From: Escherichia coli
Lineage (GTDB): Bacteria > Pseudomonadota > Gammaproteobacteria > Enterobacterales > Enterobacteriaceae
Length of the DNA: 64,000 nucleotides
Direction: 5' to 3' (one strand)
Assembly (NCBI RefSeq): GCF_022846255.1
Contig: NZ_AP025682.1
Shown here: one piece after another, positions 1 to 64,000 of the stretch
Numbering within the stretch: position 1 is the stretch's first letter
Layout: every line of letters starts with the position of its first letter
The notes under the pieces: model-generated
What the model was told of the DNA's origin: nothing
What the model saw: the letters and a program-made list of their open reading frames with translations, nothing else
The model's database searches: none
Made by a program: the position numbers and the translations under genes

Positions 1-1228
1 CGAGCCCGAAGCCAACCTGGCACTCATTTCTGTACCGGGAGACTACGCCGCCGCCGAAGCAATTAAAGCGTTAAACCTCGGAATGAACGTGATGATGTTC
101 AGCGATAACGTCAGTATCGTGCAGGAAAAATCCATCAAAACGCTTGCCCGAGAACGTCAGCGCATCGTAATGGGACCTGACTGTGGAACCGCCATTGTTA
201 ACGGCATTCCGTTAGGCTTCGCTAATGTGGTGAAACGCGGAGCAATTGGTGTTATTGGCGCGTCAGGCACCGGGCTACAGGAAGTGACTTGCCGAATCGA
301 CCAGCTCGGAGCGGGTATTTCTCAGGCGTTGGGAACAGGCGGACATGATCTCAGTGAAGAGATTGGTGGAATATCGATGCTCTTCGCTTTAGATGCGCTG
401 GCGCAAGACGATGAAACTCGCGTGATTGTGCTTATTTCAAAACCGCCTTCACCGATCGTTGCCCGGACTATTCTGGAGCGTGCCGAGGCTTGTGGAAAAC
501 CCGTGGTGGTGAATTTCCTCGGTGCGAATCCGCATGATCTGGCACGTCCCAATATCACCGCGGCCACCACACTTGCCAGCGCCGCAAATATCGCCGTGGC
601 GTTACTGAATGATCAACCACTTCCGACTATCGAGACCGAAATTTCCTGCGACGATCTCACAATGTTACAAAACGCCTGCCAGCGCCTGCCAGCCCATCGC
701 CAGGCGATACGCGGTGTTTTCGCCGGAGGAACCTTCTGCTACGAAGCGCAACTTATCTGCCAACAAAAGGGATTCATCGCAGCCTCCAATACGCCAGTTG
801 CGGGTAATCGTGCTCTGGCAAATATCTGGCAAATCGAAGATCACACGTTGATCGATATGGGCGACGATGATTTCACCCGTGGCAAACCGCATCCAATGAT
901 CGACCCGACTCTGCGCAATCAACGTCTGCTCAACGAACTCAACGACTCACACACTGCCGTCGTGTTATTCGACCTGGTACTTGGTTATGGCGCTTCCACG
1001 ACGCCTGCCAGCGAATTACTGGACCAACTTTCACACATCGACATGAATAACGCACCGTTGCTGATTGCGCACGTTTGCGGAACGGAAGCTGATCCGCAAA
1101 TACGCAGTCAGCAGATAAGCGCACTACAAAATGCAGGGGTCATCATCGCCAGCAGCAATGCACAGGCGGCGCTATGGGCCAGCACCGTTGCACAGACTCA
1201 GTTGCAGAAAAAGGGGCTAAACGCATGA
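1..1228 (+). CDS. FdrA-like protein (CoA-binding, NDP-forming acyl-CoA synthetase-like), 5'-truncated by window edge
   Basis: ORF 83..1228 stays open in frame back to position 2; Gly-rich GxIGxSGTG motif; stop overlaps next start (ATGA at 1225-1228). Confidence 0.65.
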   Translation, partial: EPEANLALISVPGDYAAAEAIKALNLGMNVMMFSDNVSIVQEKSIKTLARERQRIVMGPDCGTAIVNGIPLGFANVVKRGAIGVIGASGTGLQEVTCRIDQLGAGISQALGTGGHDLSEEIGGISMLFALDALAQDDETRVIVLISKPPSPIVARTILERAEACGKPVVVNFLGANPHDLARPNITAATTLASAANIAVALLNDQPLPTIETEISCDDLTMLQNACQRLPAHRQAIRGVFAGGTFCYEAQLICQQKGFIAASNTPVAGNRALANIWQIEDHTLIDMGDDDFTRGKPHPMIDPTLRNQRLLNELNDSHTAVVLFDLVLGYGASTTPASELLDQLSHIDMNNAPLLIAHVCGTEADPQIRSQQISALQNAGVIIASSNAQAALWASTVAQTQLQKKGLNA

Positions 1229-2649
1229 ATACCTTATTTAATCAGCCTTTGAAGGTCGTGAACGCGGGACTACACAGTTTTGCTGACAATATTCAACATG
1301 CCGGGGGAAGCGCAATTGCACTCAACTGGCAGCCACCAGCACAAGGCGATATTGACGCTGGATTGGATCTGGCATCGTTGCTACGTCATCCCCTGGTAGA
1401 AAATGCCAACCAAATCGCCATGACACGTTATCTCGAAGCACAGCCCGTGCTGGTGGATGTCATGCTCGCTAAAGAGGCCATTCCAGCAATGGCTGAACAA
1501 AAACGTATTTTGCACTCTGGCCCGCCGATTGCCTGGGAAGAGATGTGTGGTCCGGTAAAAGGGGCGATTATTGGTGCCATGCTGTACGAAGGTTGGGCCA
1601 CCAGCCAGCAAGACGCTGAAAACCAAATAAACGCAGGCGAAATCGACCTTGCCCCTTGTCATCATTATCACGCGGTTGGCCCAATGGCAGGCATCATCAG
1701 CCCGTCGATGCCGTTATGGGTGGTAGAAAACAAAACCAACGGCCATCGTACTTTTAGCAATTTCAATGAAGGGCTGGGTAAGGTTCTCCGTTTTGGCGCC
1801 AATAACGATGAAGTTCTCAATCGTCTGGCCTGGATGCGCGATGAACTGGCGCCGGCAATGAAAGCAGCAATCGCACAACACGGCGAGCTGGAACTCAAGC
1901 CATTAATGGCGCAGGCGCTGCATATGGGGGATGAAGTTCATAACCGCAATGCTGCCGCTACCGGTTTGCTGATTAAGCGCCTGCTCCCGGCATTGCTGGC
2001 CTGCTCTCTTCCACAGGAACATATCCAGCGCGTCGTGGCATTTATCACCGGTAACGATCACTTCTTCCTCAATCTTTCGATGGCCGCCTGTAAAGCAATG
2101 ATGGATGCCGCCGCCAATGTACCGTTCAGTTCAATGGTTACGGTGATGGCGCGTAACGGGGTGAATTTTGGTATTCGGCTTTCCGGTACTGGCGATCGCT
2201 GGTTCCAGGCTCCTGCCAATGCCGTTGAAGGTCTGTTCTTCCCCGGATTTGGCGTCGACGATGCCGCTGCTGACCTGGGTGATAGCGCAATTACTGAAAC
2301 CGCAGGTGTGGGTGGCTTCGCGATGGCGTCATCTCCAGCGATCGTCAAATTTGTGGGAGGCACCCCTGCCGATGCCACCAATAACAGCCGTAGGATGCAA
2401 GCAATCACCCTCGGTGGTAACCCCGCATTTACACTTCCTGCCCTCAATTTTGCCCCCACCGCAGCAGGGATTGATGCGCGTAAAGTGACCGATCGCGGCA
2501 TTTTACCGGTCATCAATACGGGTATCGCCCACAAACAAGCGGGGGTCGGGCAAATTGGTGCCGGGATCACCACTGCGCCGATGGCCTGTTTTGTCGCCGC
2601 TGTACGTGCACTGGCGGAGATCGTCGCAAAGGAGAACCATCATGGTTAA
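1225..2649 (+). CDS. DUF1116 family protein (YlbE/YahG-like)
   Basis: ATG at 1225 preceded by AAAAAGGGG; ORF-track product resembles E. coli YahG/YlbE; translationally coupled to neighbours. Confidence 0.7.
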   Translation: MNTLFNQPLKVVNAGLHSFADNIQHAGGSAIALNWQPPAQGDIDAGLDLASLLRHPLVENANQIAMTRYLEAQPVLVDVMLAKEAIPAMAEQKRILHSGPPIAWEEMCGPVKGAIIGAMLYEGWATSQQDAENQINAGEIDLAPCHHYHAVGPMAGIISPSMPLWVVENKTNGHRTFSNFNEGLGKVLRFGANNDEVLNRLAWMRDELAPAMKAAIAQHGELELKPLMAQALHMGDEVHNRNAAATGLLIKRLLPALLACSLPQEHIQRVVAFITGNDHFFLNLSMAACKAMMDAAANVPFSSMVTVMARNGVNFGIRLSGTGDRWFQAPANAVEGLFFPGFGVDDAAADLGDSAITETAGVGGFAMASSPAIVKFVGGTPADATNNSRRMQAITLGGNPAFTLPALNFAPTAAGIDARKVTDRGILPVINTGIAHKQAGVGQIGAGITTAPMACFVAAVRALAEIVAKENHHG

Positions 2650-3598
2650 GCCACTGGCTGTCGTCGCGGTTGGCGGCAATGCGCTCATTCAGGACGAGCA
2701 ACGCAATAGTATTCCCGATCAATATGTTGCAGTGATGGAAAGCGTGCAACATATCGTTGATATGGTTGAAGCCGGATGGGACCTGGTACTAACCCACGGT
2801 AATGGCCCGCAGGTGGGCTTTATTCTGCGCCGCTCTGAACTCGCCAGTAACGAAGTTTCTCCGGTTCCACTTGATTACGCCGTGGGTGATACACAAGGTG
2901 CAATTGGCTACATGTTCCAGAAAGCGCTGCATAACGAATTGGCTCGCCGTGGCATAAACAAACCGGTAATTGCCCTGGTGACACAAACGCGAGTCAGCCC
3001 ACATGACGATGCTTTCGCCAGCCCCAGTAAACCAATTGGCGCGTTTCTCGATGAAGCAACGGCCCAACAACGCCAACAACAACTCGGCTGGACGCTGATG
3101 GAGGACGCCGGGCGTGGTTGGCGGCGTACAGTTCCCTCTCCTGCACCACTGGAAATTATTGAGCACGACACCATCGCTCACCTGGTGCGCCAGGGATATC
3201 TGGTTATTGCCTGCGGCGGCGGCGGTATTCCGGTGGTGCGAGACGGGCAACAACTGAAAGGTGTGGAAGCCGTGATCGATAAAGATCTGGCCTCCGCGCT
3301 GCTCGCCAGTCAGTTAGGCGCAGATCTGCTGGTGATCCCCACCGGTGTAGAAAAAGTAGCGATTAACTTTGGTACACCACAACAACAGTGGCTCGACGCT
3401 ATCAGCGTTGCCGAAGCGCAAACGCTGTTGCGGGAAGGTCAGTTTGGTGTCGGCAGTATGCAACCCAAAGTGGAAGCCATTGTTGATTTCATCAATGCCA
3501 GCCAGCAACAAGGCAAACAGGCCAGCGGCCTGATTACTTCACCGCAAACCATAAAAGCAGCCCTGGCGCATCAGAGCGGTACATGGATAACCCTTTAA
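2642..3598 (+). CDS. carbamate kinase (ArcC/YahI/YqeA-like paralog)
   Basis: MVKPLAVVAVGGNALI N-terminus, THGNGPQVG and CGGGGIPVV motifs typical of carbamate kinase; ATG 2642 overlaps upstream stop by 8 nt. Confidence 0.85.
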   Translation: MVKPLAVVAVGGNALIQDEQRNSIPDQYVAVMESVQHIVDMVEAGWDLVLTHGNGPQVGFILRRSELASNEVSPVPLDYAVGDTQGAIGYMFQKALHNELARRGINKPVIALVTQTRVSPHDDAFASPSKPIGAFLDEATAQQRQQQLGWTLMEDAGRGWRRTVPSPAPLEIIEHDTIAHLVRQGYLVIACGGGGIPVVRDGQQLKGVEAVIDKDLASALLASQLGADLLVIPTGVEKVAINFGTPQQQWLDAISVAEAQTLLREGQFGVGSMQPKVEAIVDFINASQQQGKQASGLITSPQTIKAALAHQSGTWITL

Positions 3599-3614
3599 TT
3601 CTCTGGAGAACACA

Positions 3615-4004
3615 ATGACTACAACGCTTTTAGCCGTTAACGGAACGCTGATGCGCGGCCTGGAACTCAACCCAAATATGCAAAAAGCGGGCGGTATTTT
3701 TGTCCGTGAAGACCGAACTGACGCCCATTACCGGTTGTGGAGTATTAATGATCGCCATCCGGGAATGATTCGCGTGAATGAAGGAGGAACACACGTCGAC
3801 GTAGAAATTTGGCAATTACCGCTGGCCAGTTTTGCCGCTCTGTTAATGAGCGAACCCGCTGGGCTGGCAATTGGCAAAATCAAACTTGCCGATGGTAGCG
3901 AAGTGCTGGGCGTACTGGCAGAAAACTGGCTGACCGAAGGCCAACGGGAAATTACAGAACTGGGTAGCTGGCGCAAATACACCGGGCATTTTCATACTGT
4001 GTAA
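3615..4004 (+). CDS. small hypothetical protein, possibly gamma-glutamyl-cyclotransferase-like fold
   Basis: 129-aa ORF with GGAGA Shine-Dalgarno 8 nt upstream; weak resemblance to AIG2/GGCT-like N-terminus; in operon context. Confidence 0.45.
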   Translation: MTTTLLAVNGTLMRGLELNPNMQKAGGIFVREDRTDAHYRLWSINDRHPGMIRVNEGGTHVDVEIWQLPLASFAALLMSEPAGLAIGKIKLADGSEVLGVLAENWLTEGQREITELGSWRKYTGHFHTV

Positions 4005-4029
4005 CGCGCATTTATAAAGGGAACATACT

Positions 4030-5253
4030 ATGCGTAAAAAAGAAGAGAATCTGAATACGGCATCAGGATTGCGTATTGCCATGATTTTGCTGGGTATTGC
4101 CGTCACACCTGTGCTGTTGTCATCCTCAAGCCTCGGCAATCAACTTTCCAGCGGCAGTTTAATTAGCGTCGTATTGTTAGGCGGCGTCATTCTGACCTTA
4201 CTTTCAGCCATCACCATTAGCGTGGGAGAAAAAGCCCGCCTGCCAACGTATGGCATTGTGAAATATTCGTTTGGCGAAAAAGGGGCCATCGCCATTAACA
4301 TTTTGATGGCGATAAGTCTGTTCGGCTGGATTGCCGTTACCGCCAATATGTTTGGTCATTCGGTACATGACTTACTGGCTCAACATGGACTGGAAGTTCC
4401 ACTGGCACTGTTAGTGGCGGCTGGCTGTGTCATTTTTGTCGCCTCTACGGCATTTGGCTTTGCCGTTCTGGGAAAAATTGCCCAGGTTGCCGTGCCGGTT
4501 ATCGCGCTGGTGCTGTGTTACATCCTCTATGTGGCAACCCATACCGAAGTGGCAGTACCAGCGGCGATTGTGGAGATGAATACAGGTGTCGCCGTTTCCA
4601 CCGTTGTTGGCACCATTATTGTGCTGGTTGCCACACTGCCTGATTTCGGTAGTTTTGTGCATAACCGCAAACATGCGCTGATTGCCGCAGGCGTGACGTT
4701 TCTGGTTGCCTACCCTCTGCTCTACTGGGCGGGTGCAACGCCGAGCGCCATTAGTGGTCAGGGATCTTTACTGGGTGCGATGGCGGTATTCGGTGCGGTT
4801 CTGCCTGCGGCGCTGTTGTTGATTTTCGCCTGCGTCACCGGTAACGCGGGCAATATGTTCCAGGGCACGCTGGTGGTTTCCACACTGCTTACCCGCTTTC
4901 CCAAATGGCAGATTACCGTGGCGCTGGGTATCCTTTCCGCCATCGTAGGCAGTATGGATATTATGGCGTGGTTTATTCCGTTTCTGCTGTTCCTGGGTAT
5001 CGCCACGCCACCCGTTGCCGGAATTTATATCGCTGACTTTTTCCTTTATCGCCGTAATGGCTATCAAGAGTCAGTGTTAGCCCAGGAGTCACAGATTAAA
5101 GTGCTGACATTCGCAGCATGGATCATAGGCGCAGCGGTTGGCTTTATGACCGTAAAAGGCTTATTCACCCTGACGACGATCCCTTCGGTAGACTCGATTC
5201 TGGTGGCATGTATCGCGTATGCGATTCTCAGTCGGGCAAGTCAACACCGCTAA
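4030..5253 (+). CDS. NCS1-family permease (cytosine/purine/allantoin permease-like)
   Basis: 407-aa polytopic membrane protein with CodB-like sequence; AAGGGA Shine-Dalgarno. Confidence 0.75.
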   Translation: MRKKEENLNTASGLRIAMILLGIAVTPVLLSSSSLGNQLSSGSLISVVLLGGVILTLLSAITISVGEKARLPTYGIVKYSFGEKGAIAINILMAISLFGWIAVTANMFGHSVHDLLAQHGLEVPLALLVAAGCVIFVASTAFGFAVLGKIAQVAVPVIALVLCYILYVATHTEVAVPAAIVEMNTGVAVSTVVGTIIVLVATLPDFGSFVHNRKHALIAAGVTFLVAYPLLYWAGATPSAISGQGSLLGAMAVFGAVLPAALLLIFACVTGNAGNMFQGTLVVSTLLTRFPKWQITVALGILSAIVGSMDIMAWFIPFLLFLGIATPPVAGIYIADFFLYRRNGYQESVLAQESQIKVLTFAAWIIGAAVGFMTVKGLFTLTTIPSVDSILVACIAYAILSRASQHR

Positions 5254-5330
5254 TTCCTGGGTATACTCAGGCAATGATTACGGCTGAATCTGGAGAGATT
5301 CAGCCACTTTACCACTGACCAGGGAGCCTT

Positions 5331-6227
5331 ATGTTCATCTCAGACGAAACGCTTCGTGTTATTCATCTGGTCGCCAGACACCAGAGCATTACCACCGCAG
5401 CCGAGCAGTTAAATAAAGTCCCTTCCGCCATCAGTTACACCATCAAGAAAGCGGAAGAGAGCCTGGGCGTTGAACTGTTCATTCGTAAGGGACGCTATAT
5501 TGAATTATCGCCAGCGGGAAGTTACTTCATCGAACATAGCAAAACTATTCTTGGCGACCTGGAAGCATTAAAGCGCAACACAGTGCTGATTCACGATGGT
5601 ATTGAGCGTGAACTGACAATAGCGGTAAACAATATTATTCCTGGTGATTTGCTGGTGGCATTTATTCGAGATTTTGAACGGCAATTCACATCAACAACAC
5701 TGACGGTAGATCTTGAGGTATACAACGGCTGCTGGGATGCGCTGTACAGTAAGCGTGCTGATCTGGTCTACGGTGCTCCTCATGCAGTACCAAGCAGTGA
5801 AGGCATCATTAGCGAACCGGTCGGACAAATGGAATGGGATTTTGTCGTCAGCCCACTCCACCCACTGGCAGCGAAGCGGCATCCATTAGAAAACAGTGAA
5901 TTGCGTCATTATCCAGCGGTTTGTATCCGCGATACCTCCGTTAACTTCCCCCCGATGCAAGCCTGGTTGTTGGAAGGACAAAAACCCATTTTTGTTCCTG
6001 ACTTCGCTACGGCAATCGCCTTAATAGAACAAAACGTCGGTATTGGTTATATTCCACATCATCTGGCATTGCCGTTATTGAACAGCGGTAAATTGCTTAA
6101 AAAGCCAATGCGCGAACATAAACACGCCACCAAGTTATTTCTTGCCGCTCGTTCCGATGGTATGGGCAAAGCCTGTCAGTGGTGCATAGAATATTTAAGA
6201 AATCCGCAATTAATTTTCTGTTCCTGA
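5331..6227 (+). CDS. LysR-family transcriptional regulator
   Basis: N-terminal helix-turn-helix (ITTAAEQLNKVPSAISYTIKKAEESLGVELF) and LysR substrate-binding domain length. Confidence 0.85.
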   Translation: MFISDETLRVIHLVARHQSITTAAEQLNKVPSAISYTIKKAEESLGVELFIRKGRYIELSPAGSYFIEHSKTILGDLEALKRNTVLIHDGIERELTIAVNNIIPGDLLVAFIRDFERQFTSTTLTVDLEVYNGCWDALYSKRADLVYGAPHAVPSSEGIISEPVGQMEWDFVVSPLHPLAAKRHPLENSELRHYPAVCIRDTSVNFPPMQAWLLEGQKPIFVPDFATAIALIEQNVGIGYIPHHLALPLLNSGKLLKKPMREHKHATKLFLAARSDGMGKACQWCIEYLRNPQLIFCS

Positions 6228-6256
6228 AGATCCACATCATACCTGGCATACATAGC

Positions 6257-6286
6257 AAAATGGCTTCCGGTGTTGGAAGCCATTAT
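6257..6286. terminator. bidirectional hairpin between LysR gene and metE 3' ends
   Basis: 10-bp perfect inverted repeat AATGGCTTCC / GGAAGCCATT with 6-nt loop, A-run on one side and T-rich on the other. Confidence 0.45.
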
Positions 6287-6320
6287 TGTGCTGCAATTTA
6301 CAATGACTCGTTAATACTCA

Positions 6321-8582
6321 TCATCCCCGACGCAAATTCTGCGCCGCCTGCACCATGTTCGCCAGTGCCGCGCGGGTTTCTGGCCAGCCGCGCGTTTTCA
6401 GGCCACAGTCCGGGTTGACCCACAGACGCTCTGCCGGAATGCGTTTTGCCGCTTTCTTCAGCAAGGCTTCAATCCATTCCACGCTCGGTACGTTTGGCGA
6501 GTGAATGTCATAGACGCCAGGACCGATTTCATTTGGATAATCAAACTCTTCAAACGACTCCAGCAACTCCATGTCGGAACGCGAGGTTTCGATGGTGATG
6601 ACGTCTGCGTCCAGCGCCGCAATCGAATCCATGATGTCGTTGAACTCGCAGTAACACATGTGAGTGTGGATTTGTGTGTCATCTTTCGCCACGGCGGCGT
6701 TGATACGGAAAGCCTCCACGCCCCACTGGAGATAGGCATCCCAGTCGCTGCGACGCAGTGGTAAACCTTCGCGCAATGCCGGTTCGTCAATCTGAATGAT
6801 GCCAATTCCAGCGGCTTCCAGGTCCGCCACTTCATCACGCAGCGCCAGCGCAATTTGTTTGGCGATGGTTTCACGGCTGACATCTTCACGCGGGAACGAC
6901 CAGCAGAGAATAGTCACCGGGCCGGTCAACATCCCTTTCACCGGTTTATCAGTCAGGGATTGCGCATATTTTGCCCACTCCACGGTAATCGGTGCCGGGC
7001 GGCTAACGTCACCAATAACAATCGGTGGCTTCACGCAGCGGGAACCGTAGCTCTGTACCCAACCGTTTTGCGTAAAGACAAAGCCATCCAGATGCTCGCC
7101 AAAGTATTCCACCATGTCATTACGCTCGGCCTCGCCATGTACCAGCACATCCAGTCCCAAACGTTCCTGCTCAACAATGGCCTGCTTGATATGTTCCGCA
7201 ATGCCCGTGCGGTAGTTATTGGCGTCGAGATTACCCTTTTTGAAATCCAGACGCAGGGTACGAATCTCCGTGGTTTGCGGGAAGGAACCAATCGTGGTGG
7301 TCGGCCACGCGGGCAGTTTAAAACGCGCACGCTGGGCTTCAGCACGCACTTCATAGACATTCGCACGCTGACTGTCCTGAGCGGTGATCGCCGCCAGACG
7401 CTTTTCTACTGCCGGATTATGTACACGAGTAGAGTGACGACGCGCCTGAATCGGAGCGCTCCACTCTGCCAGAGCTGCCGTATCACCACTGTTCAGCGTA
7501 TCGCGCAGCAATGCCAGTTCATGACATTTTTGCAGGGCGAAGGCAAACCAGCTTTTCACTTCTGCATCAAGACGCGTTTCCACGCTCAGGTCGATGGGGC
7601 TGTGCAGCAACGAGCAGGAAGATGCCACCCACAAATCGCGTTTGCCGACAATGTCCTTAATTTGCGCATATTTCTCGGTAAGATCGGCGCGCCAGACGTT
7701 ACGACCATTGATAAGACCCGCAGACAGCAGCCAGTCAGAAGGCAGACGCTTGTGCAGTTCAGCAACGTCATCTTTACCATGTACGAGATCGACATGCAGA
7801 CCCTGAACAGGCAGCGCAGTAATCGTGTCGAGGTTTGGCGTTACGCCTTCAAAATAGGTAGTCAGCAGCAGTTTCACCTGCCCCTGCAGAGCATCGTAAG
7901 CGGGTTTGTACGCATCCAGCCACGCCTGCGGCAGTTCCAGAACCAGCGCGGGTTCATCAATCTGTACCCACTCGATGCCGCGTTTTGCCAGTTCTGCCAG
8001 CACTTGCTGATAAACCGGCAGAATGTCGTTCAGCAGGCTCAGGCGATCAAACTGTTCACCTTTCACTTTACCCAGCCACAGGTAGGTAACCGGCCCCAGC
8101 AGCACAGGTTTCACCTTGTGGCCCAGCGCCAGCGCCTCGTCCACTTCCTCCAGCAGCTGCGTCCAGGTCAGTTTGAACTGTTGGCCTTTAACGAACTCCG
8201 GCACCATGTAGTGATAGTTGGTGTTAAACCATTTGGTCATTTCCGCTGCCGCCGCAGGTTCGCCAGTCGGTGCACGTCCACGACCAATACGGAACAGGGT
8301 GTCGATATCTACCGAACCATCTTTGTTCTGGTGACGCGCCGGAACGTTACCCAGCAGCAGGCTGGTGGTCAGGACATGATCGTACCAGGCAAAATCACCC
8401 ACCGGCAGCAGGTCGATACCTGCTTGCTTTTGTTGATCCCAGTGACGAGCACGCAGTTCACGCCCTACCGCCAGCAGTTCTTCACGCGTGGAGTTCCCCG
8501 CCCAATAACTCTCTTGCGCTTTTTTCAGCTCGCGACGCAGGCCAACGCGAGGGAAACCGAGGGTGTGATTAAGAATTGTCAT
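6321..8582 (-). CDS. metE: cobalamin-independent methionine synthase
   Basis: 753-aa product matching E. coli MetE ([29 protein letters not shown]...). Confidence 0.97.
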
Positions 8583-8687
8583 TATATGCCCCTTATGGAA
8601 TTTTTAGTATTTAGCCGTCCAGATGTTTACACATCCATAATTGGCGGTTACTGTATATTCCTCAAGCGCAAATTATTCATGCCGAAG

Positions 8688-8700
8688 TGAAGGACTTTCA
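8688..8700. promoter_or_regulatory. candidate MetR box (TGAA-N5-TTCA) in the metE-metR divergent control region
   Basis: TGAAGGACTTTCA matches the MetR consensus as I recall it; adjacent degenerate tandem met-box-like octamers at 8621-8636. Confidence 0.35.
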
Positions 8701-9653
8701 TGATCGAAGTAAAACACCTGAAAACGCTACAAGCGTTGCGGAACTGCGGCTCACTCGCAGCCGCTGCGGCGACGTTGCATCAAACGCAATCCGCCCTGTC
8801 TCACCAGTTTAGCGATCTGGAACAACGCCTTGGCTTCCGGCTATTTGTGCGTAAGAGCCAGCCGCTACGCTTTACACCGCAGGGAGAAATCCTGTTGCAA
8901 CTGGCAAACCAGGTACTGCCGCAAATTAGCCAGGCACTGCAAGCCTGCAATGAACCGCAGCAGACGCGTCTGCGCATTGCCATAGAGTGCCATAGCTGTA
9001 TTCAGTGGCTGACGCCCGCATTAGAAAGTTTCCATAAGAACTGGCCGCAGGTGGAGATGGATTTTAAATCGGGCGTAACGTTTGATCCGCAGCCTGCGTT
9101 GCAACAGGGCGAGCTGGATCTGGTGATGACGTCCGATATTCTGCCGCGCAGTGGCCTGCATTATTCGCCGATGTTCGACTATGAAGTGCGTCTGGTGTTA
9201 GCACCTGACCATCCACTGGCGGCAAAAACGCGTATTACACCGGAAGATCTCGCCAGCGAAACGCTGTTGATTTATCCGGTGCAGCGTAGCCGACTGGATG
9301 TCTGGAGGCATTTTCTTCAGCCAGCAGGCGTCAGCCCGTCACTGAAAAGCGTCGATAACACCTTATTGTTGATTCAGATGGTTGCCGCACGGATGGGTAT
9401 TGCCGCACTACCGCATTGGGTGGTGGAGAGTTTTGAACGCCAGGGTCTGGTGGTCACCAAAACCCTGGGCGAAGGCTTGTGGAGCCGACTGTACGCCGCC
9501 GTGCGCGATGGCGAGCAGCGTCAGCCGATTACAGAAGCGTTTATTCGTTCAGCGCGCAATCACGCCTGCGATCATCTGCCGTTTGTGAAGAGCGCGGAGC
9601 GACCCACTTACGATGCACCCACAGTGAGGCCAGGATCACCAGCGCGCCTGTAA
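8700..9653 (+). CDS. metR: LysR-family methionine regulator MetR
   Basis: 317-aa product matching MetR ([45 protein letters not shown]...). Confidence 0.95.
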
Positions 9654-10440
9654 TAAACGTTGGCCAGTGCGGCTGTTGGTGCCAGATAGCCAGGTTTACC
9701 AGCAGCCCTGCCGGAACGTGCATATTATTCATAATGCCCAGCGTTCCGGCGTCCACCTGCGTCGCGCCGTAGTTCCACATAAAGTAGCCAATCCCGGAAG
9801 CCACCACGCCAAGAAACACCAGAATGCCCCATTGCAACGTGGTTTGCGGCATTTTCTGCGCATTTCCCAGCAAGAACCATGCAATCACTGCCACCAGGAA
9901 CGCGCCAAGATAGAACCACGCAAAGGCGTTATGCTGCGGCATCGGGCGAGTTTCCATCAGACGTTTGTAACCCACCATGCCGATGGCAAAAGTGATATTG
10001 GAGAGTTGCACCAGCAATAAGCCAGTCCAGAAATGGTCGGTGACCTGATCATAGCGAATAATCCCGGCACCAATCACCGCCAACAAGGCGCTAAAAGCAT
10101 AGCCCCAGCGCAGACGGCGCTTACTCATGATGTCATAAATCAGCGTGATGTAGAGCGGCGTCAGTACGGTGAACAGCAACAGTTCGGAGACCGTCAGGTA
10201 GAGATAGGCGCGGAAACTCAGCATATACATCACACCGAGCTGCATCGCGCCCACCAGCATACACAGGCCAACCGTTTTCAGGCTATTGCCACGGGTGCGC
10301 AGAAACGGCAGAAAAACGAGTGCCGCCAGACCAACGCGCACCAGCACCGCAAAATAGCTATCGACGTGCCCCGCAAGGTACTCGCCATAAAAGCTAAAGG
10401 AGAAGGCCCACAGAATCGTGGTGATGATAAGTAGCGCCAC
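9541..10440 (-). CDS. yigM: EamA/DMT-family inner membrane transporter YigM (biotin transporter BioP)
   Basis: ORF 9541..10515; start placed at in-frame GTG giving about 299 aa as I recall for K-12; 3' end overlaps metR 3' end convergently. Confidence 0.8.
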
Positions 10441-10515
10441 AATGGAAAACTCTTTGATTAACGAGTATCCATTGTAGCGAAGTATCAGGTTGACAACTGA
10501 CCAAATAAAGAACAA

Positions 10516-11316
10516 TTACGATAAATAGAGCTTACGCAGATAATGCGGCACTGCGTCTTCGGCGTTAGTACCAATCACTTCCAGCTCTGGATGCAGATCT
10601 TTCAGCCGTTGATGCGCGCTGCCCATAATGCAGCCTTTCCCCGCCATCGACAGCATTTCGGCATCGTTCATTCCATCGCCAAAGGCAATACAATCTTGCA
10701 GGCTGTAGCCCAGTTTCTTCGCCACCGCTTCCAGCGCATGGCCTTTTGAAACGCCGCCCGCCATCACTTCCAGGCAGGTTAAGGTAGAGAAACTGACATT
10801 GACGCGATCTCCCCAGCGAGCGTTAATCGCCTGCTCCAGTGGCAGAAGTTTTTCATGGGAATCGCAGGTGAAGAACACTTTGCTGACGCCTTCCGGCTCC
10901 AGCAATCCCGGCTCATACAGCGCATATTTGAACACCGCTTCTTTAAAAAAGCGCATCTCTTCCGGGCGATGGCGATTCATAAACCATTCGTCGTCGCGAT
11001 AAACGTTAGTAATGATGTCCGGATTGTCGTTGACTACGCCAAACAGGTCACTGGCAATGTCGCGATCCAGGTTATGAGCAAAAATCAGGTTGCCATCGAG
11101 GTCGTGAACGCGCGCGCCATTGGAGGTAATCATGTAAGACTTAATCTCCAGATTATCGCGAATTTGCCCCACATCAACGTGGTGACGACCGGTCGCAAAC
11201 ACAAAGTTGATGCCGCGCGCGGTGAGCAGCTTCAGAGTTTCTTTGGCGTAAGGGGATAACGTATGGTCGGGAGAAAGTAACGTGCCATCTAAATCAGACG
11301 CAACAACCTGGTACAT
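10516..11316 (-). CDS. yigL: HAD-family sugar phosphatase YigL
   Basis: MYQVVASDLDGTLLSPDH... 266 aa from internal ATG of ORF 10516..11442; 7 nt downstream of pldB stop. Confidence 0.9.
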   Translation of the reverse strand: MYQVVASDLDGTLLSPDHTLSPYAKETLKLLTARGINFVFATGRHHVDVGQIRDNLEIKSYMITSNGARVHDLDGNLIFAHNLDRDIASDLFGVVNDNPDIITNVYRDDEWFMNRHRPEEMRFFKEAVFKYALYEPGLLEPEGVSKVFFTCDSHEKLLPLEQAINARWGDRVNVSFSTLTCLEVMAGGVSKGHALEAVAKKLGYSLQDCIAFGDGMNDAEMLSMAGKGCIMGSAHQRLKDLHPELEVIGTNAEDAVPHYLRKLYLS

Positions 11317-11323
11317 AAGAAAT

Positions 11324-12346
11324 TTAAACCTCTGTAGAGCGGTTTCCGCTGGGTGAGTTATGCCTGTTGAAAAAATCAACGATAGCGTGGAGCGCGACTG
11401 AGCGCATTGCGTCCTTTTCAAAAAGGATCTCATGGTACGCACCTTTAATTACCAACGGCCGTCCTCCTTCGACAGGATGGCCCGCAGCGGTGCGTAGTTC
11501 ACAAAAACGGTCGTGCATGCGGTTATCCACCACGCGTTCCTCTTCAGCTTGTAAGAGAAGCGTTGGCGTGGCGTCATCACCCGCACCGGCTAACACCTGT
11601 TCGCCAGCCAGAATACTTTCGCGTACCCAATGGTAGGTCGGCCCACCGACGCGAATCGTTGGGTCATCAGCATAGAAACGTAAGTTACGTCGATATCGCT
11701 GTCTGCTGTGGGTCAGTACGTTGATAGCAAACGGCAACGCGCGCCAGCGCCCGGTGCCTATCGCATAGCCATCACGGAAACGTGGATGCGCTTCGGCCCA
11801 GTTAAGGATCTGCCGTGCCATAAATGACGGCATACGAATCACAATCCCAAACATTGGCGCAGTTAGCGCAATGGCGTCACATACACCTGGATGGCGTTGC
11901 AGAAATAATGTGGAGATCGCACCGCCCATCGAATGTGCCAGTATATAGCGTTTACGCCACGGACCGGGCTGAACCTCCTGTTGCCAGAATGCCGCCAGAT
12001 CATCAACATAATCATTAAAGCGATTAACATGCCCGAGATGTGGATCGGCTAACAGGCGACCGGAACGTCCCTGCCCGCGATGGTCGATGATTAAAACATC
12101 AAACCCCAAATGGAACAGGTCGTAGGCCAGTTCCGCATATTTTACGTAGCTCTCAATACGCCCCGGACAGATGACTACCACCCGGTCATGGTGCTGTGCG
12201 CGAAAACGGACAAAGCGAACCGGAATGTCATCCACACCAGTAAATTCTGCTTCATCACGCTGACGCCAGAAATCAGTCAGCGGTCCCATGGTAAAAGCAG
12301 CAAACGCGTTTTCTCTTGTTTCCCAGTCTTTTTGCTGCTGAAACAT
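11324..12346 (-). CDS. pldB: lysophospholipase L2
   Basis: 340-aa product with alpha/beta-hydrolase HSMGG motif matching PldB. Confidence 0.9.
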   Translation of the reverse strand: MFQQQKDWETRENAFAAFTMGPLTDFWRQRDEAEFTGVDDIPVRFVRFRAQHHDRVVVICPGRIESYVKYAELAYDLFHLGFDVLIIDHRGQGRSGRLLADPHLGHVNRFNDYVDDLAAFWQQEVQPGPWRKRYILAHSMGGAISTLFLQRHPGVCDAIALTAPMFGIVIRMPSFMARQILNWAEAHPRFRDGYAIGTGRWRALPFAINVLTHSRQRYRRNLRFYADDPTIRVGGPTYHWVRESILAGEQVLAGAGDDATPTLLLQAEEERVVDNRMHDRFCELRTAAGHPVEGGRPLVIKGAYHEILFEKDAMRSVALHAIVDFFNRHNSPSGNRSTEV

Positions 12347-12456
12347 CGGGTAATCTGCCTCTTAAACCACGTAAAATCGTTTTTTTAAGCGTGCCTGACA
12401 CAACGCTGCGACAGTAGCGTATTGTGGCACAAAAATAGACACACCGGGAGTTCATC

Positions 12457-13077
12457 ATGACCTTAGAATGGTGGTTTGCCTACCTGCTGACATCGATCAT
12501 TTTAAGCCTGTCGCCAGGCTCTGGCGCAATCAACACCATGACCACCTCGCTCAACCACGGTTATCGCGGCGCGGTGGCGTCTATTGCTGGGCTTCAGACC
12601 GGACTGGCGATTCATATTGTGCTGGTTGGCGTGGGGTTGGGGACGCTATTTTCCCGCTCAGTGATTGCGTTTGAAGTGTTGAAGTGGGCAGGCGCAGCTT
12701 ACTTGATTTGGCTGGGAATACAGCAATGGCGCGCCGCTGGCGCAATTGATCTTAAATCGCTGGCCTCTACTCAATCGCGCCGACATTTGTTCCAGCGCGC
12801 AGTTTTTGTGAATCTCACCAATCCCAAAAGTATTGTGTTTCTGGCGGCGCTATTTCCGCAATTCATCATGCCGCAACAGCCGCAGCTGATGCAGTATATC
12901 GTGCTCGGCGTCACCACTATTGTGGTCGATATTATTGTGATGATCGGTTACGCCACCCTTGCTCAACGGATTGCTCTATGGATTAAAGGACCAAAGCAGA
13001 TGAAGGCGCTGAATAAGATTTTCGGCTCGTTATTTATGCTGGTGGGAGCGCTGTTAGCATCGGCGAGGCATGCTTAA
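12457..13077 (+). CDS. rhtB: homoserine/homoserine-lactone efflux protein (LysE family)
   Basis: 206-aa LysE-family membrane protein matching RhtB. Confidence 0.9.
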
Positions 13078-13106
13078 AACTGGAATAAAGCTCACGTAAA
13101 TTAATG

Positions 13107-13141
13107 TGCCTCGAGAGATTGTTACATCCGCGCTCGAGGCA
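13107..13141. repeat. inverted repeat at the left edge of the rhtB-rhtC insertion
   Basis: TGCCTCGAG ... CTCGAGGCA, 9-bp perfect stem with 17-nt loop, no T-run. Confidence 0.4.
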
Positions 13142-13235
13142 TCTCGTAATAAGCGTAATCTGTTAATTTATTTACTATTTACTTCTCTTTGTTAGTGCCA
13201 GAATGCCGCCATATTTCACCCACGGATGATGAAAA

Positions 13236-14096
13236 ATGACGGAAGCAACGACACCACATGACGCAATCTTTAAGGCTTTTTTATCCCGACCAGAAACGGC
13301 CCGTGACTTTATTGAAATTCATCTGCCGCCTTCTTTAGTTAAACTCTGCAATCTTGATACGCTCCATCTCGAGTCCAGCAGTTTTGTAGAGGAAAACCTA
13401 CGCCAGTATTACAACGACGTACTTTATTCAGTAGAGACGACGAAAGGGTGCGGATATATCTATGTGTTGATTGAGCATCAAAGTTCACCTGATGAAAATA
13501 TGGCGTTCCGTATGCTTCGCTATGCTATTGCCACCATGCAGCGGCATCTTGAAGCGGGACATGATTATCTGCCTCTGGTGATCCCCATTCTTTTTTACCA
13601 GGGAAAGCGTAGCCCATATCCATGGTCAACAAACTGGCTCGATGGTTTTCCGGATCCGGACATTGCACGCGATCTCTATTTCCATGCTTTTCCGCTGGTT
13701 GATATTACGCTAATTCCTGATGACGAAATCATGCAACACCGCAGCATGGCCGCCTTTACGCTGGTACAGAAGCATATCCGTCAACGGGATATGACAACGC
13801 TGTTAGATAAGTTATCCCGCTTAATGATTCTGGGGCAGATGAGCGGACAGCAAATACGCATGTTGATAAACTACATGGCGCTGGTAGGTGAAGCACAGGA
13901 TGTACGAACATTAGTACATGGTCTGGCACAACGAGTGCCTCAACAAGGAGAGGAACTGATGACTTTAGCGGAAGAACTTCGGCGCGATGCCCTTCTCAAT
14001 GTCGCAAAAGCAATGCTACAGCGTGGCTTTGATTTGCAGTTGATTATGGAAATGACCGGGCTTTCTCAGGAAGACCTTTATCAATTGCAATCCTGA
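13236..14096 (+). CDS. Rpn-family recombination-promoting nuclease (YhgA-like, PD-(D/E)XK, transposase_31 family)
   Basis: 286-aa product closely resembling E. coli RpnA/YhgA N-terminus (TPHDAIFK..., LHLESSSF, VLIEHQS, MAFRMLRY, LPLVIPILFYQG, PLVDITLIPDDEIMQHR); lower GC than flanks. Confidence 0.85.
   Translation: MTEATTPHDAIFKAFLSRPETARDFIEIHLPPSLVKLCNLDTLHLESSSFVEENLRQYYNDVLYSVETTKGCGYIYVLIEHQSSPDENMAFRMLRYAIATMQRHLEAGHDYLPLVIPILFYQGKRSPYPWSTNWLDGFPDPDIARDLYFHAFPLVDITLIPDDEIMQHRSMAAFTLVQKHIRQRDMTTLLDKLSRLMILGQMSGQQIRMLINYMALVGEAQDVRTLVHGLAQRVPQQGEELMTLAEELRRDALLNVAKAMLQRGFDLQLIMEMTGLSQEDLYQLQS
13959..14096 (+). CDS. candidate nested in-frame small ORF (45 aa, RpnS-like) inside the Rpn-family gene
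   Basis: consensus AAGGAG at 13945-13950, 8-nt spacer, in-frame ATG at 13959; would express the C-terminal 45 residues separately. Confidence 0.4.
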   Translation: MTLAEELRRDALLNVAKAMLQRGFDLQLIMEMTGLSQEDLYQLQS

Positions 14097-14103
14097 TGTT
14101 ATT

Positions 14104-14126
14104 CCCCCTGATAGCGTATCAGGGGG
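14104..14126. terminator. strong hairpin between convergent Rpn-like gene and rhtC
   Basis: CCCCCTGATA gcg TATCAGGGGG, 10-bp perfect stem with 3-nt loop. Confidence 0.5.
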
Positions 14127-14132
14127 AAGTGC

Positions 14133-14753
14133 TTAACGCGAAATAATCAAATGAATGCCAAATCCGGCAAATAACGCCCCGGCAAAACCATCAATCCACT
14201 TCGCCAGACGCTGATAACCACGGCGCATTTGCGGCAGGGCAAACAGGCTGGCAACGACGGTAAACCACGCCAGTGTTTCGACAATAATCAACGCGAAAAT
14301 GCCCCAGCGTTCGGTGGTGCCAACGTTATCGCCGACAAACAGCGAGAATACCGAACCAAAGTAGATAATCGCTTTCGGATTGGCGAGATTGGTCAGTAAG
14401 CCTTTCAGGAAACTGCGCCCGCTTTTTGCCAGCTCAACCTGTGGTGCAGGCGCAGAAACCGCCTCTTTTTTCAGTGCACCGCGTAGCATCTGGTAACCCA
14501 TCCAGCAGAGATACAGGCCACCGCCCACCATAATCAGCGTATGCAGCCAGGCCATTTTTTCGATAATCAAATGCAGGCCAAGCAACGCAATCCCAGCCCA
14601 AACCATTACGCCGCAGGTAATGCCCAGCACGCCCATCATCGCTTCTTTACGGGAACGACTGACAGCGGTCTGAGAGACAAAAAAGAAATCGGGACCGGGG
14701 CTCATAAGCGCCACAATGTGCACCATGGCGACGGTGAGGAATAACATCAACAT
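14133..14753 (-). CDS. rhtC: threonine efflux protein (LysE family)
   Basis: 206-aa LysE-family protein matching RhtC. Confidence 0.9.
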   Translation of the reverse strand: MLMLFLTVAMVHIVALMSPGPDFFFVSQTAVSRSRKEAMMGVLGITCGVMVWAGIALLGLHLIIEKMAWLHTLIMVGGGLYLCWMGYQMLRGALKKEAVSAPAPQVELAKSGRSFLKGLLTNLANPKAIIYFGSVFSLFVGDNVGTTERWGIFALIIVETLAWFTVVASLFALPQMRRGYQRLAKWIDGFAGALFAGFGIHLIISR

Positions 14754-14816
14754 ACATTAGACTCGCGGGGGAAACGTTTACGGAGTCTTCATCCTGGCAC
14801 TTTTTTATCCTGCTGA

Positions 14817-16652
14817 CTACTCTTCGTCATCGCCATCGACATGCGCACGAATCAGCGCCATAAACGGTTTGCCAAAGCGTTCCAGCTTGCGCATCCCAAC
14901 GCCGTTAACGCTGAGCATTTCGCTGGCAGTGATCGGCATCTGTTCCGCCATCTCAATCAAGGTTGCGTCGTTAAATACCACGTACGGCGGGACATTGCTT
15001 TCATCGGCAATCGATTTACGCAGTTTGCGTAATTTGGCGAACAGTTTGCGATCATAGTTGCCGCCGAACGATTTCTGCATCGCTTTCGGTTTGAGCGCCA
15101 CGATACGCGGCACGGCAAGTTGCAAAGAGGATTCGCCGCGCAGCACCGGACGCGCAGCCTCTGTCAGTTGTAGGGCAGAATGCTGGGCAATATTTTGCGT
15201 CACCAGGCCGAGGTGAATCAGCTGGCGGATCACGCTCACCCAATGTTCATGGCTTTTATCACGGCCCATGCCATAGACTTTCAGTTTGTCATGACCATAG
15301 TCGCGGATACGCTGGTTATTAGCGCCACGAATCACTTCCACCACATAACCCATCCCAAACCGCTGATTCACCCGACCAATGGTGGAAAGGGCAATCTGAG
15401 CATCGGTTGAACCATCGTATTGTTTCGGCGGATCGAGGCAGATATCGCAGTTCCCGCACGGCTCCTGCCGCCCTTCGCCAAAGTAGTTCAGCAGCACCAG
15501 ACGACGGCAAGTTTGCGCTTCGGCAAACGCGCCCATCGCATTGAGTTTATGGCGCTCGATATCCTGCAATTGCCCCTGCGGCTTCTCTTCCAGACAACGG
15601 CGTAGCCACGCCATATCGGCCGGATCGTAAAACAGCATCGCTTCCGCGGGCAGGCCATCACGCCCGGCGCGTCCAGTTTCCTGATAATAGGATTCGATAT
15701 TGCGCGGAATATCAAAGTGGACCACGAAGCGGACGTTAGGCTTGTTGATGCCCATGCCAAACGCCACGGTCGCCACCACAATTTGCAGGTCATCGCGCTG
15801 GAATTTTTCCTGCACATCGGCGCGAACATTATTTTCCAGCCCGGCATGATAGGCCGCCGCGCTAATTCCCTTGCTTTGCAGGCGCGCAGCGGTGTCTTCT
15901 ACTTTCGCGCGGCTGTTGCAGTAGATAATGCCTGACTTACCGCGCTGTTCCTGCACGTAGCGCATCAACTGATCGAGCGGTTTGAATTTCTCCATCAGCA
16001 TGTAGCGAATGTTCGGACGGTCAAAACTGCTAATTTGAATCAGCGGATCGTTCAGCCCCAGCAGGCGCACGATATCCTGCCGCGTGGTGTCGTCGGCGGT
16101 GGCAGTCAGCGCCATAAACGGCAGCGTCGGAAAACGCTGACGCAGCTGACCGAGGGCAGCGTATTCCGGGCGGAAATCGTGCCCCCATTGGGAGATACAG
16201 TGCGCTTCATCAACGGCTAATAACACCGGATTCCAGTGCGCCAGATGCTCAAGGAAGTTATCCAGCATCAGGCGTTCCGGCGCGATATACAGCAGGCGGA
16301 TTTGCCCGGTGCGACAGCCTGTCATCACGTCAAGTTGCTGCTCGCGGGTTTGCGTCGAGTTAAGGCACGCCGCCGCCACGCCGTTGGCTTGCAGTTGATC
16401 CACCTGATCTTTCATCAACGAAATCAGCGGTGAGACAACCACGGTAAGGCCGTTTAGCAATAAGGCAGGGATTTGATAGCAAAGGGATTTTCCGCCACCA
16501 GTGGGCATGACGACCAGGCAATCGCGACCGGAAAGTACGGTGTCGATAATCTCTTCCTGGCCGGGGCGAAACTGTTGGTAGCCAAAGGTTTCTTGTAAAA
16601 CCTGTTTAGCCCCGGACTCCAGATTCAACACTTCCGCCTGCGCCACATTCAC
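14817..16652 (-). CDS. recQ: ATP-dependent DNA helicase RecQ
   Basis: product matches RecQ ([29 protein letters not shown]...); annotated start may be the GTG two codons downstream of the ORF start. Confidence 0.95.
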
Positions 16653-16660
16653 CCCGATTG

Positions 16661-16695
16661 CCTGAAATAAAAACAGGCGCTATTTTCAGCGCCTG
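16661..16695 (-). terminator. rho-independent terminator downstream of pldA
   Basis: CAGGCGCT / AGCGCCTG 8-bp stem with 6-nt loop, followed on the minus strand by TTTTTATTT. Confidence 0.55.
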
Positions 16696-16770
16696 CGCGA
16701 GAAACTGCAATGCTTTTAGTCTCTGAGAGGGTAATCCTGGATGCTGGATTCCAGATTTGCCAACCATTCA

Positions 16771-17640
16771 TCAAAACAGGTCGTTTAGCATAACTCCCAC
16801 ACCAACGCGGGTCTGGTTGAAGTTATAGTCGATGAGCGATTCGCCGTAACCACTGTAAACCTGAGTATAAAGGCGCACATGTTTGGTGATCGGGTAACTT
16901 AAGCCTAACTCCGCACCACCGTAACCGGTGTTCCAGTTGTACTGCCCTTTCGCGCTCAGTACCGCATCACCGAGGTGATAGCCGATTTTAAGCTGGTAAT
17001 AGCCCATATATTTGGTGATATCCGGGTTATCGTCAGTATTACCCACCACATACCACGGCTTCACCTCTACCAGCCAGTTACCGTTTTCTGCCATCAGGCG
17101 GGTATAAAGGCGGTTCCAGCTGCGGGAAGTCGGGTCAGAACGCCCGTTTGAGTCGTGGTTGTAGCCCATTTCCACATCGCGCAGCGTCCAGCCAGCAAAG
17201 TTGTAATCCGTGGCAAAACCGAGGAACAATTGCGGTTCGTAGTTGGTTTCACGAAACGGTGAAGACTCTTCGCTATTGGACAGTTGCCACCAGGATTTTT
17301 GCGTGTAAGACGCACCCAATACCGAGTTCGGGCCTAAAATCCCACGCCACAGCGGAAATGCCAGGCTCAACTGAAACTTTACTTCATCCTTACGCGCATT
17401 TTCCGCCCAGTCGTAACTGGCAATCGCTTCTTTATTCAGATCGCTGGTTTGGGTGTAGATGATGTAGTTGGTGTCATAAGGATAAAGGGTGAACGGATTG
17501 TCATGCTCCTGCAGCATATTCGCAATAATACTGCCACGCACCGCAGGCGCGTCATGCACCTCTTTTACCGTTGCCTCTTGCGCATACACTGCCATTGGCA
17601 ACATAAACACCGGCAACAACCAGCCCTGCAGAGTCCGCAT
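16771..17640 (-). CDS. pldA: outer membrane phospholipase A
   Basis: 289-aa product with signal peptide, matching PldA. Confidence 0.95.
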   Translation of the reverse strand: MRTLQGWLLPVFMLPMAVYAQEATVKEVHDAPAVRGSIIANMLQEHDNPFTLYPYDTNYIIYTQTSDLNKEAIASYDWAENARKDEVKFQLSLAFPLWRGILGPNSVLGASYTQKSWWQLSNSEESSPFRETNYEPQLFLGFATDYNFAGWTLRDVEMGYNHDSNGRSDPTSRSWNRLYTRLMAENGNWLVEVKPWYVVGNTDDNPDITKYMGYYQLKIGYHLGDAVLSAKGQYNWNTGYGGAELGLSYPITKHVRLYTQVYSGYGESLIDYNFNQTRVGVGVMLNDLF

Positions 17641-17804
17641 CGGTCGTGTTCTCCGTAACGAATTATTGATTAGATGAATATTTTTCTGCGGGCTATTTTA
17701 CATACTTAACTCCTTTGCCGTTAGTTATCCCTTCCTAAAGTAGAAAACCACAATTAAGAAGCATAAAATCAACATTTCATTAACCAATGAGGTGTAAGGA
17801 TGAT

Positions 17805-18272
17805 ATGTCTGCCGTACTGACCGCTGAACAAGCCCTGAAATTAGTGGGTGAGATGTTTGTTTATCACATGCCATTTAACCGCGCATTGGGGATGGAACTG
17901 GAGCGTTACGAAAAAGAGTTCGCACAGCTGGCCTTTAAAAATCAGCCAATGATGGTGGGTAACTGGGCGCAAAGCATTTTGCACGGCGGGGTCATTGCGT
18001 CGGCGCTGGATGTCGCCGCAGGTCTGGTGTGCGTGGGAAGTACCTTAACCCGCCACGAAACCATCAGTGAAGATGAACTACGCCAGCGGCTATCGCGGAT
18101 GGGGACCATTGATCTTCGCGTCGATTATCTGCGCCCAGGCAGGGGCGAGCGTTTTACTGCTACCAGTAGCCTGTTGCGGGCAGGCAATAAAGTCGCCGTC
18201 GCCCGCGTTGAATTACACAATGAAGAACAGCTTTATATTGCCAGCGCTACCGCCACCTATATGGTAGGTTGA
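17805..18272 (+). CDS. yigI: PaaI-like thioesterase YigI
   Basis: 155-aa hotdog-fold thioesterase from internal ATG of ORF 17787..18272. Confidence 0.8.
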
Positions 18273-18323
18273 TAACGTAAAAGCAGGTAAACTGCTGTTA
18301 CCAATTAAAAATGAGTATTCCCG

Positions 18324-19211
18324 ATGGATGCAAAACAAACGCGGCAAGGCGTATTACTCGCTCTTGCCGCTTATTTTATTTGGGGTATTGCGCCAGCGTA
18401 CTTCAAGCTGATTTACTACGTGCCCGCCGATGAGATCCTGACGCATCGCGTGATCTGGTCGTTTTTCTTTATGGTGGTGCTGATGAGCATCTGCCGCCAG
18501 TGGTCCTATTTAAAAACGCTGATTCAGACGCCACAGAAAATTTTTATGCTGGCAGTCTCTGCCGTGCTGATTGGTGGCAACTGGCTACTGTTTATCTGGG
18601 CGGTGAACAATCACCATATGCTGGAAGCGAGTCTTGGTTACTTTATTAACCCGCTGGTGAACATTGTGCTGGGGATGATTTTCCTCGGCGAGCGATTCCG
18701 CCGGATGCAATGGCTGGCGGTGATTCTGGCGATATGTGGAGTGCTGGTTCAGTTGTGGACTTTTGGTTCACTGCCGATCATCGCGCTGGGGCTGGCGTTT
18801 AGTTTTGCTTTCTATGGCCTGGTGCGCAAGAAGATTGCTGTTGAAGCGCAAACCGGCATGTTAATCGAAACTATGTGGTTGCTGCCCGTGGCGGCGATTT
18901 ACCTGTTTGCTATTGCCGACAGCTCAACCAGTCATATGGGGCAAAACCCGATGTCGCTGAATTTACTGCTGATCGCCGCCGGTATTGTCACTACCGTACC
19001 GCTGTTGTGTTTTACTGCGGCTGCGACACGCCTGCGTCTCTCAACGTTAGGCTTTTTTCAGTACATTGGCCCGACGCTGATGTTCCTGCTGGCTGTGACG
19101 TTTTATGGTGAAAAACCGGGTGCCGATAAGATGGTGACCTTCGCCTTTATTTGGGTGGCGCTGGCAATTTTTGTGATGGATGCGATTTATACGCAGCGTA
19201 GAAAAAGTTAA
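18324..19211 (+). CDS. rarD: EamA-family transporter RarD
   Basis: 295-aa 10-TM DMT protein matching RarD. Confidence 0.9.
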   Translation: MDAKQTRQGVLLALAAYFIWGIAPAYFKLIYYVPADEILTHRVIWSFFFMVVLMSICRQWSYLKTLIQTPQKIFMLAVSAVLIGGNWLLFIWAVNNHHMLEASLGYFINPLVNIVLGMIFLGERFRRMQWLAVILAICGVLVQLWTFGSLPIIALGLAFSFAFYGLVRKKIAVEAQTGMLIETMWLLPVAAIYLFAIADSSTSHMGQNPMSLNLLLIAAGIVTTVPLLCFTAAATRLRLSTLGFFQYIGPTLMFLLAVTFYGEKPGADKMVTFAFIWVALAIFVMDAIYTQRRKS

Positions 19212-19257
19212 GCATTAACATGGGTAGGCCGTTTAAAGAGCCTACCCACTGACTTAT

Positions 19258-19575
19258 TTATCTTTTTTTGAAAAAAATTAAGATAAGAAAAAGAACAATA
19301 TTTGTTACAGGAAATACCCCCAAAGCTCCCCAGTACTTACTCCATCCTAGAGACATCGTATATCTACCAAGGATTTGACAAAATCCAAAACTTAACCCTA
19401 TACCTATACTTCTTAAATTTAATGTCGTAGTCAGGCTTAAAATAAATAGAACAAGGATGGTAATAGCCCACCACAATAACCACGCCTTAACAAAATCAGA
19501 TTTTTTGCTGTAAGGTTCTTTACCCAAGAACAACTGCCAAAAGTTACTATTTTCCATATAGAATACATTCACCAA
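19258..19575 (-). CDS. small hypothetical inner membrane protein in AT-rich islet (position of yigG in the K-12 layout)
   Basis: 105-aa ORF with two hydrophobic segments; about 30% GC; start codon uncertain. Confidence 0.4.
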   Translation of the reverse strand: MVNVFYMENSNFWQLFLGKEPYSKKSDFVKAWLLWWAITILVLFILSLTTTLNLRSIGIGLSFGFCQILGRYTMSLGWSKYWGALGVFPVTNIVLFLILIFFKKR

Positions 19576-19772
19576 AAATATTATTCATAGAAACAAATAT
19601 TATTTAATTATATTTAATTAAATATAGTTCCCCTCAATAAAAACTTATACACTCTAAATTACTACTGTATAGTTATCAATACAAAGGCTGTCATATTGCA
19701 TGGATATAACAAGCTATATGTTCTAAATAATGTATATACACTTAAACCAATCATATACAAAACAATATAAAA

Positions 19773-20159
19773 ATGTTTAAATCATCTATTAGAAATATAT
19801 TATACCCATCCAGGCTTAAGCATTTATCACGTTTGCAGTTTATAATCTACACATTAACATCATGGACAATATTAATAACTTTGAATGATATCAACCTGGC
19901 TTTGAGTTTCATTCTGGTCATCACTAATACGTATGTGAATATCAATATCGGAGCTAAAAGAATAAGAGATACTGGATGTAAGGCAATCTATTTTGTATTG
20001 ATTTCATTGGGTTTGACACTTTTTTCTATTATCTCGGCAGTAATTGAAGGGGTGAGATGTGATTCATTAAGCGTCCAACTCAACGTAGCATGGATATTAT
20101 TCACAACAATTATGTTATCTGCGATTCCCTCGGCTAAAATGTCGCTGTCAGCACACTAA
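19773..20159 (+). CDS. small hypothetical inner membrane protein in AT-rich islet (position of yigF in the K-12 layout)
   Basis: 128-aa ORF, hydrophobic segments; about 30% GC. Confidence 0.4.
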   Translation: MFKSSIRNILYPSRLKHLSRLQFIIYTLTSWTILITLNDINLALSFILVITNTYVNINIGAKRIRDTGCKAIYFVLISLGLTLFSIISAVIEGVRCDSLSVQLNVAWILFTTIMLSAIPSAKMSLSAH

Positions 20160-20183
20160 CTTACTCACAGCGACATCGTAAAG

Positions 20184-21134
20184 TTACAACCAGTTCTTCC
20201 GCTTAAAGTAGAGATACGGTGCCAGGCCCGCGAGGATCATAAAGATAATCGCGCCTGGGTAGCCGAAGCTCCACTTCAGTTCTGGCATAAACTCAAAGTT
20301 CATCCCGTAGCTGGAAGCAACCAGCGTCGGCGGCAGGAACACGACGGATACCACCGAGAAGATTTTGATGATGCGGTTCTGCTCGATATTGATAAAGCCC
20401 ATCGCCGCCTGCATCAGGAAGTTCACCTTCTGGAACAGGGATTCGTTATGCGGCAGCAGGGATTCGATATCTCGCAGGATTTCACGCGCCTGCTCCAGTT
20501 GCCCACCCGGTAAACGCGCCTTGCGTACCAGGAAGTTGAGCGCACGCTGGGTATCCATCAGACACAGGCGAACTTTCCAGCCGATATCTTCCAGTTCCGC
20601 CAGCGTAGAGAGCGCTTCGTCATACTCATCGCCCTGATGCCCTTCCATAATCACCCGGCTCAACTGCTCCAGGTCGCTATAGATATTTTCAATTTCATCT
20701 GCCAGCTGTTCGATTTTGGTTTCGAACAGATCCAACAGCAGCTCGTAGGCGTTACCGTCTACCATCGACTGGCTACGGGCACGCATACGATACAGACGAA
20801 AAGCGGGCAGTTCACGCTCACGCAAAGTAAACAGACGACCATCACGGATGGTAAATGCCACAGTGGAGTTACCGGCGTGATCTTCCGCATCTTCAAAGAA
20901 GAAGAAGGAGTGAATATGCAGGCCGTCATCGTCTTCAAAGAAACGTGCCGATGCTTCGATGTCTTCCAGTTCCGGGCGGGTTGCCAGGCTCTGGCCAAGT
21001 TCAGATTGTACGCGCAGTCGCTCGTCGTCGTCCGGTTCGACAAGATCAATCCATACTGCATTTACAAGGGGTTGTGACTCTTCGACTTCCAGCCGGGTCA
21101 GTCGGTTATTTTCCAGTTGAAATGCGCTCAGCAT
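20184..21134 (-). CDS. corA: magnesium/cobalt transport protein CorA
   Basis: [17 protein letters not shown]... 316 aa with the GMN motif ([11 protein letters not shown]); start at the internal ATG of ORF 20184..21149. Confidence 0.97.
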
Positions 21135-21503
21135 GACCGGGACTCCCAATGCTTAAAATATCGGACAGTTCGGTGGGCACACAGAAACAAATTGGGTTTC
21201 AGACCATTAAACAGCCTGACTCAGCGCGACGGGAAAAATTGAGGTCGCTGACAACCGCTAAGGCTATCAGCAAAAAGGGATAGCCTTAGGAGTTGATCCT
21301 GGATGACAGGATAGTGAGCCAGTATCTACTGGGTGTGTCCAAGGCGAATGTCCTCTTAGAGTGATCGTGCGCGCATGTTACGCCAGCAAAATTTTGCCGT
21401 CAACACGCAACAGAACACCACAGAACAATAGTTGAACTTCGCGCTTTTTGGTACTCGTCAAGGTCGCTAACAGGATAAAAAAATCCCACATCCAGGACCT
21501 ATA

Positions 21504-22268
21504 ATGGCGCATCGGCTACTCATTGGTAAAGGAATGATCACCTTGAATCTCAAACGGATTTTTCTCGCCCTCACCTTACTTCCCTTGTTTGCTGTTGCCG
21601 CTGATGATTGCGCACTCTCAGATCCGACGCTGACCGTACAGGCGTATACCGTTAATACTCAAACAGAGCGGGTGAAAATGTACTGGCAAAAAGCCAATGG
21701 CGAAGCGTGGGGAACGTTACATGCGCTGCTGGCGGATATGAATAGTCAGGGTCAGGTGCAGATGGCGATGAACGGCGGCATCTATGATGAAAGCTATGCG
21801 CCGCTCGGTTTGTACATCGAAAACGGTCAGCAGAAGGTGGCGTTAAATCTCGCTTCAGGTGAAGGGAATTTCTTTATTCGTCCTGGCGGCGTGTTTTATG
21901 TCGCGGGAGATAAAGTCGGCATCGTTCGTCTGGATGCCTTTAAAACCAGTAAAGAGATTCAGTTTGCGGTGCAGTCAGGGCCATTGTTGATGGAAAACGG
22001 TGTAATTAATCCGCGTATTCATCCCAACGTCGCCTCACGTAAAATTCGTAACGGTGTTGGGATTAATAAACATGGGAACGCCGTGTTTTTGTTGAGCCAG
22101 CAGGCGACAAATTTTTATGATTTTGCCTGTTATGCCAAAGCAAAACTGAACGTTGAGCAGCTGCTTTATCTTGATGGCACAATTTCACATATGTATATGA
22201 AAGGCGAGGCAATCCCGTGGCAACGCTATCCTTTTGTCACCATGATTTCCGTCGAGCAGAAAGGTTAA
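21504..22268 (+). CDS. yigE: DUF2233 (phosphodiester glycosidase-like) protein YigE
   Basis: 254-aa ORF with N-terminal signal-like segment; length and position match K-12 yigE as I recall. Confidence 0.75.
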   Translation: MAHRLLIGKGMITLNLKRIFLALTLLPLFAVAADDCALSDPTLTVQAYTVNTQTERVKMYWQKANGEAWGTLHALLADMNSQGQVQMAMNGGIYDESYAPLGLYIENGQQKVALNLASGEGNFFIRPGGVFYVAGDKVGIVRLDAFKTSKEIQFAVQSGPLLMENGVINPRIHPNVASRKIRNGVGINKHGNAVFLLSQQATNFYDFACYAKAKLNVEQLLYLDGTISHMYMKGEAIPWQRYPFVTMISVEQKG

Positions 22269-22350
22269 ACATTGTACACTCGAGGAGGCCAGACAAACTG
22301 GGGCTGGCTACACAGCTGGAAAATCATCAGATAAATGAAGGGAAACAAAA

Positions 22351-23253
22351 ATGAAAAAAACGCTCGCAACATTATTTTTATTAACCTGTCTGGGGTCATC
22401 ATCCGCTTATGCGGATAACGCTTTGATTTTACAAACGGATTTTAGCCTGAAAGATGGTGCCGTCTCGGCGATGAAAGGGGTCGCTTTCGGCGTTGACCAT
22501 AATCTTAAAATATTTGATTTAACACACGAAATTCCACCGTATAACATCTGGGAAGGCGCTTACCGCCTGTATCAGACTGCCAATTACTGGCCGCAAGGTT
22601 CGGTGTTTGTTAGCGTGGTCGATCCTGGTGTTGGTACAGAGCGTAAATCGGTAGTGCTGAAAACCAAAAATGGTCAGTACTTCGTTTCACCAGATAACGG
22701 TACGCTCACGTTGGTGGCGGAATCGCTGGGTATTGAGAGCGTCCGGCAAATCGATGAAAAAACCAACCGTCTGAAAGGTTCCGAAAAGTCATATACCTTC
22801 CACGGTCGTGACGTGTATGCCTACACCGGTGCACGTCTGGCTTCCGGGGCGATCACGTTCGAGCAGGTGGGGCCAGAGCTTCCTGCAAAAGTTGTCGAAC
22901 TTTCTTATCAGAAAGCCAAAGCAACAAAAGGTGAAGTGAAGGGCAATATCCCGATTCTCGATATTCAGTACGGCAACGTCTGGAGCAATATCAGCGACGA
23001 GTTGCTGAATCAGGCAGGAATCAAACTCAACGACACGTTGTGTGTGACCATTTCCGAAGGTTCCCAGCAAAAATACGCAGGGAAAATGCCGTATGTCGCA
23101 AGCTTCGGCGATGTGCCGGAAGGCCAGCCGATGGTGTATCTGAACAGCTTATTGAATGTTTCCGTGGCGCTGAATATGGATAATTTCGCGCAGAAACATC
23201 AGGTTGCGTCTGGTGCTGACTGGAATATTGATGTGAAGAAGTGCGCTAAGTAA
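22351..23253 (+). CDS. DUF62 / SAM hydroxide adenosyltransferase-like protein with Sec signal peptide
   Basis: MKKTLATLFLLTCLGSSSAYA signal peptide with AxA cleavage site; ILQTDFS...MKGV and VVDPGVGTERK motifs characteristic of the SAM hydrolase/fluorinase-like family. Confidence 0.75.
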   Translation: MKKTLATLFLLTCLGSSSAYADNALILQTDFSLKDGAVSAMKGVAFGVDHNLKIFDLTHEIPPYNIWEGAYRLYQTANYWPQGSVFVSVVDPGVGTERKSVVLKTKNGQYFVSPDNGTLTLVAESLGIESVRQIDEKTNRLKGSEKSYTFHGRDVYAYTGARLASGAITFEQVGPELPAKVVELSYQKAKATKGEVKGNIPILDIQYGNVWSNISDELLNQAGIKLNDTLCVTISEGSQQKYAGKMPYVASFGDVPEGQPMVYLNSLLNVSVALNMDNFAQKHQVASGADWNIDVKKCAK

Positions 23254-23262
23254 GTTACTGAT

Positions 23263-23293
23263 GCCGGATGCGGTGTGGCGCACCGCATCCGGC
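23263..23293. repeat. REP-like palindrome between convergent DUF62 gene and uvrD
   Basis: GCCGGATGCGGTG tggcg CACCGCATCCGGC, 13-bp perfect stem. Confidence 0.6.
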
Positions 23294-23307
23294 AACGGAA
23301 TCGTAAA

Positions 23308-25470
23308 TTATACCGTCTCCAGTCGGGCGTAAGCCGCCACCAGCCATTTAATACCCTGGCCCTGGAACGCCACCTGCAAACGGCTATGCTCACCGCTGCC
23401 TTCCATATTGACGATGGTGCCTTCACCAAACTTAGCGTGGCGTACGCGCTGGCCGAGCTTGTAGCCGCTGTCGTTCTCGACCATCGGCGTACCCATCCGT
23501 TGATGGCTGACCGGGCGGCTTACCGTGGCGCGCAGGCGCACCTCTTCCACACACTCTTCCGGCAACTCACCGATAAAGCGCGACGGGCGATGGTAAACCT
23601 CTTTGCCATATAGACGGCGGGTTTCCGCGTAGGTCAGCGTCAGTTTCTGCATCGCGCGGGTTACGCCAACGTAGGCCAGACGGCGTTCTTCTTCCAGACG
23701 CCCGCCTTCATCCAGCGACATCTGGCTTGGGAACATGCCCTCTTCCATACCAACGATAAACACCTGCGGGAATTCCAGACCTTTCGCCGAGTGTAGCGTC
23801 ATCAACTGCACAGCATCCTGCCAGGTATCCGCCTGCCCCTCGCCCGCTTCCAGCGCCGCATGGGAGAGGAATGCCTGCAGCGGCATTAAATCTTCGTCTT
23901 CTTCGTTGTAGCTGAACTGGCGCGTTGCCGTCACCAGTTCCTCTAAGTTTTCGATACGCGTCTGACCTTTTTCGCCCTTCTCCTGCTCGTACATGGTGCG
24001 CAGGCCGGAGTCTTTAATTACCCGGTCAGTCTGTACATGCAGCGGCATATCGGCAGTTTCCTGCGCTAAGGCGTCGATTAATTCCATAAATCGCTGTAAG
24101 GCGCTGGCAGCACGTCCGGCGAGGGCTTTTTCCTGCAACAGTTCACGGCACGCTTGCCACAGCGTTAACTGTCGATCGCGCGATGCCTGACGTACCACGT
24201 CCAGCGTCCGGTCACCAATACCCCGCGTTGGCGTATTCACCACACGCTCAAAGGCCGCGTCGTCGTTACGGTTGGCAATCAGGCGTAAATACGAGAGCGC
24301 ATCTTTGATTTCCTGGCGTTCGAAGAAGCGCATCCCGCCGTAAATACGGTACGGCATACTCGCCTGCAACAGTGCTTCTTCCAGCACGCGCGACTGGGCG
24401 TTGCTGCGGTAGAGAATGGCGCACTCGGCAAGCGCCCCACCATTGTCCTGCCAGGTTTTGATGCGGTTAACGACAAAACGCGCTTCGTCGAGTTCGTTAA
24501 AAGCGCAATAGAGGGAAATCGGCTCACCGTCCGCGCCATCGGTCCACAACTTTTTACCCAAACGCCCGTTGTTGTTTTCAATCAGGGCGTTAGCGGCGCT
24601 CAGAATGTTGCTAGTGGAGCGGTAGTTTTGCTCCAGACGAATGGTTTCGGCACCGGGGAAATCATTGAGGAAACGCTGAATATTCTCTACCTGCGCCCCA
24701 CGCCAGCCGTAGATTGACTGGTCGTCATCGCCAACGATCATCACTTTGCCAGTATCGCCCGCCAGCAGGCGGATCCACGCGTACTGAATGTTGTTGGTAT
24801 CCTGGAATTCGTCCACCAGGATGTTAGTAAAACGTTCGCGGTAGTGTTGCAGGATATGCGGCTTGTTAAGCCACAGTTCGTGGGCGCGTAGCAGTAGTTC
24901 AGCGAAGTCTACCAGGCCCGCGCGGTCGCACGCTTCCTGATACGCCTGGTACACCTTCTGCCAGGTCTGCTCCACCGGATTACCGTAGCTTTGAATATGA
25001 TGCGGACGCAGCCCTTCATCTTTCTGGCTGTTGATGTACCACATTGCCTGGCGCGGCGGCCACTGCTTCTCGTCGAGGTTCATGGCTTTGATCAGACGCT
25101 TAAGCAGGCGCAACTGGTCTTCGCTGTCGAGGATCTGGAAATCCTGCGGCAGGTTGGCGTCCATATGGTGCGCACGCAGCAGACGGTGTGCCAGCCCGTG
25201 GAAAGTGCCGACCCACATACCGCCCTGGCTGGTACCCATCAGTTGCCCGATACGATGGCGCATTTCCGCCGCCGCTTTGTTGGTAAATGTCACCGCCATA
25301 ATCGAGTACGGCGAGCAGTTTTCCACGCTCATCAGCCAGGCGATACGATGCACCAGTACGCGCGTCTTACCACTGCCCGCGCCCGCCAGCACCAAAAGGT
25401 TGCTGCGTGGCGCGGCCACCGCTTCGCGCTGTTTGTCATTAAGGCTGTCGAGCAGGTAAGAAACGTCCAT
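23308..25470 (-). CDS. uvrD: DNA helicase II
   Basis: MDVSYLLDSLNDKQREAVAAPRSNLLVLAGAGSGKTRVLVHRIAWL... 720 aa from internal ATG of ORF 23308..25656. Confidence 0.97.
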   Translation of the reverse strand: MDVSYLLDSLNDKQREAVAAPRSNLLVLAGAGSGKTRVLVHRIAWLMSVENCSPYSIMAVTFTNKAAAEMRHRIGQLMGTSQGGMWVGTFHGLAHRLLRAHHMDANLPQDFQILDSEDQLRLLKRLIKAMNLDEKQWPPRQAMWYINSQKDEGLRPHHIQSYGNPVEQTWQKVYQAYQEACDRAGLVDFAELLLRAHELWLNKPHILQHYRERFTNILVDEFQDTNNIQYAWIRLLAGDTGKVMIVGDDDQSIYGWRGAQVENIQRFLNDFPGAETIRLEQNYRSTSNILSAANALIENNNGRLGKKLWTDGADGEPISLYCAFNELDEARFVVNRIKTWQDNGGALAECAILYRSNAQSRVLEEALLQASMPYRIYGGMRFFERQEIKDALSYLRLIANRNDDAAFERVVNTPTRGIGDRTLDVVRQASRDRQLTLWQACRELLQEKALAGRAASALQRFMELIDALAQETADMPLHVQTDRVIKDSGLRTMYEQEKGEKGQTRIENLEELVTATRQFSYNEEDEDLMPLQAFLSHAALEAGEGQADTWQDAVQLMTLHSAKGLEFPQVFIVGMEEGMFPSQMSLDEGGRLEEERRLAYVGVTRAMQKLTLTYAETRRLYGKEVYHRPSRFIGELPEECVEEVRLRATVSRPVSHQRMGTPMVENDSGYKLGQRVRHAKFGEGTIVNMEGSGEHSRLQVAFQGQGIKWLVAAYARLETV

Positions 25471-25553
25471 TGGCACCGCCGCGTAAAAATAGGTTGGGCG
25501 GAGAAGCGCAACGCCCTCCGCCAAAAAGCTGGGTATATATACAGATTTGCTGA

Positions 25554-26270
25554 TTATATCAGCGAGGTCAGAGATGCCAACCGGGAAATTTCCAGATGCG
25601 GGAGTAAACGGCTGTCCCAGGTTTGCATCAGATCGCCATTTTCCGGTCTGATCCAACAGGCCTGCATTCCGCTTCGAATTGCCCCACCCACGTCAGTGGT
25701 GAGATCGTCCCCAACATGTAAGATCTTGCCGATCGGCACGTTGAGTTTTTCCGCCGCCAGGAAGTACATATCGCTGAACGGTTTTGAGCGCCCGTGCGGG
25801 CCAGCACGCAGCACAAACTCAAAATAATCCCCCAAACCAAACAGCTCCGGCTGGGCGTTACCGTTGGTGATCGCCACCAGCGGCCATTTCTTCGCCAGCT
25901 GTTTTAAGGTGTCGTGCGTTTGCTGCGGAACGTCGATCCGGCTACGCCATTTGGCAAAGTTGATCATTGCCGCGTGTGCGCCTGCACTGGCTTCTTCTGC
26001 GCTCAGCCCGGCGTCGAGCATCGCTTGTTCTATTGAGCGAAAACGCCAGCGCGTCACATCATGATAAATCTCGGGTTCCGCTTCCCGTACCGCCTGACGC
26101 AGACGTTGCAGATCTTCATTCTGGAAGCTGCGCAGCGCCGGATGGTAATTTTGCACAAAGGTAAGCGCCTCCTGCTCAGTGCGCAAAATCACCGGACGGT
26201 TATCGTAAAGGGTATCATCCAGGTCAAAGGTGAGCGCCGAGATGCGCCCCAAAGGCCGGTAAAAACGCAT
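25554..26270 (-). CDS. yigB: HAD-family phosphatase YigB
   Basis: 238-aa HAD hydrolase ([12 protein letters not shown] motif). Confidence 0.9.
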
Positions 26271-27166
26271 TATTTCCCCCGTTTGGCGCGTGGATGCGCC
26301 GCATCGTACACCGAGGCAAGGTGTTGAAAATCAAGATGAGTATAGATTTGCGTGGTAGAAAGGTTGGCATGACCCAGCAGCTCCTGTACACCACGAAGAT
26401 CACCGCTCGACTCCAGCATATGCGTAGCGAACGAGTGACGTAATTTATGCGGGTGAACGTGATTATTCAGCCCTTGTTTGATGCCCCATTCGGCAAAGCG
26501 TTTCTGCACATTACGCGCGGAGATACGCTTGCCCAGTTTCGACAGAAAAAGCGCGTCGTCTTCGCTACCAAACAGGTCGCGCAAATCAAGCCAGTGCTCA
26601 ATCCACGCCACAGCGTTGCGACCAATCGGCAGGCGGCGCTCTTTGCTGCCTTTCCCCATCACCCACACTTCGCCGGACTCCAGGTCGAGGTGTTTGATAT
26701 CGAGCCCCACCAGTTCGGAAAGACGCAGACCCGCACCGTACATTACTTCCAGCATTGCCCGATCGCGCACGGCGAGGGGATCGTTGATATCAATATCCAG
26801 CAGCCGATTTATATCATCGACGTCGATATTTTTCGGCAGATGACGCGGCGCTTTCGGTGCCGAAACACCTTTCGCCGGGTTAGCTTTGAGTTCGTTCTGG
26901 CTGACCAGCCAGTCAAAAAAGCTACGTAGCGCAGAAAGCCGTAACGCCAGACTTGCTGCTCCCAGCCCTTTACGGCGACTGCGTACAGCAAAATTGCGTA
27001 CCATCGTCACATCACATTGCTGCCAGCTTTGCAGGCCGTTTTCGCTGGCAAAATGGATGATCGCCTCAAGCTGTCGCTGGTAGTTAAGCAGGGTTATCGG
27101 GCTAAGCTGGCGCTCCACACTCAGATAACGTAGGTAGCGTTCTACATCGGTGTGTAAATCGGTCAT
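26270..27166 (-). CDS. xerC: site-specific tyrosine recombinase XerC
   Basis: 298-aa product, [33 protein letters not shown]...; catalytic R-H-R-Y context. Confidence 0.95.
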
Positions 27167-27870
27167 ACGCGTTCAATCCAACGCGCCAGAAGCTCCGGCA
27201 ACATCAGTGCAATTTCATGAAGTAACTGCGTTCCCTGCCCTTGTTGATAGTGACTGGCATCGCGACTGGTAAACAGCACAACACCCAAATCAGCATCGCT
27301 TCCCAGCATCGACATCGCCACCGATCCCACCGCTTTCGCTTCCGGTAGCACCACCAGAAGCTCCGGTCCGTTAAGCGGCCCCAGATAGTGCTGTTCCTGC
27401 CCCAGACGCTGAATACGCAGCGGTTCGAAAGACTGACGGCTTAATGCCAGATGAGTGTAGTTCGACGGCGCACCTAAGCGCCAGCGATCCGGAAACAGGC
27501 GCAGACTCGCACCTGCCAGGCCGAGATCGCGCGCCCAGCGGTGAAAGCGCATCAGCATATCATCGAGACTGCTGGCGGCGGTGAGACTGCGCTGCAGGTA
27601 GAGTAGACGATAAAACAGGCCTTCGTTGGCGATTGCCTGTTCCATCAACAGCGCCATGTTCTCTTCCAGAACATGAATATGATTACGTGCGCGGGCCATG
27701 TGCCACTCGACCAACGAAACGGTGCCGCGTACCGGATGCGGCACACGTATCGCTTCTACTGCGCGCGCATTGCGGATAAAAAACTCAGGATTTTTAATCA
27801 GATAATCGACAACCGCCCGGTCATCAAGCTCCGTGAGTGTTTCCTGCAGTTCTTCCCCTGGTTGCTTCAT
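27163..27870 (-). CDS. yigA: DUF484 protein YigA
   Basis: 235-aa ORF overlapping dapF and xerC by 4 nt each (operon dapF-yigA-xerC-yigB). Confidence 0.85.
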
Positions 27871-28691
27871 AGATGAATAAATCCGTCGTAGACATGTACC
27901 GCCGGGCCAGTCATATATAACGGGTGACCCGGACCTTTCCAGGCGATATCAAGACGACCGCCGGGGAGTTCCACGCGTACTTCTTCGGCCAGCAAACCTT
28001 GCTGAATCCCTACCGCCACCGCCGCACATGCGCCGCTGCCGCAGGCCTGGGTTTCTCCTGCCCCACGCTCATAAACGCGTAAACGAATATGCTCGCGCTT
28101 AACCACTTGCATAAAACCGATATTGGCGCGCTCCGGGAAACGTTCGTGGCTTTCCAGAACAGGACCAAGCGTTTCTACCGCCGCGGTATCGACATCATCG
28201 ACCTGAATCACGCAATGCGGATTTCCCATCGACACCACGCCGCATAAGATTGTCTGCTCGGCGGCGCGCATAATATAGGTCTTTTCCGCTTTGTTAGCGC
28301 GAAACGGCACGGCAGAAGGTTCGAAGTTGGGTTCGCCCATATTTACGCGGACCAGATCATCATCGGTGACGGTAAGAACCATCCGCCCGTTGGCGGTGCT
28401 GACGCGGATATCGCGCTTATTGGTCAGCCCTTTCAGACGCACAAAACGGGCAAAGCAGCGTGCTCCGTTGCCACACTGCGCCACTTCACTGCCATCAGCA
28501 TTGAAAATGCGATAGTGAAAATCCAGTTCAGGATCATACGGCGGCTCAACCACCAGCAGTTGGTCAAACCCTACCCCCAGGTGCCGATCAGCCAGGCGAC
28601 GAATCAGCTCCGGTGAAAAAAAGACATTCTGCGTTACCGCGTCGACGACCATAAAATCGTTGCCAAGGCCATGCATTTTCGAGAACTGCAT
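27867..28691 (-). CDS. dapF: diaminopimelate epimerase
   Basis: [21 protein letters not shown]... 274 aa from second ATG of ORF. Confidence 0.95.
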
Positions 28692-28727
28692 CATTTACTC
28701 CAATCACGCGGGTACAGAAACTGACTT

Positions 28728-28931
28728 TTAGTAATTCACCTGGGATGGACCATCGCCAGTGGCGCGGTCGTTTTTATCCGGCACCGTGGATTGCGTTTGC
28801 GTCTCTACCGGTTTGGTCGGCGGCGGTGCGTTTTTATCTGCAGGCGGGAAATAGAGCGGACCTTTCAGACCGCAGCCCGTCAGGCTGAAGAGAGTAAGTA
28901 ATACAGTGAGTGCCTTAAACACGTTTTTCAT
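28728..28931 (-). CDS. yifL: small lipoprotein YifL (LptM)
   Basis: 67 aa with lipobox LTGC and Pro-rich tail. Confidence 0.85.
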   Translation of the reverse strand: MKNVFKALTVLLTLFSLTGCGLKGPLYFPPADKNAPPPTKPVETQTQSTVPDKNDRATGDGPSQVNY

Positions 28932-29119
28932 TATGGATTGCCTGTAAAGTTCATCGCTTTCTGCTTTCTATCATCGCAGGAGAAGGCGTAAAAGCAAGCG
29001 TTTAGCGACTCTTTATGAAGTCTGAAAAGTGAGGAAATGCTGCGAGTATAACGCTTACTCGTGGCGATTTATGTTTTGCTGGTAGTTTCGTGATCGGCAC
29101 CTCGCGCCAGGATGGCTTT

Positions 29120-31147
29120 ATGCACTATCGCAATGTGGTTTGTTTGTTGGCTTGTTCGTTGTTTTTATCGTCGGCATGGGGATGTCGGCTTTCCGCGCCT
29201 GAACATAATATTTACCAGAAACAGGGAAAAGGCGTGGTGTACCTGCGCCCTTATCAGAAAACAAATCTTTCTCTACCTGACGTGAAATACAAGAGATTGC
29301 GTCGTTTACCCAATTTATTAATAGACCCAACAACACTAGACGAATGGGATAAAGAACCTCCTCTGACCGATCTGACAACCGACTACCTCTATGAAGGCGC
29401 ACAAGCCTGGTATCCTCATTATTCCTGGCATAGCGATGGTCGCTATATCCTCTACGCAGGTGAAGTTGTGCAAAACCCTCCCGGCACTCCTCCCGTCGAT
29501 GTCGCCTCGTTCAAGGCATGGGGTGATTTTGCCGCAGATAAACACAGTCTCTATTTCGAAGGCAAGCGCACCGATGACAATGGCGGGGGAAATAGCTTAG
29601 ATATCAAAACACTGCATCAGGTGAAATTCCGTTTCCCCTGGAAACCTGACGTTCTGGGGCTGATATTACGTGACGCTAATTTCTTATATGTTGATGGACA
29701 TCGCCTCGCTGACCCCGAGAGTTTTCGCGTGCTGGCGCAAAAATCCTGGGATCAGCGAGGAAAGTTTTCCACCACGTTTAACCCCTGCGTTGCCGTACCA
29801 TTTGGCCCCTGGGATACATTAGCCCGTACACACACGGAAATGATGATCAACGGCGAACAGCTTGATGCCGACCCGGAGACATTTACTGTCGTACGCTGGA
29901 TGCCCGGTTCGTTATTAACCTGGCGAGATAAAAGCGGCCTGCACCGGAAGGTGCTGAATCAGGGAAATCTGGACAAAGATAGGGCAAATAGCTGCGCGGC
30001 GTTCAATTTGCAGGAACACTCTGTTTCATGGCGCAAAGGGCCTGAATGCCAGCAAGAAGTCCTACCCGGCCTCGATCCAGAACAATTTCACCCTCTTAGT
30101 AATACCGTCGCGCAGTATCAGGACAAACTGTACACCATCAAAAAAACAGAATTTGGCGAAAACAGGCTGGATATCGTCACGCTGGATAATCCTGCTTTGG
30201 TGATTAATAAACGCTTTAACGCGGGAAGAACTCACGGCTATTTACTGACCAAATTACAAGTTCGTGGTGAAGAAGAAGATGGTCTCCAGGTATTCGAGTC
30301 TTCCGGGCCGCTTATCCTGATGGATTATCGTGTTCCTGACGAGCGTGAGGCTCACCTTAGCGATAGCTCCCATTACAAGAAATGGTATGCACACGACGAT
30401 CGTTATGTTTACGCATTCGATGGCTCACAGCTTTGGCGCTACCCAACACCCAATACCAGGGCCGTGCGGGTGAACTGGAAAACCGGACATTCAGGATATG
30501 GCTATTGGGCAGACTACCGTAGTGGAGAGTTAGACGGCAGACTTCTTGAGGATGGTGCGTTTATTCCAACGGGAATCCCCTATAACTCATCCGTTAACAT
30601 TGCTCAATATTCTGCTGGCGAGAGCGCTTTTCTCGTCGGCGAAACCGATGTTAGCTGGCGTAAGCTTCGCTCTACAGACCAGCAATGGAGTCAATGGGGG
30701 AAACTCCGCGATATTGACCCAAAAGCATTTCACCCCATCACCGATCGTATCGCGCAGTACAAAAATACTCTGTACATTGCGAAATTGTCTCCTTTTGGTG
30801 AAGACATCCTGGAAACCCTAACGCTCGACTCTTCTGCACCTTTCCTGAACCAACGCATTAACGCAGGGAAAGACCATGGCTACTTTATGCGCTCTTCCCG
30901 ATTACGCGACGATATTCAAATTTTTGCCATTGATGGACCATTGAAGACCACCGAACGCTTCGCTTATGACAATCGCTATGTTTATACCTGGATCGGTAGC
31001 CAACTTTATCGAACCGCGTCGCCCTGTCCGGCAAAGACACGTAATCTGGATCAGAACATGTTTTCATCCAATGATGACATCATCATCCTGAAGACGGATG
31101 AAGAGTGCCGCAAAGCACCAGACATTGAGCAAACTTTGAAGCCCTGA
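29120..31147 (+). CDS. DKNYY-repeat family secreted protein
   Basis: ORF 29090..31147 begins at GTG; ATG at 29120 has an AGGA Shine-Dalgarno 7 nt upstream; signal-peptide-like N-terminus; repeated DK.(S/T)LY / D.RYVY motifs and a duplicated internal module. Confidence 0.7.
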   Translation: MHYRNVVCLLACSLFLSSAWGCRLSAPEHNIYQKQGKGVVYLRPYQKTNLSLPDVKYKRLRRLPNLLIDPTTLDEWDKEPPLTDLTTDYLYEGAQAWYPHYSWHSDGRYILYAGEVVQNPPGTPPVDVASFKAWGDFAADKHSLYFEGKRTDDNGGGNSLDIKTLHQVKFRFPWKPDVLGLILRDANFLYVDGHRLADPESFRVLAQKSWDQRGKFSTTFNPCVAVPFGPWDTLARTHTEMMINGEQLDADPETFTVVRWMPGSLLTWRDKSGLHRKVLNQGNLDKDRANSCAAFNLQEHSVSWRKGPECQQEVLPGLDPEQFHPLSNTVAQYQDKLYTIKKTEFGENRLDIVTLDNPALVINKRFNAGRTHGYLLTKLQVRGEEEDGLQVFESSGPLILMDYRVPDEREAHLSDSSHYKKWYAHDDRYVYAFDGSQLWRYPTPNTRAVRVNWKTGHSGYGYWADYRSGELDGRLLEDGAFIPTGIPYNSSVNIAQYSAGESAFLVGETDVSWRKLRSTDQQWSQWGKLRDIDPKAFHPITDRIAQYKNTLYIAKLSPFGEDILETLTLDSSAPFLNQRINAGKDHGYFMRSSRLRDDIQIFAIDGPLKTTERFAYDNRYVYTWIGSQLYRTASPCPAKTRNLDQNMFSSNDDIIILKTDEECRKAPDIEQTLKP

Positions 31148-31194
31148 CACCATGCCGCTATACTGCCGCCATCACTTAAAAACAGGATACAACA

Positions 31195-31515
31195 ATGAAC
31201 GACAGTGAATTTCATCGCCTGGCTGATCAACTGTGGCTGACCATTGAAGAACATCTGGACGACTGGGATGGCGACAGCGATATCGACTGTGAAATCAACG
31301 GCGGTGTACTAACCATTACCTTTGAGAACGGCAGCAAAATCATTATCAACCGCCAGGAACCACTGCACCAGGTGTGGCTGGCAACCAAACAGGGTGGCTA
31401 CCATTTTGATCTGAAAGGCGACGAGTGGATTTGCGATCGTAGCGGTGAAACCTTCTGGGATTTGCTGGAACAGGCGGCGACGCAGCAGGCGGGTGAAACA
31501 GTTAGTTTCCGCTAA
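31195..31515 (+). CDS. cyaY: frataxin homolog CyaY
   Basis: 106-aa product [33 protein letters not shown]... matching CyaY. Confidence 0.95.
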
Positions 31516-31554
31516 GATTGCATGCCGGATAAGCCTCGCTTTCCGGCACGTTCA

Positions 31555-34101
31555 TCACGAAAAATACTGCTGCAACAGCGGCGCGTCATGCTCCTGATTG
31601 GCAGGTGGCATGTTACCGATAGATTTGGTGCGAAACGGAATCACCTGTTCACGACCATCAACCTTCACAATCTGATAGAACTGCGGCAGGTTGAAGTTGA
31701 TGAAGCTTGAGCCGTAGGTGAAACGGTCGTGCGAAGACGAGTAGAAGCGACTGACGTCACGCACCAGTTCCTCTTTGCTGCCTTCGCAGTGGTGATACAC
31801 CTCAACCCGGTTGCTTTCGTCGAGAATGTAGATATTAAAGCCATTCTCGTCTTGCGTTTCTTCGAAGAAAAACTGGATGATCCCTTCGCTGGCAAAGCCG
31901 TCCACCACCGCCGGTAATTTGACGTGATTGGTTTCAACCTGCACTGACAGGCCGTGCAGTTTGTTATGCGAAATAGCGCCATAAAACTCGATGGCGTTTT
32001 CCAGTTTCTGTACCGAGACATTCAGCCGTTCGAAGAACAAGCCCCAGGTTTGACCGGAGACGCGCAGCGCCTTGAAGCGCCCGGTTTCCTGGCGGGTGCT
32101 GGAAAGACGCAGTTCAATACACTCAGAAACCAGTTGCTGCACGCGAGTACGGATTAACCCGCGCAGATGCTGGCTATAACAGAAGACTTCCACACTATCT
32201 GGCGGTGCGGCGTCCTGATGCATTTTGCCGAGAATGGTTTTCAGGGCTTCAATCATCGACTGCTCACCGTTGAAGTGCAGCGTACGCACTTCGTTCCACG
32301 AGTTGCGATACAGCAGGTCAACGCTACCCACCAGGCAATTTTGATTCTCGCCAAAGCTGAAGACATCCAGCTTACGGAAATCAAAATGCACCACCTGATT
32401 GCGGAAGGCTGCCGTCGGGTCATATTCCAGGTTAACGATAATCGCCAGATGGCGGATCTCACACGGGCTGTAGAGCGCCTTCGGTGTCGGTGCAGGTAAG
32501 CGCAGCGGGAAATGGTGCGACACGTCGGCGACCATCTCCTGCAACTTAGGCAAATCGACAATGCCGTTACCTTTAATATACAAGCGGGTGCGCGAGGTCA
32601 GCAGGCCGTTAAACCATGCCCACGCCACCAGTTTATTCAGGTAACGGTTATATTCCAGCGGCTGATGGCTGATGATCGACTCAATATTTGGCGCGCGGTT
32701 ATACAGATACCAACCTGAACGGTTAGCCCGGCCCGGCGGCACATAAATAAAGGTCAGATTCGGTTCCGAGAGATCGGGTGAAATCTGCGGGTTTACCAGC
32801 GTCACTTTACCCGGTAACGCTTCAAACGCGGCGTACAGTTTACGTGTCAGAACACCGATATCCTGCGGGCTGGCGGAAACGCTAAGGTTATTGCGACGCG
32901 CAAAGCGGATCAGATTGCGGTAGCTCTGCATCATCGCGTCGAGCAACTCGTTGTGCGCCTCACGCACCTGATCAATCTTCCAGTTAGCGCGATTATCAAG
33001 CATTGCCAGACGAGAATCGTCCCATTCCCACTCTTTCACCAACTGGCTTAACACTTCACGACGCCAGCCTACGCAGGCGCGTTCACGGCTGAGTTTTTCG
33101 CAAACTTTTAAATAGAAGCATCGGCGAACTAAATCCAGACGAGTAAAATCTTCGATCGCCGTCAGATATTCAGTGACGCGCTCCAGCATCATGCAATACG
33201 GGTCGAGACCAAACGACACTATTTCGCCGTCGTGCAAACGCTGTTTGATATCTTTCGCCAGCAGACGTGGGTTCGGGTATTCCCAGGAATAGGCTTCCAG
33301 CAGCAGTGTTTTCAGCACCGCTTTGTATGGGGAATCGATACTCTTGTAGAGCTGCCAAAGGCTGGCACCAAAGTACTCTTCAGCAGAAAGCGAGCTTAAG
33401 CCACCAAGATCCAGCCATTCATTTGGCGTCAACACGCCCTGCGCGTAAAGCGTCATCACATAGTCGTCGTAATGCTCTTCTTCGTCGCACGGCACCATAT
33501 TCCACAGAATACGCTTACCGGCGAGACGCACGGCGGTACGATAAAATTCGTCAAGCAGCAGTATATGCTGGGTGGAGCCACAATCTTCGCCCCCCAGGCT
33601 GCCGCTTTCATTATGACGGAAGCGGTTTTCATCAATCAGGAAGAAGCTGACTTCCACACCCAGCGAGGCGGCCCAGCTTTCCAGCAGACTACATTTACGT
33701 TGTAGCAACTGGCGCTCTTCGCTATCGAGCCAGGATTGATGACAGACCCAGATATCCAGGTCAGAGGAACAACTTTGCCCTACGGACGAGGTGCTGCCCA
33801 TGGTGTATACACCAGTAATTGGAAGCTCACCTTTCGGTGGGTCCTGTACTGACATTCCACGATACAGTTCAAGCTCGTTCAGGTAGTGGCGTTGAGTTTC
33901 ATCAGGCGTGTAAAGGCAAATGCCTTTGGGAACGTTACCATCAAGGTAACCCGGCATTAGCGGATGGTGATAGTGCAACAATGTCGGCAGTAGACTGTAG
34001 ACCTGTTGGAATGCAGGCCCCATAGCAGCAAGCGCGCGATCCACACGCAATTGATTTATGGCATCCAGTCTCTGTTTCAGAGTCTCAATATAGAGGTACA
34101 A
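31555..34101 (-). CDS. cyaA: adenylate cyclase (class I)
   Basis: 848-aa product matching CyaA; initiation codon at 34099-34101 reads TTG on the minus strand. Confidence 0.97.
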
Positions 34102-34487
34102 GACGTATCGCCTGATTTGCTACCCGTCATGACTGTGATTCCGCCAACATCAACGGTAACACGCGGCATTCGGGATATTTCGTATGTCAAAGGTAACCGT
34201 TACCACTTTTCGCGCCTGGTTTTTTTAGTTTCACGACGAAAAAATGGTCTAAAACGTGATCAATTTAACACCTTGCTGATTGACCGTAAAGAAAGATGCG
34301 CTACATACAAGTGTAGCACCGTTTATTCTCTGTAAATTCCTTATTACGAAGGCTCAAAGCGCCTGTCAGGATCCACTGCCAGACCTCATTTTACGGTTTG
34401 CGCAGGCGTCTACGTTTCACCACAACACTGACATCGCTCTGGCAAGGATGTTAGGATGGACCACGGATGATAATGACGGTAACAAGC

Positions 34488-35429
34488 ATGTTAGACAATG
34501 TTTTAAGAATTGCCACACGCCAAAGCCCACTTGCACTCTGGCAGGCACACTATGTCAAAGACAAGTTGATGGCGAGCCATCCGGGCCTGGTCGTTGAACT
34601 GGTACCGATGGTGACGCGCGGCGATGTGATTCTTGATACGCCGCTGGCGAAAGTAGGCGGAAAAGGCTTATTTGTGAAAGAGCTGGAAGTCGCGCTCCTC
34701 GAAAATCGCGCCGATATCGCCGTACATTCAATGAAAGATGTGCCGGTTGAATTCCCGCAAGGTCTGGGGCTGGTCACCATTTGCAAGCGCGAAGATCCCC
34801 GCGATGCCTTTGTATCCAACACCTATGACAGTCTGGATGCGTTACCGGCAGGCAGTATCGTCGGGACGTCCAGTTTACGTCGCCAGTGCCAACTGGCTGA
34901 ACGCCGCCCGGATCTGATTATCCGCTCCCTGCGCGGCAACGTCGGCACTCGTCTGAGCAAACTGGATAACGGCGAATATGATGCCATCATTCTTGCCGTA
35001 GCCGGACTAAAACGTTTAGGTCTGGAGTCCCGCATTCGCGCCGCGTTGCCACCCGAGATTTCTCTTCCGGCGGTAGGGCAAGGTGCGGTGGGCATTGAAT
35101 GCCGCCTTGATGATGCACGCACTCGCGAGCTGCTCGCCGCGCTGAATCACCACGAAACTGCACTGCGCGTTACCGCCGAACGCGCCATGAATACCCGTCT
35201 CGAAGGCGGATGTCAGGTGCCAATTGGTAGCTACGCCGAGCTTATTGATGGCGAAATCTGGCTGCGTGCGTTGGTTGGCGCGCCGGACGGTTCGCAGATT
35301 ATTCGCGGTGAACGCCGCGGTGCGCCGCAAGATGCCGAACAAATGGGGATTTCGCTGGCAGAAGAGCTACTGAATAACGGCGCGCGCGAGATCCTCGCTG
35401 AAGTCTATAACGGAGACGCCCCGGCATGA
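34488..35429 (+). CDS. hemC: porphobilinogen deaminase (hydroxymethylbilane synthase)
   Basis: [20 protein letters not shown]... 313 aa from internal ATG of ORF 34467..35429. Confidence 0.95.
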
Positions 35430-36166
35430 GTATCCTGGTCACCCGTCCGTCTCCCGCAGGAGAAGAGTTAGTGAGCCGTCTGCGCACACTGGGGCAGGTG
35501 GCCTGGCATTTTCCGCTGATTGAGTTTTCTCCGGGTCGACAATTACCGCAACTTGCTGATCAACTGGCAGCGCTGGGAGAGAGCGATCTGTTGTTTGCCC
35601 TCTCGCAACACGCGGTTGCTTTTGCCCAATCACAGCTGCATCAGCAAGATCGTAAATGGCCCCGACTACCTACTTATTTCGCCATTGGACGCACCACCGC
35701 GCTGGCACTACATACCGTAAGCGGACAGAAGATTCTCTACCCGCAGGATCGGGAAATCAGCGAAGTCTTGCTACAATTACCTGAATTACAAAATATTGCG
35801 GGCAAACGTGCGCTGATATTACGTGGCAATGGCGGTCGTGAGCTAATTAGGGATTCCCTGACGGCGCGCGGTGCTGAGGTCACTTTTTGTGAATGTTATC
35901 AACGATGCGCAATCCATTACGATGGTGCAGAAGAAGCGATGCGCTGGCAATCCCGCGAGGTGACGACGGTCGTTGTTACCAGCGGTGAAATGTTGCAGCA
36001 ACTCTGGTCGCTGATCCCACAATGGTATCGTGAGCACTGGTTACTACGCTGTCGACTATTAGTCGTCAGTGAGCGTTTGGCGAAACTCGCCCGGGAACTG
36101 GGCTGGCAAGACATTAAGGTCGCCGATAACGCTGATAACGATGCGCTTTTACGGGCATTACAATAA
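35426..36166 (+). CDS. hemD: uroporphyrinogen-III synthase
   Basis: 246 aa; start overlaps hemC stop (ATGA). Confidence 0.95.
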
Positions 36167-36187
36167 CTCTCATAACAGGAAGCCATA

Positions 36188-37423
36188 ATGACGGAACAAG
36201 AAAAAACCTCCGCCGTGGTTGAAGAGACCAGGGAGGCCGTGGACACCACGTCACAACCTGTCGCAACAGAAAAAAAGAGTAAGAACAATACCGCATTGAT
36301 TCTCAGCGCGGTGGCTATCGCTATTGCTCTGGCGGCGGGCGTCGGTTTGTATGGCTGGGGTAAACAACAGGCCGTCAATCAGACTGCCACCAGCGATGCC
36401 CTGGCTAACCAACTTACGGCACTGCAAAAAGCCCAGGAGAGCCAAAAAGCCGAGCTGGAAGGCATTATCAAGCAACAAGCTGTACAGCTTGAGCAGGCGA
36501 ATCGTCAGCAAGAAACGCTGGCAAAACAGCTGGATGAAGTCCAACAAAAGGTCGCCACCATTTCCGGCAGCGATGCTAAAACCTGGCTGCTGGCCCAGGC
36601 CGATTTTCTGGTGAAACTCGCCGGACGGAAGCTGTGGAGCGATCAGGACGTCACGACCGCTGCAGCGTTGCTGAAAAGTGCAGACGCCAGCCTGGCGGAT
36701 ATGAATGACCCGAGTCTGATTACCGTTCGCCGGGCAATTACCGATGATATCGCCAGCCTTTCTGCGGTATCGCAGGTGGATTATGACGGTATCATCCTTA
36801 AGCTTAATCAGCTTTCAAATCAGGTAGATAATCTGCGTCTGGCCGATAATGACAGCGATGGTTCGCCGATGGATTCCGACGGTGAAGAGCTTTCCAGTTC
36901 CATCAGCGAATGGCGTATCAATCTGCAAAAAAGCTGGCAGAACTTTATGGACAACTTCATTACGATTCGCCGTCGTGATGACACCGCCGTACCGCTGTTA
37001 GCGCCAAATCAGGATATCTATCTGCGCGAAAATATTCGCTCTCGCCTGCTGGTCGCAGCACAAGCTGTACCGCGTCACCAGGAAGAGACTTATCGCCAAG
37101 CGCTGGAGAACGTCTCCACCTGGGTACGTGCTTACTACGATACTGATGATGCCACCACCAAAGCGTTCCTCGACGAGGTGGACCAGTTAAGCCAGCAAAA
37201 TATCTCGATGGATCTTCCGGAAACCCTGCAAAGCCAGGCGATGCTGGAAAAATTGATGCAGACCCGCGTGCGTAACCTGCTGGCACAACCGGCAGCAGGG
37301 ACAACGGAAGCTAAACCTGCACCTGCACCTGCACCTGCACCTGCACCTGCACCTGCACCTGCACCTGCACCTGCACCTGCACCGCAAGCTGATGCTCCGG
37401 CAGCCGCGCCGCAAGGAGAATAA
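36188..37423 (+). CDS. hemX: HemX (uroporphyrinogen-III C-methyltransferase-like membrane protein)
   Basis: 411-aa product with a single N-terminal TM segment, coiled-coil region and a C-terminal (PA)n repeat. Confidence 0.9.
37316..37381 (+). repeat. hexanucleotide tandem repeat (CCTGCA)x11 encoding (Pro-Ala)11 within hemX
   Basis: 11 perfect tandem copies counted directly in the sequence. Confidence 0.95.
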
Positions 37424-37425
37424 CC

Positions 37426-38622
37426 ATGCTAAAAGTGTTATTGCTCTTTGTGTTGCTGATTGCGGGGATCGTGGTTGGCCCGATGATTGCCGGCCATCAG
37501 GGTTACGTGCTGATCCAGACCGACAACTACAATATTGAAACTAGCGTCACGGGCCTCGCGATTATTTTGATTCTGGCGATGGTAGTGCTGTTTGCCATTG
37601 AGTGGCTACTGCGGCGAATCTTCCGCACAGGCGCGCACACCCGTGGGTGGTTTGTCGGACGTAAGCGTCGCCGTGCACGTAAGCAGACCGAACAGGCGCT
37701 GCTGAAACTGGCGGAAGGCGATTATCAGCAAGTTGAAAAGTTGATGGCGAAAAATGCCGATCACGCTGAACAACCGGTGGTGAACTATCTACTGGCAGCC
37801 GAAGCCGCGCAACAACGTGGTGATGAAGCACGCGCCAACCAACATCTGGAACGCGCAGCGGAGCTGGCCGGCAATGACACCATTCCGGTAGAAATCACCC
37901 GTGTACGTCTGCAACTGGCCCGTAATGAAAACCATGCAGCACGTCACGGCGTGGATAAGCTGCTGGAAGTTACGCCACGCCATCCGGAAGTATTACGTCT
38001 GGCGGAACAGGCGTATATCCGCACTGGTGCATGGAGTTCGCTGCTGGATATCATCCCATCAATGGCGAAAGCCCATGTTGGTGATGAAGAACATCGTGCA
38101 ATGCTGGAACAACAGGCATGGATTGGCCTGATGGATCAGGCGCGTGCCGATAACGGTAGTGAAGGTTTGCGTAACTGGTGGAAAAACCAAAGCCGGAAAA
38201 CGCGTCATCAGGTGGCCTTGCAGGTGGCAATGGCGGAACATCTTATTGAGTGTGACGATCATGATACTGCCCAGCAAATTATCATCGATGGCCTGAAACG
38301 CCAGTATGACGATCGCCTGCTGCTGCCGATCCCGCGTCTGAAAACCAATAACCCGGAACAGCTGGAAAAAGTGCTGCGCCAACAGATCAAAAACGTGGGC
38401 GATCGCCCGCTGTTGTGGAGCACACTGGGTCAGTCGCTGATGAAACACGGAGAATGGCAGGAAGCATCGCTCGCCTTCCGCGCAGCGCTGAAACAACGTC
38501 CGGACGCCTACGATTACGCATGGCTTGCCGACGCGCTGGACAGACTGCACAAGCCGGAAGAAGCCGCAGCGATGCGTCGCGACGGTTTGATGTTAACGTT
38601 GCAGAACAACCCGCCACAGTAG
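37426..38622 (+). CDS. hemY: HemY (TPR-containing heme biosynthesis-associated membrane protein)
   Basis: 398-aa product matching HemY; begins 3 nt after hemX stop. Confidence 0.95.
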   Translation: MLKVLLLFVLLIAGIVVGPMIAGHQGYVLIQTDNYNIETSVTGLAIILILAMVVLFAIEWLLRRIFRTGAHTRGWFVGRKRRRARKQTEQALLKLAEGDYQQVEKLMAKNADHAEQPVVNYLLAAEAAQQRGDEARANQHLERAAELAGNDTIPVEITRVRLQLARNENHAARHGVDKLLEVTPRHPEVLRLAEQAYIRTGAWSSLLDIIPSMAKAHVGDEEHRAMLEQQAWIGLMDQARADNGSEGLRNWWKNQSRKTRHQVALQVAMAEHLIECDDHDTAQQIIIDGLKRQYDDRLLLPIPRLKTNNPEQLEKVLRQQIKNVGDRPLLWSTLGQSLMKHGEWQEASLAFRAALKQRPDAYDYAWLADALDRLHKPEEAAAMRRDGLMLTLQNNPPQ

Positions 38623-38632
38623 CTCTTTCTCA

Positions 38633-38654
38633 CCCGGAGGCAAGCACCTCCGGG
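38633..38654 (+). terminator. hairpin downstream of hemY
   Basis: CCCGGAGG caagca CCTCCGGG, 8-bp stem, followed by a pyrimidine-rich tract. Confidence 0.4.
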
Positions 38655-38670
38655 GCCTTTCTGATATATA

Positions 38671-38876
38671 AAAAAACGCCTGCTCTTATTACGGAGCAGG
38701 CGTTAAAACAGGTCTGTATGACAACAAGTGGGTGCTTCACTCAACGTTGTGTCCATGGTGTCTGATGAGGCATAAGCGACATCTGTCAGTGGACGATAAG
38801 CACCGTAAACGGCTCTGCGTCATTCCGGAGTTTATGAGGCACTAAGGCGAACATAAGAGATGGAATGAGCATCTAC
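38671..38876 (-). ncRNA. glmZ: GlmZ small regulatory RNA (SraJ/RyiA)
   Basis: minus-strand sequence GTAGATGCTCATTCCATCTCTTATG ... AACGCCTGCTCCGTAATAAGAGCAGGCGTTTTTT matches GlmZ as I recall it; terminator hairpin plus U-run at the 3' end; lies in the hemY-aslA intergenic region. Confidence 0.8.
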
Positions 38877-39300
38877 TCGTTTATTATGCCACAGAGAACC
38901 GGGAAATAACATCCCTTAACACTTGTTATGAGATAATTCTGTAATCCTCTTTGCTTCCTGAGTAATAACTTCCTGAGTGAATATTTCTCCTGCGCACAAT
39001 TCTACACATATATATAATGAATAATAAAAGTCATTCAATTAATAACATATATATTAATTGCCGTTAAAACTAAAAACAGCATCAATAATCAACGCGATAT
39101 AACATCACCGCCTTACATATCACCTGCGCCAGAGGTAGGATTGCAAACGCTCTCCTGATTTTCCAATTCATTTTCTGGATAAATAAATAATTTATTTTTA
39201 TCACTATTATTTATGCAATCATCCTGTCAGGGAGAGGGATCTCAATTATCAATGCTTAATTACGTCATCATTTTGACGACATGAAACCGGAGCATTTTGC

Positions 39301-40956
39301 ATGGAATTTTCGTTTTCACCCAAACTTCTTGTTGTTGCTGTCGCCGCAGCTCTTCCTCTCATAGCCAGCGCAGCAGATACCCCGTCAACCGCCACCGCAC
39401 GCAAAGGCTTTGCCGGATACGATCACCCAAACCAGTATCTGGTTAAACCGGCGACCACTATTGCCGACAACATGATGCCGGTGATGCAGCATCCTGCACA
39501 AGACAAAGAAACCCAGCAGAAACTGGCGGAACTTGAGAAAAAAACCGGTAAGAAACCGAACGTGGTTGTTTTCTTGCTGGATGATGTGGGCTGGATGGAC
39601 GTTGGCTTTAACGGCGGCGGCGTGGCGGTGGGTAACCCTACACCAGATATCGACGCCGTTGCCAGCCAGGGGCTGATTTTAACTTCGGCGTATTCTCAAC
39701 CGAGTTCTTCCCCAACCCGCGCCACGATTCTCACCGGACAATACTCCATCCACCACGGCATTCTGATGCCGCCAATGTACGGGCAACCGGGCGGTCTGCA
39801 AGGGTTAACCACGCTGCCGCAGTTGCTGCACGATCAGGGCTACGTCACTCAGGCCATCGGGAAATGGCATATGGGGGAAAACAAAGAGTCGCAGCCGCAG
39901 AACGTTGGCTTTGATGATTTCCGCGGCTTTAACTCGGTATCCGATATGTATACCGAATGGCGTGATGTTCACGTCAACCCGGAAGTCGCCCTGAGCCCGG
40001 ATCGTTCTGAATACATCCAAAAACTGCCGTTCAGCAAAGATGACGTTCATGCCGTGCGCGGCGGTGAACAGGAAGCCATTGCCGACATTACGCCGAAATA
40101 TATGGAAGACCTGGATCAACGCTGGATGGAATATGGCGTTAAGTTCCTCGACAAGATGGCGAAGAGTGATAAGCCTTTCTTCCTCTATTACGGCACTCGC
40201 GGCTGTCACTTCGATAACTACCCAAATGCGAAATATGCGGGTAGCTCTCCGGCGCGCACCTCTTACGGCGACTGCATGGTGGAGATGAACGATATCTTCG
40301 CCAATCTGTATAAAGCACTGGAGAAAAACGGTCAGCTTGATAACACGCTGATTGTGTTCACCTCTGATAACGGTCCGGAAGCCGAAGTTCCGCCGCACGG
40401 TCGCACGCCGTTCCGCGGTGCGAAAGGTTCTACATGGGAAGGCGGCGTTCGTGTGCCAACCTTCGTTTACTGGAAAGGCATGATCCAACCGCGTAAATCT
40501 GACGGCATTGTCGATCTGGCGGATCTCTTCCCTACGGCACTGGATCTGGCGGGGCACCCTGGGGCGAAAGTAGCGAATTTAGTACCGAAAACCACCTTTA
40601 TCGATGGTGTGGACCAGACATCTTTCTTCCTGGGAACAAATGGTCAGTCTAACCGTAAGGCCGAGCACTACTTCCTCAACGGCAAACTTTCTGCTGTGCG
40701 TATGGATGAGTTCAAGTATCACGTCCTGATCCAGCAACCGTACGCGTATACCCAGAGCGGGTATCAGGGTGGATTCACCGGCACAGTAATGCAAACGGCG
40801 GGATCGTCGGTGTTTAACCTGTACACCGATCCGCAGGAAAGCGACTCCATCGGCGTGCGCCATATCCCAATGGGTGTACCGCTACAGACCGAAATGCACG
40901 CGTATATGGAGATCCTGAAAAAATATCCACCACGCGCGCAGATTAAATCTGATTAA
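39301..40956 (+). CDS. aslA: arylsulfatase
   Basis: 551-aa product with signal peptide and sulfatase motif region ([13 protein letters not shown]). Confidence 0.9.
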
Positions 40957-40984
40957 GCCGGCGCTATCGCTGAGATCTACCTTT

Positions 40985-41010
40985 GCCGGATGCGATGCTG
41001 ACGCATCCGG
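40985..41010. repeat. REP-like palindrome downstream of aslA
   Basis: GCCGGATGCG atgctga CGCATCCGGC. Confidence 0.55.
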
Positions 41011-41023
41011 CAATCAACCGCAG

Positions 41024-41048
41024 GCGGCCACAAAATGGCCGCTTTTTT
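41024..41048 (+). terminator. rho-independent terminator of aslA
   Basis: GCGGCCA caaaa TGGCCGC followed by TTTTTT. Confidence 0.6.
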
Positions 41049-42282
41049 ACTTATTCACCACCAGCAAATGCGCCTGCATAATGTCGCTGGCCGGACGACC
41101 GTGCGCCAGTAAATCAACCATTGCTTTAAGATATGGCGGTAGATGGCGGAAATAACGCTGATACCCGGCACACAAATAATTCAGCCCGGGTTTGCCGCTG
41201 GCATCGAGCATAAAGCGGTGTTTCGGGCAGCCTCCCCAGCACGCTTTTAACACGTTGCAACTGCGACACTGTGCCGGTAACTGCTTGAATTTATCTTCAC
41301 CAAATGCCTGCTGTTGCGGGGAATCAATCATTTCTGCAATCATCTGCTGAAGCATATTCCCTAGTCGATACTGCGGATAAACATAGTGATCGCAGGCATA
41401 AACGTCACCGTTGTGCTCAACAATCACCGAGCGCCCACAGGTTGGCTGATGATGGCAAACCGCGCCCGGTGCGCCGACAAAATTGGCGAACGCCCATTCG
41501 ATATTCATTACGAAAATCTTGCCGACGTCGCGCTTAATCCAGTGGTCGAAAATCGCCACCAGAAACTCACCGAACTCTTGCGGGCACACCGACCATTCCG
41601 TCAGTTCGCCCTGAATATCGCCGGGAGCATGTAGCTTAAGTCCAGCATGAGCAGCCGTTTCATCAGCCAGGCGCTCGACCACCGGAATAAACTGGATGAA
41701 CTCAACACCTGCATCACACAGAAAATCATAGACTTGCAAAGGTTGTAACGCACTGGTGCGATTGACGCAGACCAGCACGTTATAGTCGACATGATGTTTT
41801 TGCAGGAGCGTCAGAGCACGCATCACCAGCTTATGCGTTGGTCTGCCACCTTTGGTCACGCGATATTGATTGTGGATCTCAGCCGGACCATCCAGCGATA
41901 ACCCTACAAGAAAATGATTTTCTGCCAGAAATGCACACCATTCGTCATCGAGCAGCACGCCGTTAGTCTGGAAGCTATTACTTATCTTCCTGCCAGCACC
42001 ATATTTCGCCTGTAGCGCCACGGCACGGCGGTAAAAATCCAGCCCGAGTAACGTTGGTTCGCCGCCCTGCCAGGTAAAAGCCACTTCGTTTTGGGTTTCG
42101 CTGGCAGCGATATAGTGACGGACATACGCTTCCAGCGTGTCATCGTCCATATGCGTGACTGGCTTTTCGTGGTAAAGGGATTGTTTTTCGAGATAAAAAC
42201 AGTAGTCACAGTTCAGATTACAATCAGAACCGCTCGGTTTCGCCATCACATGAAAAGCACGCGTTGGAACCTGTTGCTGCAT
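41047..42282 (-). CDS. aslB: anaerobic sulfatase-maturating enzyme homolog (radical SAM)
   Basis: CxxxCxxC radical-SAM motif (CNLNCDYCFY); 411 aa from internal ATG of ORF 41047..42312. Confidence 0.9.
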   Translation of the reverse strand: MQQQVPTRAFHVMAKPSGSDCNLNCDYCFYLEKQSLYHEKPVTHMDDDTLEAYVRHYIAASETQNEVAFTWQGGEPTLLGLDFYRRAVALQAKYGAGRKISNSFQTNGVLLDDEWCAFLAENHFLVGLSLDGPAEIHNQYRVTKGGRPTHKLVMRALTLLQKHHVDYNVLVCVNRTSALQPLQVYDFLCDAGVEFIQFIPVVERLADETAAHAGLKLHAPGDIQGELTEWSVCPQEFGEFLVAIFDHWIKRDVGKIFVMNIEWAFANFVGAPGAVCHHQPTCGRSVIVEHNGDVYACDHYVYPQYRLGNMLQQMIAEMIDSPQQQAFGEDKFKQLPAQCRSCNVLKACWGGCPKHRFMLDASGKPGLNYLCAGYQRYFRHLPPYLKAMVDLLAHGRPASDIMQAHLLVVNK

Positions 42283-42395
42283 GGTCGCTCCTTGCCTGAA
42301 GTCATCCTTCAATAAGTTAAGGGCGAAATCATACCGTGGCGCAATACGTTATTACGGGCGTTTATTGCGAAGGGAAAGTGACGAAATGCACAGAA

Positions 42396-42420
42396 AACAA
42401 AAAACCCCGCCGAAGCGGGG
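42396..42420 (-). terminator. terminator of the argX-hisR-leuT-proM tRNA operon
   Basis: CCCCGC cgaa GCGGGG hairpin followed on the minus strand by a T-run. Confidence 0.6.
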
Positions 42421-42428
42421 TTCAAAAT

Positions 42429-42505
42429 TGGTCGGCGAGAGAGGATTCGAACCTCCGACCCACTGGTCCCAAACCAGTTGCGCTACCAAGCTGCGCTACT
42501 CGCCG
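42429..42505 (-). tRNA. proM: tRNA-Pro (anticodon UGG)
   Basis: reverse complement folds as a 77-nt tRNA with ...TTTGGGA... anticodon loop and encoded CCA. Confidence 0.9.
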
Positions 42506-42547
42506 AAATACTGCTTTTTGAATTTTTAGTTCAATTCTTTAAAGTCG

Positions 42548-42634
42548 TGGTGCGAGGGGGGGGACTTGAACCCCCACGTCCGTAAGGACACTAACACCTG
42601 AAGCTAGCGCGTCTACCAATTCCGCCACCTTCGC
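42548..42634 (-). tRNA. leuT: tRNA-Leu (anticodon CAG)
   Basis: 87-nt type II tRNA with long variable arm, anticodon loop CTTCAGGT, encoded CCA. Confidence 0.9.
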
Positions 42635-42654
42635 ATTGTCACAACTTCTAATAA

Positions 42655-42731
42655 TGGGGTGGCTAATGGGATTCGAACCCACGACAACTGGAATCACAAT
42701 CCAGGGCTCTACCAACTGAGCTATAGCCACC
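42655..42731 (-). tRNA. hisR: tRNA-His (anticodon GUG)
   Basis: 77 nt including the extra 5' G(-1); anticodon loop ATTGTGA; encoded CCA. Confidence 0.9.
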
Positions 42732-42788
42732 ACTACAAATCTTGTTACGCGGTATTACTACCACCGCAGCTCAAGCGCCGGGACTAAA

Positions 42789-42865
<77 letters not shown>

Positions 42866-42886
42866 TTAGCGCCGTTGCGGGGGTGG

Positions 42887-42935
42887 ATAATACGGACTTC
42901 CCACCCCTCTGTCTAGTCCCTTTTTAAATAAATTG
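42887..42935 (-). promoter_or_regulatory. candidate sigma70 stable-RNA promoter of the tRNA operon
   Basis: minus strand: -35 TAGACA, 17-bp spacer, -10 TATTAT, GC-rich discriminator CCACCCCC, A/T-rich upstream tract. Confidence 0.5.
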
Positions 42936-42967
42936 CGCGTTTGGTTACGGTTTGTGCGTTTTGCTGC

Positions 42968-44353
42968 TTATTCCTCCAGTTTATGCGCTTTACCGTGGCG
43001 ATTAAGCCCAAAAACTTTATAAATCGCCGTCACCACCAGCATAAAGATGATGCCGACAAACAGCGACATACGCGTATCTTCATTAAAGTACATGCCGATC
43101 AAAACGCAAATCAGGAATGCCATTGTTACGTAGTTGGCCCAAGGGAACAGGATTGAGCGGAACGGATGGCTGGCAATTGCTGCTTTATGCGCACGACGAA
43201 AACGCAGCTGGCTTATCAATATCACAAACCATGGCACCATCCCCGGAAGCACGCTGGCACTGTAGACGTAAACAAACACACGCTGCGGATTGGGAATGAT
43301 GTAGTTCAGGCATGAGCCAATTAGCAGAATAGCAATAGATACTGCCACACCCGCAACCGGTACGCCGTGACGGGAAACTTTCGCCATTGCCGCCGGTAAC
43401 TGACGGTTTTTCGCCAGTGCATAGAGCATACGTCCGCAACTGTACATGCCGCTGTTACAGCCAGAGAGCGCAGCCGTCAGCACCACAAAGTTGATAATGC
43501 CCGCCGCTGCGGTAATGCCGATTTTGGCGAAAGTCAGTACGAACGGGCTACCGTTGCTGCCTATTTCATTCCACGGGAAGATAGTAACGATAACGAAAAT
43601 CGCGCCAACGTAGAAAATCAGGATTCGCCACAGCACCTTGCCTACGGCACTGCGCAGCGTCACCTGCGGATTCTTCGCTTCACCGGCAGTAATGCCAATC
43701 AGCTCCACGCCCTGGTAGGACGCCACCACAATACACAATGCGGTCAGGAACCCTTTCCAGCCACCAGCAAAGAAACCGCCATGCTCTGTGAGATTGCTAA
43801 AACCAATCGACTGCCCGCCATTGCCAAAGCCAAAGAAAATCACACCCAGGCCAATGACAATCATCACGATAATCGTGGTGACTTTGATCATCGCGAACCA
43901 GAACTCGATTTCGCCGTACAACCTCACCGCAGCCAGATTCGCCAACGCCACCAGCGCCACCGCGATCAATGCGGGTATCCACTGCGCCATCTCCGGGAAC
44001 CAGAACTGGACATAAACGCCAATGGCGGTGATTTCTGAGATCCCCACCGCCATCCACATAAACCAGTAAGACCAGGCGGTGAGATAACCAAAGAACGGGC
44101 TCATATAACGATGCGCGTAAACGGCGAACGAACCGGTAACCGGTTCGAGGAACAACATTTCGCCCATTGAACGCATGATGAAAAAGACGAACAGCCCGGC
44201 GATGATATAGGCCAACAATACGGATGGCCCGGCCCATTTCAGGGTACTGGCGGCCCCCATAAACAGGCCGACGCCAATGGTGCCCCCCAGGGCGATGAGT
44301 TCGATATGTCGAGCTTCCAGCCCACGCTGTAGCTCTGGTTTGTTATCTGCCAT
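42968..44353 (-). CDS. yifK: APC-family amino acid permease YifK
   Basis: 461-aa 12-TM amino-acid permease matching YifK. Confidence 0.9.
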
Positions 44354-44543
44354 AAATCCTCGTGTTGTGTTTGCATGCTTTCCGGTGTTACCGGTTATCG
44401 TTATGGGTACATCGAGTGTTGCGAATGTTTTCGTAATTCAGGAGAAATGGCAAATAAAGCATTAAAAATTTGAATGCTTTGTGTAATAAAAAAGCAGACA
44501 GGCGACGAAGTGACCACTCCGTCGCTTTACAAAGAGAGGAAAA

Positions 44544-45284
44544 TCAGAGGTTGCCGGTGTAATGCCAGCGTAAATAACGCAGCAAACGAAGCTGACGCTT
44601 AATGCGGCTCGGCTGCGAAAGCAGGCGGTAGAGCCACTCCAGCCCCAGCGTTTGCCAGATTTTCGGTGCGCGTTTTACGTGACCGGTGAAAACATCGTAG
44701 GTCCCGCCAACGCCCATATACAGCGCATCTGGATGCACCAGACGGCAGTCGCGCATGAAGATCTCCTGCTTTGGCGATCCCATCGCAACGGTGACGATTT
44801 GCGCTCCGCTGGCATGAATGCGTTCAAACAGCGCCTGACGCTGCTCGGGTTTAAAATAACCATCCTGACTGCCAACGATATTCACATTCCACTGGTTGCG
44901 CAGTTTAGCTTCAGTTTGCGCCAGCACTTCAGGTTTACCGCCCACAAGAAATACCGGTGTCCCTTCTTTGCCTGCGCGCGCCATCAGCTCTTCCCAGAGA
45001 TCGGCACCGGCAACGCGGGAAACCTGCGCCTGCGGGTACTTTTTACGTACTGAACGTACAACGCTGATGCCATCCGCATATTTAAATTCGGCAGCGTTAA
45101 TTAGCTCCCTGACCTCAGCATTATCTTCAATGGTCAGCATTTTTTCGGCATTAATGGCAACCAGCGTTCCCTGCTTAAGCTGCCCGTCAGCGAACAGATA
45201 ATCGAGGGCGTGCTGCATATCACGCCAACCGATCAACTGTAAGCCACGCAGCGTATAGGTCGGTGCCGTGGTGTTGTTATTCAT
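44544..45284 (-). CDS. wecG: UDP-N-acetyl-D-mannosaminuronic acid transferase (ECA biosynthesis)
   Basis: 246-aa product; last gene of the wec cluster. Confidence 0.92.
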
Positions 45285-45286
45285 TG

Positions 45287-46639
45287 TTATCCTTCAACCT
45301 GCGTCCGGAGCGATGATTTTGTACGTTTATGAATGAGTCCGGCGCTTTCAAAAAGCCAGTACAACAGTTTTGCGATCATCAGACATGCGCCGAAGACCAC
45401 GATAAAAAAGACCACGCGTGAGACAAACGAATCCAGCCCTTCACGCGCCAGCACGATCATATTGAAGATCGCCCCGAAGCAGAAACTGTGCAATATCGCA
45501 GCCTTATAGCGATTAGTCTCGCGGTTGCCCAGCTCATACAGCCAGTCGAACCATTTGATAATCAGTCCAACCACAATCGCCCCGAGCGGGATGAACAACG
45601 CGCCGCCCATCACCACCAGTGAGCCTATAAGCGTAGGCGAGATCGCCAGTCCGGAGTGGTTATTCAGCACTTCCCAGGTAAAGTAGTTGGCGGAGTTCAG
45701 CACCATACTCGGGCGACCCGGCCACAGCCAGGAAGGGATAAAGACATAGAAATCGCGGACAATGGGAGCCAGGCCCTGGAAGTCGATGTTGTCGTAGTTC
45801 TGCAACAGCAACGCCAGATTCTCCCACGGCGAGAAGGTGTCGCGAGTGAGATAGAGAAACGTATAGAACGCTTCATCGCCGCTCACATTCATTCCATAGC
45901 GTTTTAGCGCCAGCCAGAACATGCCCACAATCCCCAGCACGCCCGCCGCCGCCAGCATCCACAACGAAATCCAGCCGCGAATAATGCCAATAAAGAGGAA
46001 GATAGCGAATGCGATAATGATATTGGCGCGAGTGCCGCCGACAATCATGTAAGTCAACAAGCCAAAGGCAACCGTGCTGACGAGGAAAAACAGCCACGCT
46101 TTGCTGTCCTGGCGCAGAAAGTAGACCACCAGCATCGCCGGGATGAAAAAGTAAAAGAAGCGTTTTAACGCCACGCCGGAGACTTCACTGGAGAAGATCT
46201 GACTGTAGGAGTTAAGCCGGAACAGCAAAAAGCCGTTGTGCATGAAGAAGATGCCGACGCTTACCAGCGCGATGCCCATCAGGATCACCCACGTGAGATT
46301 GGTTTCCACGCGGTTCATGGTAAACAGCGGACGGCGCGGTACATCAGCAACGCGTTTGCGTAGGCGGGTTTTGTAGGTGACGTAGTAAACCGCGTAGAAG
46401 CAGCCCGCAGAAAGCAACGCCTGCAACAAGATTTCTGGCGGCGCGACACCAACATCAAAGCGAAAAACCAGCACGCTGGTCAGCGGGAAGCCGAAGAAAA
46501 AGGTGAGCAAAAACAGCAATGAAAAGAAGACATTGAAGTTAAAGCGCACACGGCGAAACTCAAACCAGGTCAGCGTGGCAATAAACAGCGTGCAGAGCAG
46601 CCAGACAACAAACAGGCCACTGAATTGCAGCAGACTCAT
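45287..46639 (-). CDS. wzyE: ECA polysaccharide polymerase
   Basis: 450-aa polytopic membrane protein. Confidence 0.9.
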
Positions 46640-47715
46640 GCGACCTCCCCGGCGGCAATCGCCAACGCCCGCTGCCAGCCTTGTAGATAGTTAGGGCTAA
46701 AGAAGGCAATGGTGTTTTTATCCACCGACGCCAACTGGCGCTGCGCTTCACGCACAATATCCTCGTTGAGATCGTCGGTAGTAAACAGCACTGGCAAATG
46801 CTGTTCCGTCATATCCTGCCAGAACGGATTTTCCCGGTTAAGCACACAAGGAATGCCCGCCTGAATCAGTAAGCACAGCGTACCAATGCCCTGCTGGCGG
46901 GCAAAAATAAAGTAACCAAGATCGCACTGACGAAGTAGCGTCAGATAGGCGTCAAATTCCAGTTTTTCGCTCAGAACTTGCAGATTTTCTTCGCTGAATA
47001 ACTCCAGCCCCGCCTGACGAACTTCCTCAATGTACGCTTCGTTATTGGGCGGATATCCCATCGGCACCACCACTTTTACCGTATCGCCAAATTGCTGATG
47101 AACGGCACGTAAGGCGGCGACATGCTCATTGCTGCGGTCGCCGGAGTTCCCCACCAGAATGGTCATTTTCCCTTCACGTTGCCGATCGTTCGCCATCGTA
47201 TTAAGAGAAGGGTCCATCCGCGTCGGGAAGTACAGCAGTTCTCCCCGCACCTTTGGATGCGTTTTGGCAAAAAAGCTCAAATCACCGCGGGTGGCAAATA
47301 CACAGCCGACTCTCTTTTGCGCCAGGCGGCGTAGCGGGTAAAAAAGCTTATATCTCAAGCCACTGGAAAGCTCATACAGGTCTGCTCCCCAGATATGCCA
47401 GAAAAACTGGCTGGGCTTAATGCCACCACTCAGCAGAGCCAGCCACAGTTTGGGATTGAACTGACCGTGGAAAAAAAATCGCTGCTGACGGTTAGCTTTT
47501 GCTTTCGCGATGACCGCTTCCGCCAGCGATTTTTTCCCAGGGAAAAATTGCACAGAAAGCGCCGGACAGCTATCACTTAAGCCGTCGTCCTTGCCAACAA
47601 CCATAAACTCGCGCGCGTGCTCGCTCGTCGCGGCCAGCGCGTCGTTGAAAAACCGCAGAACGGTTCGGTTATGGTGAGGGATATCCGATCCCAGTACGTG
47701 AATCAGTACAGTCAT
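46636..47715 (-). CDS. wecF: TDP-Fuc4NAc:lipid II 4-alpha-L-fucosyltransferase
   Basis: 359 aa; 4-nt overlaps with both neighbours. Confidence 0.9.
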
Positions 47716-48962
47716 GCCCGCCTACGCCAGAGTAAAAACACGCCACAACAAAGAGAAAAATAGACGATATAGGTTGCCATATAGGCCTGTGCTGCGCCCA
47801 GTGCGCCATGCGCAGGGATTAGCCAGTGGGCAAATACCATCAATAAAGTGAACTGGCTGATTTCCGCCAGAATATAAAACCGCAGTGACGCTTTGGCGAT
47901 CACCAGATAACCAAAGACATAAGCGCCCACTTTTAACACATCACCCACTAACTGCCAGGCAAAGAGATCGCGCATAGCGGTAAATTTATTCGACAACAGC
48001 AGCCAGATAGCAAAATCACGCAGCAACCAGACGGTAAAACTCGCCGCCGCCACTGCCGGTAAGACGAATTTTAGCGATTTAACCACTTCCCGGGTGATAT
48101 CGCGCTTTTCCGTTAGCCGCGACAACGTGGGCAGCAAATATACGCTGAACGATGCCGTAATAAATTGCAGGTAGGCATCGGAAATACTGCTCACCCCTTG
48201 CCAGATCCCCACCTCATCCCAGCTATACTGCGCCGCCAGCAGTTTACGCATCATGATGTAAGCAACAGGCAAGGTCACCGACGTAATCAACGCCATGAGC
48301 GTAAATTTGCTCAACTGCCCTGCCAGACCGTTATCCCAGCTGGGTTTCAGATAGCTTAACGGGATGACACCACGTTTGATCAACATGATGGCGGCAGGAA
48401 TTACCACCAGCGCGGGAATCAGCGCCAGACCCAGCAACGCCCCTTCATAACCGCCCAAACGGTAACTGACGTAGTACGCGAGAACGCCAATCAAGCTGCC
48501 GACAATCAGCGATAACGCATTACCTGCGGCATCGCGAAAGCCTTTCATCAGCGCCAGTAACAGGTTGCCCCAGGCGATCCCCATTTGCACCAGCGCCACT
48601 AAACGCACCAGCCCCTGATAGTCGGTATTACCAAACAATCCCTGGCTGATTGGCGCAGCTGCCAGCACAAAAACCAGCGCCATCAGCGTAGAGAAACCAA
48701 GTACCATCGCTGATGAAGTGCCGACCACGCGGCGCAGCTGTTGCGGATTATCATGGTACTGGGCAACGTATTTGGTTACACCGTTAAAGATGCCAGCCCC
48801 GGCAAGCACGCCGAGCACGGTAATCAACTGGCGGAAATTTGCCGCCAGCCCAAGCCCCGCCGGACCAAATGACACTGCCAGCAACTTACCGACCAGTAAC
48901 CCGGCACCAATCTTGACCAGTGTACTGGCCGCCGTCCACAAGGACGCTTTTGCCAACGACAT
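47712..48962 (-). CDS. wzxE: ECA lipid III flippase
   Basis: 416-aa polytopic membrane protein. Confidence 0.9.
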
Positions 48963-48963
48963 A

Positions 48964-50094
48964 TCAGGAGAAGTAGTTCAACAAGGTCGCAATTACCGTA
49001 CGCTGATTGACGGGCGACAGGTTGTAGAACAACGGCAGGCGCAGCAGGCGCTCGCTCTCTTTGGTGGTGTAGCGATCTTCACCGTGGAACTCACCAAAGC
49101 GTTCCCCCGCAGGGCAACCGTGCAGCGGAATGTAATGGAACACCGCCATGATTTCCGCTTCTTTCAGAAAGTTAATCAATGCGCTCCGGTCATCAATATC
49201 CCGCAGTTTAATGTAGAACATATGCGCGTTCTGCACGCAGCCATCGGGAATCGACGGCAGCTCGATACGCCCGGCTTTCGCCAGAGGTGCTAACGCATCG
49301 TAGTAGTTTTGCCACAGCGCCAGACGCTGCTGATTGATACGATCCGCTGCTTCCAGTTGCGCCCACAGGTACGCAGCTTGCAGATCGGACATCAAATAGC
49401 TGGAGCCAATATCGCGCCAGGTATATTTATCGACCTGACCACGGAAGAACTGGCTGCGGTTTGTGCCTTTTTCACGGATGATCTCTGCTCGTTCGATCAA
49501 CGCTTTATCGTTAATCAGCGTCGCGCCGCCTTCACCACCCGCCGTGTAGTTTTTGGTTTCATGGAAGCTAAAGCAGCCAATATGACCAATGGTTCCCAGC
49601 GCACGCCCTTTGTAAGTGGACATCACGCCCTGAGCGGCATCTTCCACCACAAACAGATTATGCTTCTTCGCCAACGCCATAATGGTGTCCATTTCGCAGG
49701 CCACACCCGCGTAATGGACCGGCACGATAACGCGCGTTTTGTCGGTGATCGCCGCTTCAATCAGCGTTTCGTCGATGTTCATGGTGTCCGGGCGAACATC
49801 CACAAAGACGATTTTCGCGCCACGCAGCACAAAGGCATTGGCGGTGGAGACAAAGGTGTAGCTCGGCATGATCACTTCATCGCCAGGCTGGATATCGAGC
49901 AGCAGCGCCGCCATCTCCAGCGAAGCGGTGCAGGATGGCGTCAGTAACACTTTGGCGCTGCCAAAACGTTGCTCCAGCCACTGCTGGCAGCGACGGGTAA
50001 AACCGCCATCGCCACACAGTTTGCCGCTACCCATTGCCGACTGCATATAGTCGAGTTCGGTTCCCACCACCGGCGGTGCGTTAAATGGAATCAT
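48964..50094 (-). CDS. wecE: dTDP-4-amino-4,6-dideoxygalactose transaminase
   Basis: 376-aa DegT/DnrJ/EryC1-type PLP aminotransferase. Confidence 0.93.
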   Translation of the reverse strand: MIPFNAPPVVGTELDYMQSAMGSGKLCGDGGFTRRCQQWLEQRFGSAKVLLTPSCTASLEMAALLLDIQPGDEVIMPSYTFVSTANAFVLRGAKIVFVDVRPDTMNIDETLIEAAITDKTRVIVPVHYAGVACEMDTIMALAKKHNLFVVEDAAQGVMSTYKGRALGTIGHIGCFSFHETKNYTAGGEGGATLINDKALIERAEIIREKGTNRSQFFRGQVDKYTWRDIGSSYLMSDLQAAYLWAQLEAADRINQQRLALWQNYYDALAPLAKAGRIELPSIPDGCVQNAHMFYIKLRDIDDRSALINFLKEAEIMAVFHYIPLHGCPAGERFGEFHGEDRYTTKESERLLRLPLFYNLSPVNQRTVIATLLNYFS

Positions 50095-50098
50095 GTGA

Positions 50099-50773
50099 TC
50101 ACCTGTATAACCAGTACGCGGTGCTTTCTACATTCGCACCACTTTGTATGTATCGTTTAAGCGCGGCGGTGTTGCCCATCTGGGTCGCCACCCGCAAAGT
50201 TGTTTTACCGCGAGCATACGCCCAGTTTAGCGCTGTTTGCATTAGCTCAGCACCTGCACCGCGTCCAGCCAGCAGGCCAATTCGCGCATCTGTCGCATTG
50301 AGTTCCCGTAAAGAGACATAGCCGCGAATATCGCCGGACGCCGCACGTAAAATCAGACATTGATGATCAAAGGTGCCGCGCACGGCATTTTCAATCCACT
50401 GCGCATAAAAGCGACCGCTGGCGTCAGGCGCATACCATGGCGCACGAAAACGGCTTTGCGCAAATGCGGCGCTGGCTAACTGACGTAATGCGGGAATATC
50501 GGTCTCTTGTGCCACTACAGCACCGCTATCACTGACATTGTTCACGGGTAGCGCCAAATCAACTTCACCTTCTACCAGGGAGAATCCCAGCTGTTGCAGG
50601 GCATCCAGTTCACCCGTATTTGATGCCGCAATTTTGGCCTGCACCCGTGACCACGGCGCTAACGCGTCTGGCGTCAGGAGCGGTGCTTCAGACGTAATGC
50701 GCACAATGGCACTGTTAACACCAAAGAAGGCGTTTTCCCAGGTTAGTGGCTCAATACTGGCGCGGACGGGCAC
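50099..50773 (-). CDS. wecD: dTDP-fucosamine acetyltransferase
   Basis: 224-aa GNAT-like ORF between rffH and wecE. Confidence 0.85.
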
Positions 50774-51632
50774 GAAGTAACTCCAGCAGATATTGGCCGT
50801 AGCCAGTTTTCGCCAGCGAGCTGGCGGCGCGCTTCACGCCTTCGTCATCAAGCCAGCCGTTACGCCAGGCGATCTCTTCCAGGCAGGCAATCTTAAAGCC
50901 CTGGCGTTTTTCCACCGTCTGTACAAAGGTGCTGGCTTCAATCAGGCTGTCGTGAGTGCCAGTGTCCAGCCAGGCAAATCCGCGCCCGAGCAGTTCAACG
51001 GTCAGGTTGCCCGCCTCGAGGTACATCTGGTTGATGGAGGTAATCTCCAGTTCACCACGCTCCGACGGCTTCACCTGCTTTGCGTACTCCACAACTTTAC
51101 TGTCGTAGAAATAAAGCCCGGTCACCGCCCAGTTTGATTTTGACTGTTTTGGCTTTTCTTCCAGAGAGATAGCGCGGAAATTGTCGTCAAACTCCACGAC
51201 GCCAAAGCGTTCTGGATCCATTACCTGATAGCCAAATACCGTCGCCCCTTGCGTGCGCGCCGCAACATGACGCAGCTTCGGACTGAAGCCCTGACCGAAG
51301 AAGATGTTATCGCCCAGCACCAGACAAGATGGCTCACCATTAAGGAAGGTTTCACCGATGATAAATGCCTGCGCAAGACCGTCCGGGCTGGGCTGTTCGG
51401 CATATTCCAGCTGGATACCGAACTCACTACCATCGCCCAGCAGGCGCTGGAAATAACCTTTGTCTTCCGGCGTAGTGATGATGAGAATTTCGCGGATACC
51501 GGCCAGCATCAGCACCGACAGCGGATAGTAAATCATTGGCTTATCGTAAATCGGCAACAGTTGCTTCGATACGCCGCGCGTAATCGGATGCAATCGGGTG
51601 CCGGAACCGCCCGCCAGGATAATACCTTTCAT
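50751..51632 (-). CDS. rffH: glucose-1-phosphate thymidylyltransferase
   Basis: [18 protein letters not shown]... 293 aa. Confidence 0.95.
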
Positions 51633-51650
51633 GTTTGCCTCCGCTGAGAA

Positions 51651-52718
51651 TTAGCCGTTCAGACCTAAACGCTCGCCCTGATAGCTGCCGTCCTGCACCT
51701 GCTTCCACCAGCTTTCATTAGCCAGATACCACTGAACCGTTTTACGCATTCCACTTTCAAAGGTTTCCTGCGGCAGCCAGCCAAGTTCACGGGCAATTTT
51801 CGAAGCATCAATGGCATAGCGTAGGTCATGCCCTGGACGGTCAGCGACAAAGGTGATCAGATCGCGATAGTGCACCACGCCGTGCGGCTTGTTCGGAGCC
51901 AGTTCTTCCAGCAGCTCGCAGATGGTTTCCACAACCTCGAGATTCTTACGCTCGTTGTGACCGCCAATATTATAGGTTTCACCGACTTTCCCGGTGGTCG
52001 CCACGCAATACAGCGCGCGGGCATGATCTTCAACATACAGCCAGTCACGGATTTGCTGCCCGTTGCCATATACCGGCAGCGGTTTACCCGCCAGCGCGTT
52101 GAGGATCATCAGCGGGATCAGTTTTTCCGGAAAGTGGTAAGGACCGTAGTTATTCGAGCAGTTGGTGATAAGCGTCGGCAAACCATAGGTCCGCAGCCAG
52201 GCGCGCACCAGATGGTCGCTGCTGGCTTTTGACGCGGAATAAGGGCTGCTCGGCGCATACGGCGTGGTTTCGGTGAAGAAATCATCCGTCGAGTGCAGGT
52301 CACCATATACTTCGTCGGTGGAGATATGATGAAAACGGAACGCTGATTTTTTATCTTCCGTCAGCGCAGTCCAGTAAGCCCGCGCCGCTTCAAGCAGTGT
52401 ATAAGTCCCGACAATGTTGGTTTCAATAAACGCTGCCGGGCCGTCAATAGAACGGTCAACATGGCTTTCGGCTGCCAGATGCATGACACAGTCTGGCTGA
52501 TACTCAGTGAATACGCGCGCCAGTTCTGCCCGATCGCAGATATCAACTTTCTCAAAGGCAAAGCGCTCGCTTTGCGCGACCGGTGCCAGCGACATCAGGT
52601 TTCCGGCGTAGGTCAGCTTATCGACCACCACCACCGCGTCGCTCGTTTCGTTGATGATATAACGCACCAGCGCCGAGCCAATAAACCCGGCACCACCTGT
52701 TATCAGAATCTTTCTCAT
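51651..52718 (-). CDS. rffG: dTDP-glucose 4,6-dehydratase
   Basis: [19 protein letters not shown]... 355 aa. Confidence 0.95.
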
Positions 52719-53980
52719 CAGCGCCAGACTCCTTTGGCATCGACGACATACTGCTGATGGACGTTGTCGCCATTGATAACTTTGAACTGACTATGATCGA
52801 CCAGCATCACCAGCACATCTGCCGTTGCCAGCGCCTCGTCAAGCTGCGCCAGAGTACAAAGCCCGGTCAGTTTCTTCGGCAACTGGTGGATGTTAGGCTC
52901 AACAACCAGCGTTTCGCCGCTGTGCCACTGGGCGATCAGTTCAGCGATTTCCATCGCAGGGCTTTCACGCAGGTCATCAATATTCGGTTTAAACGCCAGA
53001 CCAAAGCAGGCGATTTTCAGTTCACTGGCGCGTTTATCGGTAGCAGCAAGGCAGTCGGCAACCGCCGCTTTCACCTGATCGATAACCCAGAACGGTTTGT
53101 GATCGTTCACTTCGCGCGCGGTACGGATAAGCCGCGCCTGCTGCGGGTTCTGTGCCACGATAAACCACGGATCAACAGCAATGCAGTGACCGCCCACGCC
53201 AGGACCAGGCTGAAGAATATTAACGCGAGGGTGACGATTCGCCAGGCGAATCAGTTCCCAGACGTTAATTCCCTGATCGGCACAAATCAGCGACAGTTCG
53301 TTAGCAAAAGCGATATTCACATCGCGGAAGCTGTTTTCGGTGAGCTTACACATTTCCGCCGTCCGCGAGTTAGTGACGACACACTCACCTTCGAGGAAAA
53401 TTTTGTACAGTTCGCTGGCGCGGGCCGAACAAACCGGCGTCATACCACCAATCACGCGATCGTTTTTAATCAGCTCGACCATAACCTGGCCCGGTAACAC
53501 GCGTTCCGGGCAGTAAGCAATGTTGACGTCCGCCAACTCGCCCACCTGCTGTGGGAAAGTGAGATCTGGACGCATCTCTGCTAACCATTCTGCCATCTTC
53601 TCGGTTGACCCCACCGGCGAGGTGGATTCAAGGATCACCAGCGCGCCTTTTTTCAGCACTGGCGCAATGGAGCGAGCAGCCGATTCAACGTAGGTCATAT
53701 CTGGCTCATGATCGCCTTTAAACGGCGTGGGTACAGCAATCAGCCAGGCATCCGCTTCAACCGGCGTCGTGCTCGCTCGTAAAAAACCGCCTTCTACGGC
53801 AGTTTTTACTACGCTCGCCAAATCAGGCTCGACGATATGGATTTCGCCACGATTGATGGTATCAACTGCGTGTTGGTTGATATCGACACCAATCACCTGT
53901 TTTTGCCGAGAGGCAAACGCAGCTGCTGTAGGCAGCCCGATGTAACCCAGTCCGATAACAGAAATGGTCGCAAAACTCAT
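52718..53980 (-). CDS. wecC: UDP-N-acetyl-D-mannosamine dehydrogenase
   Basis: 420 aa with NAD-binding Rossmann N-terminus ([16 protein letters not shown]). Confidence 0.95.
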
Positions 53981-55107
53981 AGTGATATCCGATTATTTTT
54001 TAACGCTTCCAGAATGCGAGAGCATGCCTGACCATCACCATACGGGTTATGGGCGCGGCTCATAGCTTGATATTCGTTTTCGTCTTTTAAAAGACGCGTC
54101 ACTTCCTCGACAATTCGCTGCTTATCCGTGCCTACCAGACGCACCGTACCCGCCGTCACCGCTTCCGGACGCTCAGTGGTATCGCGCATTACCAGCACCG
54201 GTTTCCCCAGCGAAGGCGCTTCTTCCTGAATGCCGCCTGAGTCGGTCAAAATCAGCCAGGCGTGGTTCATCAGCCAGACAAACGGTAAATACTCCTGGGG
54301 ATCGATCAGAATGACATTTTTCACGTGCCCCAGAATGCGATTGACCGGCTCTCTGACGTTCGGGTTGAGATGCACCGGATAGACAATCTGGATGTCCTGG
54401 TGCGTGGTGGCGATGTCTGCCAGTGCATGGCAGATTTCTTCAAAACCACGACCAAAGCTCTCACGCCTGTGACCGGTCACCAGAATCATTTTTTTATCAG
54501 GGTCGATAAACGGATAATTTGCCGCCAGTTCTGAACGCAGCGTATCGCTGCTCATCACCTGGTCACGCACCCATAACAGTGCATCAATAACGGTATTACC
54601 GGTAATGAAGATTCGGCTGTCAGCAACGTTTTCACGCAGCAAGTTTTGCCGGGAAGTTTCGGTTGGAGAGAAGTGATACATCGCCAGATGCCCGGTCAAT
54701 GTACGGTTAGCCTCTTCCGGCCACGGCGAATAGAGATCGCCCGTGCGCAGACCAGCCTCAACGTGACCAACAGGAATACGCTGATAAAACGCCGCCAGGC
54801 TGGTTGCCAGCGTTGTAGTAGTATCACCGTGAACCAGCACGACGTCTGGTTTGAACTCGGCAAGAATTGGTTTTAGCCCTTCCAGAATCCGACAGGTTAT
54901 CTCTGTCAGGCCCTGTCCTGGCTGCATTATGTTGAGATCGTAGTCAGGTACAATGGAAAAGAGTTTCAGCACCTGATCGAGCATCTCCCGATGCTGCGCA
55001 GTGACGCAAACTTTAGCCTCAAAAAAAGGATCTTTTGCCAACGCATGCACCAACGGAGCCATCTTGATGGCTTCCGGGCGCGTACCAAATACAGTCAGTA
55101 CTTTCAC
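53977..55107 (-). CDS. wecB: UDP-N-acetylglucosamine 2-epimerase
   Basis: 376 aa from GTG at 55107 ([20 protein letters not shown]...), matching the K-12 N-terminus as I recall; an upstream in-frame ATG at 55149 would give 390 aa. Confidence 0.9.
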
Positions 55108-55162
55108 ATCGATTCTCTTCGAATAAGCGGCGAGCGCCTTTGCGCTCACCGCAGCAGTGTTG

Positions 55163-56209
55163 CTATTTCGAGCAACGGCGGGTTAATGCGACACCAGCCC
55201 CGATCAGCCCCCCGACAATGCCCCACATAATCATCAGGAAGGCACGACGTGGGCTATCGCGTTTTACCGGTTCTTCCGGCGTACGCAAATAGCGATAGGT
55301 CTGAAAACGCGGATCCAGGGTTGGACCAACATTCAGGGTGTTTAACATGGCCCGATTCTGATCATAGTCGAGATCAAAGGCCGGACCGACGGCCTGTAAA
55401 TTTTCCAGTCGAGCCTGGAGCATTGGACGTCCAAGCAGGAACATTTCTGAATCAGGTAGCTCCTCGGCAGGCACATCTGTCGCACTGCGCGAAATATTAT
55501 GCTGCTCAGCAATTTTCAGCGCCTGTTCAATACTGTTCATCCGGCGATCGTAGATGGCTTTCGCCACCTCTTCCTGACGCTTCACCTGAGCTTTCATCTG
55601 GATGGTGCGTGCCGCCCATGCGCCTTTCAGCTCATCATTCAGATGGCTGGCTGCACGCTGGCTGGCAAAAGCAACATACTGACGTAACAGGTTATTAGCG
55701 TCAGGCGCAGTTTCGGCAATCAGCTTCACGCTGTCATTGACCGCGCGGGTGAAGTCACCGGGAATAAACACGATGTTGTTGATCATTTCATCCAGCAACG
55801 CCGCATCGGCTTTGCTATTGCCCACCATCCGCTGTTTGTAATAGTCGGTTTGCAGCCAGAACTCTCTGCGGGTATCCCACGAGGCCAGTTGCATAACAAA
55901 CTCTTTATAGGCTTCGTCCATGACCGATGGTTGGTCGGCAGAAGCCATGTTTGAACGGACATCCAGGTTACGCAAAAATTGCTGCTGTGAGTAATATCCC
56001 CCCAGCATATTCACCGTTGGACGATCGGTAATCGCTGTCGAGCTCCACTCCTGGCGAGCAAAAAAAGTATACGCCAGCGCGATTAACGCAAACGCCAGCC
56101 CCATGCCAATAATCCACAGCTTCCCAGCCCACAAGGTACGAAACAACCCACGAATATCCAGTTCATTTTCAGCGTCTTCGGCCGGTTTCCCAGGCATTGG
56201 TTGTGTCAT
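55163..56209 (-). CDS. wzzE: ECA polysaccharide chain-length modulator
   Basis: [23 protein letters not shown]... 348 aa from second ATG of ORF. Confidence 0.9.
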
Positions 56210-56220
56210 CACATCCTCAT

Positions 56221-57324
56221 TTATTTGGTTAAATTGGGGCTGCCACCACGATTTCTACGCAGTCTGCGTTTTACGCGCTTAATAAAGCGAGCAACTTTCC
56301 AGGCACGCTTAATGCAATATCCATAGAGGAAGAATGCTAGTAAAAAGAGCACCAGCATGACCCACTCCGGGACAAAATGAGAATATTCTGCCAGCACCCC
56401 AATGGAGGCGAGCAGAGCTGCGGCAAGGGTAATCAGCACAAACGCCTGGCGGGAAGTAAACCCGGCACGCATGATCAAATGGTGAATATGCTGACGGTCA
56501 GGAGAGAATGGGCTCATGCCTTTACGCAGGCGACGGTACATAATCGCCACCATATCCATTAGTGGAATGGCGATTATCCACAAAGCGGTAACCGGGCTGA
56601 TGGGATGAGTTTTGCCCTGGGTCGTTTCGAGCAGGATCCAGATAACGGTAAAACCAATCAGCGTACTGCCCGCATCCCCCATAAAGACTTTGTAGCGGCG
56701 ACCCAGGATACCAAGGTTAAGCATGATGTATGGCAGGATGGCGGCGATCATCGCAAAGCACCAGATTGCGAGACTGGTTTGCCCGTCGAACCACAAAATC
56801 ATACCGATTGCTGCAAACGAGACGCAGGACAACCCGCCCAGCAAGCCATCAATGCCATCAACCATGTTGAACGCATTAATGGCCGCCCAGACGGCAAATA
56901 GCGTCAGGAAGTAACCAAACGGTCCGAGCACCATCTCCCAGGAGCCAAAGATATAACCCAGGCTACTGAGATAAAGTTTGCCGAACACCATCATAACAAT
57001 GCCAACAGCGGCCTGTATGGTGGCACGGATTTTTACGCTGATATCAAAACGGTCATCCAGCGCGCCAATGAAAACAAGCACACCAGCACAAGCGAGATAG
57101 AGAGATGCATGCGGAATATAGTAATCAACAATTCCGAACGTGAAGCAAATCCCTGCGTAAACCGAAATCCCCCCAACGAGAGGTATCAATCCCTGGTGAC
57201 GTTTGCGGAAGTTTGGTTTATCCACTAAACCGACTTTTTTTGCCACCTTACGGGCAAAAAACAGAAACAGTGTCGTGAATAAAAAAATACTGATGAGATC
57301 AGTACTCACTGTCAGTAAATTCAC
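56221..57324 (-). CDS. wecA: UDP-GlcNAc:undecaprenyl-phosphate GlcNAc-1-phosphate transferase
   Basis: 367-aa polytopic MraY/WecA-family protein; first gene of the wec cluster. Confidence 0.95.
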   Translation of the reverse strand: MNLLTVSTDLISIFLFTTLFLFFARKVAKKVGLVDKPNFRKRHQGLIPLVGGISVYAGICFTFGIVDYYIPHASLYLACAGVLVFIGALDDRFDISVKIRATIQAAVGIVMMVFGKLYLSSLGYIFGSWEMVLGPFGYFLTLFAVWAAINAFNMVDGIDGLLGGLSCVSFAAIGMILWFDGQTSLAIWCFAMIAAILPYIMLNLGILGRRYKVFMGDAGSTLIGFTVIWILLETTQGKTHPISPVTALWIIAIPLMDMVAIMYRRLRKGMSPFSPDRQHIHHLIMRAGFTSRQAFVLITLAAALLASIGVLAEYSHFVPEWVMLVLFLLAFFLYGYCIKRAWKVARFIKRVKRRLRRNRGGSPNLTK

Positions 57325-57520
57325 AATGCATGCTCTCAGAGAAAATTATTAGCAGAAGTATAACCACGAAGACCTTTATTCAGAAGGGAAAGTCCGTTCC
57401 GAACCCACCAGCCCTGTGCAAAAATTAACCATTTGATATGCAAATTGCATAACACACCAGCAAATTCCAGGAATTTTCCTAGCATCGCCAGCGCGGCATT
57501 AAGATTACAGATATAAAAGC

Positions 57521-57549
57521 AAAACGCCACGTAAACACGTGGCGTTTTT
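57521..57549 (-). terminator. rho-independent terminator downstream of rho
   Basis: perfect palindrome AAAACGCCACGT aaac ACGTGGCGTTTT. Confidence 0.6.
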
Positions 57550-57563
57550 GGCATAAGACAAAT

Positions 57564-58823
57564 TTATGAGCGTTTCATCATTTCGAAGAAATCGTCATTG
57601 GTCTTGGTCATTGCCAGTTTATTAATGAGGAATTCCATTGCATCGATTTCGCCCATCGGGTGAATGATTTTGCGCAGGATCCACATTTTCTGCAGTTCTT
57701 CCTGAGTCGTGAGCAGCTCTTCTTTACGGGTACCGGAACGGTTGTAGTCGATAGCCGGGAAGACGCGTTTTTCAGCGATCTTACGAGAGAGGTGCAGTTC
57801 CATGTTGCCTGTACCTTTAAACTCTTCGTAGATAACTTCGTCCATTTTAGAACCGGTATCGATAAGCGCCGTCGCGATAATGGTCAGGCTGCCGCCCTCT
57901 TCCACGTTACGCGCCGCACCAAAGAAGCGTTTCGGACGATGCAGAGCATTGGCATCCACACCACCGGTCAACACTTTACCTGACGCCGGAACAACGGTGT
58001 TGTAAGCGCGCGCCAGACGAGTGATGGAGTCGAGCAGAATGATAACGTCTTTCTTGTGCTCAACCAGGCGTTTCGCCTTCTCGATCACCATTTCCGCAAC
58101 CTGAACGTGGCGAGATGCGGGTTCGTCAAAGGTAGAAGCAACAACTTCACCTTTTACCAGACGCTGCATCTCGGTTACTTCTTCCGGACGTTCGTCGATC
58201 AGCAGAACCATCAGCACACAATCCGGGTGGTTGTAAGCAATGCTCTGAGCAATGTTCTGCAGCAGCATGGTTTTACCGGCTTTCGGCGGTGCCACAATCA
58301 GACCACGCTGACCACGACCGATAGGTGATGCCAAGTCCAGTACGCGAGCGGTTAAATCTTCAGTAGAACCGTTACCACGTTCCATGCGCAGACGAGAGTT
58401 TGCGTGCAGCGGGGTTAAGTTCTCAAAGAGGATTTTGTTGCGGGCGTTTTCAGGTTTGTCGAAGTTAACTTCGTTAACTTTCAGCAGCGCAAAATAGCGT
58501 TCACCTTCTTTCGGCGGGCGAATCTTACCAGAGATGGTATCACCAGTGCGGAGGTTGAAACGGCGGATTTGGCTAGGGGAAACGTAGATGTCATCAGGAC
58601 CGGCGAGGTAGGAGCTGTCTGCGGAACGGAGGAAACCAAATCCATCCTGCAATATCTCCAGTACGCCATCACCAAAGATATCTTCGCCACTCTTTGCGTG
58701 CTGCTTCAGGATGGCAAAAATAATGTCCTGCTTACGCATACGAGCCAGGTTTTCCAGCCCCATATTTTCGCCGAGAGTGATCAGCTCAGAAACCGGCGTA
58801 TTCTTTAATTCGGTAAGATTCAT
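57564..58823 (-). CDS. rho: transcription termination factor Rho
   Basis: [44 protein letters not shown]... 419 aa from internal ATG of ORF 57564..58895. Confidence 0.98.
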
Positions 58824-58907
58824 AGTGGTGTGAGTTCTTAAACTTGGGGTAAATCTCGAACTTAATGTTGTGAATGGTATGGCAGGATCATCCATGCCTG
58901 TTTACGG

Positions 58908-59009
58908 TCATCGACTCATGTCTTTTCGCTGCCTGGTCACAGGAGAGTACGCAGAACTGAAACGACAAGACGGATTGAGTGACGAGCCAGAAATCTGTTC
59001 ACTTCGCAT
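58908..59009 (-). CDS. rhoL: rho operon leader peptide
   Basis: 33-codon ORF MRSEQISGSSLNPSCRFSSAYSPVTRQRKDMSR immediately upstream of rho. Confidence 0.7.
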   Translation of the reverse strand: MRSEQISGSSLNPSCRFSSAYSPVTRQRKDMSR

Positions 59010-59051
59010 TTAAGATAAAACGGGAAGCGTTGGAAATTACAAGATTCAAAC

Positions 59052-59080
59052 TTAATAAGGTATGTTTAATACGAAGTCAA
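59052..59080 (-). promoter_or_regulatory. candidate sigma70 promoter of rhoL-rho
   Basis: minus strand: -35 TTGACT, 17-bp spacer, -10 TATTAA, about 40 nt upstream of rhoL. Confidence 0.5.
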
Positions 59081-59149
59081 CACTAAGTTAGCATGACTCA
59101 CGCCGGGCGTCCAGTTTTTAGCGACGGGGCACCCGAACATGAAATTCCC

Positions 59150-59479
59150 TTACGCCAGGTTAGCGTCGAGGAACTCTTTCAACTGACCTTTAGACAGTGC
59201 GCCCACTTTGGTTGCCGCCACTTCACCGTTTTTGAACAGCAGCAGAGTCGGGATACCACGGATGCCATATTTCGGCGCAGTGCCAGGGTTTTGATCGATG
59301 TTCAGTTTTGCAACGGTCAGTTTGCCCTGATATTCGTCAGCGATTTCATCCAGAATCGGGGCGATCATTTTGCACGGACCGCACCACTCTGCCCAGAAAT
59401 CGACGAGGATCGCCCCGTCCGCTTTGAGTACATCCGTGTCAAAACTGTCGTCAGTCAGGTGAATAATTTTATCGCTCAT
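59150..59479 (-). CDS. trxA: thioredoxin 1
   Basis: [41 protein letters not shown]... 109 aa with WCGPC active site. Confidence 0.97.
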
Positions 59480-59609
59480 ATATAACTCCACAGGAATAAG
59501 CCTGGCGTGTTGGTTTCGTTGTTGGTGTAACATTAACCAACTAAAGGTTGACTTTATTTCACCGGATACGCTTTCGTAAAGCAATAGTAAGCTGATATTC
59601 TACCACACT

Positions 59610-60875
59610 ATGAGCAAAACACATTTAACAGAACAGAAGTTTTCCGACTTCGCCCTGCATCCGAAGGTTGTAGAAGCCCTTGAAAAAAAAGGGTTTCATA
59701 ACTGTACGCCCATTCAGGCACTGGCCCTTCCGCTGACGCTGGCGGGTCGTGACGTAGCCGGGCAGGCGCAAACCGGTACCGGGAAAACGATGGCGTTTCT
59801 TACGTCAACGTTTCATTATCTTCTCTCTCATCCCGCGATTGCCGATCGCAAGGTGAATCAGCCGCGTGCCTTAATTATGGCACCGACGCGTGAACTTGCC
59901 GTGCAGATCCACGCCGACGCGGAACCGCTGGCGGAAGCTACCGGCCTGAAGCTGGGTCTGGCTTACGGTGGTGATGGCTACGACAAACAGCTGAAAGTGC
60001 TGGAAAGCGGCGTTGACATTCTGATTGGCACCACGGGTCGTTTAATTGACTACGCCAAGCAGAACCACATTAACCTCGGTGCCATTCAGGTGGTGGTACT
60101 GGACGAAGCCGATCGCATGTACGATCTGGGCTTTATTAAAGATATCCGCTGGCTGTTCCGCCGTATGCCGCCTGCAAACCAGCGCCTCAACATGCTGTTC
60201 TCCGCCACGCTTTCGTACCGGGTACGTGAACTGGCGTTCGAGCAGATGAACAATGCCGAATATATTGAAGTGGAACCGGAACAGAAAACGGGCCACCGTA
60301 TTAAAGAAGAGCTTTTCTACCCTTCTAACGAAGAAAAAATGCGTTTGCTGCAAACGCTGATCGAAGAAGAGTGGCCAGACAGAGCGATTATTTTCGCCAA
60401 CACCAAACACCGTTGTGAAGAGATCTGGGGCCACCTGGCGGCAGATGGTCATCGTGTCGGTTTGTTGACAGGCGATGTCGCGCAGAAAAAACGTCTGCGT
60501 ATTCTTGATGAATTTACCCGTGGTGATTTGGATATTCTGGTTGCCACCGATGTTGCCGCGCGTGGCCTGCATATCCCGGCTGTGACGCACGTCTTTAACT
60601 ACGATTTACCCGATGACTGTGAAGATTACGTTCACCGTATTGGTCGTACAGGTCGCGCTGGCGCAAGTGGTCATTCCATCAGCCTGGCATGTGAAGAGTA
60701 TGCATTGAATTTGCCTGCTATTGAGACCTATATTGGTCACTCAATTCCGGTAAGCAAATACAATCCGGACGCATTGATGACCGATCTGCCAAAACCGCTG
60801 CGCCTCACGCGCCCGCGTACAGGCAATGGTCCGCGTCGTACTGGTGCTCCGCGTAATCGTCGTCGTTCAGGTTAA
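59610..60875 (+). CDS. rhlB: ATP-dependent RNA helicase RhlB (DEAD-box)
   Basis: 421 aa with Q-motif, GTGKT and DEAD (VLDEADRM) motifs and Arg-rich C-terminus. Confidence 0.97.
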
Positions 60876-61008
60876 ATAAAATGTCATACTCAAAATCATT
60901 CAAACTGTATCAAGATGGCAAGAGAATGAATCCCGATGCGCATGCTGTAGTAAGTGATTTGGGTGAAAGAACGCAGCCAACACAGAGACAGATTGAAGGA
61001 TGAAGAGT

Positions 61009-62493
61009 ATGGGTTCCACCTCGTCGCTGTATGCAGCCATTGATCTCGGTTCGAATAGTTTTCATATGCTGGTTGTGCGCGAGGTGGCTGGAAGCATCCA
61101 GACGCTGACGCGAATTAAACGCAAAGTGCGTCTGGCTGCTGGCCTGAATAGCGAAAATGCCCTGTCTAATGAAGCAATGGAGCGCGGTTGGCAATGTCTG
61201 CGCCTGTTTGCTGAACGTCTGCAAGATATCCCTCCCTCGCAAATTCGCGTTGTCGCTACGGCGACATTACGACTAGCCGTCAATGCGGGTGATTTTATCG
61301 CCAAAGCACAGGAAATCCTTGGCTGCCCGGTACAAGTCATCAGCGGTGAAGAAGAAGCCCGCCTGATTTATCAGGGGGTGGCCCACACAACAGGCGGTGC
61401 CGATCAGCGCCTGGTGGTGGATATAGGCGGTGCCAGTACTGAACTGGTAACCGGCACGGGTGCACAAACCACCTCGTTGTTCAGCCTGTCGATGGGCTGC
61501 GTCACCTGGCTGGAACGCTATTTTGCCGATCGTAATCTGGGGCAGGAAAATTTTGATGCTGCAGAAAAAGCGGCACGCGAAGTGTTACGTCCGGTTGCCG
61601 ATGAATTACGGTATCACGGCTGGAAAGTGTGCGTTGGCGCTTCCGGCACCGTGCAGGCGTTACAGGAAATCATGATGGCACAGGGGATGGATGAACGCAT
61701 TACCCTGGAAAAGTTGCAGCAACTGAAACAGCGAGCCATTCATTGCGGTCGGCTGGAGGAACTGGAGATTGACGGGCTGACGCTGGAACGTGCGTTAGTG
61801 TTCCCGAGTGGTCTGGCAATCCTGATAGCCATTTTTACCGAACTGAATATTCAGTGTATGACCCTGGCGGGTGGTGCGCTGCGTGAAGGCCTGGTCTACG
61901 GCATGTTGCATCTGACCGTCGAGCAGGATATTCGCAGCCGTACGCTGCGTAATATTCAGCGCCGCTTTATGATCGATATTGATCAGGCACAGCGCGTAGC
62001 CAAAGTTGCGGCTAACTTCTTCGATCAGGTGAAAAACGAATGGCATCTTGAAGCAATAAGCCGCGATTTGCTCATCAGCGCCTGCCAGCTTCATGAAATC
62101 GGCCTGAGCGTTGACTTCAAACAAGCGCCGCAACACGCTGCTTATCTGGTACATAATCTGGATCTTCCCGGTTTTACCCCCGCACAGAAAAAACTGCTGG
62201 CGACGCTACTGCTCAACCAGACTAACCCGGTCGATCTCTCATCGCTGCATCAGCAAAATGCCGTACCGCCGCGCGTCGCAGAACAACTCTGCCGTTTACT
62301 CCGCCTGGCCATCATTTTTGCCAGCCGTCGTCGTGACGATCTCGTGCCAGAGATGACATTACAGGCTAACCATGAACTGTTGACCTTGACGCTTCCGCAA
62401 GGTTGGTTAACCCAACATCCGCTGGGTAAAGAGATTATTGCTCAGGAAAGCCAGTGGCAGAGCTATGTCCACTGGCCGCTGGAAGTGCATTAA
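61009..62493 (+). CDS. gppA: guanosine pentaphosphate phosphohydrolase / exopolyphosphatase
   Basis: [25 protein letters not shown]... 494 aa from internal ATG of ORF 61000..62493. Confidence 0.95.
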
Positions 62494-62502
62494 TGAGTAA
62501 GT

Positions 62503-62525
62503 GCCGGATGCGATGCTGACGCATC
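62503..62525. repeat. REP-like palindrome between gppA and rep
   Basis: GCCGGATGCG atgctga CGCATC, same palindrome family as at 40985 and 23263. Confidence 0.5.
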
Positions 62526-62539
62526 TTTTCCGGCCTTGA

Positions 62540-64000
62540 TTATTTCCCTCGTTTTGCCGCCATCATAGCTTTCAGATTCGCCAGATGGCTTTGCCCTTTC
62601 TGCATCCGTTCTTCGGCGCTGACCACTTTGCGCTCCTGTTCCCAAATCAGATCATCCTGCGGCAGCTCCAGCAAAAAGCGGCTCGGCTCCGGGCGCACCA
62701 GTTCGCCGTACTGACGGCGTTCTTTACACAGCGTAAAGGTCAATTCCTTCTGGGCGCGGGTAATGCCGACATAGGCCAGCCGCCGCTCCTCATCGATATT
62801 ATCTTCATCGATGCTGCTCTGGTGCGGCAAAAACCCCTCTTCCATACCGACCATGTAGACATAAGGAAACTCCAGCCCTTTCGACGCGTGGAGAGTCATC
62901 AGTTGCACCTGATCCAGCTCTTCTTCACTCTCACCACGCTCCATCATGTCGCGCAAAGTAAAGCGCGTCACCACCTGGGTGAGCGTCATCGGCTCATCCA
63001 GTTCGCTGCCTTCCAGCATCTCCGTCATCCAGCTAAACAGTTGGTTGACGTTCTTCATGCGCATTTCGGCGGCTTTCGGGCTGGGCGATGTTTCGTACAG
63101 CCAGGATTCATAATCCATGCCGTGGATCAGATCACGCACCGCGGCAATCGGCTCCCGCTCCGCCAGACGCTGGATTTCTGCCAACCAGTGAGTGAAGCGG
63201 GTCAATGCTTCATAACCACGTCCGCTAAGCGTCTGACTCAGGCCCATATCAAAGCTGGCGGTAAACATGCTTTTATTGCGCGTCATCGCCCATTCACCCA
63301 ACTTTTTCAGCGTCGCCGGGCCAATCTCTCGCTTCGGCGTGTTAACGATACGCAGGAACGCACTATCATCGTCCGGGTTAGTCAGCACGCGCAGATAAGC
63401 CAGCAAGTCCTTGATTTCAGGACGAGAGAAAAACGACGTACCACCAGAAATTTTGTACGGGATGCGGTTTTGCATCAGGAATTTTTCAAACACCCGCGAC
63501 TGATGGTTACCGCGATAAAGAATGGCGTAATCTTTGTACTGCGTTTTATTGACGAAGTGATGGGCGATCAGCTCGCCGGTGACGCGCTCGGCTTCATGTT
63601 CCTCGTTATTCGCGCTTAAAACTTTTAGCTCTGTGCCGTAACCCAGTTCGGAGAACAGACGCTTTTCAAAGACGTGCGGATTATTGGCGATCAGGATGTT
63701 CGCCGCTTTCAAAATACGTCCGGAAGAGCGGTAGTTCTGCTCAAGCTTAATCACCTTCAGCGCCGGAAAATCCTGACTCAGCAGCACCAGGTTTTGCGGA
63801 CGTGCGCCGCGCCAGGAGTAGATCGACTGGTCATCGTCACCCACCACGGTAAAGCGCGCGCGGCTGCCCACCAGCAGTTTCACCAGCTCATACTGGCTGG
63901 TGTTGGTGTCCTGATATTCGTCCACCAGCAGGTAGCGAATTTTGTTCTGCCAGCGCTCGCGGACTTCTTCATTGCGTTGCAGAAGTAGCGTCGGCAATAA
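62540..64000 (-). CDS. rep: ATP-dependent DNA helicase Rep, 3' portion (N-terminus beyond window edge)
   Basis: UvrD/Rep-family C-terminal helicase motifs; frame stays open to the window end. Confidence 0.93.

What the first reader, a model, noticed from the sequence alone, without database searches (positions are those of the whole stretch)
1..6230. Accessory carbamate-kinase catabolic operon next to metE
Six co-directional genes: fdrA-like, DUF1116, carbamate kinase, a 129-aa protein, an NCS1 permease and a LysR regulator. The first five are tightly packed (ATGA overlap at 1225-1228, 8-nt overlap at 2642-2649, gaps of 16 and 25 nt with Shine-Dalgarno sequences). I do not recall this block in the K-12 layout. 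FdrA-like plus DUF1116 proteins (with a DUF2877 partner) have been linked to oxamate carbamoyltransferase in allantoin catabolism, and K-12 carries a paralogous yah cluster with its own carbamate kinase. Pairing such a module with a cytosine-permease-like transporter suggests uptake of an N-heterocyclic or ureido compound whose breakdown yields carbamoyl phosphate and then ATP through the carbamate kinase. The substrate is unknown. The operon continues beyond the left window edge, where a DUF2877-like gene might be expected.
Basis: partly seen in the sequence, partly recalled or inferred. Interest (0 to 1): 0.65.

Follow-up and report, generated by a model that had tools for sequence, protein, structure and literature searches.

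The report
Predicted triuret-to-ATP catabolic gene cassette
The six genes are real and belong to an eight-gene mobile cassette, already mapped in pathogenic E. coli but of unknown function, that most likely breaks down triuret/biuret-type urea oligomers (products of uric-acid oxidation) through carbamoyl phosphate to ammonia and ATP.

Summary
Window 2-6227 holds six co-directional, tightly packed genes: allF-like (cut by the window edge), allG-like (formerly DUF1116), carbamate kinase, a 129-aa AH_C protein, an NCS1 permease and a LysR regulator. K-12 has nothing between ysgA and metE. Complete genomes show two more genes upstream: the predicted DUF2877 (allH-like) gene and a cysteine hydrolase. 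That hydrolase gives the substrate clue. It is 59% identical to the crystallised triuret hydrolase TrtA and carries all six residues that separate TrtA from biuret hydrolase. Of 80 species with this hydrolase, 69 encode AllF+AllG next to it and 59 also encode carbamate kinase and AH_C. Biuret hydrolase is never present in those loci. Proposed pathway: triuret to carboxybiuret by TrtA; phosphorolysis by the AllFGH-type transcarbamylase to carbamoyl phosphate; then ATP, NH3 and CO2. Only the gene content and the enzyme families are shown; the substrates are inferred. E. coli Nissle 1917 carries the cassette and grows on biuret as nitrogen source; K-12 does not. The block is the uncharacterised half of the known ExPEC 'tkt1 island', present in 29% of complete E. 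coli genomes and on ColV plasmids. This is a new variant of known pathways.

The parts
2..1228 (+). allF-like gene, 3' part (residues 112-519 of 519); large subunit of an AllFGH-type (oxamic-transcarbamylase-like) carbamoyltransferase
   Evidence: In frame with the full 519-aa protein of strain LR-28, with 1 mismatch in 381 aa. CoA_binding plus Ligase_CoA domains. NCBIfam FdrA subfamily E 4e-116. 40% identical to K-12 AllF and 42% to YahF.
1225..2649 (+). allG-like gene (formerly DUF1116), 474 aa; the start overlaps the allF-like stop (ATGA)
   Evidence: Pfam AllG PF06545 E 8.6e-99. 49% identical to K-12 AllG and 46% to YahG. Its first ~40 residues match the C-terminal tail of K-12 AllF (protein 2).
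2642..3598 (+). carbamate kinase (arcC-type), 318 aa; 8-nt overlap with the allG-like gene
   Evidence: TIGR00746 equivalog 366.2 bits, above the 358.25 cut-off. 48% identical to YahI and 38% to AllK.
3615..4004 (+). stand-alone AH_C protein (allophanate hydrolase C-terminal domain family), 129 aa
   Evidence: Pfam AH_C E 1.8e-41. Identical to PDB 5C5Z; E 9e-12 to the C-domain of G. bethesdensis allophanate hydrolase. It belongs to a distinct subfamily in which the GAH motif is GTL.
4030..5253 (+). NCS1-family permease (CodB-like but not a CodB orthologue), 407 aa; candidate substrate importer
   Evidence: NCBIfam cytosine permease equivalog 145.7 bits, below the 326 cut-off. Orthologues carry Pfam Transp_cyt_pur. 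Present in 49 of 80 related loci and replaced by other transporters elsewhere.
5331..6227 (+). LysR-type regulator (PunR/AllS-like), 298 aa; probable pathway-specific activator
   Evidence: NCBIfam PunR 286.7 bits (cut-off 345) and AllS 214.3 bits (cut-off 372). 34% identical to YahB. Conserved at this position in 49 of 80 loci.
6214..6320 (.). right-hand island junction. In this strain the LysR gene abuts metE (short island form). In B2 ExPEC, similarity breaks at 6214 and the ~8-kb tkt1 module follows.
   Evidence: 362 genomes have the short junction, against 1555 with the cassette. Searches show the long form in NRG857c and Nissle 1917.

Best explanation
The window genes are the downstream six genes of an eight-gene, horizontally mobile catabolic cassette inserted between ysgA and metE. 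The full order is trtA-like cysteine hydrolase, allH-like, allF-like, allG-like, carbamate kinase, solo AH_C, NCS1 permease and LysR regulator. The proposed mechanism has six steps. (1) The permease imports triuret, or a close oligo-ureide such as biuret (inferred). (2) The TrtA-type hydrolase removes one terminal amide, giving NH3 and 1-carboxybiuret. The family and its specificity residues are shown; the activity is inferred. (3) The AllF/G/H-type enzyme is a paralogue of oxamic transcarbamylase, which phosphorolyses oxalurate. Here it would phosphorolyse the N-carbamoyl bond of carboxybiuret, a close analogue of oxalurate, giving carbamoyl phosphate and allophanate. It may then do the same to allophanate (inferred). 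(4) Carbamate kinase converts carbamoyl phosphate plus ADP into ATP plus carbamate, which decays to NH3 and CO2. The family is shown; the direction follows from AllK in the allantoin pathway. (5) The AH_C protein binds or decarboxylates an N-carboxylated intermediate (allophanate, carboxybiuret or carbamate), or it scaffolds the complex. This is the least certain step. (6) The LysR protein activates the operon in response to the substrate or an intermediate (inferred). In effect, the biuret hydrolase and allophanate amidase of the known hydrolytic triuret pathway are replaced by a phosphorolytic, ATP-yielding branch that needs no urease.
For: Hydrolase. The best solved relatives are TrtA 6XIX (E 9e-80), then BiuH (E 1e-69), then RutB (E 4e-29). 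It carries the catalytic triad and all six TrtA-versus-BiuH discriminating positions (F35, N41, A134, E160, Y187, I205; PMC7948467). These are TrtA-type in the E. coli protein and in all 80 species orthologues; 73 match exactly and 7 carry only the tolerated A134S change. It scores below the BiuH equivalog cut-off (279.8 against 370) and far below RutB.

Gene linkage. Of 80 species loci found with the hydrolase, 69 have AllF+AllG, 63 have carbamate kinase, 65 have AH_C and 59 have all four. These include Mycobacterium, Chloroflexi and Alphaproteobacteria, and some loci have shuffled gene order. No AllFG-containing locus has a BiuH copy. The only two loci with a BiuH-signature second copy lack AllFG.

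Allophanate as product. Alphaproteobacterial MAG loci combine TrtA+AllH/F/G+carbamate kinase with a full allophanate hydrolase and no BiuH. This fits a transcarbamylase that produces allophanate.

AH_C partners. AH_C is fused to carbamate kinase in mycobacteria and to BiuH in green algae.

Enzymology. AllFGH is proven to phosphorolyse an N-acylurea (PMC11326118).

Phenotype. E. coli Nissle 1917 carries the cassette and grows on biuret as nitrogen source in Biolog PM3, whereas K-12 does not (PMC7924626).

Non-redundancy. The core allFGHK operon is present in 5407 of 5426 genomes, so the island set is an additional paralogue rather than a replacement.
Against: No enzyme of the cassette has been assayed. 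At 59% identity to TrtA the substrate could differ, even with the signature residues conserved. No AllFGH-type enzyme is known to accept carboxybiuret, allophanate or biuret. Carboxybiuret is unstable, with a half-life of about 20 min (PMC7948467). The Nissle/K-12 comparison involves two strains that differ in many genes, and commercial biuret contains about 1 mol% triuret. Solo AH_C has Leu in place of the His that is invariant in the seven allophanate-hydrolase C-domains aligned, so its chemistry may not be that of the hydrolase domain. AllH is missing from some cassettes, unlike E. coli OXTCase, where all three genes are required. The tkt1-island study reported no nitrogen-source phenotype, but it tested only a tkt1 mutant.
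Confidence: 0.55

Rival explanations
1. Decarboxylate-then-phosphorolyse variant, with urea as an end product. The hydrolase makes carboxybiuret, or biuret is the true growth substrate. AH_C acts as a carboxybiuret or allophanate decarboxylase. The AllFGH-like enzyme then phosphorolyses biuret to carbamoyl phosphate plus urea, and the urea is excreted. The yield is 1 ATP and half of the nitrogen.
For: In mycobacterial-type cassettes a urea-transporter-family (UT, PF03253) gene is translationally coupled to the carbamate kinase::AH_C fusion, and there is no NCS1 permease. AH_C is fused to BiuH or to carbamate kinase, whose products are N-carboxy compounds. Nissle grows on 'biuret'. Carboxybiuret decarboxylates spontaneously.
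Against: The hydrolase has the TrtA signature, not the BiuH signature, and TrtA has about 10^4-fold lower activity on biuret. Urea is a dead end for urease-negative E. coli. Clusters that pair the module with a full allophanate hydrolase but no BiuH or urease nearby imply allophanate, not urea, as the product.
Confidence: 0.2
2. A second oxalurate-type pathway. The AllFGH-like enzyme is an oxamic transcarbamylase isozyme. The cysteine hydrolase feeds it by deamidating another N-acylurea amide, for example an oxaluric-acid amide or a parabanate-derived compound, or by removing oxamate.
For: The only characterised member of the enzyme family acts on oxalurate. The regulator resembles AllS. Authors who saw allFGHK next to trtA/biuH in nitrifiers read it as an oxalurate pathway.
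Against: The core allFGHK operon is already present in 99.6% of E. coli genomes. The island proteins are only 33-49% identical to it and equally distant from YahEFG. No allantoin genes are linked. The strict pairing with a TrtA-signature hydrolase and an allophanate-hydrolase domain across phyla, and the exclusion of BiuH, have no explanation under an oxalurate model.
Confidence: 0.12
3. Pyrimidine (cytosine/uracil) degradation related to the Rut pathway, as suggested for 'GR 29' in the BEN2908 genome paper. A CodB-like importer would work with a RutB-like amidohydrolase that releases carbamate.
For: Weak similarity of the hydrolase to RutB (32% identity) and of the permease to CodB (26.5%).
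Against: The hydrolase is far closer to TrtA/BiuH than to RutB (270 and 237 bits against 105) and scores 111.9 on the RutB equivalog, whose cut-off is 378. The permease is far below the CodB cut-off. There is no RutA-type ring-opening monooxygenase, deaminase or dihydropyrimidinase in the cassette in any of the loci examined. In other taxa the transporter is swapped for unrelated families while the enzymes stay.
Confidence: 0.04
4. An anabolic role: the carbamate kinase supplies carbamoyl phosphate for arginine and pyrimidine synthesis. This is how the AIEC transposon screen interpreted its carbamate-kinase hit.
For: Carbamate kinase is reversible. The gene named NRG857_19070 was an in vivo fitness gene alongside argBCGH (PMC8016931).
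Against: The kinase is embedded in, and translationally coupled to, a transporter-hydrolase-transcarbamylase operon. E. coli has CarAB for this purpose. Carbamate kinases in such contexts (AllK, ArcC) run catabolically (PMC9843812 abstract).
Confidence: 0.03

Closest known systems
Oxamic transcarbamylase / catabolic carbamate kinase operon allFGHK of E. coli (anaerobic allantoin pathway; Kim & Kim 2022, 2024)
   Same: The same three protein families (AllF-type CoA-ligase-like, AllG/DUF1116, AllH/DUF2877) are followed by a carbamate kinase. The logic is N-acylurea plus Pi giving carbamoyl phosphate and then ATP. The regulator is an AllS-like LysR protein.
   Different: The island proteins are paralogues (33-49% identical), and the island co-exists with the core allFGHK operon. 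Gene order is H-F-G-K, not F-G-H-K. The AllF/AllG domain boundary is shifted. The island is linked to a TrtA-type hydrolase, AH_C and a permease instead of allDCE. AllH is dispensable in some lineages. The predicted substrate is carboxybiuret/allophanate, not oxalurate.
Hydrolytic triuret/biuret pathway TrtA-(TrtB)-BiuH-AtzF of Herbaspirillum and Rhizobium (Tassoulas et al. 2021)
   Same: The first enzyme is of the TrtA type, with all specificity residues. A ~510-aa TrtA-linked membrane protein is shared between both kinds of cluster in other taxa. An allophanate-hydrolase C-domain homologue is present.
   Different: There is no BiuH and no allophanate amidase domain. They are replaced by a transcarbamylase and a carbamate kinase, so energy would be conserved as ATP and no urease or amidase is needed. 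Hosts include enteric and pathogenic bacteria rather than plant-associated ones.
yahEFG-yahI(-yahJ) cluster of E. coli K-12 (function unknown)
   Same: Same gene order (DUF2877, FdrA-like, DUF1116, carbamate kinase), and a LysR regulator (YahB, 34% identical) is associated.
   Different: The yah cluster has an ankyrin protein (YahD) and an amidohydrolase (YahJ) instead of the TrtA-like hydrolase, AH_C and permease. Identities are 26-48%.
tkt1 genomic island / GR 29 of B2 ExPEC (Li et al. 2012; BEN2908 genome paper 2026)
   Same: It is the same DNA, inserted at ysgA-metE. APECO1_2632-2639 are these eight genes.
   Different: The window strain has the short form without the hxlB-ptsG-tkt1-rpiR module. 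The literature left these genes as hypothetical or guessed a pyrimidine-degradation role.
Arginine deiminase pathway (ArcABC)
   Same: A catabolic transcarbamylase plus carbamate kinase gives substrate-level ATP from a carbamoyl group.
   Different: The transcarbamylase fold is unrelated (OTCase), and the substrate is citrulline.

Membership tests
AllFGH-type (oxamic-transcarbamylase-like) carbamoyltransferase | Three adjacent genes of the AllF (CoA_binding+Ligase_CoA), AllG (PF06545) and AllH (PF11392) families | tested here: met
   Pfam: AllG E 8.6e-99, AllF-like Ligase_CoA 2e-39 and CoA_binding 4e-9, AllH E 6.5e-27. Orthologues also carry HMA_AllF_N.
AllFGH-type (oxamic-transcarbamylase-like) carbamoyltransferase | Adjacent catabolic carbamate kinase | tested here: met
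   arcC equivalog 366.2 bits, above the 358.25 cut-off, overlapping the allG-like gene by 8 nt.
Oxamic transcarbamylase proper (orthologue of E. coli AllFGH acting on oxalurate) | Orthology to b0518-b0520 and linkage to allantoin genes | tested here: not met
   AllF 40%, AllG 49%, AllH 33% (partial alignment), and a similar distance to YahF, YahG and YahE (42%, 46%, 26%). Core allFGHK co-exists in 5407 of 5426 genomes. No all genes flank the island.
Oxamic transcarbamylase proper (orthologue of E. coli AllFGH acting on oxalurate) | Oxalurate + Pi <-> oxamate + carbamoyl phosphate activity | not testable with these tools
   Needs an assay of the purified complex.
Triuret hydrolase TrtA (isochorismatase-like cysteine hydrolase) | Catalytic triad Asp-Lys-Cys and substrate-binding E72, K132, Q202 | tested here: met
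   All are conserved in the island protein and in 80 of 80 orthologues.
Triuret hydrolase TrtA (isochorismatase-like cysteine hydrolase) | Six residues that discriminate TrtA from BiuH (F35, N41, A134, E160, Y187, I205; PMC7948467) | tested here: met
   6 of 6 are TrtA-type in E. coli. 73 of 80 orthologues match exactly and 7 have only A134S. Two neighbouring second copies show the exact BiuH pattern.
Triuret hydrolase TrtA (isochorismatase-like cysteine hydrolase) | Genomic association with biuH and atzF, as in the characterised operons | tested here: not met
   0 of 69 AllFG-linked loci have BiuH. Only 3 (L074, L080, L089) have a full allophanate hydrolase.
Triuret hydrolase TrtA (isochorismatase-like cysteine hydrolase) | Triuret-specific amidohydrolase activity | not testable with these tools
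   Identity to the assayed enzyme is 59%.
Biuret hydrolase BiuH | NCBIfam equivalog NF050097 at or above 370 bits, and BiuH signature residues | tested here: not met
   279.8 bits. 0 of 6 signature positions are BiuH-type.
Allophanate hydrolase (AtzF/AH) | Amidase-signature N-domain fused to the AH_C domain | tested here: not met
   The protein has 129 aa and consists of AH_C only.
Allophanate hydrolase (AtzF/AH) | AH_C domain with the motifs invariant in hydrolase C-domains (GAH, YxLYAL, PPxPG insert) | tested here: not met
   The Pfam AH_C match is full-length. In all solo and carbamate-kinase-fused members, however, GAH is GTL, the second motif is YRxWSIND, and the insert is absent. The catalytic role of the His rests on my memory of Fan et al. 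2013 and is unverified.
Carbamate kinase (ArcC) | Equivalog HMM above the curated cut-off | tested here: met
   TIGR00746 366.2 bits against 358.25; PRK12352 377.6 bits against 266.
Cytosine permease CodB | Equivalog NF008241 at or above 326 bits | tested here: not met
   145.7 bits, so this is an NCS1 superfamily member only.
Rut pyrimidine pathway | RutB equivalog at or above 378 bits, and RutA monooxygenase in the cluster | tested here: not met
   111.9 bits. No RutA-like gene in the island or in orthologous loci.
tkt1 genomic island of ExPEC | Insertion between ysgA and metE carrying APECO1_2632-2639 homologues | tested here: met
tkt1 genomic island of ExPEC | Presence of the tkt1 / ptsG-like / hxlB-like module | tested here: not met
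   In the window the LysR gene abuts metE. The short form occurs in 362 genomes.

The most novel reading that the evidence does not exclude
The cassette encodes a previously undescribed phosphorolytic triuret pathway. TrtA makes carboxybiuret. An AllFGH-type 'ureide phosphorylase' then strips carbamoyl groups one at a time as carbamoyl phosphate (carboxybiuret to allophanate to carbamate), giving up to 2 ATP and 4 NH3 per triuret without urease. AH_C would act as an N-carboxy-intermediate handler. Triuret is the product of urate oxidation by peroxynitrite and occurs in human urine under oxidative stress. The cassette would therefore be an inflammation- or urate-linked nutrient-acquisition trait. 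That would explain its enrichment in B2 ExPEC/AIEC, on APEC ColV plasmids and in a bird pathogen (Avibacterium gallinarum), and the in vivo fitness defect of its carbamate-kinase mutant in the mouse gut.
Probability: 0.3. Interest if true: 0.8.

Novelty: new variant of a known kind. Interest (0 to 1): 0.6.

Why it matters
If the prediction is right, it gives a function to a conserved block that marks the most important extraintestinal E. coli lineages. That block has sat as 'hypothetical' in the tkt1 island since 2012. The prediction would also extend the newly discovered AllFGH transcarbamylase family beyond oxalurate, and it would define an energy-conserving alternative to the hydrolytic triuret/biuret pathway. 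It suggests a role for the enigmatic C-terminal domain of allophanate hydrolase. It adds a candidate to the list of inflammation-derived nutrients (nitrate, tetrathionate, oxidised sugars) that favour Enterobacteriaceae. It may also explain why allFGHK sits next to trtA/biuH in comammox bacteria and ammonia-oxidising archaea, because the two would then be one pathway rather than two. All of this can be tested directly with a deletion mutant, triuret as nitrogen source, and a coupled ATP assay.

Tried and rejected
- Promoter and terminator consensus scans over the whole island gave no more sites than shuffled sequence. I saw no sigma-54 promoter by eye. An alignment of upstream regions from seven enterobacterial copies shows conserved blocks with two palindromic CAGCA/TGCTG-like and GCAA/TTGC-like elements that could be LysR boxes. 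They lie outside the window and I did not pursue them.
- G+C content (49-55%) does not mark the cassette as foreign.
- A conserved phosphohistidine in AllF-like proteins: the GTGG(H/R)D position is His in the island protein but Arg in K-12 AllF and YahF, so it is not a family-wide catalytic residue.
- I could not establish what TrtB (carboxybiuret decarboxylase) is, or whether AH_C is TrtB. The source paper (PMC6952224) and the allophanate-hydrolase structure paper (Fan 2013) are not held.
- The contexts of the AH_C-BiuH fusion representatives are not in the contig index. They turned out to be green-algal gene models.
- The AIEC paper's supplements do not hold the string NRG857_19070. The link between that tag and the island kinase therefore rests on gene-order arithmetic.
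- The last literature search, for biuret phenotypes in ExPEC strains, was badly designed and returned nothing useful.
- The Rut/pyrimidine reading from the BEN2908 paper was considered and rejected on HMM scores and gene content.

Full report
**1. What is in the window**

ORF listing and direct reading of the sequence confirm six co-directional genes. The allF-like gene occupies 2-1228 and is cut by the window edge; comparison with a complete genome shows that the window starts at residue 112 of 519. The others are allG-like 1225-2649, carbamate kinase 2642-3598, a 129-aa ORF 3615-4004, an NCS1 permease 4030-5253 and a LysR regulator 5331-6227. metE converges at 6321-8582.

The HMM assignments hold:
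- Pfam AllG (the renamed DUF1116): E 8.6e-99.
- AllF-like protein: CoA_binding plus Ligase_CoA.
- arcC equivalog: above its cut-off.
- The 129-aa protein: AH_C, the C-terminal domain of allophanate hydrolase, E 1.8e-41. It is identical to the structural-genomics entry PDB 5C5Z.
- The permease is an NCS1 member well below the CodB cut-off. The regulator is PunR/AllS-like but below both cut-offs.

**2. The complete unit**

A 99.8%-identical chromosome (strain LR-28) shows two more genes upstream: a 222-aa cysteine hydrolase and a DUF2877/AllH gene (Pfam AllH E 6.5e-27). They lie directly after ysgA. K-12 has ysgA and metE 39 bp apart.

The block occurs in 1555 of 5426 complete E. coli genomes. 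In most of them (B2 ExPEC, for example NRG857c and Nissle 1917) an hxlB-ptsG-tkt1-rpiR module lies between the LysR gene and metE. The window strain has the short form, in which LysR abuts metE; this form is found in 362 genomes.

This is the 'tkt1 genomic island' first described in APEC O1, where these eight genes (APECO1_2632-2639) were listed as hypothetical, yahE/F/G-like, carbamate kinase, permease and isochorismatase hydrolase (PMC3349570). A 2026 genome paper calls it GR 29 and speculated about Rut-like pyrimidine degradation (PMC12928451). A ~94.6%-identical allele sits on 82 conjugative plasmids in PLSDB, 78 from Escherichia (many from chickens) and 4 from Klebsiella. These include the ColV virulence plasmid pAPEC-O2-211A-ColV.

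**3. Relation to known AllFGH**

FdrA/YlbE/YlbF were shown in 2024 to be oxamic transcarbamylase AllFGH, which converts oxalurate plus Pi into oxamate plus carbamoyl phosphate. AllK is the catabolic carbamate kinase (PMC11326118).

The island proteins are a third paralogous set. The figures are:

| Island protein | K-12 all-operon counterpart | K-12 yah-cluster counterpart |
|---|---|---|
| AllF-like | AllF 40% | YahF 42% |
| AllG-like | AllG 49% | YahG 46% |
| AllH-like | AllH 33% (partial alignment) | YahE 26% |
| Carbamate kinase | AllK 38% | YahI 48% |

Gene order is H-F-G-K, as in the yah cluster. The core allFGHK operon is present in 5407 of 5426 genomes, so the island does not replace it.

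**4. The substrate clue**

The first gene of the operon is the informative one. Against solved structures its best matches are the triuret hydrolase TrtA of Herbaspirillum (6XIX, E 9e-80). Biuret hydrolases follow (E about 1e-69), and RutB comes only at 4e-29.

Tassoulas et al. defined six positions where TrtA and BiuH consensus differ (F35, N41, A134, E160, Y187, I205), besides the shared triad and Q202 (PMC7948467). The E. coli protein and its orthologues from Paraburkholderia, Dyella and Psychrobacter are TrtA-type at all six (alignment A1). On the NCBIfam BiuH equivalog it scores 279.8 bits (cut-off 370), and on RutB 111.9 bits (cut-off 378).

TrtA hydrolyses triuret to 1-carboxybiuret and is about 10^4-fold less active on biuret. 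Triuret arises from oxidation of uric acid, notably by peroxynitrite, and has been found in human urine under oxidative stress.

**5. Comparative genomics**

Three distant orthologues of the 129-aa protein sit in the same seven-gene cassette with Pfam-annotated neighbours: Isochorismatase, AllH, AllF, AllG, AA_kinase, AH_C and Transp_cyt_pur.

A scan of one genome per species with the hydrolase found 319 relatives. I analysed the best 80 loci (67-99% identity) by tblastn. The counts within 10 kb of the hydrolase gene are:

| Feature | Loci (of 80) |
|---|---|
| AllF+AllG | 69 |
| Carbamate kinase | 63 |
| AH_C | 65 |
| All four of the above | 59 |
| NCS1 permease | 49 |
| LysR regulator | 49 |

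The set persists in Mycobacterium, Chloroflexi, Alphaproteobacteria and a Desulfotomaculum MAG, and where gene order is scrambled (Pseudovibrio, L059). That argues for functional coupling rather than shared ancestry of one operon.

All 80 hydrolases carry the TrtA signature. 73 match exactly and 7 have only A134S, the one substitution reported as harmless. Only two loci (L075, L084) contain a second family member. Both second copies have the exact BiuH signature, and both loci lack AllFG. Next to a TrtA-type gene, then, BiuH and AllFG(H)+carbamate kinase are alternatives.

In three alphaproteobacterial MAG loci (L074, L080, L089) a bona fide full-length allophanate hydrolase (822 bits) replaces the solo AH_C. 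It sits next to TrtA and AllF-type genes, again without BiuH. L074 and L080 carry AllH, AllF, AllG and the kinase; in L089 the contig ends within AllF. This arrangement makes sense if the transcarbamylase turns carboxybiuret into allophanate.

Transporters vary while the enzymes stay:
- NCS1 in 49 loci.
- A ~510-aa membrane protein with no Pfam or NCBIfam match in 23 loci, including the two canonical TrtA+BiuH loci.
- A urea-transporter-family (UT) gene in mycobacterial-type cassettes.

**6. The AH_C protein**

Solo AH_C proteins are strongly conserved: 66-98% identity among the best 120 database clusters, and 58-98% in most cassette loci examined. They differ systematically from the C-domains of seven allophanate hydrolases (GAH to GTL, YxLYAL to YRxWSIND, loss of a PP-containing insert).

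The same subtype occurs fused to carbamate kinase in Mycobacterium/Mycolicibacterium and in a metagenomic actinobacterial-type contig. It also occurs fused to BiuH, at either end, in streptophyte and other green algae.

Its partners are the allophanate amidase, BiuH and carbamate kinase. All of them make or consume N-carboxylated compounds (allophanate, N-carboxycarbamate, carbamate). I therefore infer that AH_C binds or decarboxylates such an intermediate, or that it scaffolds the enzymes. This is the weakest step of the model. My recollection that the His of GAH is catalytic in the yeast enzyme (Fan et al. 2013) could not be checked.

**7. Proposed mechanism and its status**

Shown:
- gene content, operon structure and family membership;
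- the TrtA signature;
- cross-phylum linkage, and mutual exclusion with BiuH.

Inferred:
- import of triuret or biuret;
- hydrolysis to carboxybiuret;
- phosphorolysis of carboxybiuret (a one-atom-longer analogue of oxalurate), and possibly of allophanate, to carbamoyl phosphate;
- ATP formation by the kinase.

The rival in which carboxybiuret is first decarboxylated and biuret is phosphorolysed to carbamoyl phosphate plus urea is supported by the UT gene in actinobacterial cassettes. It fits poorly with the allophanate-hydrolase-containing clusters and with urease-negative E. coli.

**8. Phenotypic hints from the literature**

E. coli Nissle 1917 grew on biuret as nitrogen source in Biolog PM3, and K-12 MG1655 did not (PMC7924626). 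I verified that Nissle carries the full cassette, with a hydrolase identical to that of LR-28. There are two caveats. This is a two-strain comparison, and commercial biuret contains about 1 mol% triuret.

In the Crohn's-associated strain NRG857c, 'a carbamate kinase (NRG857_19070)' was an in vivo gut fitness gene (PMC8016931). By gene-order arithmetic (19070/5 = 3814, against metE = b3829; narH calibration) this is the island kinase, named NRG857_RS19505 in RefSeq. I could not confirm the tag mapping directly.

**9. Prior interpretations**

A 2025 study of nitrifier genomes noted allFGHK and codB next to trtA/biuH. It read them as separate oxalurate and triuret pathways (PMC12625717). In the searchable library I found no paper linking carboxybiuret or allophanate to carbamoyl phosphate.

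**10. Verdict**

The locus itself is known. Its function is not, and the evidence here points to a specific, testable and apparently undescribed variant: a phosphorolytic, ATP-yielding triuret/biuret pathway.

Noticed in passing
L076 13623-14987; also L073, L083, L085; L097 4968-6344: In Mycobacterium/Mycolicibacterium and a related metagenomic contig, carbamate kinase and the AH_C domain are fused into one ~455-aa protein. In L097 and L085 a urea-transporter-family (PF03253) gene follows, and there is no AllH and no NCS1 permease.
   Followed up: partly
proteins P0136, P0132, P0202, P0281 (no window coordinates): Green algae (Klebsormidium, Chlorokybus and others) encode biuret-hydrolase proteins fused, N- or C-terminally, to the same solo-type AH_C domain. 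This implies a conserved BiuH/AH_C partnership in eukaryotes.
   Followed up: partly
L074 10731-12272; homologues in 23 of loci L010-L089: A ~510-aa polytopic membrane protein with no Pfam or NCBIfam match sits next to TrtA-type hydrolases. It occurs both in AllFG-type clusters and in canonical TrtA+BiuH clusters. It is a candidate triuret transporter family that appears to be undescribed.
   Followed up: partly
L019 10001-16397; also L044, L045, L049, L058, L065: Some cassettes (for example Serratia microhaemolytica, several Caballeronia, Aeromonas cavernicola) have no AllH/DUF2877 gene between the hydrolase and AllF, and none detectable within 10 kb. All three subunits are required for E. 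coli oxamic transcarbamylase.
   Followed up: partly
window 1225-1350 (N-terminus of the AllG-like protein) versus L007 12200-12345 (C-terminus of K-12 AllF): About 40 residues that form the C-terminal tail of K-12 AllF are encoded at the N-terminus of the island and yah-type AllG instead. The domain boundary has moved across the gene junction, which is consistent with a tight AllF-AllG complex.
   Followed up: partly
L009 7036-15214 and 22193-24207; L094 6001-14179: ColV/IncF virulence plasmids of avian pathogenic E. coli (and a few Klebsiella plasmids) carry a ~94.6%-identical allele of the whole cassette, flanked by IS remnants and next to an iron ABC transporter. One such plasmid also carries a yahB-yahD-yahE-like cluster.
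   Followed up: partly
window 13236-14096: An Rpn-family recombination-promoting nuclease / putative transposase gene lies between rhtB and rhtC. K-12 has no gene there.
   Followed up: partly
window 29090-31147: A 685-aa ORF lies in the dapF-lptM / cyaY interval and is annotated as hypothetical in a related genome. It has no match in Pfam, NCBIfam or PADLOC.
   Followed up: partly
window 22351-23253: A SAM hydrolase / SAM-dependent halogenase family gene (weak match to (R)-S-adenosyl-L-methionine hydrolase and fluorinase models) lies between yigE and uvrD.
   Followed up: no
L001 2474-7913 (outside the window, between rmuC and udp): A second small islet lies near the cassette. It encodes an IclR regulator, 2-dehydro-3-deoxygalactonokinase and aldolase homologues, and a tripartite tricarboxylate transporter. 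It is the 'islet' mentioned in the tkt1-island paper.
   Followed up: no
L025 (Avibacterium gallinarum) 2738-13623: A chicken respiratory pathogen carries the TrtA-linked AllF/AllG/AH_C set and, on the same contig, a second and more distant AllF/AllG pair. The two paralogue types therefore co-reside outside E. coli as well.
   Followed up: no
window 38670-38876, 59450-59549, 42432-42865: Ordinary RNA features were found by Rfam: GlmZ sRNA, the trxA 5' UTR thermometer, and a cluster of four tRNA genes.
   Followed up: no

Follow-up and report, generated by a model that had tools for sequence, protein, structure and literature searches.

The 77-nt gap between an NCS1 permease gene and the co-directional LysR gene behind it, in an accessory island of Escherichia coli, holds a hairpin that selection maintains as an RNA stem-loop, and the position of this stem-loop at the gene junction is conserved. 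Judged by comparison between genera, there is about an even chance that it is a terminator-derived stem-loop that forms the boundary between the operon transcript and the regulator gene. The window analysed is a 64,000-nt stretch of contig NZ_AP025682.1. The palindrome GGCTGAATC-TGGAGA-GATTCAGCC was found at positions 5282–5305 of the window, where an earlier note on this DNA had placed it. That note described a perfect 9-bp stem. The stem is perfect, but its actual length is 10 bp (GGCTGAATCT/AGATTCAGCC) because the flanking T5291 and A5296 pair as well, and the loop is the 4-nt GGAG. The permease stop codon lies at 5251–5253 and the LysR ATG at 5331–5333, both in agreement with the RefSeq calls on identical DNA, which confirms the spacing given in the note: the hairpin begins 29 nt past the permease stop and ends 26 nt short of the LysR start. 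The features of the junction and its flanking genes are the following.

4030–5253, + strand: NCS1-family 'cytosine permease' gene, the last structural gene of the island operon, as seen from synteny.
5254–5260, + strand: UUCCUGG directly after the permease stop, a candidate anti-SD sequence complementary to the lysR SD region, present in read-through RNA only.
5262–5267, + strand: -10-like hexamer TATACT (TATAAT in most other genera) with GGG before it and the hairpin 14 nt further on, a candidate lysR promoter element.
5273–5278, + strand: AATGAT, a putative further -10-like hexamer of weaker match immediately ahead of the stem, read from the alignment; Buttiauxella, Rahnella and Serratia have CATAAT.
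5282–5305, + strand: RNA stem-loop with arms GGCUGAAUCU/AGAUUCAGCC and a GGAG loop, from folding and covariation.
5306–5318, + strand: pyrimidine-rich, G-poor tail ACTTTACCACTGA in place of a U-tract, from the sequence and the alignment.
5319–5326, + strand: lysR ribosome-binding region CCAGGGAG, with the SD GGGAG at 5322–5326, 4 nt before the ATG.
5331–6227, + strand: LysR-type regulator gene, from the gene calls.

The hairpin has a folding energy of −15.7 kcal/mol, and with five G–C pairs the stem is stable enough for an intrinsic terminator. At an eleventh pair (5281/5306) this window has C·A, where strain E69 and most other genera have C–G. Perfect hairpins of at least 10 bp are a common feature of intergenic DNA in the window: with loops of 3–10 nt allowed, nine were observed against 0.4 expected from dinucleotide shuffles of the window. 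Judged by their sequence, the remaining ones are presumably terminator- or REP-like for the most part. For one 77-nt gap, the chance expectation is roughly 5 × 10⁻⁴ such hairpins. The sequence of the present hairpin is single-copy, occurring once in the window and once per island copy across 1555 genomes. The reading as a dispersed repeat or REP element was therefore rejected, and the covariance model described below matches this junction alone. An Rfam 15 scan of positions 4500–6500 at a permissive E-value returned nothing at the hairpin and two chance-level hits elsewhere. Two further candidates were rejected. When the sequence is read, a sigma-54 promoter in the loop and 3′ arm (TGG...GC) falls one base short of GG-N10-GC. 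A small leader ORF of 14 codons (ATG 5275 to TGA 5317–5319) has no ATG in Citrobacter, where AAC or ATC is found.

The island is inserted between ysgA and metE and was found in 1555 of 5426 complete E. coli genomes (~29%). Carriers include BL21(DE3), CFT073 and APEC plasmids, and the plasmid matches (n = 125) come mostly from avian and other E. coli. All eight island genes share one strand, in the order cysteine hydrolase, DUF2877 protein, FdrA, DUF1116 (YlbE-like) protein, carbamate kinase, a 129-aa 'allophanate hydrolase-related' protein, NCS1 'cytosine permease' and LysR-type regulator. The fdrA, DUF1116, DUF2877 and carbamate kinase genes resemble the fdrA-ylbE-ylbF-ybcF set of the allantoin pathway, and in the island this set is joined to a RutB-like cysteine hydrolase gene, the NCS1 permease gene and the LysR gene. 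The window opens inside the island (window 1–6300), which extends upstream of it and corresponds to L001 541–8728. The island is the 'GR 29 metE..ysgA' region of ExPEC and APEC strains, for which a role in nitrogen acquisition was guessed (PMC12928451).

K-12 is without the island and has a different bidirectional terminator at ysgA–metE. A second perfect hairpin, of 10 bp (AATGGCTTCC-GGTGTT-GGAAGCCATT), lies at window 6259–6284, where lysR and metE converge with their 3′ ends. This hairpin belongs to the island and stands in place of the K-12 bidirectional terminator (AAGACCGGGTGG...CCACCCGGTTT); towards metE it is flanked by TTTGCT, and towards lysR a strong T-run is missing. The plasmid copy of the island, ~94.5% identical, resides on conjugative plasmids whose hosts are chiefly avian E. 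coli. In plasmid p1 of E. coli 64.1, the island copy is accompanied at a distance of ~7 kb by another cluster of distant relatedness (L003 20000–24201), made up of a divergent LysR gene and the genes for an ankyrin-repeat protein, DUF2877 and FdrA at 43% identity.

Of the E. coli records, 1615 of 1617 have the same 34 nt around the hairpin, and BL21(DE3), CFT073 and Nissle-type strains have the identical sequence; in BL21(DE3) the hairpin occupies NC_012971.2 3909197–3909220 on the minus strand. Between the chromosomal and the plasmid copy, third codon positions have diverged by 17% in the permease gene and by 12% in lysR, whereas none of the 77 gap positions differs; the gap as a whole is therefore either constrained or recently homogenised. 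Another gap of the island, the 94 nt between DUF2877 and fdrA (L001 2076–2169, just upstream of the window), differs between the two copies at 2 of 94 positions, far below third-codon divergence, and contains two short hairpins (GTAGCCC-GTTTAT-GGGGCTAC and GCCCGA-N11-TCGGGC). The urine isolate E. coli CFE299 has a 9-nt deletion, TAATTCCTG (L002 3051–3070, corresponding to window 5251–5259), which takes out the permease stop and the candidate anti-SD. Its permease is longer, the gap is 53 nt, the hairpin is intact, and a MurR/RpiR regulator gene and tkt, not metE, stand behind lysR.

A search with the LysR protein gave 47 loci. The co-directional order of permease and then lysR occurs in Enterobacterales, Caballeronia, Paraburkholderia, Dyella and Silvimonas. 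The covariation set comprised 11 orthologous gaps from Escherichia, Citrobacter, Lelliottia, Edwardsiella and Buttiauxella. The hairpin is at the same place in all 11 with differing arm sequences (for example CGGCTGAACCC/GGGTTCAGCCG, GTGGTCTGGTTC/GAATCAGGCCAC and GTGGCTTAAC/GTTAAGCCAC), and RNAalifold predicts one common helix of 11 pairs for the alignment. Over the 11 stem pairs and 11 sequences, 95.9% of cells are paired, and both sides have changed in eight of the 11 pairs. None of 500 shuffles reached the observed paired fraction or covariation score, the structures scored having also included candidate flanking helices. When the partners were slid by 1–3 columns, only 22–57% of cells paired, again with the candidate flanking helices held in the control structures. 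G·U or U·G occupies six stem cells and C·A only one, at the helix end; such an asymmetry is expected from + strand RNA and not from a DNA palindrome. The eight double-sided changes and the six G·U cells thus show selection on the + strand RNA.

These counts rest on 11 sequences because Serratia was left out: MAFFT shifted the Serratia hairpin, and the covariance model scores Serratia weakly. The model built from the 11 sequences found no other match in 630 kb of related loci. An outer helix GGC(A)/(U)GCC around the hairpin, seen in single-sequence folds of most genera, was set aside; E. coli has ACC rather than GCC, and only 12.9% of its cells are paired in alignment A3, a figure that probably reflects a wrong choice of A3 columns. 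It is hardly credible that the palindrome arose by chance or is a relic without function. The E. coli copies alone would leave room for this, being too alike to inform, but the low chance expectation for one gap, the covariation over five genera and the identity of the gap between copies that differ at 12–17% of third codon positions all speak against it.

The G·U cells also bear on whether the element works as DNA. The earlier note had proposed, as one of its readings, a palindromic operator for the LysR protein, and a site for LysR (autoregulation) or for another dimeric transcription factor would indeed suit a perfect 24-bp palindrome near the lysR start. LysR-type regulators commonly autoregulate, and the 7-mer GCTGAAT is common to the hairpin and the region upstream of the operon, a coincidence at about chance level. 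We nevertheless consider an operator very unlikely. From genus to genus, most arm positions change (GGCTGAATCT, GTGGCTTAAC, GTGGTCTGGTTC, CTGCCAGC), whereas LysR residues 18–45, the helix-turn-helix, are almost invariant from E. coli to Rahnella; among the first 70 residues, 59–64 are shared from E. coli through Serratia and 53–55 in Rahnella. The six G·U cells break the symmetry of the DNA. The palindrome is of even length, with symmetric T/A at N8 and N16 and the motif ATC-N6-GAT, not T-N11-A. It shares with the T-N11-A boxes of LysR-type regulators a palindromic form and a place near the LysR gene, and differs from them in its spacing, its unconserved half-sites, its G·U pairs and a sequence unlike the operon promoter's candidate box.

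This box is of the ATCAAA-N3-TTTGAT type and occurs at the operon promoter in E. coli and in the Vibrio group alike. Upstream of the first E. coli island gene there are two motif copies of the type CATCAAAAAATTTGTTGCTG (L001 345–375 and 415–445, outside the window), the first of them within a 9-bp inverted repeat, CATACAGCA-N13-TGCTGTATG. The lysR–operon gaps of Vibrio, Photobacterium, Shewanella, Halomonas and Motilimonas contain ATCAAA-N3-TTTGAT-like boxes followed by CTCACTTTTTT. Going by sequence, the ATCAAA-N3-TTTGAT motif, which has T-N11-A geometry, is likely to be the LysR site together with the promoter that LysR activates. The operator proposal for the hairpin is thus unsupported, given arms that vary while the helix-turn-helix stays constant, the G·U cells, and a spacing and sequence unlike a T-N11-A box.

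The remark in the earlier note that no T-run follows the hairpin is borne out by the tail ACTTTACCAC, and a terminator scan gives no call. There are three T in the 8 nt after the stem (ACTTTACC), too few for the T-run of an intrinsic terminator, and a d'Aubenton-Carafa-type terminator score is about −37 (d) for the E. coli hairpin. Efficient intrinsic termination is therefore unlikely in E. coli. At the aligned tail position, Rahnella and Serratia microhaemolytica have TTTTTTT and other Serratia have TCTCCTCTC; of the Serratia tails, that of one species is TTTTTTCTTTT and those of three others are TCTCCTCTC. The series of tails from Serratia to E. coli looks like a decaying U-tract.

Stable hairpins after the permease stop are also present in Serratia, Rahnella, Silvimonas and Caballeronia, and they are not alignable with the E. 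coli hairpin. The junction hairpins of Rahnella, locus L042, Silvimonas and the Caballeronia locus L034 carry a T-run; in L021 the permease–lysR gap includes a T-run terminator, and a T-run hairpin is also present in the leader of the orphan S. microhaemolytica lysR (L017). The Rahnella rivi hairpin, with 13 pairs followed by TTTTTATGGC, is called terminator-like by the scan. In Vibrio, Photobacterium, Shewanella and Motilimonas, where lysR is upstream of the operon, the lysR leader has CATATAAT ~30 nt before the ATG and no hairpin. The hairpin therefore accompanies an operon in front of it and not lysR as such. At the loci L037–L046, from Vibrio, Photobacterium, Shewanella, Halomonas and Motilimonas, the orthologous lysR is upstream of the operon and co-directional with it, and no permease homolog was detected in ~13 kb per locus.

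The earlier note had also considered an RNA element that separates the operon and regulator transcripts, and this separation fits the covariation, the relatives with a T-run and the absence of the hairpin in the Vibrio group. In the boundary reading, the hairpin would form in RNA made from the + strand, at the end of the catabolic operon transcript that runs from the cysteine hydrolase to the NCS1 permease. It may descend from an ancestral intrinsic terminator whose U-tract decayed in the lineage of E. coli, Citrobacter, Edwardsiella and Buttiauxella. It could act as a weak or partial terminator for polymerases arriving from the operon, or as a barrier to 3′-to-5′ exonucleases. The mRNA of the structural genes would then end at the hairpin and thereby be stabilised. 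The regulator would be produced at a lower, largely independent level, by read-through and/or from its own weak promoter at TATACT (5262–5267). We infer both the termination or protection activity of the hairpin and the lysR promoter; our literature search found no usable paper with start-site or 3′-end data for uropathogenic strains or Nissle 1917.

Intrinsic terminators are known as internal attenuators of operons, such as T1 between rpsU and dnaG and the rplL–rpoB attenuator of E. coli. These likewise place a stable stem-loop after a highly expressed gene and before a gene that is needed at a low level. Relatives of the E. coli island have a canonical hairpin and T-run at the same junction, but the U-tract that defines the class is missing from the E. 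coli island hairpin. Intercistronic or 3′ stem-loops can also shield mRNA from 3′ exonucleases, as do the malE–malF REP hairpins and the hairpins of the Rhodobacter puf operon. Like the island hairpin, they have no U-tract, stand between a structural gene and a downstream gene, and conserve structure rather than sequence. Unlike the malE–malF hairpins, the island hairpin is single-copy and is not a REP element.

The distance from the hairpin to the lysR ATG is fixed at 23–25 nt, while the distance to the permease stop is not. Together with the fact that the hairpin stays with lysR in Serratia, this fits a role in the lysR leader equally well. A 5′-leader structure of the lysR mRNA, with a start a few nucleotides past TATACT and a leader of ~55 nt, is the chief alternative, albeit on balance a doubtful one. 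The stem-loop might stabilise the message against RNase E or tune translation; in a possible variant, its GGA-containing loop would be presented to CsrA together with the GGA of the SD. One point in favour is the nearly invariant TATAnT, 13–17 nt upstream of the stem. In alignment A2, T12, A13 and T14 of this hexamer are invariant and A15 and T17 nearly so, and G72, G73 and A75 of the lysR SD are invariant in alignments A2 and A3 (first-sequence numbering).

The -10-like element, the hairpin and the SD form a module at a constant distance to the ATG. This module remains attached to lysR where 50 nt have been inserted (Serratia Ag1), where the preceding gene is a different one (Serratia DD3) and where an orphan lysR stands beside a divergent cydA (S. 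microhaemolytica). In Serratia sp. DD3 (L026 4308–5912) an extra gene for a 534-aa membrane protein, nucleobase-permease-like by eye, lies between the NCS1 permease gene and lysR, and the -10 and hairpin module follows this gene. The boundary reading sits uneasily with a conserved -10 ahead of a terminator-like hairpin, except where transcription begins within the 5′ arm. Transcription from the second hexamer, AATGAT, would begin there, and a hairpin acting on read-through RNA might then leave lysR transcripts unaffected.

Several observations weigh against the leader structure. No convincing -35 was found, the -10 alone being conserved, and hence no full sigma-70 promoter was called in E. coli, Citrobacter or Buttiauxella. 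The lysR orthologs that lie upstream of the operon have a similar -10 and no hairpin, so LysR expression does not need the hairpin. The T-run on the hairpins of Rahnella and S. microhaemolytica would terminate such a leader. As for CsrA, the elements of such a site are present in E. coli as the loop GGAG and the SD GGGAG, but the loop has GGA in only five of 12 lineages (E. coli, Citrobacter On2M, two Buttiauxella and Citrobacter 18056) and is without it in the other seven. The closest known likeness is the ompA 5′ UTR, a 5′-terminal stabilising stem-loop reportedly studied by Emory, Bouvet and Belasco (1992). Shared with ompA-type hairpins is the position a short distance downstream of a conserved -10-like element. 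A few unpaired 5′ nucleotides are said to be tolerated in that type, and the island hairpin, if transcribed from TATACT, would start farther in, about 6–8 nt from the 5′ end. A further difference from that type is that the orthologs with lysR upstream of the operon have no hairpin.

The start of the gap suggests one more way to keep operon and regulator apart, at the level of translation. In read-through RNA, UUCCUGG (5254–5260) could pair with CCAGGGA (5319–5325), with the hairpin as a clamp, so that LysR translation would be confined to transcripts initiated downstream of the anti-SD. In the centroid fold this helix is present, with 5256–5260 paired to 5319–5323. Over the 11 sequences the anti-SD helix is 81.8% paired, and one pair has changed on both sides, from U–A to C–G in Edwardsiella; B. 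izardii has the same double change by eye. In most species, the SD is computed to be more accessible in the short transcript than in the read-through RNA. In E. coli, however, it is the same in both (0.28 against 0.31), and Serratia and Rahnella are without the complementarity. The core anti-SD pairs are invariant and hence uninformative. Both halves of the helix have other reasons to be conserved, the right half being the SD itself and the left half overlapping the sequence immediately ahead of the -10. In addition, CCWGG equals its own reverse complement, and apparent pairing is inflated as a result. We regard this pairing as improbable.

A composite of the three elements appears to be a comparably long shot. 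The 77-nt junction would be a three-part insulator, made up of the anti-SD, a promoter embedded before the terminator-derived hairpin, and the hairpin as clamp, and read-through RNA would be either truncated or silent for lysR. If this were true, only transcripts from the embedded promoter, without the anti-SD and possibly without part of the 5′ arm, would make LysR, and the level of the regulator would thereby be uncoupled from the operon that it activates.

The stake of the boundary reading is modest, and it introduces no new mechanism class; the hairpin is a new, previously undescribed instance of a familiar kind of element. A hairpin that is without its U-tract and yet maintained by covariation offers a test case for U-less hairpins at gene junctions. 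For E. coli, the element bears on how a regulator gene that lies behind its own operon avoids over-expression, in an accessory nitrogen-metabolism island.

Follow-up and report, generated by a model that had tools for sequence, protein, structure and literature searches.

The closest described counterparts of the region considered here are the metE-metR regions of Escherichia coli K-12 and Salmonella Typhimurium, which likewise carry two MetR sites and a shared MetJ operator. MetR recognizes the motif TGAA-N5-TTCA across the proteobacteria, and metE and metR form the core of its regulon (PMC4239095). Phylogenetic footprinting of the E. coli spacer has delineated two MetR dyads, a better conserved one (IR1) at -63 and a weaker one (IR2) at -41 from the metE start, with the consensus ATGAA-N5-TTCAT; the same paper states that these two sites lack experimental demonstration in E. 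coli (PMC5002191). Salmonella MetR footprints, as cited in PMC5002191, comprise two tandem sites with the consensus TGAAnnTnnTTCA. On the side of MetJ, the K-12 metR/metE operator is listed in the supplement of PMC3228920 as agccgtcc agatgttt acacatcc, with a total of 21.08 bits; 63 bp separate its end from the metR start. In vivo, metE of K-12 rises on metJ knock-down, and MetR activates metE in minimal media (PMC10505187).

We examined the corresponding locus in a 64-kb stretch of E. coli DNA, referred to below as the window. Positions 8583-8699 very probably constitute the shared control region of the divergent genes metE and metR, and would contain the MetJ operator together with two MetR sites. 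This control region is already known, and the present copy is neither a new member nor a variant of it. Its importance would extend little beyond correct annotation, namely that the strain appears to retain the textbook dual control of methionine synthase by MetR and MetJ. What the analysis does provide are fixed coordinates in the window for the MetJ operator and both MetR sites (Table 1).

Table 1. Coordinates of genes, putative regulatory sites and candidate expression signals at the metE-metR locus of the window.
Feature	Coordinates	Strand	Sequence or size	Basis and remarks
metE coding sequence	6321-8582	minus	753 aa	Cobalamin-independent methionine synthase; ORF list and annotation of matching E. 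coli genomes
metE-metR spacer, short ERIC-free allele	8583-8699		117 bp	Alignment to K-12-like strains (spacer 236 bp)
metE Shine-Dalgarno sequence, short allele	8589-8594	minus	AAGGGG	Sequence; GCCCCTT motif common to leaders lacking ERIC in many genera
MetJ operator, three tandem met boxes	8613-8636		AGCCGTCC (8613-8620), AGATGTTT (8621-8628), ACACATCC (8629-8636)	Identical to the K-12 operator of the PMC3228920 supplement; top tandem met-box score in the window
Candidate metR -35	8626-8631	plus	TTTACA	Inside met boxes 2 and 3; invariant in all relatives
Predicted metE transcription start (within 1 bp)	8631	minus		Published IR1 centre (-63; PMC5002191) set on 8694; equals MG1655 4012885
Candidate metE -10	8637-8642	minus	AATTAT	Position relative to the predicted start; ATAAT invariant across Enterobacterales
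Candidate metR -10	8649-8654	plus	TACTGT	17 bp from TTTACA; 5/6 columns invariant; TA[C/G]TGT in distant Enterobacterales
Candidate metE -35	8660-8665	minus	TTGAGG	17 bp from the -10; 5/6 columns invariant in 72 sequences
Putative MetR site 2 (low affinity)	8666-8680		GCGCAAATTATTCAT	Abuts the metE -35; ATGAA on the metE strand is its one good half-site; corresponds to published IR2
Putative MetR site 1 (high affinity)	8687-8701		GTGAAGGACTTTCAT	Core TGAA-N5-TTCA at 8688-8700; shares bases with the Shine-Dalgarno sequence and start codon of metR; corresponds to published IR1
metR Shine-Dalgarno sequence	8690-8694	plus	AAGGA	5 nt before the ATG; read from sequence
metR coding sequence	8700-9653	plus	317 aa	LysR-type regulator; ORF list and annotation of matching genomes

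Identity and Conservation of the Locus

A 501-bp query spanning the spacer found matches in 5425 of 5426 complete E. coli genomes, every one of them annotated as metE/metR, with one match being 100% identical; the region thus has annotated metE/metR counterparts in E. coli at 100% identity. K-12 MG1655 served as the reference for the operators (metR 4011863-4012816, metE from 4013053, spacer 236 bp). Window positions 8610-8729 are base-for-base identical to MG1655, and the whole of the difference between the two spacers lies beside the metE ATG, outside the operators. An earlier note on this DNA, made from the sequence alone, had read the spacer as holding the known dual MetR/MetJ control elements of metE and metR and had proposed alignment with the K-12 control region as a check. 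For the operator part that alignment is positive, and the identity with K-12, taken together with the published sites, argues for the reading. Wherever the sequence-level features of the MetR-site and MetJ-operator classes can be tested, they are present.

Conservation was surveyed in 80 Enterobacteriaceae loci, with one genome per species. The 113 bp upstream of and into metR yielded 70 distinct sequences, whose alignment to window 8600-8712 required no indels, and the addition of Salmonella enterica and Klebsiella pneumoniae brought the set to 72. In these 72 sequences, 56 of the 87 spacer columns at 8613-8699 are invariant, as against 4 of the 99 third-codon positions of metR; the spacer thus appears to be under purifying selection. 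Because the spacer is highly conserved as a whole, single sites within it are only modestly resolved by conservation. In four more distant Enterobacterales (Rahnella, Dickeya, Yersinia and Pectobacterium) the blocks AGATGTTTACACATCCATAAT, ACAAGCGCAA.TT.TTCA and GTGAAGGACT[T/C]TCATG are kept, while the intervening sequence has diverged. An Rfam search of 6000-11000 found no RNA family, so that nothing in this interval points to a riboswitch or small RNA in the leader.

Downstream of metE lies a gene for a further LysR-type regulator (5331-6227, 298 aa), adjoining a gene annotated as a cytosine permease in matching genomes. Of 5426 complete E. coli genomes only 1553 have the segment 5200-6320, some copies being plasmid-borne, and it is therefore regarded as accessory DNA flanking metE. 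At the opposite end of the locus, metR overlaps by 113 bp at its 3' end (9541-9653) with a convergent minus-strand ORF at 9541-10515, which encodes an EamA-type transporter. The ORF overlapping the metR 3' end in K-12 is bioP, and the same overlap is found in the K-12 annotation (4011863-4011975).

The MetJ Operator

The published K-12 24-mer was placed at 8613-8636, where it is identical, and its distance from metR agrees with the published one (8700 - 8636 - 1 = 63). A met-box weight matrix was constructed from 26 boxes belonging to eight further operators of K-12, the metE/metR operator having been left out. Under this matrix the boxes score 6.81, 9.40 and 4.35 bits, respectively, and the triple, at 20.56 bits, is the top tandem met-box score in the 64 kb, the next best elsewhere reaching 9.3. 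Matches to the consensus AGACGTCT number 6, 6 and 5 of 8, a total of 17/24 that is again the best in the window. By the weight matrix 0.01 such segments would be expected per shuffled window, and the expectation across the two scores spans 0.01 to 0.07.

The earlier note had proposed tandem MetJ met boxes at 8621-8636. These octamers do lie there and correspond to boxes 2 and 3 in the published K-12 operator; box 1 was missed, and the pair that remains is near chance. On their own, boxes 2 and 3 match 11/16 consensus positions, and 12 such matches occur in the window versus 11.1 expected from shuffles; by the weight matrix they reach 13.75 bits, with 0.44 such matches expected per shuffled window. 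Without box 1, then, the pair is statistically indistinguishable from background. The weight-matrix scan for MetJ sites, also suggested in that note, places the metE-metR operator at the top of the window once box 1 is included.

The behaviour of the pair, along with the weakness of box 3, is what might be seen if the octamers were a chance resemblance and MetJ repressed metE and metR indirectly or by way of another site. We regard such an explanation as highly improbable. The three-box segment is the window's best by both scores and is the operator listed for K-12 (PMC3228920 supplement). Boxes 2 and 3 are, moreover, unchanged as far out as Yersinia and Dickeya; box 2 has 7 of its 8 columns invariant in the 72 sequences, and box 1, the most variable of the boxes, is nearer the consensus in Salmonella (GGACGTCT) and in Klebsiella (AGACGTCC). 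The rise of metE on metJ knock-down in K-12 points in the same direction.

Extensions of the operator and other locations were also considered. The in-phase octamers at 8605 and 8637, which would supply a fourth and a fifth met box, score negatively under the weight matrix. Within the metR coding sequence, the stretch AGCCGACTGGATGTCTGGAGGCAT (9288-9311) resembles met boxes and matches 16/24 consensus positions but scores only 9.1 bits, within the range of shuffled sequence. Both candidates were rejected.

The MetR Sites

The sequence TGAAGGACTTTCA occupies 8688-8700, its final base being the A of the metR ATG, and is identical in K-12 MG1655. It fits 8/8 specified positions of the MetR consensus, and the 15-mer around it (8687-8701) fits 9/10 of the extended form and is the sole match in the window to ATGAA-N5-TTCAT at one mismatch or fewer. 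The MetR box that the earlier note had placed here, reaching the metR start codon, has proved to be exact: it is the only TGAA-N5-TTCA in the 64 kb and coincides with published IR1. The count is unremarkable by itself, since shuffled sequences give a mean of 1.19. The location is more telling, in that a lone match would land in the 117-bp spacer with a chance of about 0.2% by our own arithmetic.

Conservation of site 1 requires cautious interpretation. In the 72 Enterobacteriaceae sequences 14 of its 15 columns are invariant, the sole variable column (8696) being among the central five bases, and the site persists in Rahnella, Dickeya, Yersinia and Pectobacterium, where CTCA replaces TTCA. AAGGA, the Shine-Dalgarno sequence of metR, sits within site 1, which accounts for the near-invariance of the central bases; because this signal and the start codon both overlap the site, its conservation cannot be credited to MetR binding alone. 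One might go further and suppose that the block is conserved only as the ribosome-binding site and start codon of metR, the dyad being incidental and MetR binding elsewhere in the spacer. Central bases that a dyad-binding protein would not need are indeed almost invariant, AAGGA is placed 5 nt before the ATG, and the motif is no more frequent in the window than chance predicts. We nevertheless judge this account improbable. Both half-sites fit a MetR consensus drawn from further members of the regulon and from other taxa (PMC4239095, PMC5002191), LysR-type regulators usually have their primary binding site at -63, as here, and a second motif bearing a half-site lies about two helical turns (21-22 bp) nearer the promoter. 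Roles in translation and in MetR binding are, besides, compatible rather than exclusive, and we retain site 1 as a putative MetR site.

The second motif, overlooked in the earlier note, is probably the weaker second MetR site. Read on the metE strand it is ATGAATAATTTGCGC, with one good half-site, and the centre of the 15-mer falls at about -42, versus -41 published for IR2 (PMC5002191). Site 2 lies 21 bp from site 1 and, with three mismatches to the MetR 15-mer, is too degenerate for a consensus search to recover. Its half-site columns are nearly invariant in the 72 sequences, and variation is seen at 8672, 8673 and 8675, which are three of the five columns at its centre; fixed half-sites around a variable centre are the pattern expected for a dyad whose centre is not contacted. 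The MetR footprints in Salmonella reportedly run from -48 to -71 and from -24 to -47. These limits would map to 8679-8702 and 8655-8678, consistent with both MetR 15-mers.

The gap between the two sites (8680-8687) varies among genera: it is one base shorter in E. coli, Salmonella and Klebsiella (TTCA-TG) than in Dickeya, Yersinia and Pectobacterium (TTCACTG). The shorter spacing of E. coli was remarked upon in PMC5002191.

A further 15-mer, at the metE start codon (8568-8582), was considered as a MetR site and rejected. It reads ATTAAGAATTGTCAT in this strain versus ATTCAATATTGTCAT in K-12, and has two mismatches, a level at which the window holds 26 matches against 30 expected.

Candidate Promoters and Proposed Regulation

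With the metE start placed from the published IR1 position, candidate hexamers could be assigned to both promoters (Table 1), and the candidate metR -10 implies a metR transcription start near 8661. A simple consensus promoter scan over a 300-bp stretch did not report these metE and metR hexamers. Its lone sigma-70-like site, on the minus strand from 8701 to 8672 (ATGAAA, 18-bp spacer, AATAAT), is directed towards metE and overlaps both MetR sites; 0.4 such sites would be expected from shuffles in 300 bp, and the promoter that the published positions imply is a different one. The MetJ operator covers both the predicted metE start and the candidate metR -35.

A regulatory scheme may be proposed from this arrangement, for which sequences, K-12 identity, statistics and conservation come from the present analysis, the binding and regulatory activities of MetR and MetJ from the literature, and the transcription starts and hexamers from prediction. 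With methionine in good supply, MetJ carrying S-adenosylmethionine would bind the three met boxes cooperatively. The boxes would extend from about -5 to +19 at the metE promoter and would also take in the -35 of the metR promoter, and because they cover both, a single operator could shut off the two genes. Under methionine shortage, as homocysteine builds up, MetR would occupy site 1, at about -63 from the metE start, and cooperatively fill the weak site 2, at about -42, where it would touch the metE -35. MetR bound at both sites would then recruit RNA polymerase, and metE would be transcribed leftwards from about 8631. The same occupancy is predicted to lower metR transcription, a form of autoregulation, because both sites lie between the predicted metR start and the metR ATG.

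Two Forms of the metE Leader

The one substantial departure from K-12 concerns the metE leader. That of K-12 contains about 119 extra bases holding an ERIC core, within which the standard ERIC1R and ERIC2 primer sequences are matched at 15/16 and 17/18 positions, respectively. These bases are absent from the present strain, and it is for want of the ERIC element that its spacer is 119 bp shorter. The operator consequently lies 30 bp from the metE ATG in the strain versus 149 bp in K-12, and distances to the metE ATG measured in K-12 are inapplicable to this strain and to most E. coli. The predicted leader is 49 nt long here and 168 nt long in K-12. The Shine-Dalgarno sequence of metE also differs, being AAGGGG in the strain versus GAGGAAG in K-12.

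Both forms are common. The long ERIC leader occurs in 2100 of 5425 complete E. coli genomes (approximately 39%), with the short form in the rest (approximately 61%). Among 79 related Enterobacterales loci with a locatable metE start, 41 have short, ERIC-free leaders sharing the GCCCCTT (Shine-Dalgarno) motif; the remaining 38 are long, and 35 of these have the ERIC core at the same place. Given the occurrence of both types at so many loci, the two forms evidently persist across genera. A literature search for ERIC elements tied to metE or metR found no relevant paper.

MetE is among the most abundant enzymes of the cell in minimal medium. Hypothetically, the short leader and the long, ERIC-bearing one might differ in mRNA stability or in the translation of metE, a suggestion that we advance as a tentative and rather doubtful one. 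Were it true, data on regulation obtained in K-12 would not be fully transferable to ERIC-free strains.

Comparison with Known Systems

The present region shares with that of K-12 its three met boxes, their distance from metR, the MetR dyad and the arrangement of site 1 and site 2. Among other MetJ operators, those of metA, metBL/metJ, metF, metC, metK and metNIQ are likewise each built from two to four 8-bp repeats that are related to AGACGTCT, contiguous and in phase. The metE-metR operator differs from these in serving two divergent promoters at once, and its boxes are fairly degenerate.

The divergent regions gcvA-gcvB and ilvY-ilvC, also governed by LysR-type regulators, likewise combine a strong dyad near -63 with a weaker one near -41, beside the -35 of the target gene (PMC5002191). 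In regions of this type the regulator's own promoter is overlapped, giving autorepression, as in metE-metR (PMC5002191). What sets metE-metR apart from other LysR-type regions is the MetR-specific motif TGAA-N5-TTCA, the use of homocysteine as co-activator, and the presence of a second regulator, MetJ, sharing the region.

What the first reader, a model, noticed from the sequence alone, without database searches (positions are those of the whole stretch)
9541..9653. Convergent 113-nt overlap of the metR and yigM 3' ends
metR (+, stop at 9653) and yigM (-, stop at 9541) overlap tail-to-tail by 113 nt, so each gene's terminator region lies inside the other's coding sequence. Convergent transcription over a shared segment can cause transcriptional interference or antisense pairing between the two mRNAs. 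metR is autoregulated and methionine-responsive, so yigM expression could be coupled to it.
Basis: seen in the sequence. Interest (0 to 1): 0.25.

Follow-up and report, generated by a model that had tools for sequence, protein, structure and literature searches.

The report
Real but ordinary metR–bioP tail overlap
The methionine regulator gene metR and the biotin transporter gene bioP (yigM) of E. coli do share 113 bases at their ends, but the overlap is already annotated and published, and it looks like an ancient frozen accident made of two dispensable protein tails, not a regulatory device.

Summary
metR (+, 8700-9653, 317 aa) and bioP/yigM (-, 9541-10440, 299 aa) overlap tail-to-tail by 113 nt. 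RefSeq annotates the overlap the same way, and Côté et al. 2016 remarked on it.

In 80 Enterobacteriaceae species the distance from the metR start to the yigM start is always 1741 nt, with no indels. Yersinia, Chimaeribacter, Pectobacterium and a Dickeya-like contig share this geometry.

Site-by-site diversity splits the overlap into three parts:
- 9543-9587 evolves as metR only, so YigM residues 285-299 are a passenger tail.
- 9606-9653 evolves as yigM only, so MetR residues 303-317 are a passenger tail.
- Only about 18 nt (9588-9605) are doubly constrained.

Each stop codon is the antisense of a conserved Phe-Ile in the partner gene. The tail lengths match the chance open run in this antisense phase (median 15 codons). 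Serratia/Gibbsiella and Erwinia have lost the overlap through insertions at the doubly constrained zone.

I found no intrinsic terminator, conserved hairpin or Rfam element. Published data place a Rho-dependent termination region on the yigM strand.

Regulatory coupling between metR and yigM is possible but nothing here supports it. The feature is already known and of low interest.

The parts
8700..9653 (+). metR coding sequence (317 aa, LysR-type activator of metE/metH), stop TAA 9651-9653
   Evidence: ORF list and sequence. NF011950 MetR equivalog, 739 bits against a cut-off of 382, aligned 1-317 of 317. Pfam HTH_1 5-63 and LysR_substrate 86-288. RefSeq annotation.
9541..10440 (-). bioP (yigM) coding sequence (299 aa, EamA/DMT biotin transporter), GTG start at 10440, stop TAA read as TTA at 9541-9543 on the plus strand
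   Evidence: TIGR00950, 308 bits against a cut-off of 230. Pfam EamA reaches residue 275. RefSeq names it 'bioP: biotin transporter'. Function from Côté et al. 2016.
9541..9653 (.). The 113-nt convergent overlap, in phase 123:132 (codon position 1 opposite 1, 2 opposite 3, 3 opposite 2)
   Evidence: Coordinates. Phase read directly from the two frames. Among the 80 Enterobacteriaceae sequences the overlap is 113 nt in 71, 116 nt in 6, 98 nt in 2 and 68 nt in 1.
9543..9587 (.). metR-dominated zone. It encodes conserved MetR residues 282-296 ([15 protein letters not shown]). On the other strand it encodes YigM residues 285-299 as a passenger tail.
   Evidence: Variation sits at metR third positions. 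metR 4-fold sites here have pi 0.41 against 0.42 outside the overlap, while the yigM third positions opposite them (metR second positions) are nearly invariant, pi 0-0.04. Serratia and Erwinia YigM (286-287 aa) lack the tail. L024 and the Salmonella clusters P0075 and P0077 are natural 284-285 aa truncations.
9588..9605 (.). Doubly constrained junction. The same bases encode MetR K297-P302 (KSAERP) and YigM W279-S284 (WVAPRS).
   Evidence: Bases 9594-9605 are essentially invariant at all three codon positions. 4-fold sites have pi 0.0 for metR and 0.12 for yigM, against 0.42 and 0.46 elsewhere. The 101-nt Serratia insertion maps exactly here.
9606..9653 (.). yigM-dominated zone. It encodes the end of YigM TM10 (residues 263-278, ..[16 protein letters not shown]). 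On the other strand it encodes MetR residues 303-317 plus the stop as a passenger tail.
   Evidence: Variation sits at yigM third positions, which are metR second positions. yigM 4-fold sites have pi 0.51 against 0.46 outside, and MetR residues 303-317 are hypervariable. MetR length ranges from 311 to 318 aa among the species with an overlap. Homology to the solved MetR regulatory domain 4ab5 stops at residue 296.
9654..9656 (+). Second in-frame metR stop codon (TAA). It catches read-through in species whose first stop has mutated, giving 318 aa and a 116-nt overlap.
   Evidence: It is a stop in 67 of 80 species. Both metR stops are the antisense of the invariant YigM F262-I263 codons (TTT ATT).
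9540..9545 (+). TTTATT, encoding MetR F281-I282. Its antisense provides the yigM TAA stop.
   Evidence: All six bases are invariant in the 80 species. This fixes the yigM stop position wherever the overlap exists.
9710..9750 (.). Perfect hairpin 58 nt downstream of the metR stop, inside yigM. Considered as a terminator and rejected.
   Evidence: Folded. In 80 species the three variable stem pairs are paired at chance frequency (44%, 31% and 41% observed against 44%, 28% and 39% in shuffles). The palindrome is a by-product of the AGT and VPA codons.
9812..9812 (-). Published Rho termination region on the yigM strand (MG1655 4011704). Positional resolution is hundreds of nt.
   Evidence: Adams et al. 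2021, eLife, supplementary file 2: Rho score 5.07, p = 1.3e-12. Read counts upstream/downstream were 98/21 untreated and 300/326 with BCM. Coordinate conversion uses.

Best explanation
This is a genuine, ancient convergent gene overlap that persists as a frozen accident. It is not a dedicated regulatory element.

Proposed origin and persistence:
1. In an ancestor of the Enterobacteriaceae, Erwiniaceae, Pectobacteriaceae and Yersiniaceae, yigM and metR came to lie tail-to-tail with no spacer.
2. The native ends of the two proteins (YigM up to about WVAP, MetR up to about AERP) ended up encoded on the same ~18 nt (9588-9605).
3. Beyond that junction, each ribosome reads on through the antisense of the partner's conserved C-terminal region until the first stop. 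In both directions that stop is the antisense of a conserved Phe-Ile (TTTATT).
4. This adds about 15 residues to each protein (YigM 285-299, MetR 303-317). Each extra tail has no detectable constraint of its own.
5. The frames are in the 123:132 phase, so every synonymous third position of the constrained gene is a second position of the passenger tail. The tails therefore drift freely and cost the partner nothing.
6. Any indel would frameshift both genes, so the geometry is frozen at 1741 nt from start to start.
7. Escape needs an insertion or duplication at the junction. That appears to have happened in the Serratia/Gibbsiella clade and in Erwinia.

Transcription: there is no intrinsic terminator, so each mRNA must run into the partner gene. 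It probably ends by Rho-dependent termination once its ribosomes leave at the stop codon. This is shown by published BCM data for the yigM strand and is inferred for the metR strand.

The main practical consequence is genetic. Deleting one gene damages the other.
For: Shown here:
- The overlap and both reading frames are confirmed.
- The start-to-start distance is exactly 1741 nt in all 80 Enterobacteriaceae sequences. It is also 1741 nt in Yersinia, Pectobacterium and the Dickeya-like contig and in Chimaeribacter.
- The overlap has a three-zone selection pattern. 4-fold-site diversity is normal for the dominant gene in each flank (0.41 against 0.42 for metR, 0.51 against 0.46 for yigM) and collapses only at 9588-9605.
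- Stop positions shift by point mutation in several lineages: MetR 312 or 318 aa, YigM 284 aa.
- Where the overlap is absent, YigM is 286-287 aa and ends just after WVAP/WIIG. More distant homologues, including Vibrio, are 282-296 aa and are not next to metR.
- Serratia equals the overlapped geometry plus a 101-nt insertion exactly at the doubly constrained zone.
- The Serratia metR tail is still 17/36 nt identical to the Chimaeribacter tail (shuffle p about 0.004). The Erwinia metR tail keeps the 9 bases GGTGTACCC (Gly-Val-Pro) that follow RPNA in Pectobacterium and Yersinia; the preceding Ala codon reads GCT in Erwinia as in Pectobacterium. In Pectobacterium that stretch is the antisense of yigM WVHQ. 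This suggests the shared segment was duplicated.
- The chance open run in this antisense phase has a median of 15 codons.
- There is no terminator, conserved hairpin, significant fold or Rfam hit.

From the literature:
- The Keio metR deletion also abolishes BioP function (PMC5120140). The authors' primers show that their metR deletion ends at 9632, which cuts YigM after about residue 269. Their own yigM deletion was designed to stop at 9676, which spares metR.
- A Rho termination region lies on the yigM strand (PMC7815308).
- Long convergent overlaps are the only class of overlaps over 60 bp judged possibly real: 54 among 338 genomes (PMC2478687).
Against: - Conservation of an overlap across three families could also reflect selection for a function I cannot see in sequence.
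- YigM E299 and the TTTATT at 9540-9545 are invariant even at positions where synonymous or tolerated changes exist.
- metR 2-fold sites in the metR-dominated zone are less variable than elsewhere (0.16 against 0.33), but with n = 4 this is inconclusive.
- The polarity (overlap ancestral, Serratia and Erwinia derived) rests on parsimony over a few sampled genera and on my recollection of the family-level phylogeny. Hafniaceae, Morganellaceae and Budviciaceae were not sampled.
- The evidence for duplication relics is short-sequence statistics (p about 0.004-0.01), and the alignment register was chosen after inspection.
- Rho dependence on the metR strand is inferred, not shown.
- The YigM structure model is of low confidence (mean pLDDT 54).
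Confidence: 0.75

Rival explanations
1. Regulatory coupling. Convergent transcription through the shared 113 nt causes RNA polymerase collision or sense-antisense RNA pairing. MetJ- and MetR-controlled metR transcription would then modulate biotin transporter expression, or the reverse.
For: The geometry forces transcripts to overlap, and no terminator lies between the genes. Collision-driven termination at convergent E. coli gene pairs is documented in general (bioRxiv 10.1101/2022.10.23.513370). Blocking Rho raises yigM-strand read-through about 5-fold, so antisense metR RNA can be made. There is physiological logic, from my own knowledge: biotin synthesis consumes S-adenosylmethionine at the BioC, BioA and BioB steps. 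The overlap is old and conserved.
Against: There is no excess constraint on synonymous sites, no conserved structure and no Rfam family. No Term-seq 3' end is listed for either gene, and read counts are low. Serratia/Gibbsiella and Erwinia dispense with the overlap. No paper links yigM with metJ. The collision model needs a hairpin at the overlap and reasonably active promoters, and neither is evident here.
Confidence: 0.1
2. The C-terminal tails are themselves functional and the overlap is maintained by selection on both proteins. For example, the acidic/basic YigM tail [10 protein letters not shown] could act in folding or regulation, and the Pro-rich MetR tail in protein contacts.
For: The YigM tail length is fixed at 299 aa in nearly all overlapped species, and E299 is invariant. 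MetR keeps a 9-16 residue tail even where there is no overlap. P307 is nearly invariant.
Against: The fixed YigM stop and most conserved tail residues are explained by invariant partner codons. 4-fold sites of the dominant gene are not depleted of variation. The tails vary or are truncated naturally and are absent in Serratia and Erwinia. MetR P307 is the antisense of the invariant YigM W274.
Confidence: 0.1
3. Annotation artefact: one of the stop codons or frames is wrong, and the real proteins end before the overlap.
For: Many annotated overlaps longer than 60 bp are mispredictions, including 124 of 178 convergent ones (PMC2478687). Distant YigM homologues are 5-15 residues shorter.
Against: A C-terminal end is set by the first in-frame stop and does not depend on start-codon prediction. 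Both frames are intact and colinear in thousands of genomes and in 80+ species. The doubly constrained zone shows that both frames are under selection up to 9605 and 9588 respectively, so at least ~18 nt of true dual coding exists. Removing 9541-9632 abolishes BioP function.
Confidence: 0.02

Closest known systems
Conserved convergent (3'-3') overlapping gene pairs in the 123:132 phase (Rogozin et al. 2002, Trends Genet; cited from memory and through the table in Pallejà et al. 2008)
   Same: Two bona fide conserved genes overlap at their 3' ends by more than 15 nt. The overlap is conserved in many genomes. The frames are in the phase where the second position of one codon faces the third position of the other, so the two sequences constrain each other's amino-acid changes as little as possible. 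The origin is read-on to the next stop in the partner's antisense.
   Different: At 113 nt it is much longer than typical convergent overlaps, and it is conserved across three families. [quoted passage not shown] Here the overlap can be split into two passenger zones and an ~18-nt truly dual-coded core.
Bidirectional or overlapping terminators at convergent E. coli gene pairs, e.g. ynaJ-uspE (Ju et al. 2019; Wang et al. preprint)
   Same: A convergent gene pair whose transcripts must overlap at their 3' ends.
   Different: Those sites lie between the genes, have a hairpin in the overlapping transcribed region and give sharp 3' ends. Here the genes themselves overlap, no conserved hairpin or defined 3' end was found, and the yigM strand is Rho-sensitive, whereas those terminators are described as Rho-independent.
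Excludon-type antisense regulation (Listeria) and transcriptional interference between convergent promoters (Callen et al. 2004; both from memory)
   Same: Overlapping transcription from opposite strands of neighbouring genes is the proposed mode of action.
   Different: Those systems have long antisense transcripts or strong face-to-face promoters, with demonstrated reciprocal expression. Nothing of that kind is documented for metR and yigM.
holD-rimI, the longest accepted co-directional overlap in enterobacteria (Pallejà et al. 2008)
   Same: An overlap conserved among Escherichia, Salmonella and Yersinia and accepted as real on the basis of ortholog length consistency.
   Different: It is co-directional and shorter than 60 bp, and it involves translational coupling in one mRNA. 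metR and yigM are on opposite strands and on separate mRNAs.

Membership tests
Conserved convergent overlapping gene pair (Rogozin 2002 class) | Both partners are real, conserved protein-coding genes | tested here: met
   MetR equivalog NF011950 at 739 bits against 382; YigM TIGR00950 at 308 bits against 230. Each gene shows a codon-position diversity pattern typical of purifying selection. BioP function is published.
Conserved convergent overlapping gene pair (Rogozin 2002 class) | 3' ends overlap by more than 15 nt and the overlap is conserved in two or more genomes | tested here: met
   113 nt in E. coli. The overlap is 68-116 nt in all 80 Enterobacteriaceae sequences analysed (window plus 79 loci; an 81st locus, L066, was left out because its metR matches only in part). 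It is also present in Yersinia, Chimaeribacter, Pectobacterium and a Dickeya-like contig.
Conserved convergent overlapping gene pair (Rogozin 2002 class) | 123:132 phase (position 2 of one gene faces position 3 of the other) | tested here: met
   Read from the frames: 9541 is metR position 2 and yigM position 3, 9542 is metR position 3 and yigM position 2, and 9543 is position 1 in both.
Bidirectional intrinsic or collision terminator at a convergent pair (Ju 2019 / Wang 2022) | Hairpin-forming sequence in the overlapping transcribed region | tested here: not met
   No terminator-like site lies in or next to the overlap; the only one on the metR strand (9254-9266) lies inside metR, about 275 nt upstream of the overlap. 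Fold z-scores are -1.7 and -1.2. The hairpin at 9710-9750 is not maintained by covariation.
Bidirectional intrinsic or collision terminator at a convergent pair (Ju 2019 / Wang 2022) | Sharp, Rho-independent, overlapping 3' ends of both transcripts | tested here: inconclusive
   No Term-seq 3' end is listed for metR or yigM in Adams et al. 2021, and the yigM strand is Rho-sensitive. The SEnd-seq tables of Ju et al. were not available to me.
Antisense or transcriptional-interference regulatory pair (excludon-like) | Reciprocal expression of the two genes that depends on convergent transcription | not testable with these tools
   Needs expression measurements. No paper was found that links yigM and metJ.
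Mis-annotated 3'-end extension (Pallejà class iii) | Gene length differs significantly from its orthologs | tested here: not met
   YigM is 299 aa in almost all of the top 120 homologues from many genera. The MetR model covers 317 of 317 positions. Only lineages that have physically separated the genes have the shorter 286-287 aa YigM.

The most novel reading that the evidence does not exclude
The frozen overlap might have been co-opted as a Rho- or collision-dependent switch that links the methionine/SAM regulon to biotin uptake. When MetJ repression lifts, increased metR transcription into the 3' end of yigM would alter the amount of full-length bioP mRNA. That would couple the supply of SAM, which is consumed at three steps of biotin synthesis, to biotin scavenging. 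My evidence neither shows this nor excludes it. It would be a rare case of two vitamin/cofactor pathways wired together through shared coding DNA.
Probability: 0.06. Interest if true: 0.5.

Novelty: already known. Interest (0 to 1): 0.18.

Why it matters
The main value is practical and illustrative.

1. Anyone deleting or tagging metR or bioP must allow for the overlap. The Keio metR deletion removes YigM residues from about 270 to 299 and scores as a biotin-transport mutant. A C-terminal tag on either gene disrupts the other.

2. The locus is a clean natural example of how a long convergent overlap can persist without function. It has an ~18-nt truly dual-coded core flanked by two unconstrained run-on tails. 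The geometry has stayed indel-free across three bacterial families. Two lineages appear to have escaped by duplication or insertion at the core.

3. It does not open a new regulatory question unless expression coupling is demonstrated.

Tried and rejected
- Intrinsic terminators: the consensus scan of 8400-10800 found none in or near the overlap, and the total was at the shuffle expectation.
- RNA structure: both strands around the overlap fold no better than shuffles (z = -1.7 and -1.2).
- Hairpin 9710-9750: the perfect E. coli hairpin downstream of the metR stop looked like a candidate terminator. Its three variable stem pairs are paired at chance frequency across 80 species, so I rejected it as a by-product of codons.
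- Rfam: a permissive scan of 8400-10700 found nothing.
- Published 3'-end data: the Adams 2021 tables hold only one relevant row, the Rho region on the yigM strand. Dar & Sorek 2018 and Choe 2022 have no supplementary text held.
- Pallejà 2008 overlap lists do not contain metR, yigM, b3827 or b3828.
- Finkenwirth 2013 does not mention metR or the overlap.
- A literature search for yigM with metJ returned nothing.
- Selection against stops in the YigM tail: I asked whether T/C-ending V296 codons avoid an A-starting codon 297. The counts were 1 of 23 against 6 of 57, which is no signal, and one species (L024) does carry the stop.
- AlphaFold model of YigM from a 14-sequence alignment: mean pLDDT was 54. 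The last helix ends at 279 and residues 282-299 have pLDDT below 50. This is consistent with a disordered tail but too weak to rely on.
- Outgroup context: the closest non-Enterobacterales homologues (Vibrio and others, 49-51% identity) are not next to metR, so they cannot show a pre-overlap adjacent state.
- The genome-contig scan returned only Enterobacteriaceae. I sampled the other families one protein at a time.

Full report
**1. Observation**

The window is the E. coli metE-metR-bioP(yigM)-yigL-pldB region.

- metR is on the plus strand at 8700-9653 (317 aa). Its stop is TAA at 9651-9653, followed at once by a second TAA.
- On the minus strand an ORF ends with TAA (TTA at 9541-9543 on the plus strand) and is open up to 10515.
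- RefSeq annotates the minus-strand gene as bioP, a biotin transporter of 299 aa that starts at the GTG at 10440. RefSeq places metR and bioP so that they share 113 nt, both in the best-matching strain and in MG1655 (bioP 4011076-4011975, metR 4011863-4012816).
- The segment is present at 95% identity or more in 5425 of 5426 complete E. coli genomes.
- MetR matches the NCBIfam MetR equivalog over all 317 positions (739 bits, cut-off 382). YigM matches TIGR00950 (308 bits, cut-off 230).

The finding is therefore correct to the base. Its own refutation criterion, shorter reference proteins, is not met.

**2. What is inside the overlap**

- The Pfam domains end at MetR residue 288 and YigM residue 275.
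- Homology to the solved Neisseria MetR regulatory domain (4ab5/4ab6) runs to MetR residue 296.
- So the overlap consists of the last turn of each folded part plus two C-terminal tails.
- The two frames are in the 123:132 phase. Position 1 faces position 1, and position 2 of one gene faces the wobble position of the other.
- As I recall it, Rogozin et al. (2002) found this phase over-represented among conserved convergent overlaps. Pallejà et al. cite that work.

**3. Conservation**

A scan of one genome per species with a YigM alignment returned 80 loci, all from Enterobacteriaceae.

- In all 79 usable loci plus the window, the distance from the metR start to the yigM start is exactly 1741 nt, with no indel.
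- The overlap is 113 nt in 71 sequences.
- It is 116 nt in 6, where the first metR stop has mutated and the second is used.
- It is 98 nt in 2, which have a premature MetR stop at codon 313.
- It is 68 nt in 1 (L024), which has a YigM stop at codon 285. Salmonella protein clusters of 284-285 aa show the same YigM truncation.

Outside that family the picture is as follows.

| Lineage | Arrangement |
|---|---|
| Yersinia | 113-nt overlap, 1741-nt geometry |
| Chimaeribacter | 116-nt overlap, 1741-nt geometry |
| Pectobacterium | 95-nt overlap, 1741-nt geometry |
| Dickeya-like contig | 98-nt overlap, 1741-nt geometry |
| Serratia | no overlap, 36-nt spacer; YigM 286 aa, MetR 314 aa |
| Gibbsiella | no overlap, 327-nt spacer; YigM 286 aa, MetR 314 aa |
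| Erwinia | no overlap; a DUF1456 gene lies between the two genes |
| Vibrio and other distant homologues (49-51% identity) | 282-296 aa, not next to metR |

**4. Selection pattern**

Nucleotide diversity by codon position across the 80 colinear sequences shows a sharp hand-over inside the overlap.

- **9543-9587.** Variation sits at metR third positions. MetR residues 282-296 are almost invariant. metR 4-fold sites are as variable as in the rest of the gene (0.41 against 0.42). The YigM tail 285-299, read from the other strand, simply follows.
- **9606-9653.** The pattern is reversed. yigM 4-fold sites have diversity 0.51 against 0.46 elsewhere, and MetR residues 303-317 are hypervariable.
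- **9588-9605.** Both sets of 4-fold sites are frozen (0.0 and 0.12). This stretch encodes MetR KSAERP and YigM WVAPRS on the same bases.

So true dual coding covers about 18 nt. The other ~95 nt are single-gene coding sequence with a passenger reading frame on top.

**5. Why the stops are where they are**

- The yigM stop is the antisense of MetR F281-I282 (TTT ATT, all six bases invariant).
- The two metR stops are the antisense of the invariant YigM F262-I263.
- A synonymous ATT to ATC change in that YigM Ile codon turns the metR TAA into TGA. This is the polymorphism actually seen.
- In this antisense phase, the local genes have a stop frequency of 0.03-0.07 per codon and a median open run of 15 codons.
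- Run-on tails of about 15 codons on each side are therefore what chance predicts.

**6. Origin and escape**

- A Serratia alignment against Yersinia or Chimaeribacter is colinear apart from a single 101-nt insertion. The insertion lies exactly at the doubly constrained zone.
- The insertion carries a new short YigM end (KQIG*), a spacer with a GGGCCA/TGGCCC inverted repeat, and the MetR tail.
- That MetR tail is still 17/36 nt identical, ungapped, to the Chimaeribacter tail (shuffle p about 0.004).
- The Erwinia metR tail keeps the 9 bases GGTGTACCC (Gly-Val-Pro) that follow RPNA in Pectobacterium and Yersinia, and its preceding Ala codon reads GCT as in Pectobacterium. In Pectobacterium that stretch is the antisense of yigM WVHQ.
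- These relics, together with the identical 1741-nt geometry in three families, suggest that the overlap is ancestral and was resolved at least twice by duplication or insertion at the junction.
- This step is inference. It rests on few genera, on short sequences and on my recollection of the family tree.

**7. Transcription**

- There is no intrinsic terminator in or near the overlap.
- No fold is significant, and there is no Rfam hit.
- The one good hairpin (9710-9750) is not maintained by covariation.
- Adams et al. 2021 list a Rho termination region on the yigM strand at MG1655 4011704, which is window position 9812. The Rho score is 5.07, and downstream coverage rises from 21 to 326 reads with bicyclomycin. 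They list no Term-seq 3' end for either gene.
- Rho therefore normally limits yigM-strand transcription antisense to metR.
- I infer the same for metR transcripts once ribosomes leave at 9653.
- Collision-driven termination at convergent pairs exists in E. coli. It needs a hairpin and active promoters, and neither is evident here.

**8. Prior knowledge**

- Côté et al. [quoted passage not shown] They show that a metR deletion is synthetic lethal with bioA and sensitive to a BioA inhibitor, as a yigM deletion is.
- Their primer table shows that the metR deletion ends at window position 9632, which removes YigM from about residue 270 onward. Their own yigM deletion stops at 9676, which spares metR.
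- Pallejà et al. 2008 found that, among overlaps longer than 60 bp in 338 genomes, only convergent ones could be real (54 candidates). Most of those were conserved only in close relatives. Their lists do not name this pair.

**9. Verdict**

- The regulatory half is unsupported, although it has not been excluded experimentally.
- The best explanation is a frozen, selectively near-neutral overlap with two passenger tails and Rho-dependent transcript ends (confidence about 0.75).
- The overlap is already annotated and published. What this analysis adds is the 18-nt dual-coded core, the indel-free geometry across three families, the Phe-Ile antisense stops and the apparent escape by duplication.
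- Interest is low (0.18).
- The most novel reading still open is that the overlap couples the methionine/SAM regulon to biotin uptake. I give that about 6%.

Noticed in passing
window 6855-8690 (+): A 611-aa mechanical ORF runs antisense to almost the whole of metE. It is probably a shadow ORF produced by metE codon bias.
   Followed up: no
window 9710-9750: Perfect 10-bp-stem hairpin inside yigM, 58 nt past the metR stop. It arises from the reverse-complementary codon sets for AGT and VPA, and its wobble pairs do not covary in 80 species.
   Followed up: yes
window 10441-10515 (-): The 75-nt yigL-yigM spacer is open in the yigM frame up to a TTG that abuts the yigL stop, while the annotated start is GTG 10440. 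It holds a promoter-like TTGTCA...TACAAT with a short spacer and an AAGAG Shine-Dalgarno sequence.
   Followed up: partly
L092 3362-3688 (Gibbsiella): The 327-nt spacer that separates yigM and metR in Gibbsiella is filled with several copies of a REP-like palindromic repeat (CCCTCTCCCTGTGGGAGAGGG...GGGTGAGGG). The opened gap seems to have become a landing site for repeats.
   Followed up: no
L066 (Leclercia adecarboxylata NCTC13032), about 4379-4699: metR matches only over residues 17-114 by tblastn. It is either a disrupted gene or an assembly or frameshift error. This locus was excluded from the diversity analysis.
   Followed up: no
L086 3410-3886 (Erwinia toletana): A 158-aa DUF1456 gene sits between yigM and metR, on the metR strand. 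This is the second independent way in which the overlap has been lost.
   Followed up: partly
L024 (Enterobacteriaceae MGYG-HGUT-00110); protein clusters P0075, P0077, P0063: Natural YigM variants of 284-285 aa. In L024 a synonymous metR V296 GTC next to an AGG codon creates a TGA in the yigM frame. Dozens of Salmonella member sequences carry similar truncations, which argues that the tail is dispensable.
   Followed up: partly
L085 3362-3397 (Serratia marcescens): The 36-nt spacer created by the Serratia insertion holds a GGGCCA/TGGCCC inverted repeat followed by AAGTTTAT. It may be a small bidirectional terminator acquired after the genes separated.
   Followed up: no

Follow-up and report, generated by a model that had tools for sequence, protein, structure and literature searches.

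Between the core genes rhtB and rhtC, the window (the whole 64,000-nucleotide stretch of Escherichia coli DNA that was analysed) carries what is very probably a sixth chromosomal rpn gene, intact, variable between strains and of the RpnL/RpnS toxin-antitoxin type, which occupies a fixed slot, has recently spread and is not a transposon. The gene itself is already known, being annotated in RefSeq as an Rpn family nuclease (WP_000133649.1) in approximately 12% of complete E. coli genomes. The locus is composed of the following features:

12457-13077, + strand: rhtB, the left core flank (ORF call, RefSeq annotation and alignment to K-12).
13078-14132, no strand: variable intergenic cassette of 1,055 bp (comparison with the K-12-type 61-bp REP-containing spacer).
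13107-13141, + strand: left palindrome, an exact 9-bp inverted repeat with arms TGCCTCGAG / CTCGAGGCA at 13107-13115 / 13133-13141 and a 17-nt loop.
13196-13204, + strand: TGcCAGAAT, candidate extended -10 of the rpnL promoter, as suggested by an upstream alignment of 7 loci.
13236-14096, + strand: rpnL, 286-aa Rpn-family PD-(D/E)XK nuclease and predicted toxin (ORF, PF04754 and residue alignment).
13844-13872, + strand: candidate internal rpnS promoter (synonymous-site conservation and positional homology to K-12 rpn genes).
13945-13950, + strand: Shine-Dalgarno sequence AAGGAG, 8 nt before the internal ATG at 13959 (alignment).
13959-14096, + strand: rpnS, in-frame internal ORF from M242, 45 aa, predicted antitoxin with an HTH_Rpn_C / three-helix unit (alignment and PDB 7TH0).
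14102-14128, no strand: right hairpin with a 12-bp perfect stem (14102-14113 / 14117-14128) and a 3-nt loop (inverted-repeat search and RNA folding).
14133-14753, - strand: rhtC, the right core flank (ORF call and RefSeq annotation).

A preliminary description of this DNA had placed rhtB, a 286-aa gene and rhtC at these coordinates with a spacer of about 1.05 kb. All of these were borne out, the spacer measuring 1,055 bp in the window versus 61 bp in K-12 MG1655, for which a short spacer had been correctly stated. The difference from K-12 spans the entire intergenic region and sets in at the final codon and the stop of each flanking gene; in the alignment, rhtB ends with GCT TAA in the window versus GCG TGA in K-12. 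The GC content of the spacer is indeed lower than that of the flanks, to a modest degree (0.42-0.48 versus 0.50-0.56). Housekeeping or core genes surround the rpn locus, and defence genes are absent around it.

The proposed assignment of an intact gene to the Rpn/YhgA (Transposase_31) family is well supported, with residues 6-206 of the product matching Pfam PF04754 Transposase_31 at E=4.3e-82 (model positions 1-201 of 203) and the NCBIfam model TIGR01784 scoring 180.5 bits (cut-off 52.1). A close resemblance to RpnA had also been claimed and proved overstated, since the protein lies at approximately equal distance from all K-12 paralogs (identity to RpnB, the nearest of them, 55%, RpnA 52.7%, RpnD 51.6%, RpnE 51.2% and RpnC 50.5%) and scores 345.8 with the RpnA equivalog model NCBIfam NF007361, below its cut-off of 583 bits. 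By these comparisons, the rhtB-rhtC gene is a sixth chromosomal rpn paralog that is distinct from RpnA. Residues D9, D61, E80, Q82, R92 and D163 are kept and are invariant in a 25-sequence alignment; they correspond to D11, D63, E82, Q84, R94 and D165 of RpnA, positions that have been mutated there and shown to matter (PMC5350276). Structure searches with a moderate-confidence model (pLDDT 71) returned no significant match, PD-(D/E)XK nucleases being found among the weak matches only. Full-length RpnL is predicted to be a PD-(D/E)XK DNA endonuclease. Rpn nucleases had been characterized beforehand as Ca-dependent, a point that requires correction, as RpnA is a Mg-dependent, Ca-stimulated nuclease (PMC5350276).

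Judged from its sequence features, the rhtB-rhtC gene follows the gene-within-gene organization published for RpnL/RpnS. In the alignment, M242 is the counterpart of M244, the proven internal start of RpnA, and the internal ATG and its ribosome-binding site are kept at the sequence level in seven orthologs and four K-12 paralogs, with GGAG equally spaced before the internal start throughout the orthologs and also in K-12 rpnA, B, C and E. The entry PDB 7TH0 (RpnA-S) matches the 45-aa RpnS (single sequence, E=0.0029; ortholog profile, E=4.1e-10) in a full-length alignment that sets 7TH0 residue 1 opposite M242. Three helices (235-262, 267-274 and 278-285) are present in the predicted model of the 286-aa protein, and PF27070 HTH_Rpn_C is recorded both on a near-identical protein (P0015) and on homologs. 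The RpnL/RpnS layout had not been mentioned in the preliminary description.

The candidate rpnS promoter consists of a -35 element CGGACA (13844-13849), a 17-nt spacer and an extended -10 element TGaTAAACT (13864-13872). Synonymous-site identity over this segment peaks at 0.85 versus a mean of 0.53 among eight orthologs, and the sequence ATGACA-17-TTTAAT is found at the homologous position in K-12 rpnA, rpnB and rpnE. The candidate fits 8 of 12 hexamer positions (4/6 per hexamer) and was not called by a consensus scan; internal promoters within rpn genes have been reported (PMC10400941). Upstream of rpnL, the block at 13195-13238 is conserved across genera in the seven-locus alignment as gTGCCAGAATGCCGCCA...CACGGATGAT..ATG, and the 5' regions of the K-12 paralogs do not resemble it. 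The candidate rpnL promoter likewise has four of six matching positions per hexamer and was not called by the consensus promoter scan, which detected no sigma-70 site in 12900-14300.

RpnS lengths in the slot orthologs are 45, 49, 53, 53, 53, 53, 57 and 65 aa, corresponding to a 45+4n series in which EGxx-type repeats are added after residue 7, with the window RpnS as the zero-repeat member. Four-residue repeat insertions near the RpnS start have been described for Rpn proteins (PMC10400941). For RpnC, a need for matching repeat number has been shown. Unlike the intraspecies repeat variation reported for other Rpn proteins, however, the RpnS region of this gene is invariant in E. coli, where no four-amino-acid repeat variation was detected and identity is 99% or higher for every one of the 645 copies.

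Compared with RpnB (YfcI) and RpnA (YhgA), the gene shares the Pfam and NCBIfam family, the functional residues, the placement of the internal start and Shine-Dalgarno sequence, a promoter-like box at homologous codons and a C-terminal domain homologous to RpnA-S. It also belongs to one length class with them (286 aa here versus 292-296 aa), and each is a single gene wedged amid core genes. It differs in being only 55% and 53% identical to them, in occupying another locus and in being missing from K-12, and its RpnS, which has 45 aa and lacks the four-residue repeat, is shorter than any K-12 RpnS (49-59 aa).

Among 5,426 complete E. coli genomes, 645 (~12%) carry the cassette, in one copy per genome and always between rhtB and rhtC, whereas K-12 and 4,776 of the 5,426 genomes have the 61-bp REP spacer in its place. 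Comparison with K-12 and the pangenome thus places K-12 and most E. coli among the strains that do not have the gene. Carriers include ST131, ST648 and EPEC E2348/69, and the Rpn protein is identical in all four sampled genomes of the B2 and F lineages. Beyond E. coli, orthologs in the same rhtB-rpn-rhtC slot were found in at least five other genera, Citrobacter, Kluyvera, Pseudocitrobacter and Klebsiella among them, and in one genome labelled E. fergusonii, with patchy slot occupancy within several species; in one C. freundii, the slot gene is a frameshifted pseudogene whose RpnS part is intact. For representative genomes of other Escherichia species, the protein search yielded only paralogs of at most 57% identity. 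Between genera, nucleotide identity is 69-80% for rpn and 77-84% for rhtB and rhtC. Because same-slot orthologs in other genera diverge about as the flanking genes do, the rhtB-rhtC rpn is, on the evidence of this divergence, an old slot resident missing from most E. coli rather than a fresh insertion. The insertion proposed in the preliminary description therefore stands relative to K-12 only.

A different pattern is seen within Escherichia, where a handful of genomes were compared. Between E. coli lineages, the cassette differs by 0-0.47% versus 0.5-3.4% in the flanks, one pair showing 0 differences in the 1,124-bp cassette region versus 112 in 6 kb, and relative to the E. fergusonii-labelled genome the cassette is 1.1% different versus 4-18% for the flanks. 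Rpn+ and Rpn- strains of related lineages have flank haplotypes in common right up to the junction, and the low-divergence tract stops within ~10-80 bp of the cassette edges, whether E. coli lineages or different species are compared. Since the cassette is less diverged than its flanks, recent spread by recombination in the flanks is indicated. These data point to one nearly invariant copy that has recently spread between Escherichia lineages, for which ordinary homologous recombination in the conserved genes on either side is the simplest route.

Both palindromes belong to the variable segment, whose ends are 30 nt and 4 nt away from them. The 9-bp inverted repeat reported at 13107-13141 is exact and begins 30 nt past the rhtB stop codon; its folding is no better than that of shuffled sequence (z = -1.46) and it lacks conservation in orthologous loci, and it is probably an rhtB 3' hairpin or a chance occurrence. 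The hairpin described at 14104-14126 with a 10-bp stem is real, although its stem is in fact 12 bp long and extends over 14102-14128. It separates the stop codons of the convergent genes rpn and rhtC and folds strongly as RNA on both strands (z-scores of -5.2 on the + strand and -6.0 on the - strand). All six of the orthologous loci folded (6/6) have a GC-rich hairpin of unlike sequence at this position, where K-12 has a REP hairpin, and the structure is probably a 3'-end stem-loop common to rpn and rhtC. Perfect hairpins of at least 9 bp are common at gene ends in the window, with about 20 in its 64 kb. A U-tract is absent from both hairpins (for the right one, on either strand), and termination by them remains putative; a terminator scan yielded four terminator-like matches, all weak and outside both palindromes, and Rfam revealed no meaningful RNA family in 12300-14900.

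The preliminary description had these palindromes bounding the insertion, which raises the reading of an autonomous IS-like element, with the palindromes as its ends, that transposed into the rhtB-rhtC spacer. The cassette does resemble insertion sequences in being a single-gene unit with presence/absence between strains and a GC content below that of its neighbours; the Rpn family carries the annotation 'putative transposase' / ISNCY, and a 7-bp direct repeat, TGCTTAA, is found at both cassette edges (13071-13077 and 14130-14136). However, the palindromes are unrelated in sequence and are not inverted copies of one another, neither recurs within the 64-kb window, and they were rejected as transposon ends. 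TGCTTAA was likewise rejected as a target-site duplication and attributed to chance: 4 of its 7 bases belong to the two TAA stop codons, a shared word as long or longer arises in 7.7% of shuffles, other genera lack the repeat in their orthologous loci, and empty sites contain the distinct 61-bp spacer instead of a single TGCTTAA copy. Unlike insertion sequences, the cassette thus has no terminal inverted repeats or credible target duplication, and it occurs as one copy at one site across 645 genomes, with no second copy in the window and no plasmid copy of more than 66% identity in PLSDB, where the top matches were chromosome pieces labelled as plasmids. It has also been reported that rpn genes lack terminal repeats or target duplications and that no autonomous transposase is known to have a PD-(D/E)XK fold (PMC10400941). 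An IS-like origin is therefore largely refuted and deserves hardly any credence, and the gene, as its sequence context indicates, is not a transposon.

Three other explanations bear on how the gene is maintained and moved. Vertical descent of an ancestral Escherichia gene with many deletions and without recent horizontal spread would fit the long residence implied by same-slot orthologs that diverge about as their flanking genes do, but it predicts a cassette as diverged as those flanks, contrary to what was observed both among E. coli lineages and with the E. fergusonii-labelled genome, and the representatives of other Escherichia species yielded paralogs only; this history is improbable. That the cassette instead drives its own import into the slot, by recombination that is homing-like or stimulated by Rpn and relies on very short homology at the rhtB and rhtC ends, is a slender prospect. 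The abrupt ends of the low-divergence tract close to the cassette and the patchy occupancy of the slot in several species would agree with it, as would the reported increase in RecA-independent recombination upon Rpn overexpression and the suggestion of two independent rpnC insertions at one locus (PMC5350276). Nevertheless, sharp edges are also predicted by ordinary recombination, in which the far commoner non-carrier alleles can overwrite carrier flanks up to the end of homology; the comparison covers only a handful of genomes; and no Rpn is known to perform site-specific cleavage, RpnA cutting with little or no sequence specificity (PMC5350276). There is similarly little chance that the slot is a dedicated dock for this Rpn lineage across Enterobacteriaceae, with nuclease-stimulated, possibly RecA-independent replacement of the empty allele moving a precise unit between lineages and species (E. 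coli, E. fergusonii), a scenario in which, if true, a toxin-antitoxin defence gene would behave selfishly in a homing-like manner. Finally, it is rather unlikely that the gene is a remnant, eroded or domesticated, that has no defence role and acts as a low-activity housekeeping nuclease or is kept by toxin-antitoxin addiction alone. RpnA activity is low and non-specific and eroded mobile elements have been proposed (PMC5350276), housekeeping roles have been allowed for Rpn (PMC10400941), and the core-gene surroundings instead of a defence island, the C. freundii pseudogene with its intact RpnS part and a search of PADLOC-DB v2.0.0 are in line with such a fate. That search found no defence-system match apart from a chance-level CARF_HEPN hit (E=0.0037) and carries little weight, as the library may lack an Rpn-type model. 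On the other side, intactness and conservation extend to the ORF, the catalytic residues, the internal start and the promoter-like box, the four sampled B2- and F-lineage genomes have a single protein sequence in common, and spread over lineages and species is suggestive of an advantage or of selfish drive.

Under the favoured reading of a horizontally spread RpnL/RpnS gene in a fixed slot, which runs from the rhtB stop to the rhtC stop and holds orthologs in several Enterobacteriaceae genera and the REP spacer in most E. coli, unopposed RpnL would be toxic by analogy with RpnA, RpnB and RpnP2. A short transcript from the internal promoter at ~13844-13872 would be translated via AAGGAG-N8-ATG at M242 into the 45-aa RpnS, which corresponds to the C-terminal helical domain of RpnL and may bind RpnL and block its toxicity. 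Phage infection could then lead to loss of the RpnS block and thereby to abortive-type defence. As 3'-end hairpins, the two palindromes would form a weak structure after rhtB and a strong structure common to the convergent rpn and rhtC.

The toxic, anti-phage role attributed to the Rpn family in the preliminary description is supported by the literature, in which Rpn proteins are described as toxic nucleases that have a role against phages (PMC10400941). RpnP2 of ECOR13 is the sole Rpn with demonstrated phage defence, acting against T-even phages and most strongly at alkaline pH (PMC10400941). It resembles the present gene in family and RpnL/RpnS toxin-antitoxin logic, but it is plasmid-borne (PMC10400941) whereas the rhtB-rhtC rpn is chromosomal in a fixed slot, and defence by the latter is putative. 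The distribution also parallels that of rpnC (yadD) at panD-panC (PMC5350276), with one syntenic intergenic slot, several enteric genera and patchy presence. The rpnC pattern was read as repeated acquisition at one site (PMC5350276); in contrast, the rhtB-rhtC orthologs diverge roughly as their flanks between genera, and the spread within Escherichia is seen as a diversity valley. A full-text literature search found no report naming Rpn together with rhtB or rhtC; the supplementary strain survey of PMC10400941 may list this paralog.

The known mechanism of Rpn proteins is unchanged by these findings. What the rhtB-rhtC rpn adds is a sixth chromosomal Rpn toxin-antitoxin gene beside the five studied in K-12, one that is found in medically important lineages (ST131, ST648 and EPEC E2348/69). 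As it is missing from laboratory strains, K-12 work would overlook any influence it has on phage sensitivity or genome stability. The repeat-free, shortest RpnS, together with the four-residue series in related genera, provides a natural set for tests of repeat number and toxin-antitoxin specificity. With its fixed slot, patchy presence and diversity valley, the locus offers a clean case of how non-mobile defence genes may travel by recombination in their flanks.

Open reading frame calls reproduce the positions given for rhtB and rhtC in the preliminary description and the 286-aa reading frame between them, and the locus is organized as follows (window coordinates).

11324-12346, minus strand: pldB, open reading frame upstream of rhtB
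12457-13077, plus strand: rhtB, open reading frame
13107-13115 and 13133-13141: arms of the left inverted repeat (9 bp, 17-nt loop, exact match between arms)
13196-13204, plus strand: extended -10-like TGcCAGAAT, inside the cross-genus conserved block upstream of rpn
13236-14096, plus strand: rpn, open reading frame of 286 aa
13844-13872, plus strand: promoter-like box CGGACA-17 nt-TGaTAAACT, at the peak of synonymous conservation
13945-13950, plus strand: Shine-Dalgarno AAGGAG, 8 nt 5' of the internal ATG at 13959
14102-14113 and 14117-14128: right hairpin (12-bp perfect stem, 3-nt loop)
14133-14753, minus strand: rhtC, open reading frame
14817-16652, minus strand: recQ, open reading frame, next after rhtC

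In K-12 MG1655, the convergent rhtC and rhtB genes are separated by 61 bp, whereas the gap in the window is 1,055 bp; alignment to MG1655 thus supports the longer spacer initially proposed, and the lower GC content attributed to it is also observed (0.42-0.48 vs 0.50-0.56 in the flanks). The proposed insertion holds insofar as an extra gene-bearing segment is present, but in the K-12 alignment the entire intergenic region is swapped, with no clean insertion. In both genes divergence sets in with the final sense codon, at its third base, and includes the stop codon: GCT TAA vs GCG TGA for rhtB and CGT TAA vs CGG TGA for rhtC. This cassette has the direct repeat TGCTTAA (7 bp) at its two edges (13071-13077 and 14130-14136), where it overlaps both TAA stop codons; chance could account for it, as 7.7% of shuffles do as well, and it was not found in orthologous loci of other genera. 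Between the stop of rhtB and the start of rpn lie 158 nt, and in the upstream alignment the 3' portion of this interval is a cross-genus conserved block, gTGCCAGAATGCCGCCA..CACGGATGAT..ATG, unlike the conserved leader of the K-12 rpn paralogs.

The assignment of the encoded protein to the Rpn/YhgA family is corroborated by an end-to-end match to Pfam PF04754 (Transposase_31, YhgA-like; E=4.3e-82). The protein scores 180.5 bits, above the cut-off of 52.1, with the NCBIfam subfamily model TIGR01784, 'Rpn family recombination-promoting nuclease/putative transposase', and 345.8 bits, below the cut-off of 583, with the RpnA equivalog model. The close resemblance to RpnA suggested at first is not upheld, given this missed cut-off and an identity to RpnA of 52.7%, lower than that to RpnB (55%); RpnE, RpnC and RpnD (a pseudogene in MG1655) share 51.2%, 50.5% and 51.6%, respectively. 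Because identity to every K-12 paralog lies between 50.5 and 55%, the protein is, judged by its sequence, a separate paralog lineage and no copy of RpnA. Mutation of RpnA at D11, D63, E82, Q84, R94 or D165 altered its behavior (PMC5350276), and all six positions are kept here as D9, D61, E80, Q82, R92 and D163. Across hundreds of genomes, RefSeq already gives the identical protein, WP_000133649.1, the name Rpn family nuclease.

Zhong et al. (2023) reported that rpn genes encode both a toxic full-length nuclease, RpnL, and a small antitoxin, RpnS, whose promoter and start codon lie inside the gene; RpnS corresponds to the variable C-terminal domain and forms a three-helix unit, in which strains differ by four-amino-acid repeats (PMC10400941). 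The sequence-level marks of this layout, with a candidate for the internal promoter, are present in the gene between rhtB and rhtC. Its putative RpnS start, M242, aligns to the proven RpnA start M244, and the Shine-Dalgarno core GGAG is shared at the equivalent position by seven orthologs and by rpnA, B, C and E. The predicted 45-aa RpnS matches the RpnA-S structure (PDB 7TH0) from residue one, with E=0.0029 for the single sequence and E=4.1e-10 for the ortholog profile, and an AlphaFold model of moderate confidence (pLDDT 71) contains three helices (235-262, 267-274 and 278-285). In precomputed tables, the newer Pfam family PF27070 (HTH_Rpn_C) is assigned to P0015, a database protein of 99% identity, and to remoter homologs. 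RpnS lengths among the orthologs in this slot (45, 49, 53, 53, 53, 53, 57 and 65 aa) change in multiples of four residues through EGxx-like repeats inserted seven residues past the start, the E. coli allele having no repeat. For eight orthologs, synonymous-site identity has a mean of 0.53 and rises to 0.85 across 13824-13870, which suggests that the box at 13844-13872 may serve as the internal promoter; rpnA, rpnB and rpnE carry ATGACA-17-TTTAAT at the matching codons. A consensus promoter scan did not call the 13844-13872 box, and for both promoter assignments the evidence consists of conservation. By every sequence test run, the gene falls within the Rpn family and the RpnL/RpnS class.

When one genome per species was scanned, the rhtB-rhtC gap was found to hold a co-oriented ortholog in Pseudocitrobacter faecalis (80% aa identity), in three Citrobacter species (67-68%) and in two Kluyvera species (65-66%), and a K. 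pneumoniae chromosome deposited under a plasmid label has the same rhtB-rpn-rhtC arrangement (65.6%). The genomes representing E. coli and the other Escherichia species (one each) yielded only paralogs of at most 57% identity. Since rpn divergence tracks that of the flanks within Citrobacter and within Kluyvera, rpn is to be regarded as having long occupied this slot in the family. In C. freundii MO_AK867 (3339-4407 of the compared locus), the gene is a pseudogene with a frameshift near codon 125, in the nuclease domain, while its C-terminal part, including the entire RpnS reading frame, is intact, which would fit loss of the toxin with retention of the antitoxin. Several PLSDB 'plasmid' matches (CP125156.1, NZ_CP129856.1 and NZ_CP151862.1) are chromosomes or chromosome fragments; such mislabelling is seen, for example, in a K. 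pneumoniae record of 5.37 Mb and in a C. freundii record of 425 kb that contains pldB-rhtB-rhtC-recQ.

A pangenome check agreed with the view that K-12 and most E. coli are without the gene: 4,776 of 5,426 complete E. coli genomes have the K-12-type short spacer and 645 carry the cassette, a 12% figure that reflects heavy sampling of clinical lineages. Each carrier has one copy, at least 99% identical, and in all of them it lies between rhtB and rhtC; E2348/69, O25b:H4-ST131 and strain ST648 are among the carriers, and an O1:K1:H7 APEC strain is without it. The one 'plasmid' placement among the 645 matches is probably a mislabelled chromosome. Best identity of window 1-25000 to any of these complete genomes is 98.3%, and the window lineage is therefore not represented in the collection; at the cassette, several strains match the window with 100% identity.

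Population comparisons were based on eight E. coli genomes and summary counts. Between the window and strain FDAARGOS_497, 112 differences occur in 6 kb of flank and 0 within 13033-14156; cassette divergence across five E. coli genomes is 0-0.47% vs 0.5-3.4% for the flanks, and the Rpn protein is identical in 4/4 sampled carriers. Related-lineage carriers and non-carriers have common flank haplotypes up to the junction. A 99%-identical protein is encoded by AP027926.1, a 4.7-Mb chromosome whose E. fergusonii label is a cluster name; its cassette differs from that of the window at 12 of 1,055 bases, and its flanks by 4-18% per 250 bp. Because the cassette is far less diverged than its flanks and flank haplotypes are common to carriers and non-carriers, these comparisons show, at the sequence level, that a single copy of the cassette has recently passed from lineage to lineage and crossed a species boundary. 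The simplest route would be homologous recombination in the conserved flanks, with sharp cassette edges expected because commoner non-carrier DNA overwrites carrier flanks only up to the end of homology. In E. coli VTB97379v, the equivalent of ~12975-14270 has a REP-type short spacer and dense substitutions across the rhtB and rhtC 3' ends (92.8% identity to K-12 over 400 bp at the slot). This tract looks like a divergent import spanning the slot, which would make the slot recombination-active even without rpn.

A transposon reading of the cassette was rejected. The preliminary description had the gene bounded by palindromes; the left 9-bp inverted repeat (13107-13141) is exact as described, and the right hairpin is present with a longer stem than noted, 12 bp and perfect. 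As element ends they fail: the two share no sequence when compared with each other, and so are not terminal inverted repeats, and the window is rich in perfect hairpins of 9 bp or more (42 k-mer hits at ~20 sites, mostly directly past gene ends, vs 4.5 hits in shuffles), so that both palindromes are ordinary 3'-end features. Compared with shuffles, the right hairpin is far more stably folded (z = -5.2 and -6.0 on the two strands), and a GC-rich hairpin of differing sequence lies between the rpn and rhtC stops in 6/6 orthologous loci folded. K-12 has a REP hairpin at the equivalent position, and this spacer element has further copies elsewhere in E. coli genomes. The left palindrome folds no better than shuffles (z = -1.46), and its conservation was not found in orthologous loci. 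No U-tract was seen beside either palindrome, and termination is therefore not claimed for either.

Other variable segments were observed nearby. Upstream of metE, window 83-6227 carries genes whose homologs in strain EC476 are annotated as FdrA, a DUF1116 protein, carbamate kinase, an allophanate-hydrolase-related protein, cytosine permease and a LysR regulator; this block, presumably absent from the corresponding K-12 position, may be another strain-variable insert. In the recQ-pldA interval, AP027926.1 has a 160-aa WapI-family (PF24716) gene (7481-7963 of the compared locus, matching window ~16652-16771) that the window lacks. A partial corA copy with YPO3983-family and DUF943 genes adjoins corA in the closest complete genomes (20126-21801 of the EC476 locus) and seems to be missing from the window (~20100-20200).

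Annotations of the gene already exist in public genomes, and a 2023 publication described its class of mechanism. No literature on this paralog or slot was found in full text, the PMC10400941 supplement lying outside the search; an RpnS lacking repeats, a conserved promoter-like box inside the gene and the diversity valley across lineages and species are apparently undescribed. Phage protection has been shown for only one Rpn, the plasmid protein RpnP2 (PMC10400941). The slot neighbors are housekeeping genes, and a PADLOC search returned no match for the slot Rpn. RpnA is a Mg-dependent, Ca-stimulated, largely non-specific DNA endonuclease (PMC5350276). By analogy, the slot RpnL would most likely be an endonuclease with these same properties, kept inactive in complex with RpnS supplied in excess from the internal promoter (the model of PMC10400941); infection would upset the RpnL/RpnS balance, and the freed nuclease would then abort the infection.
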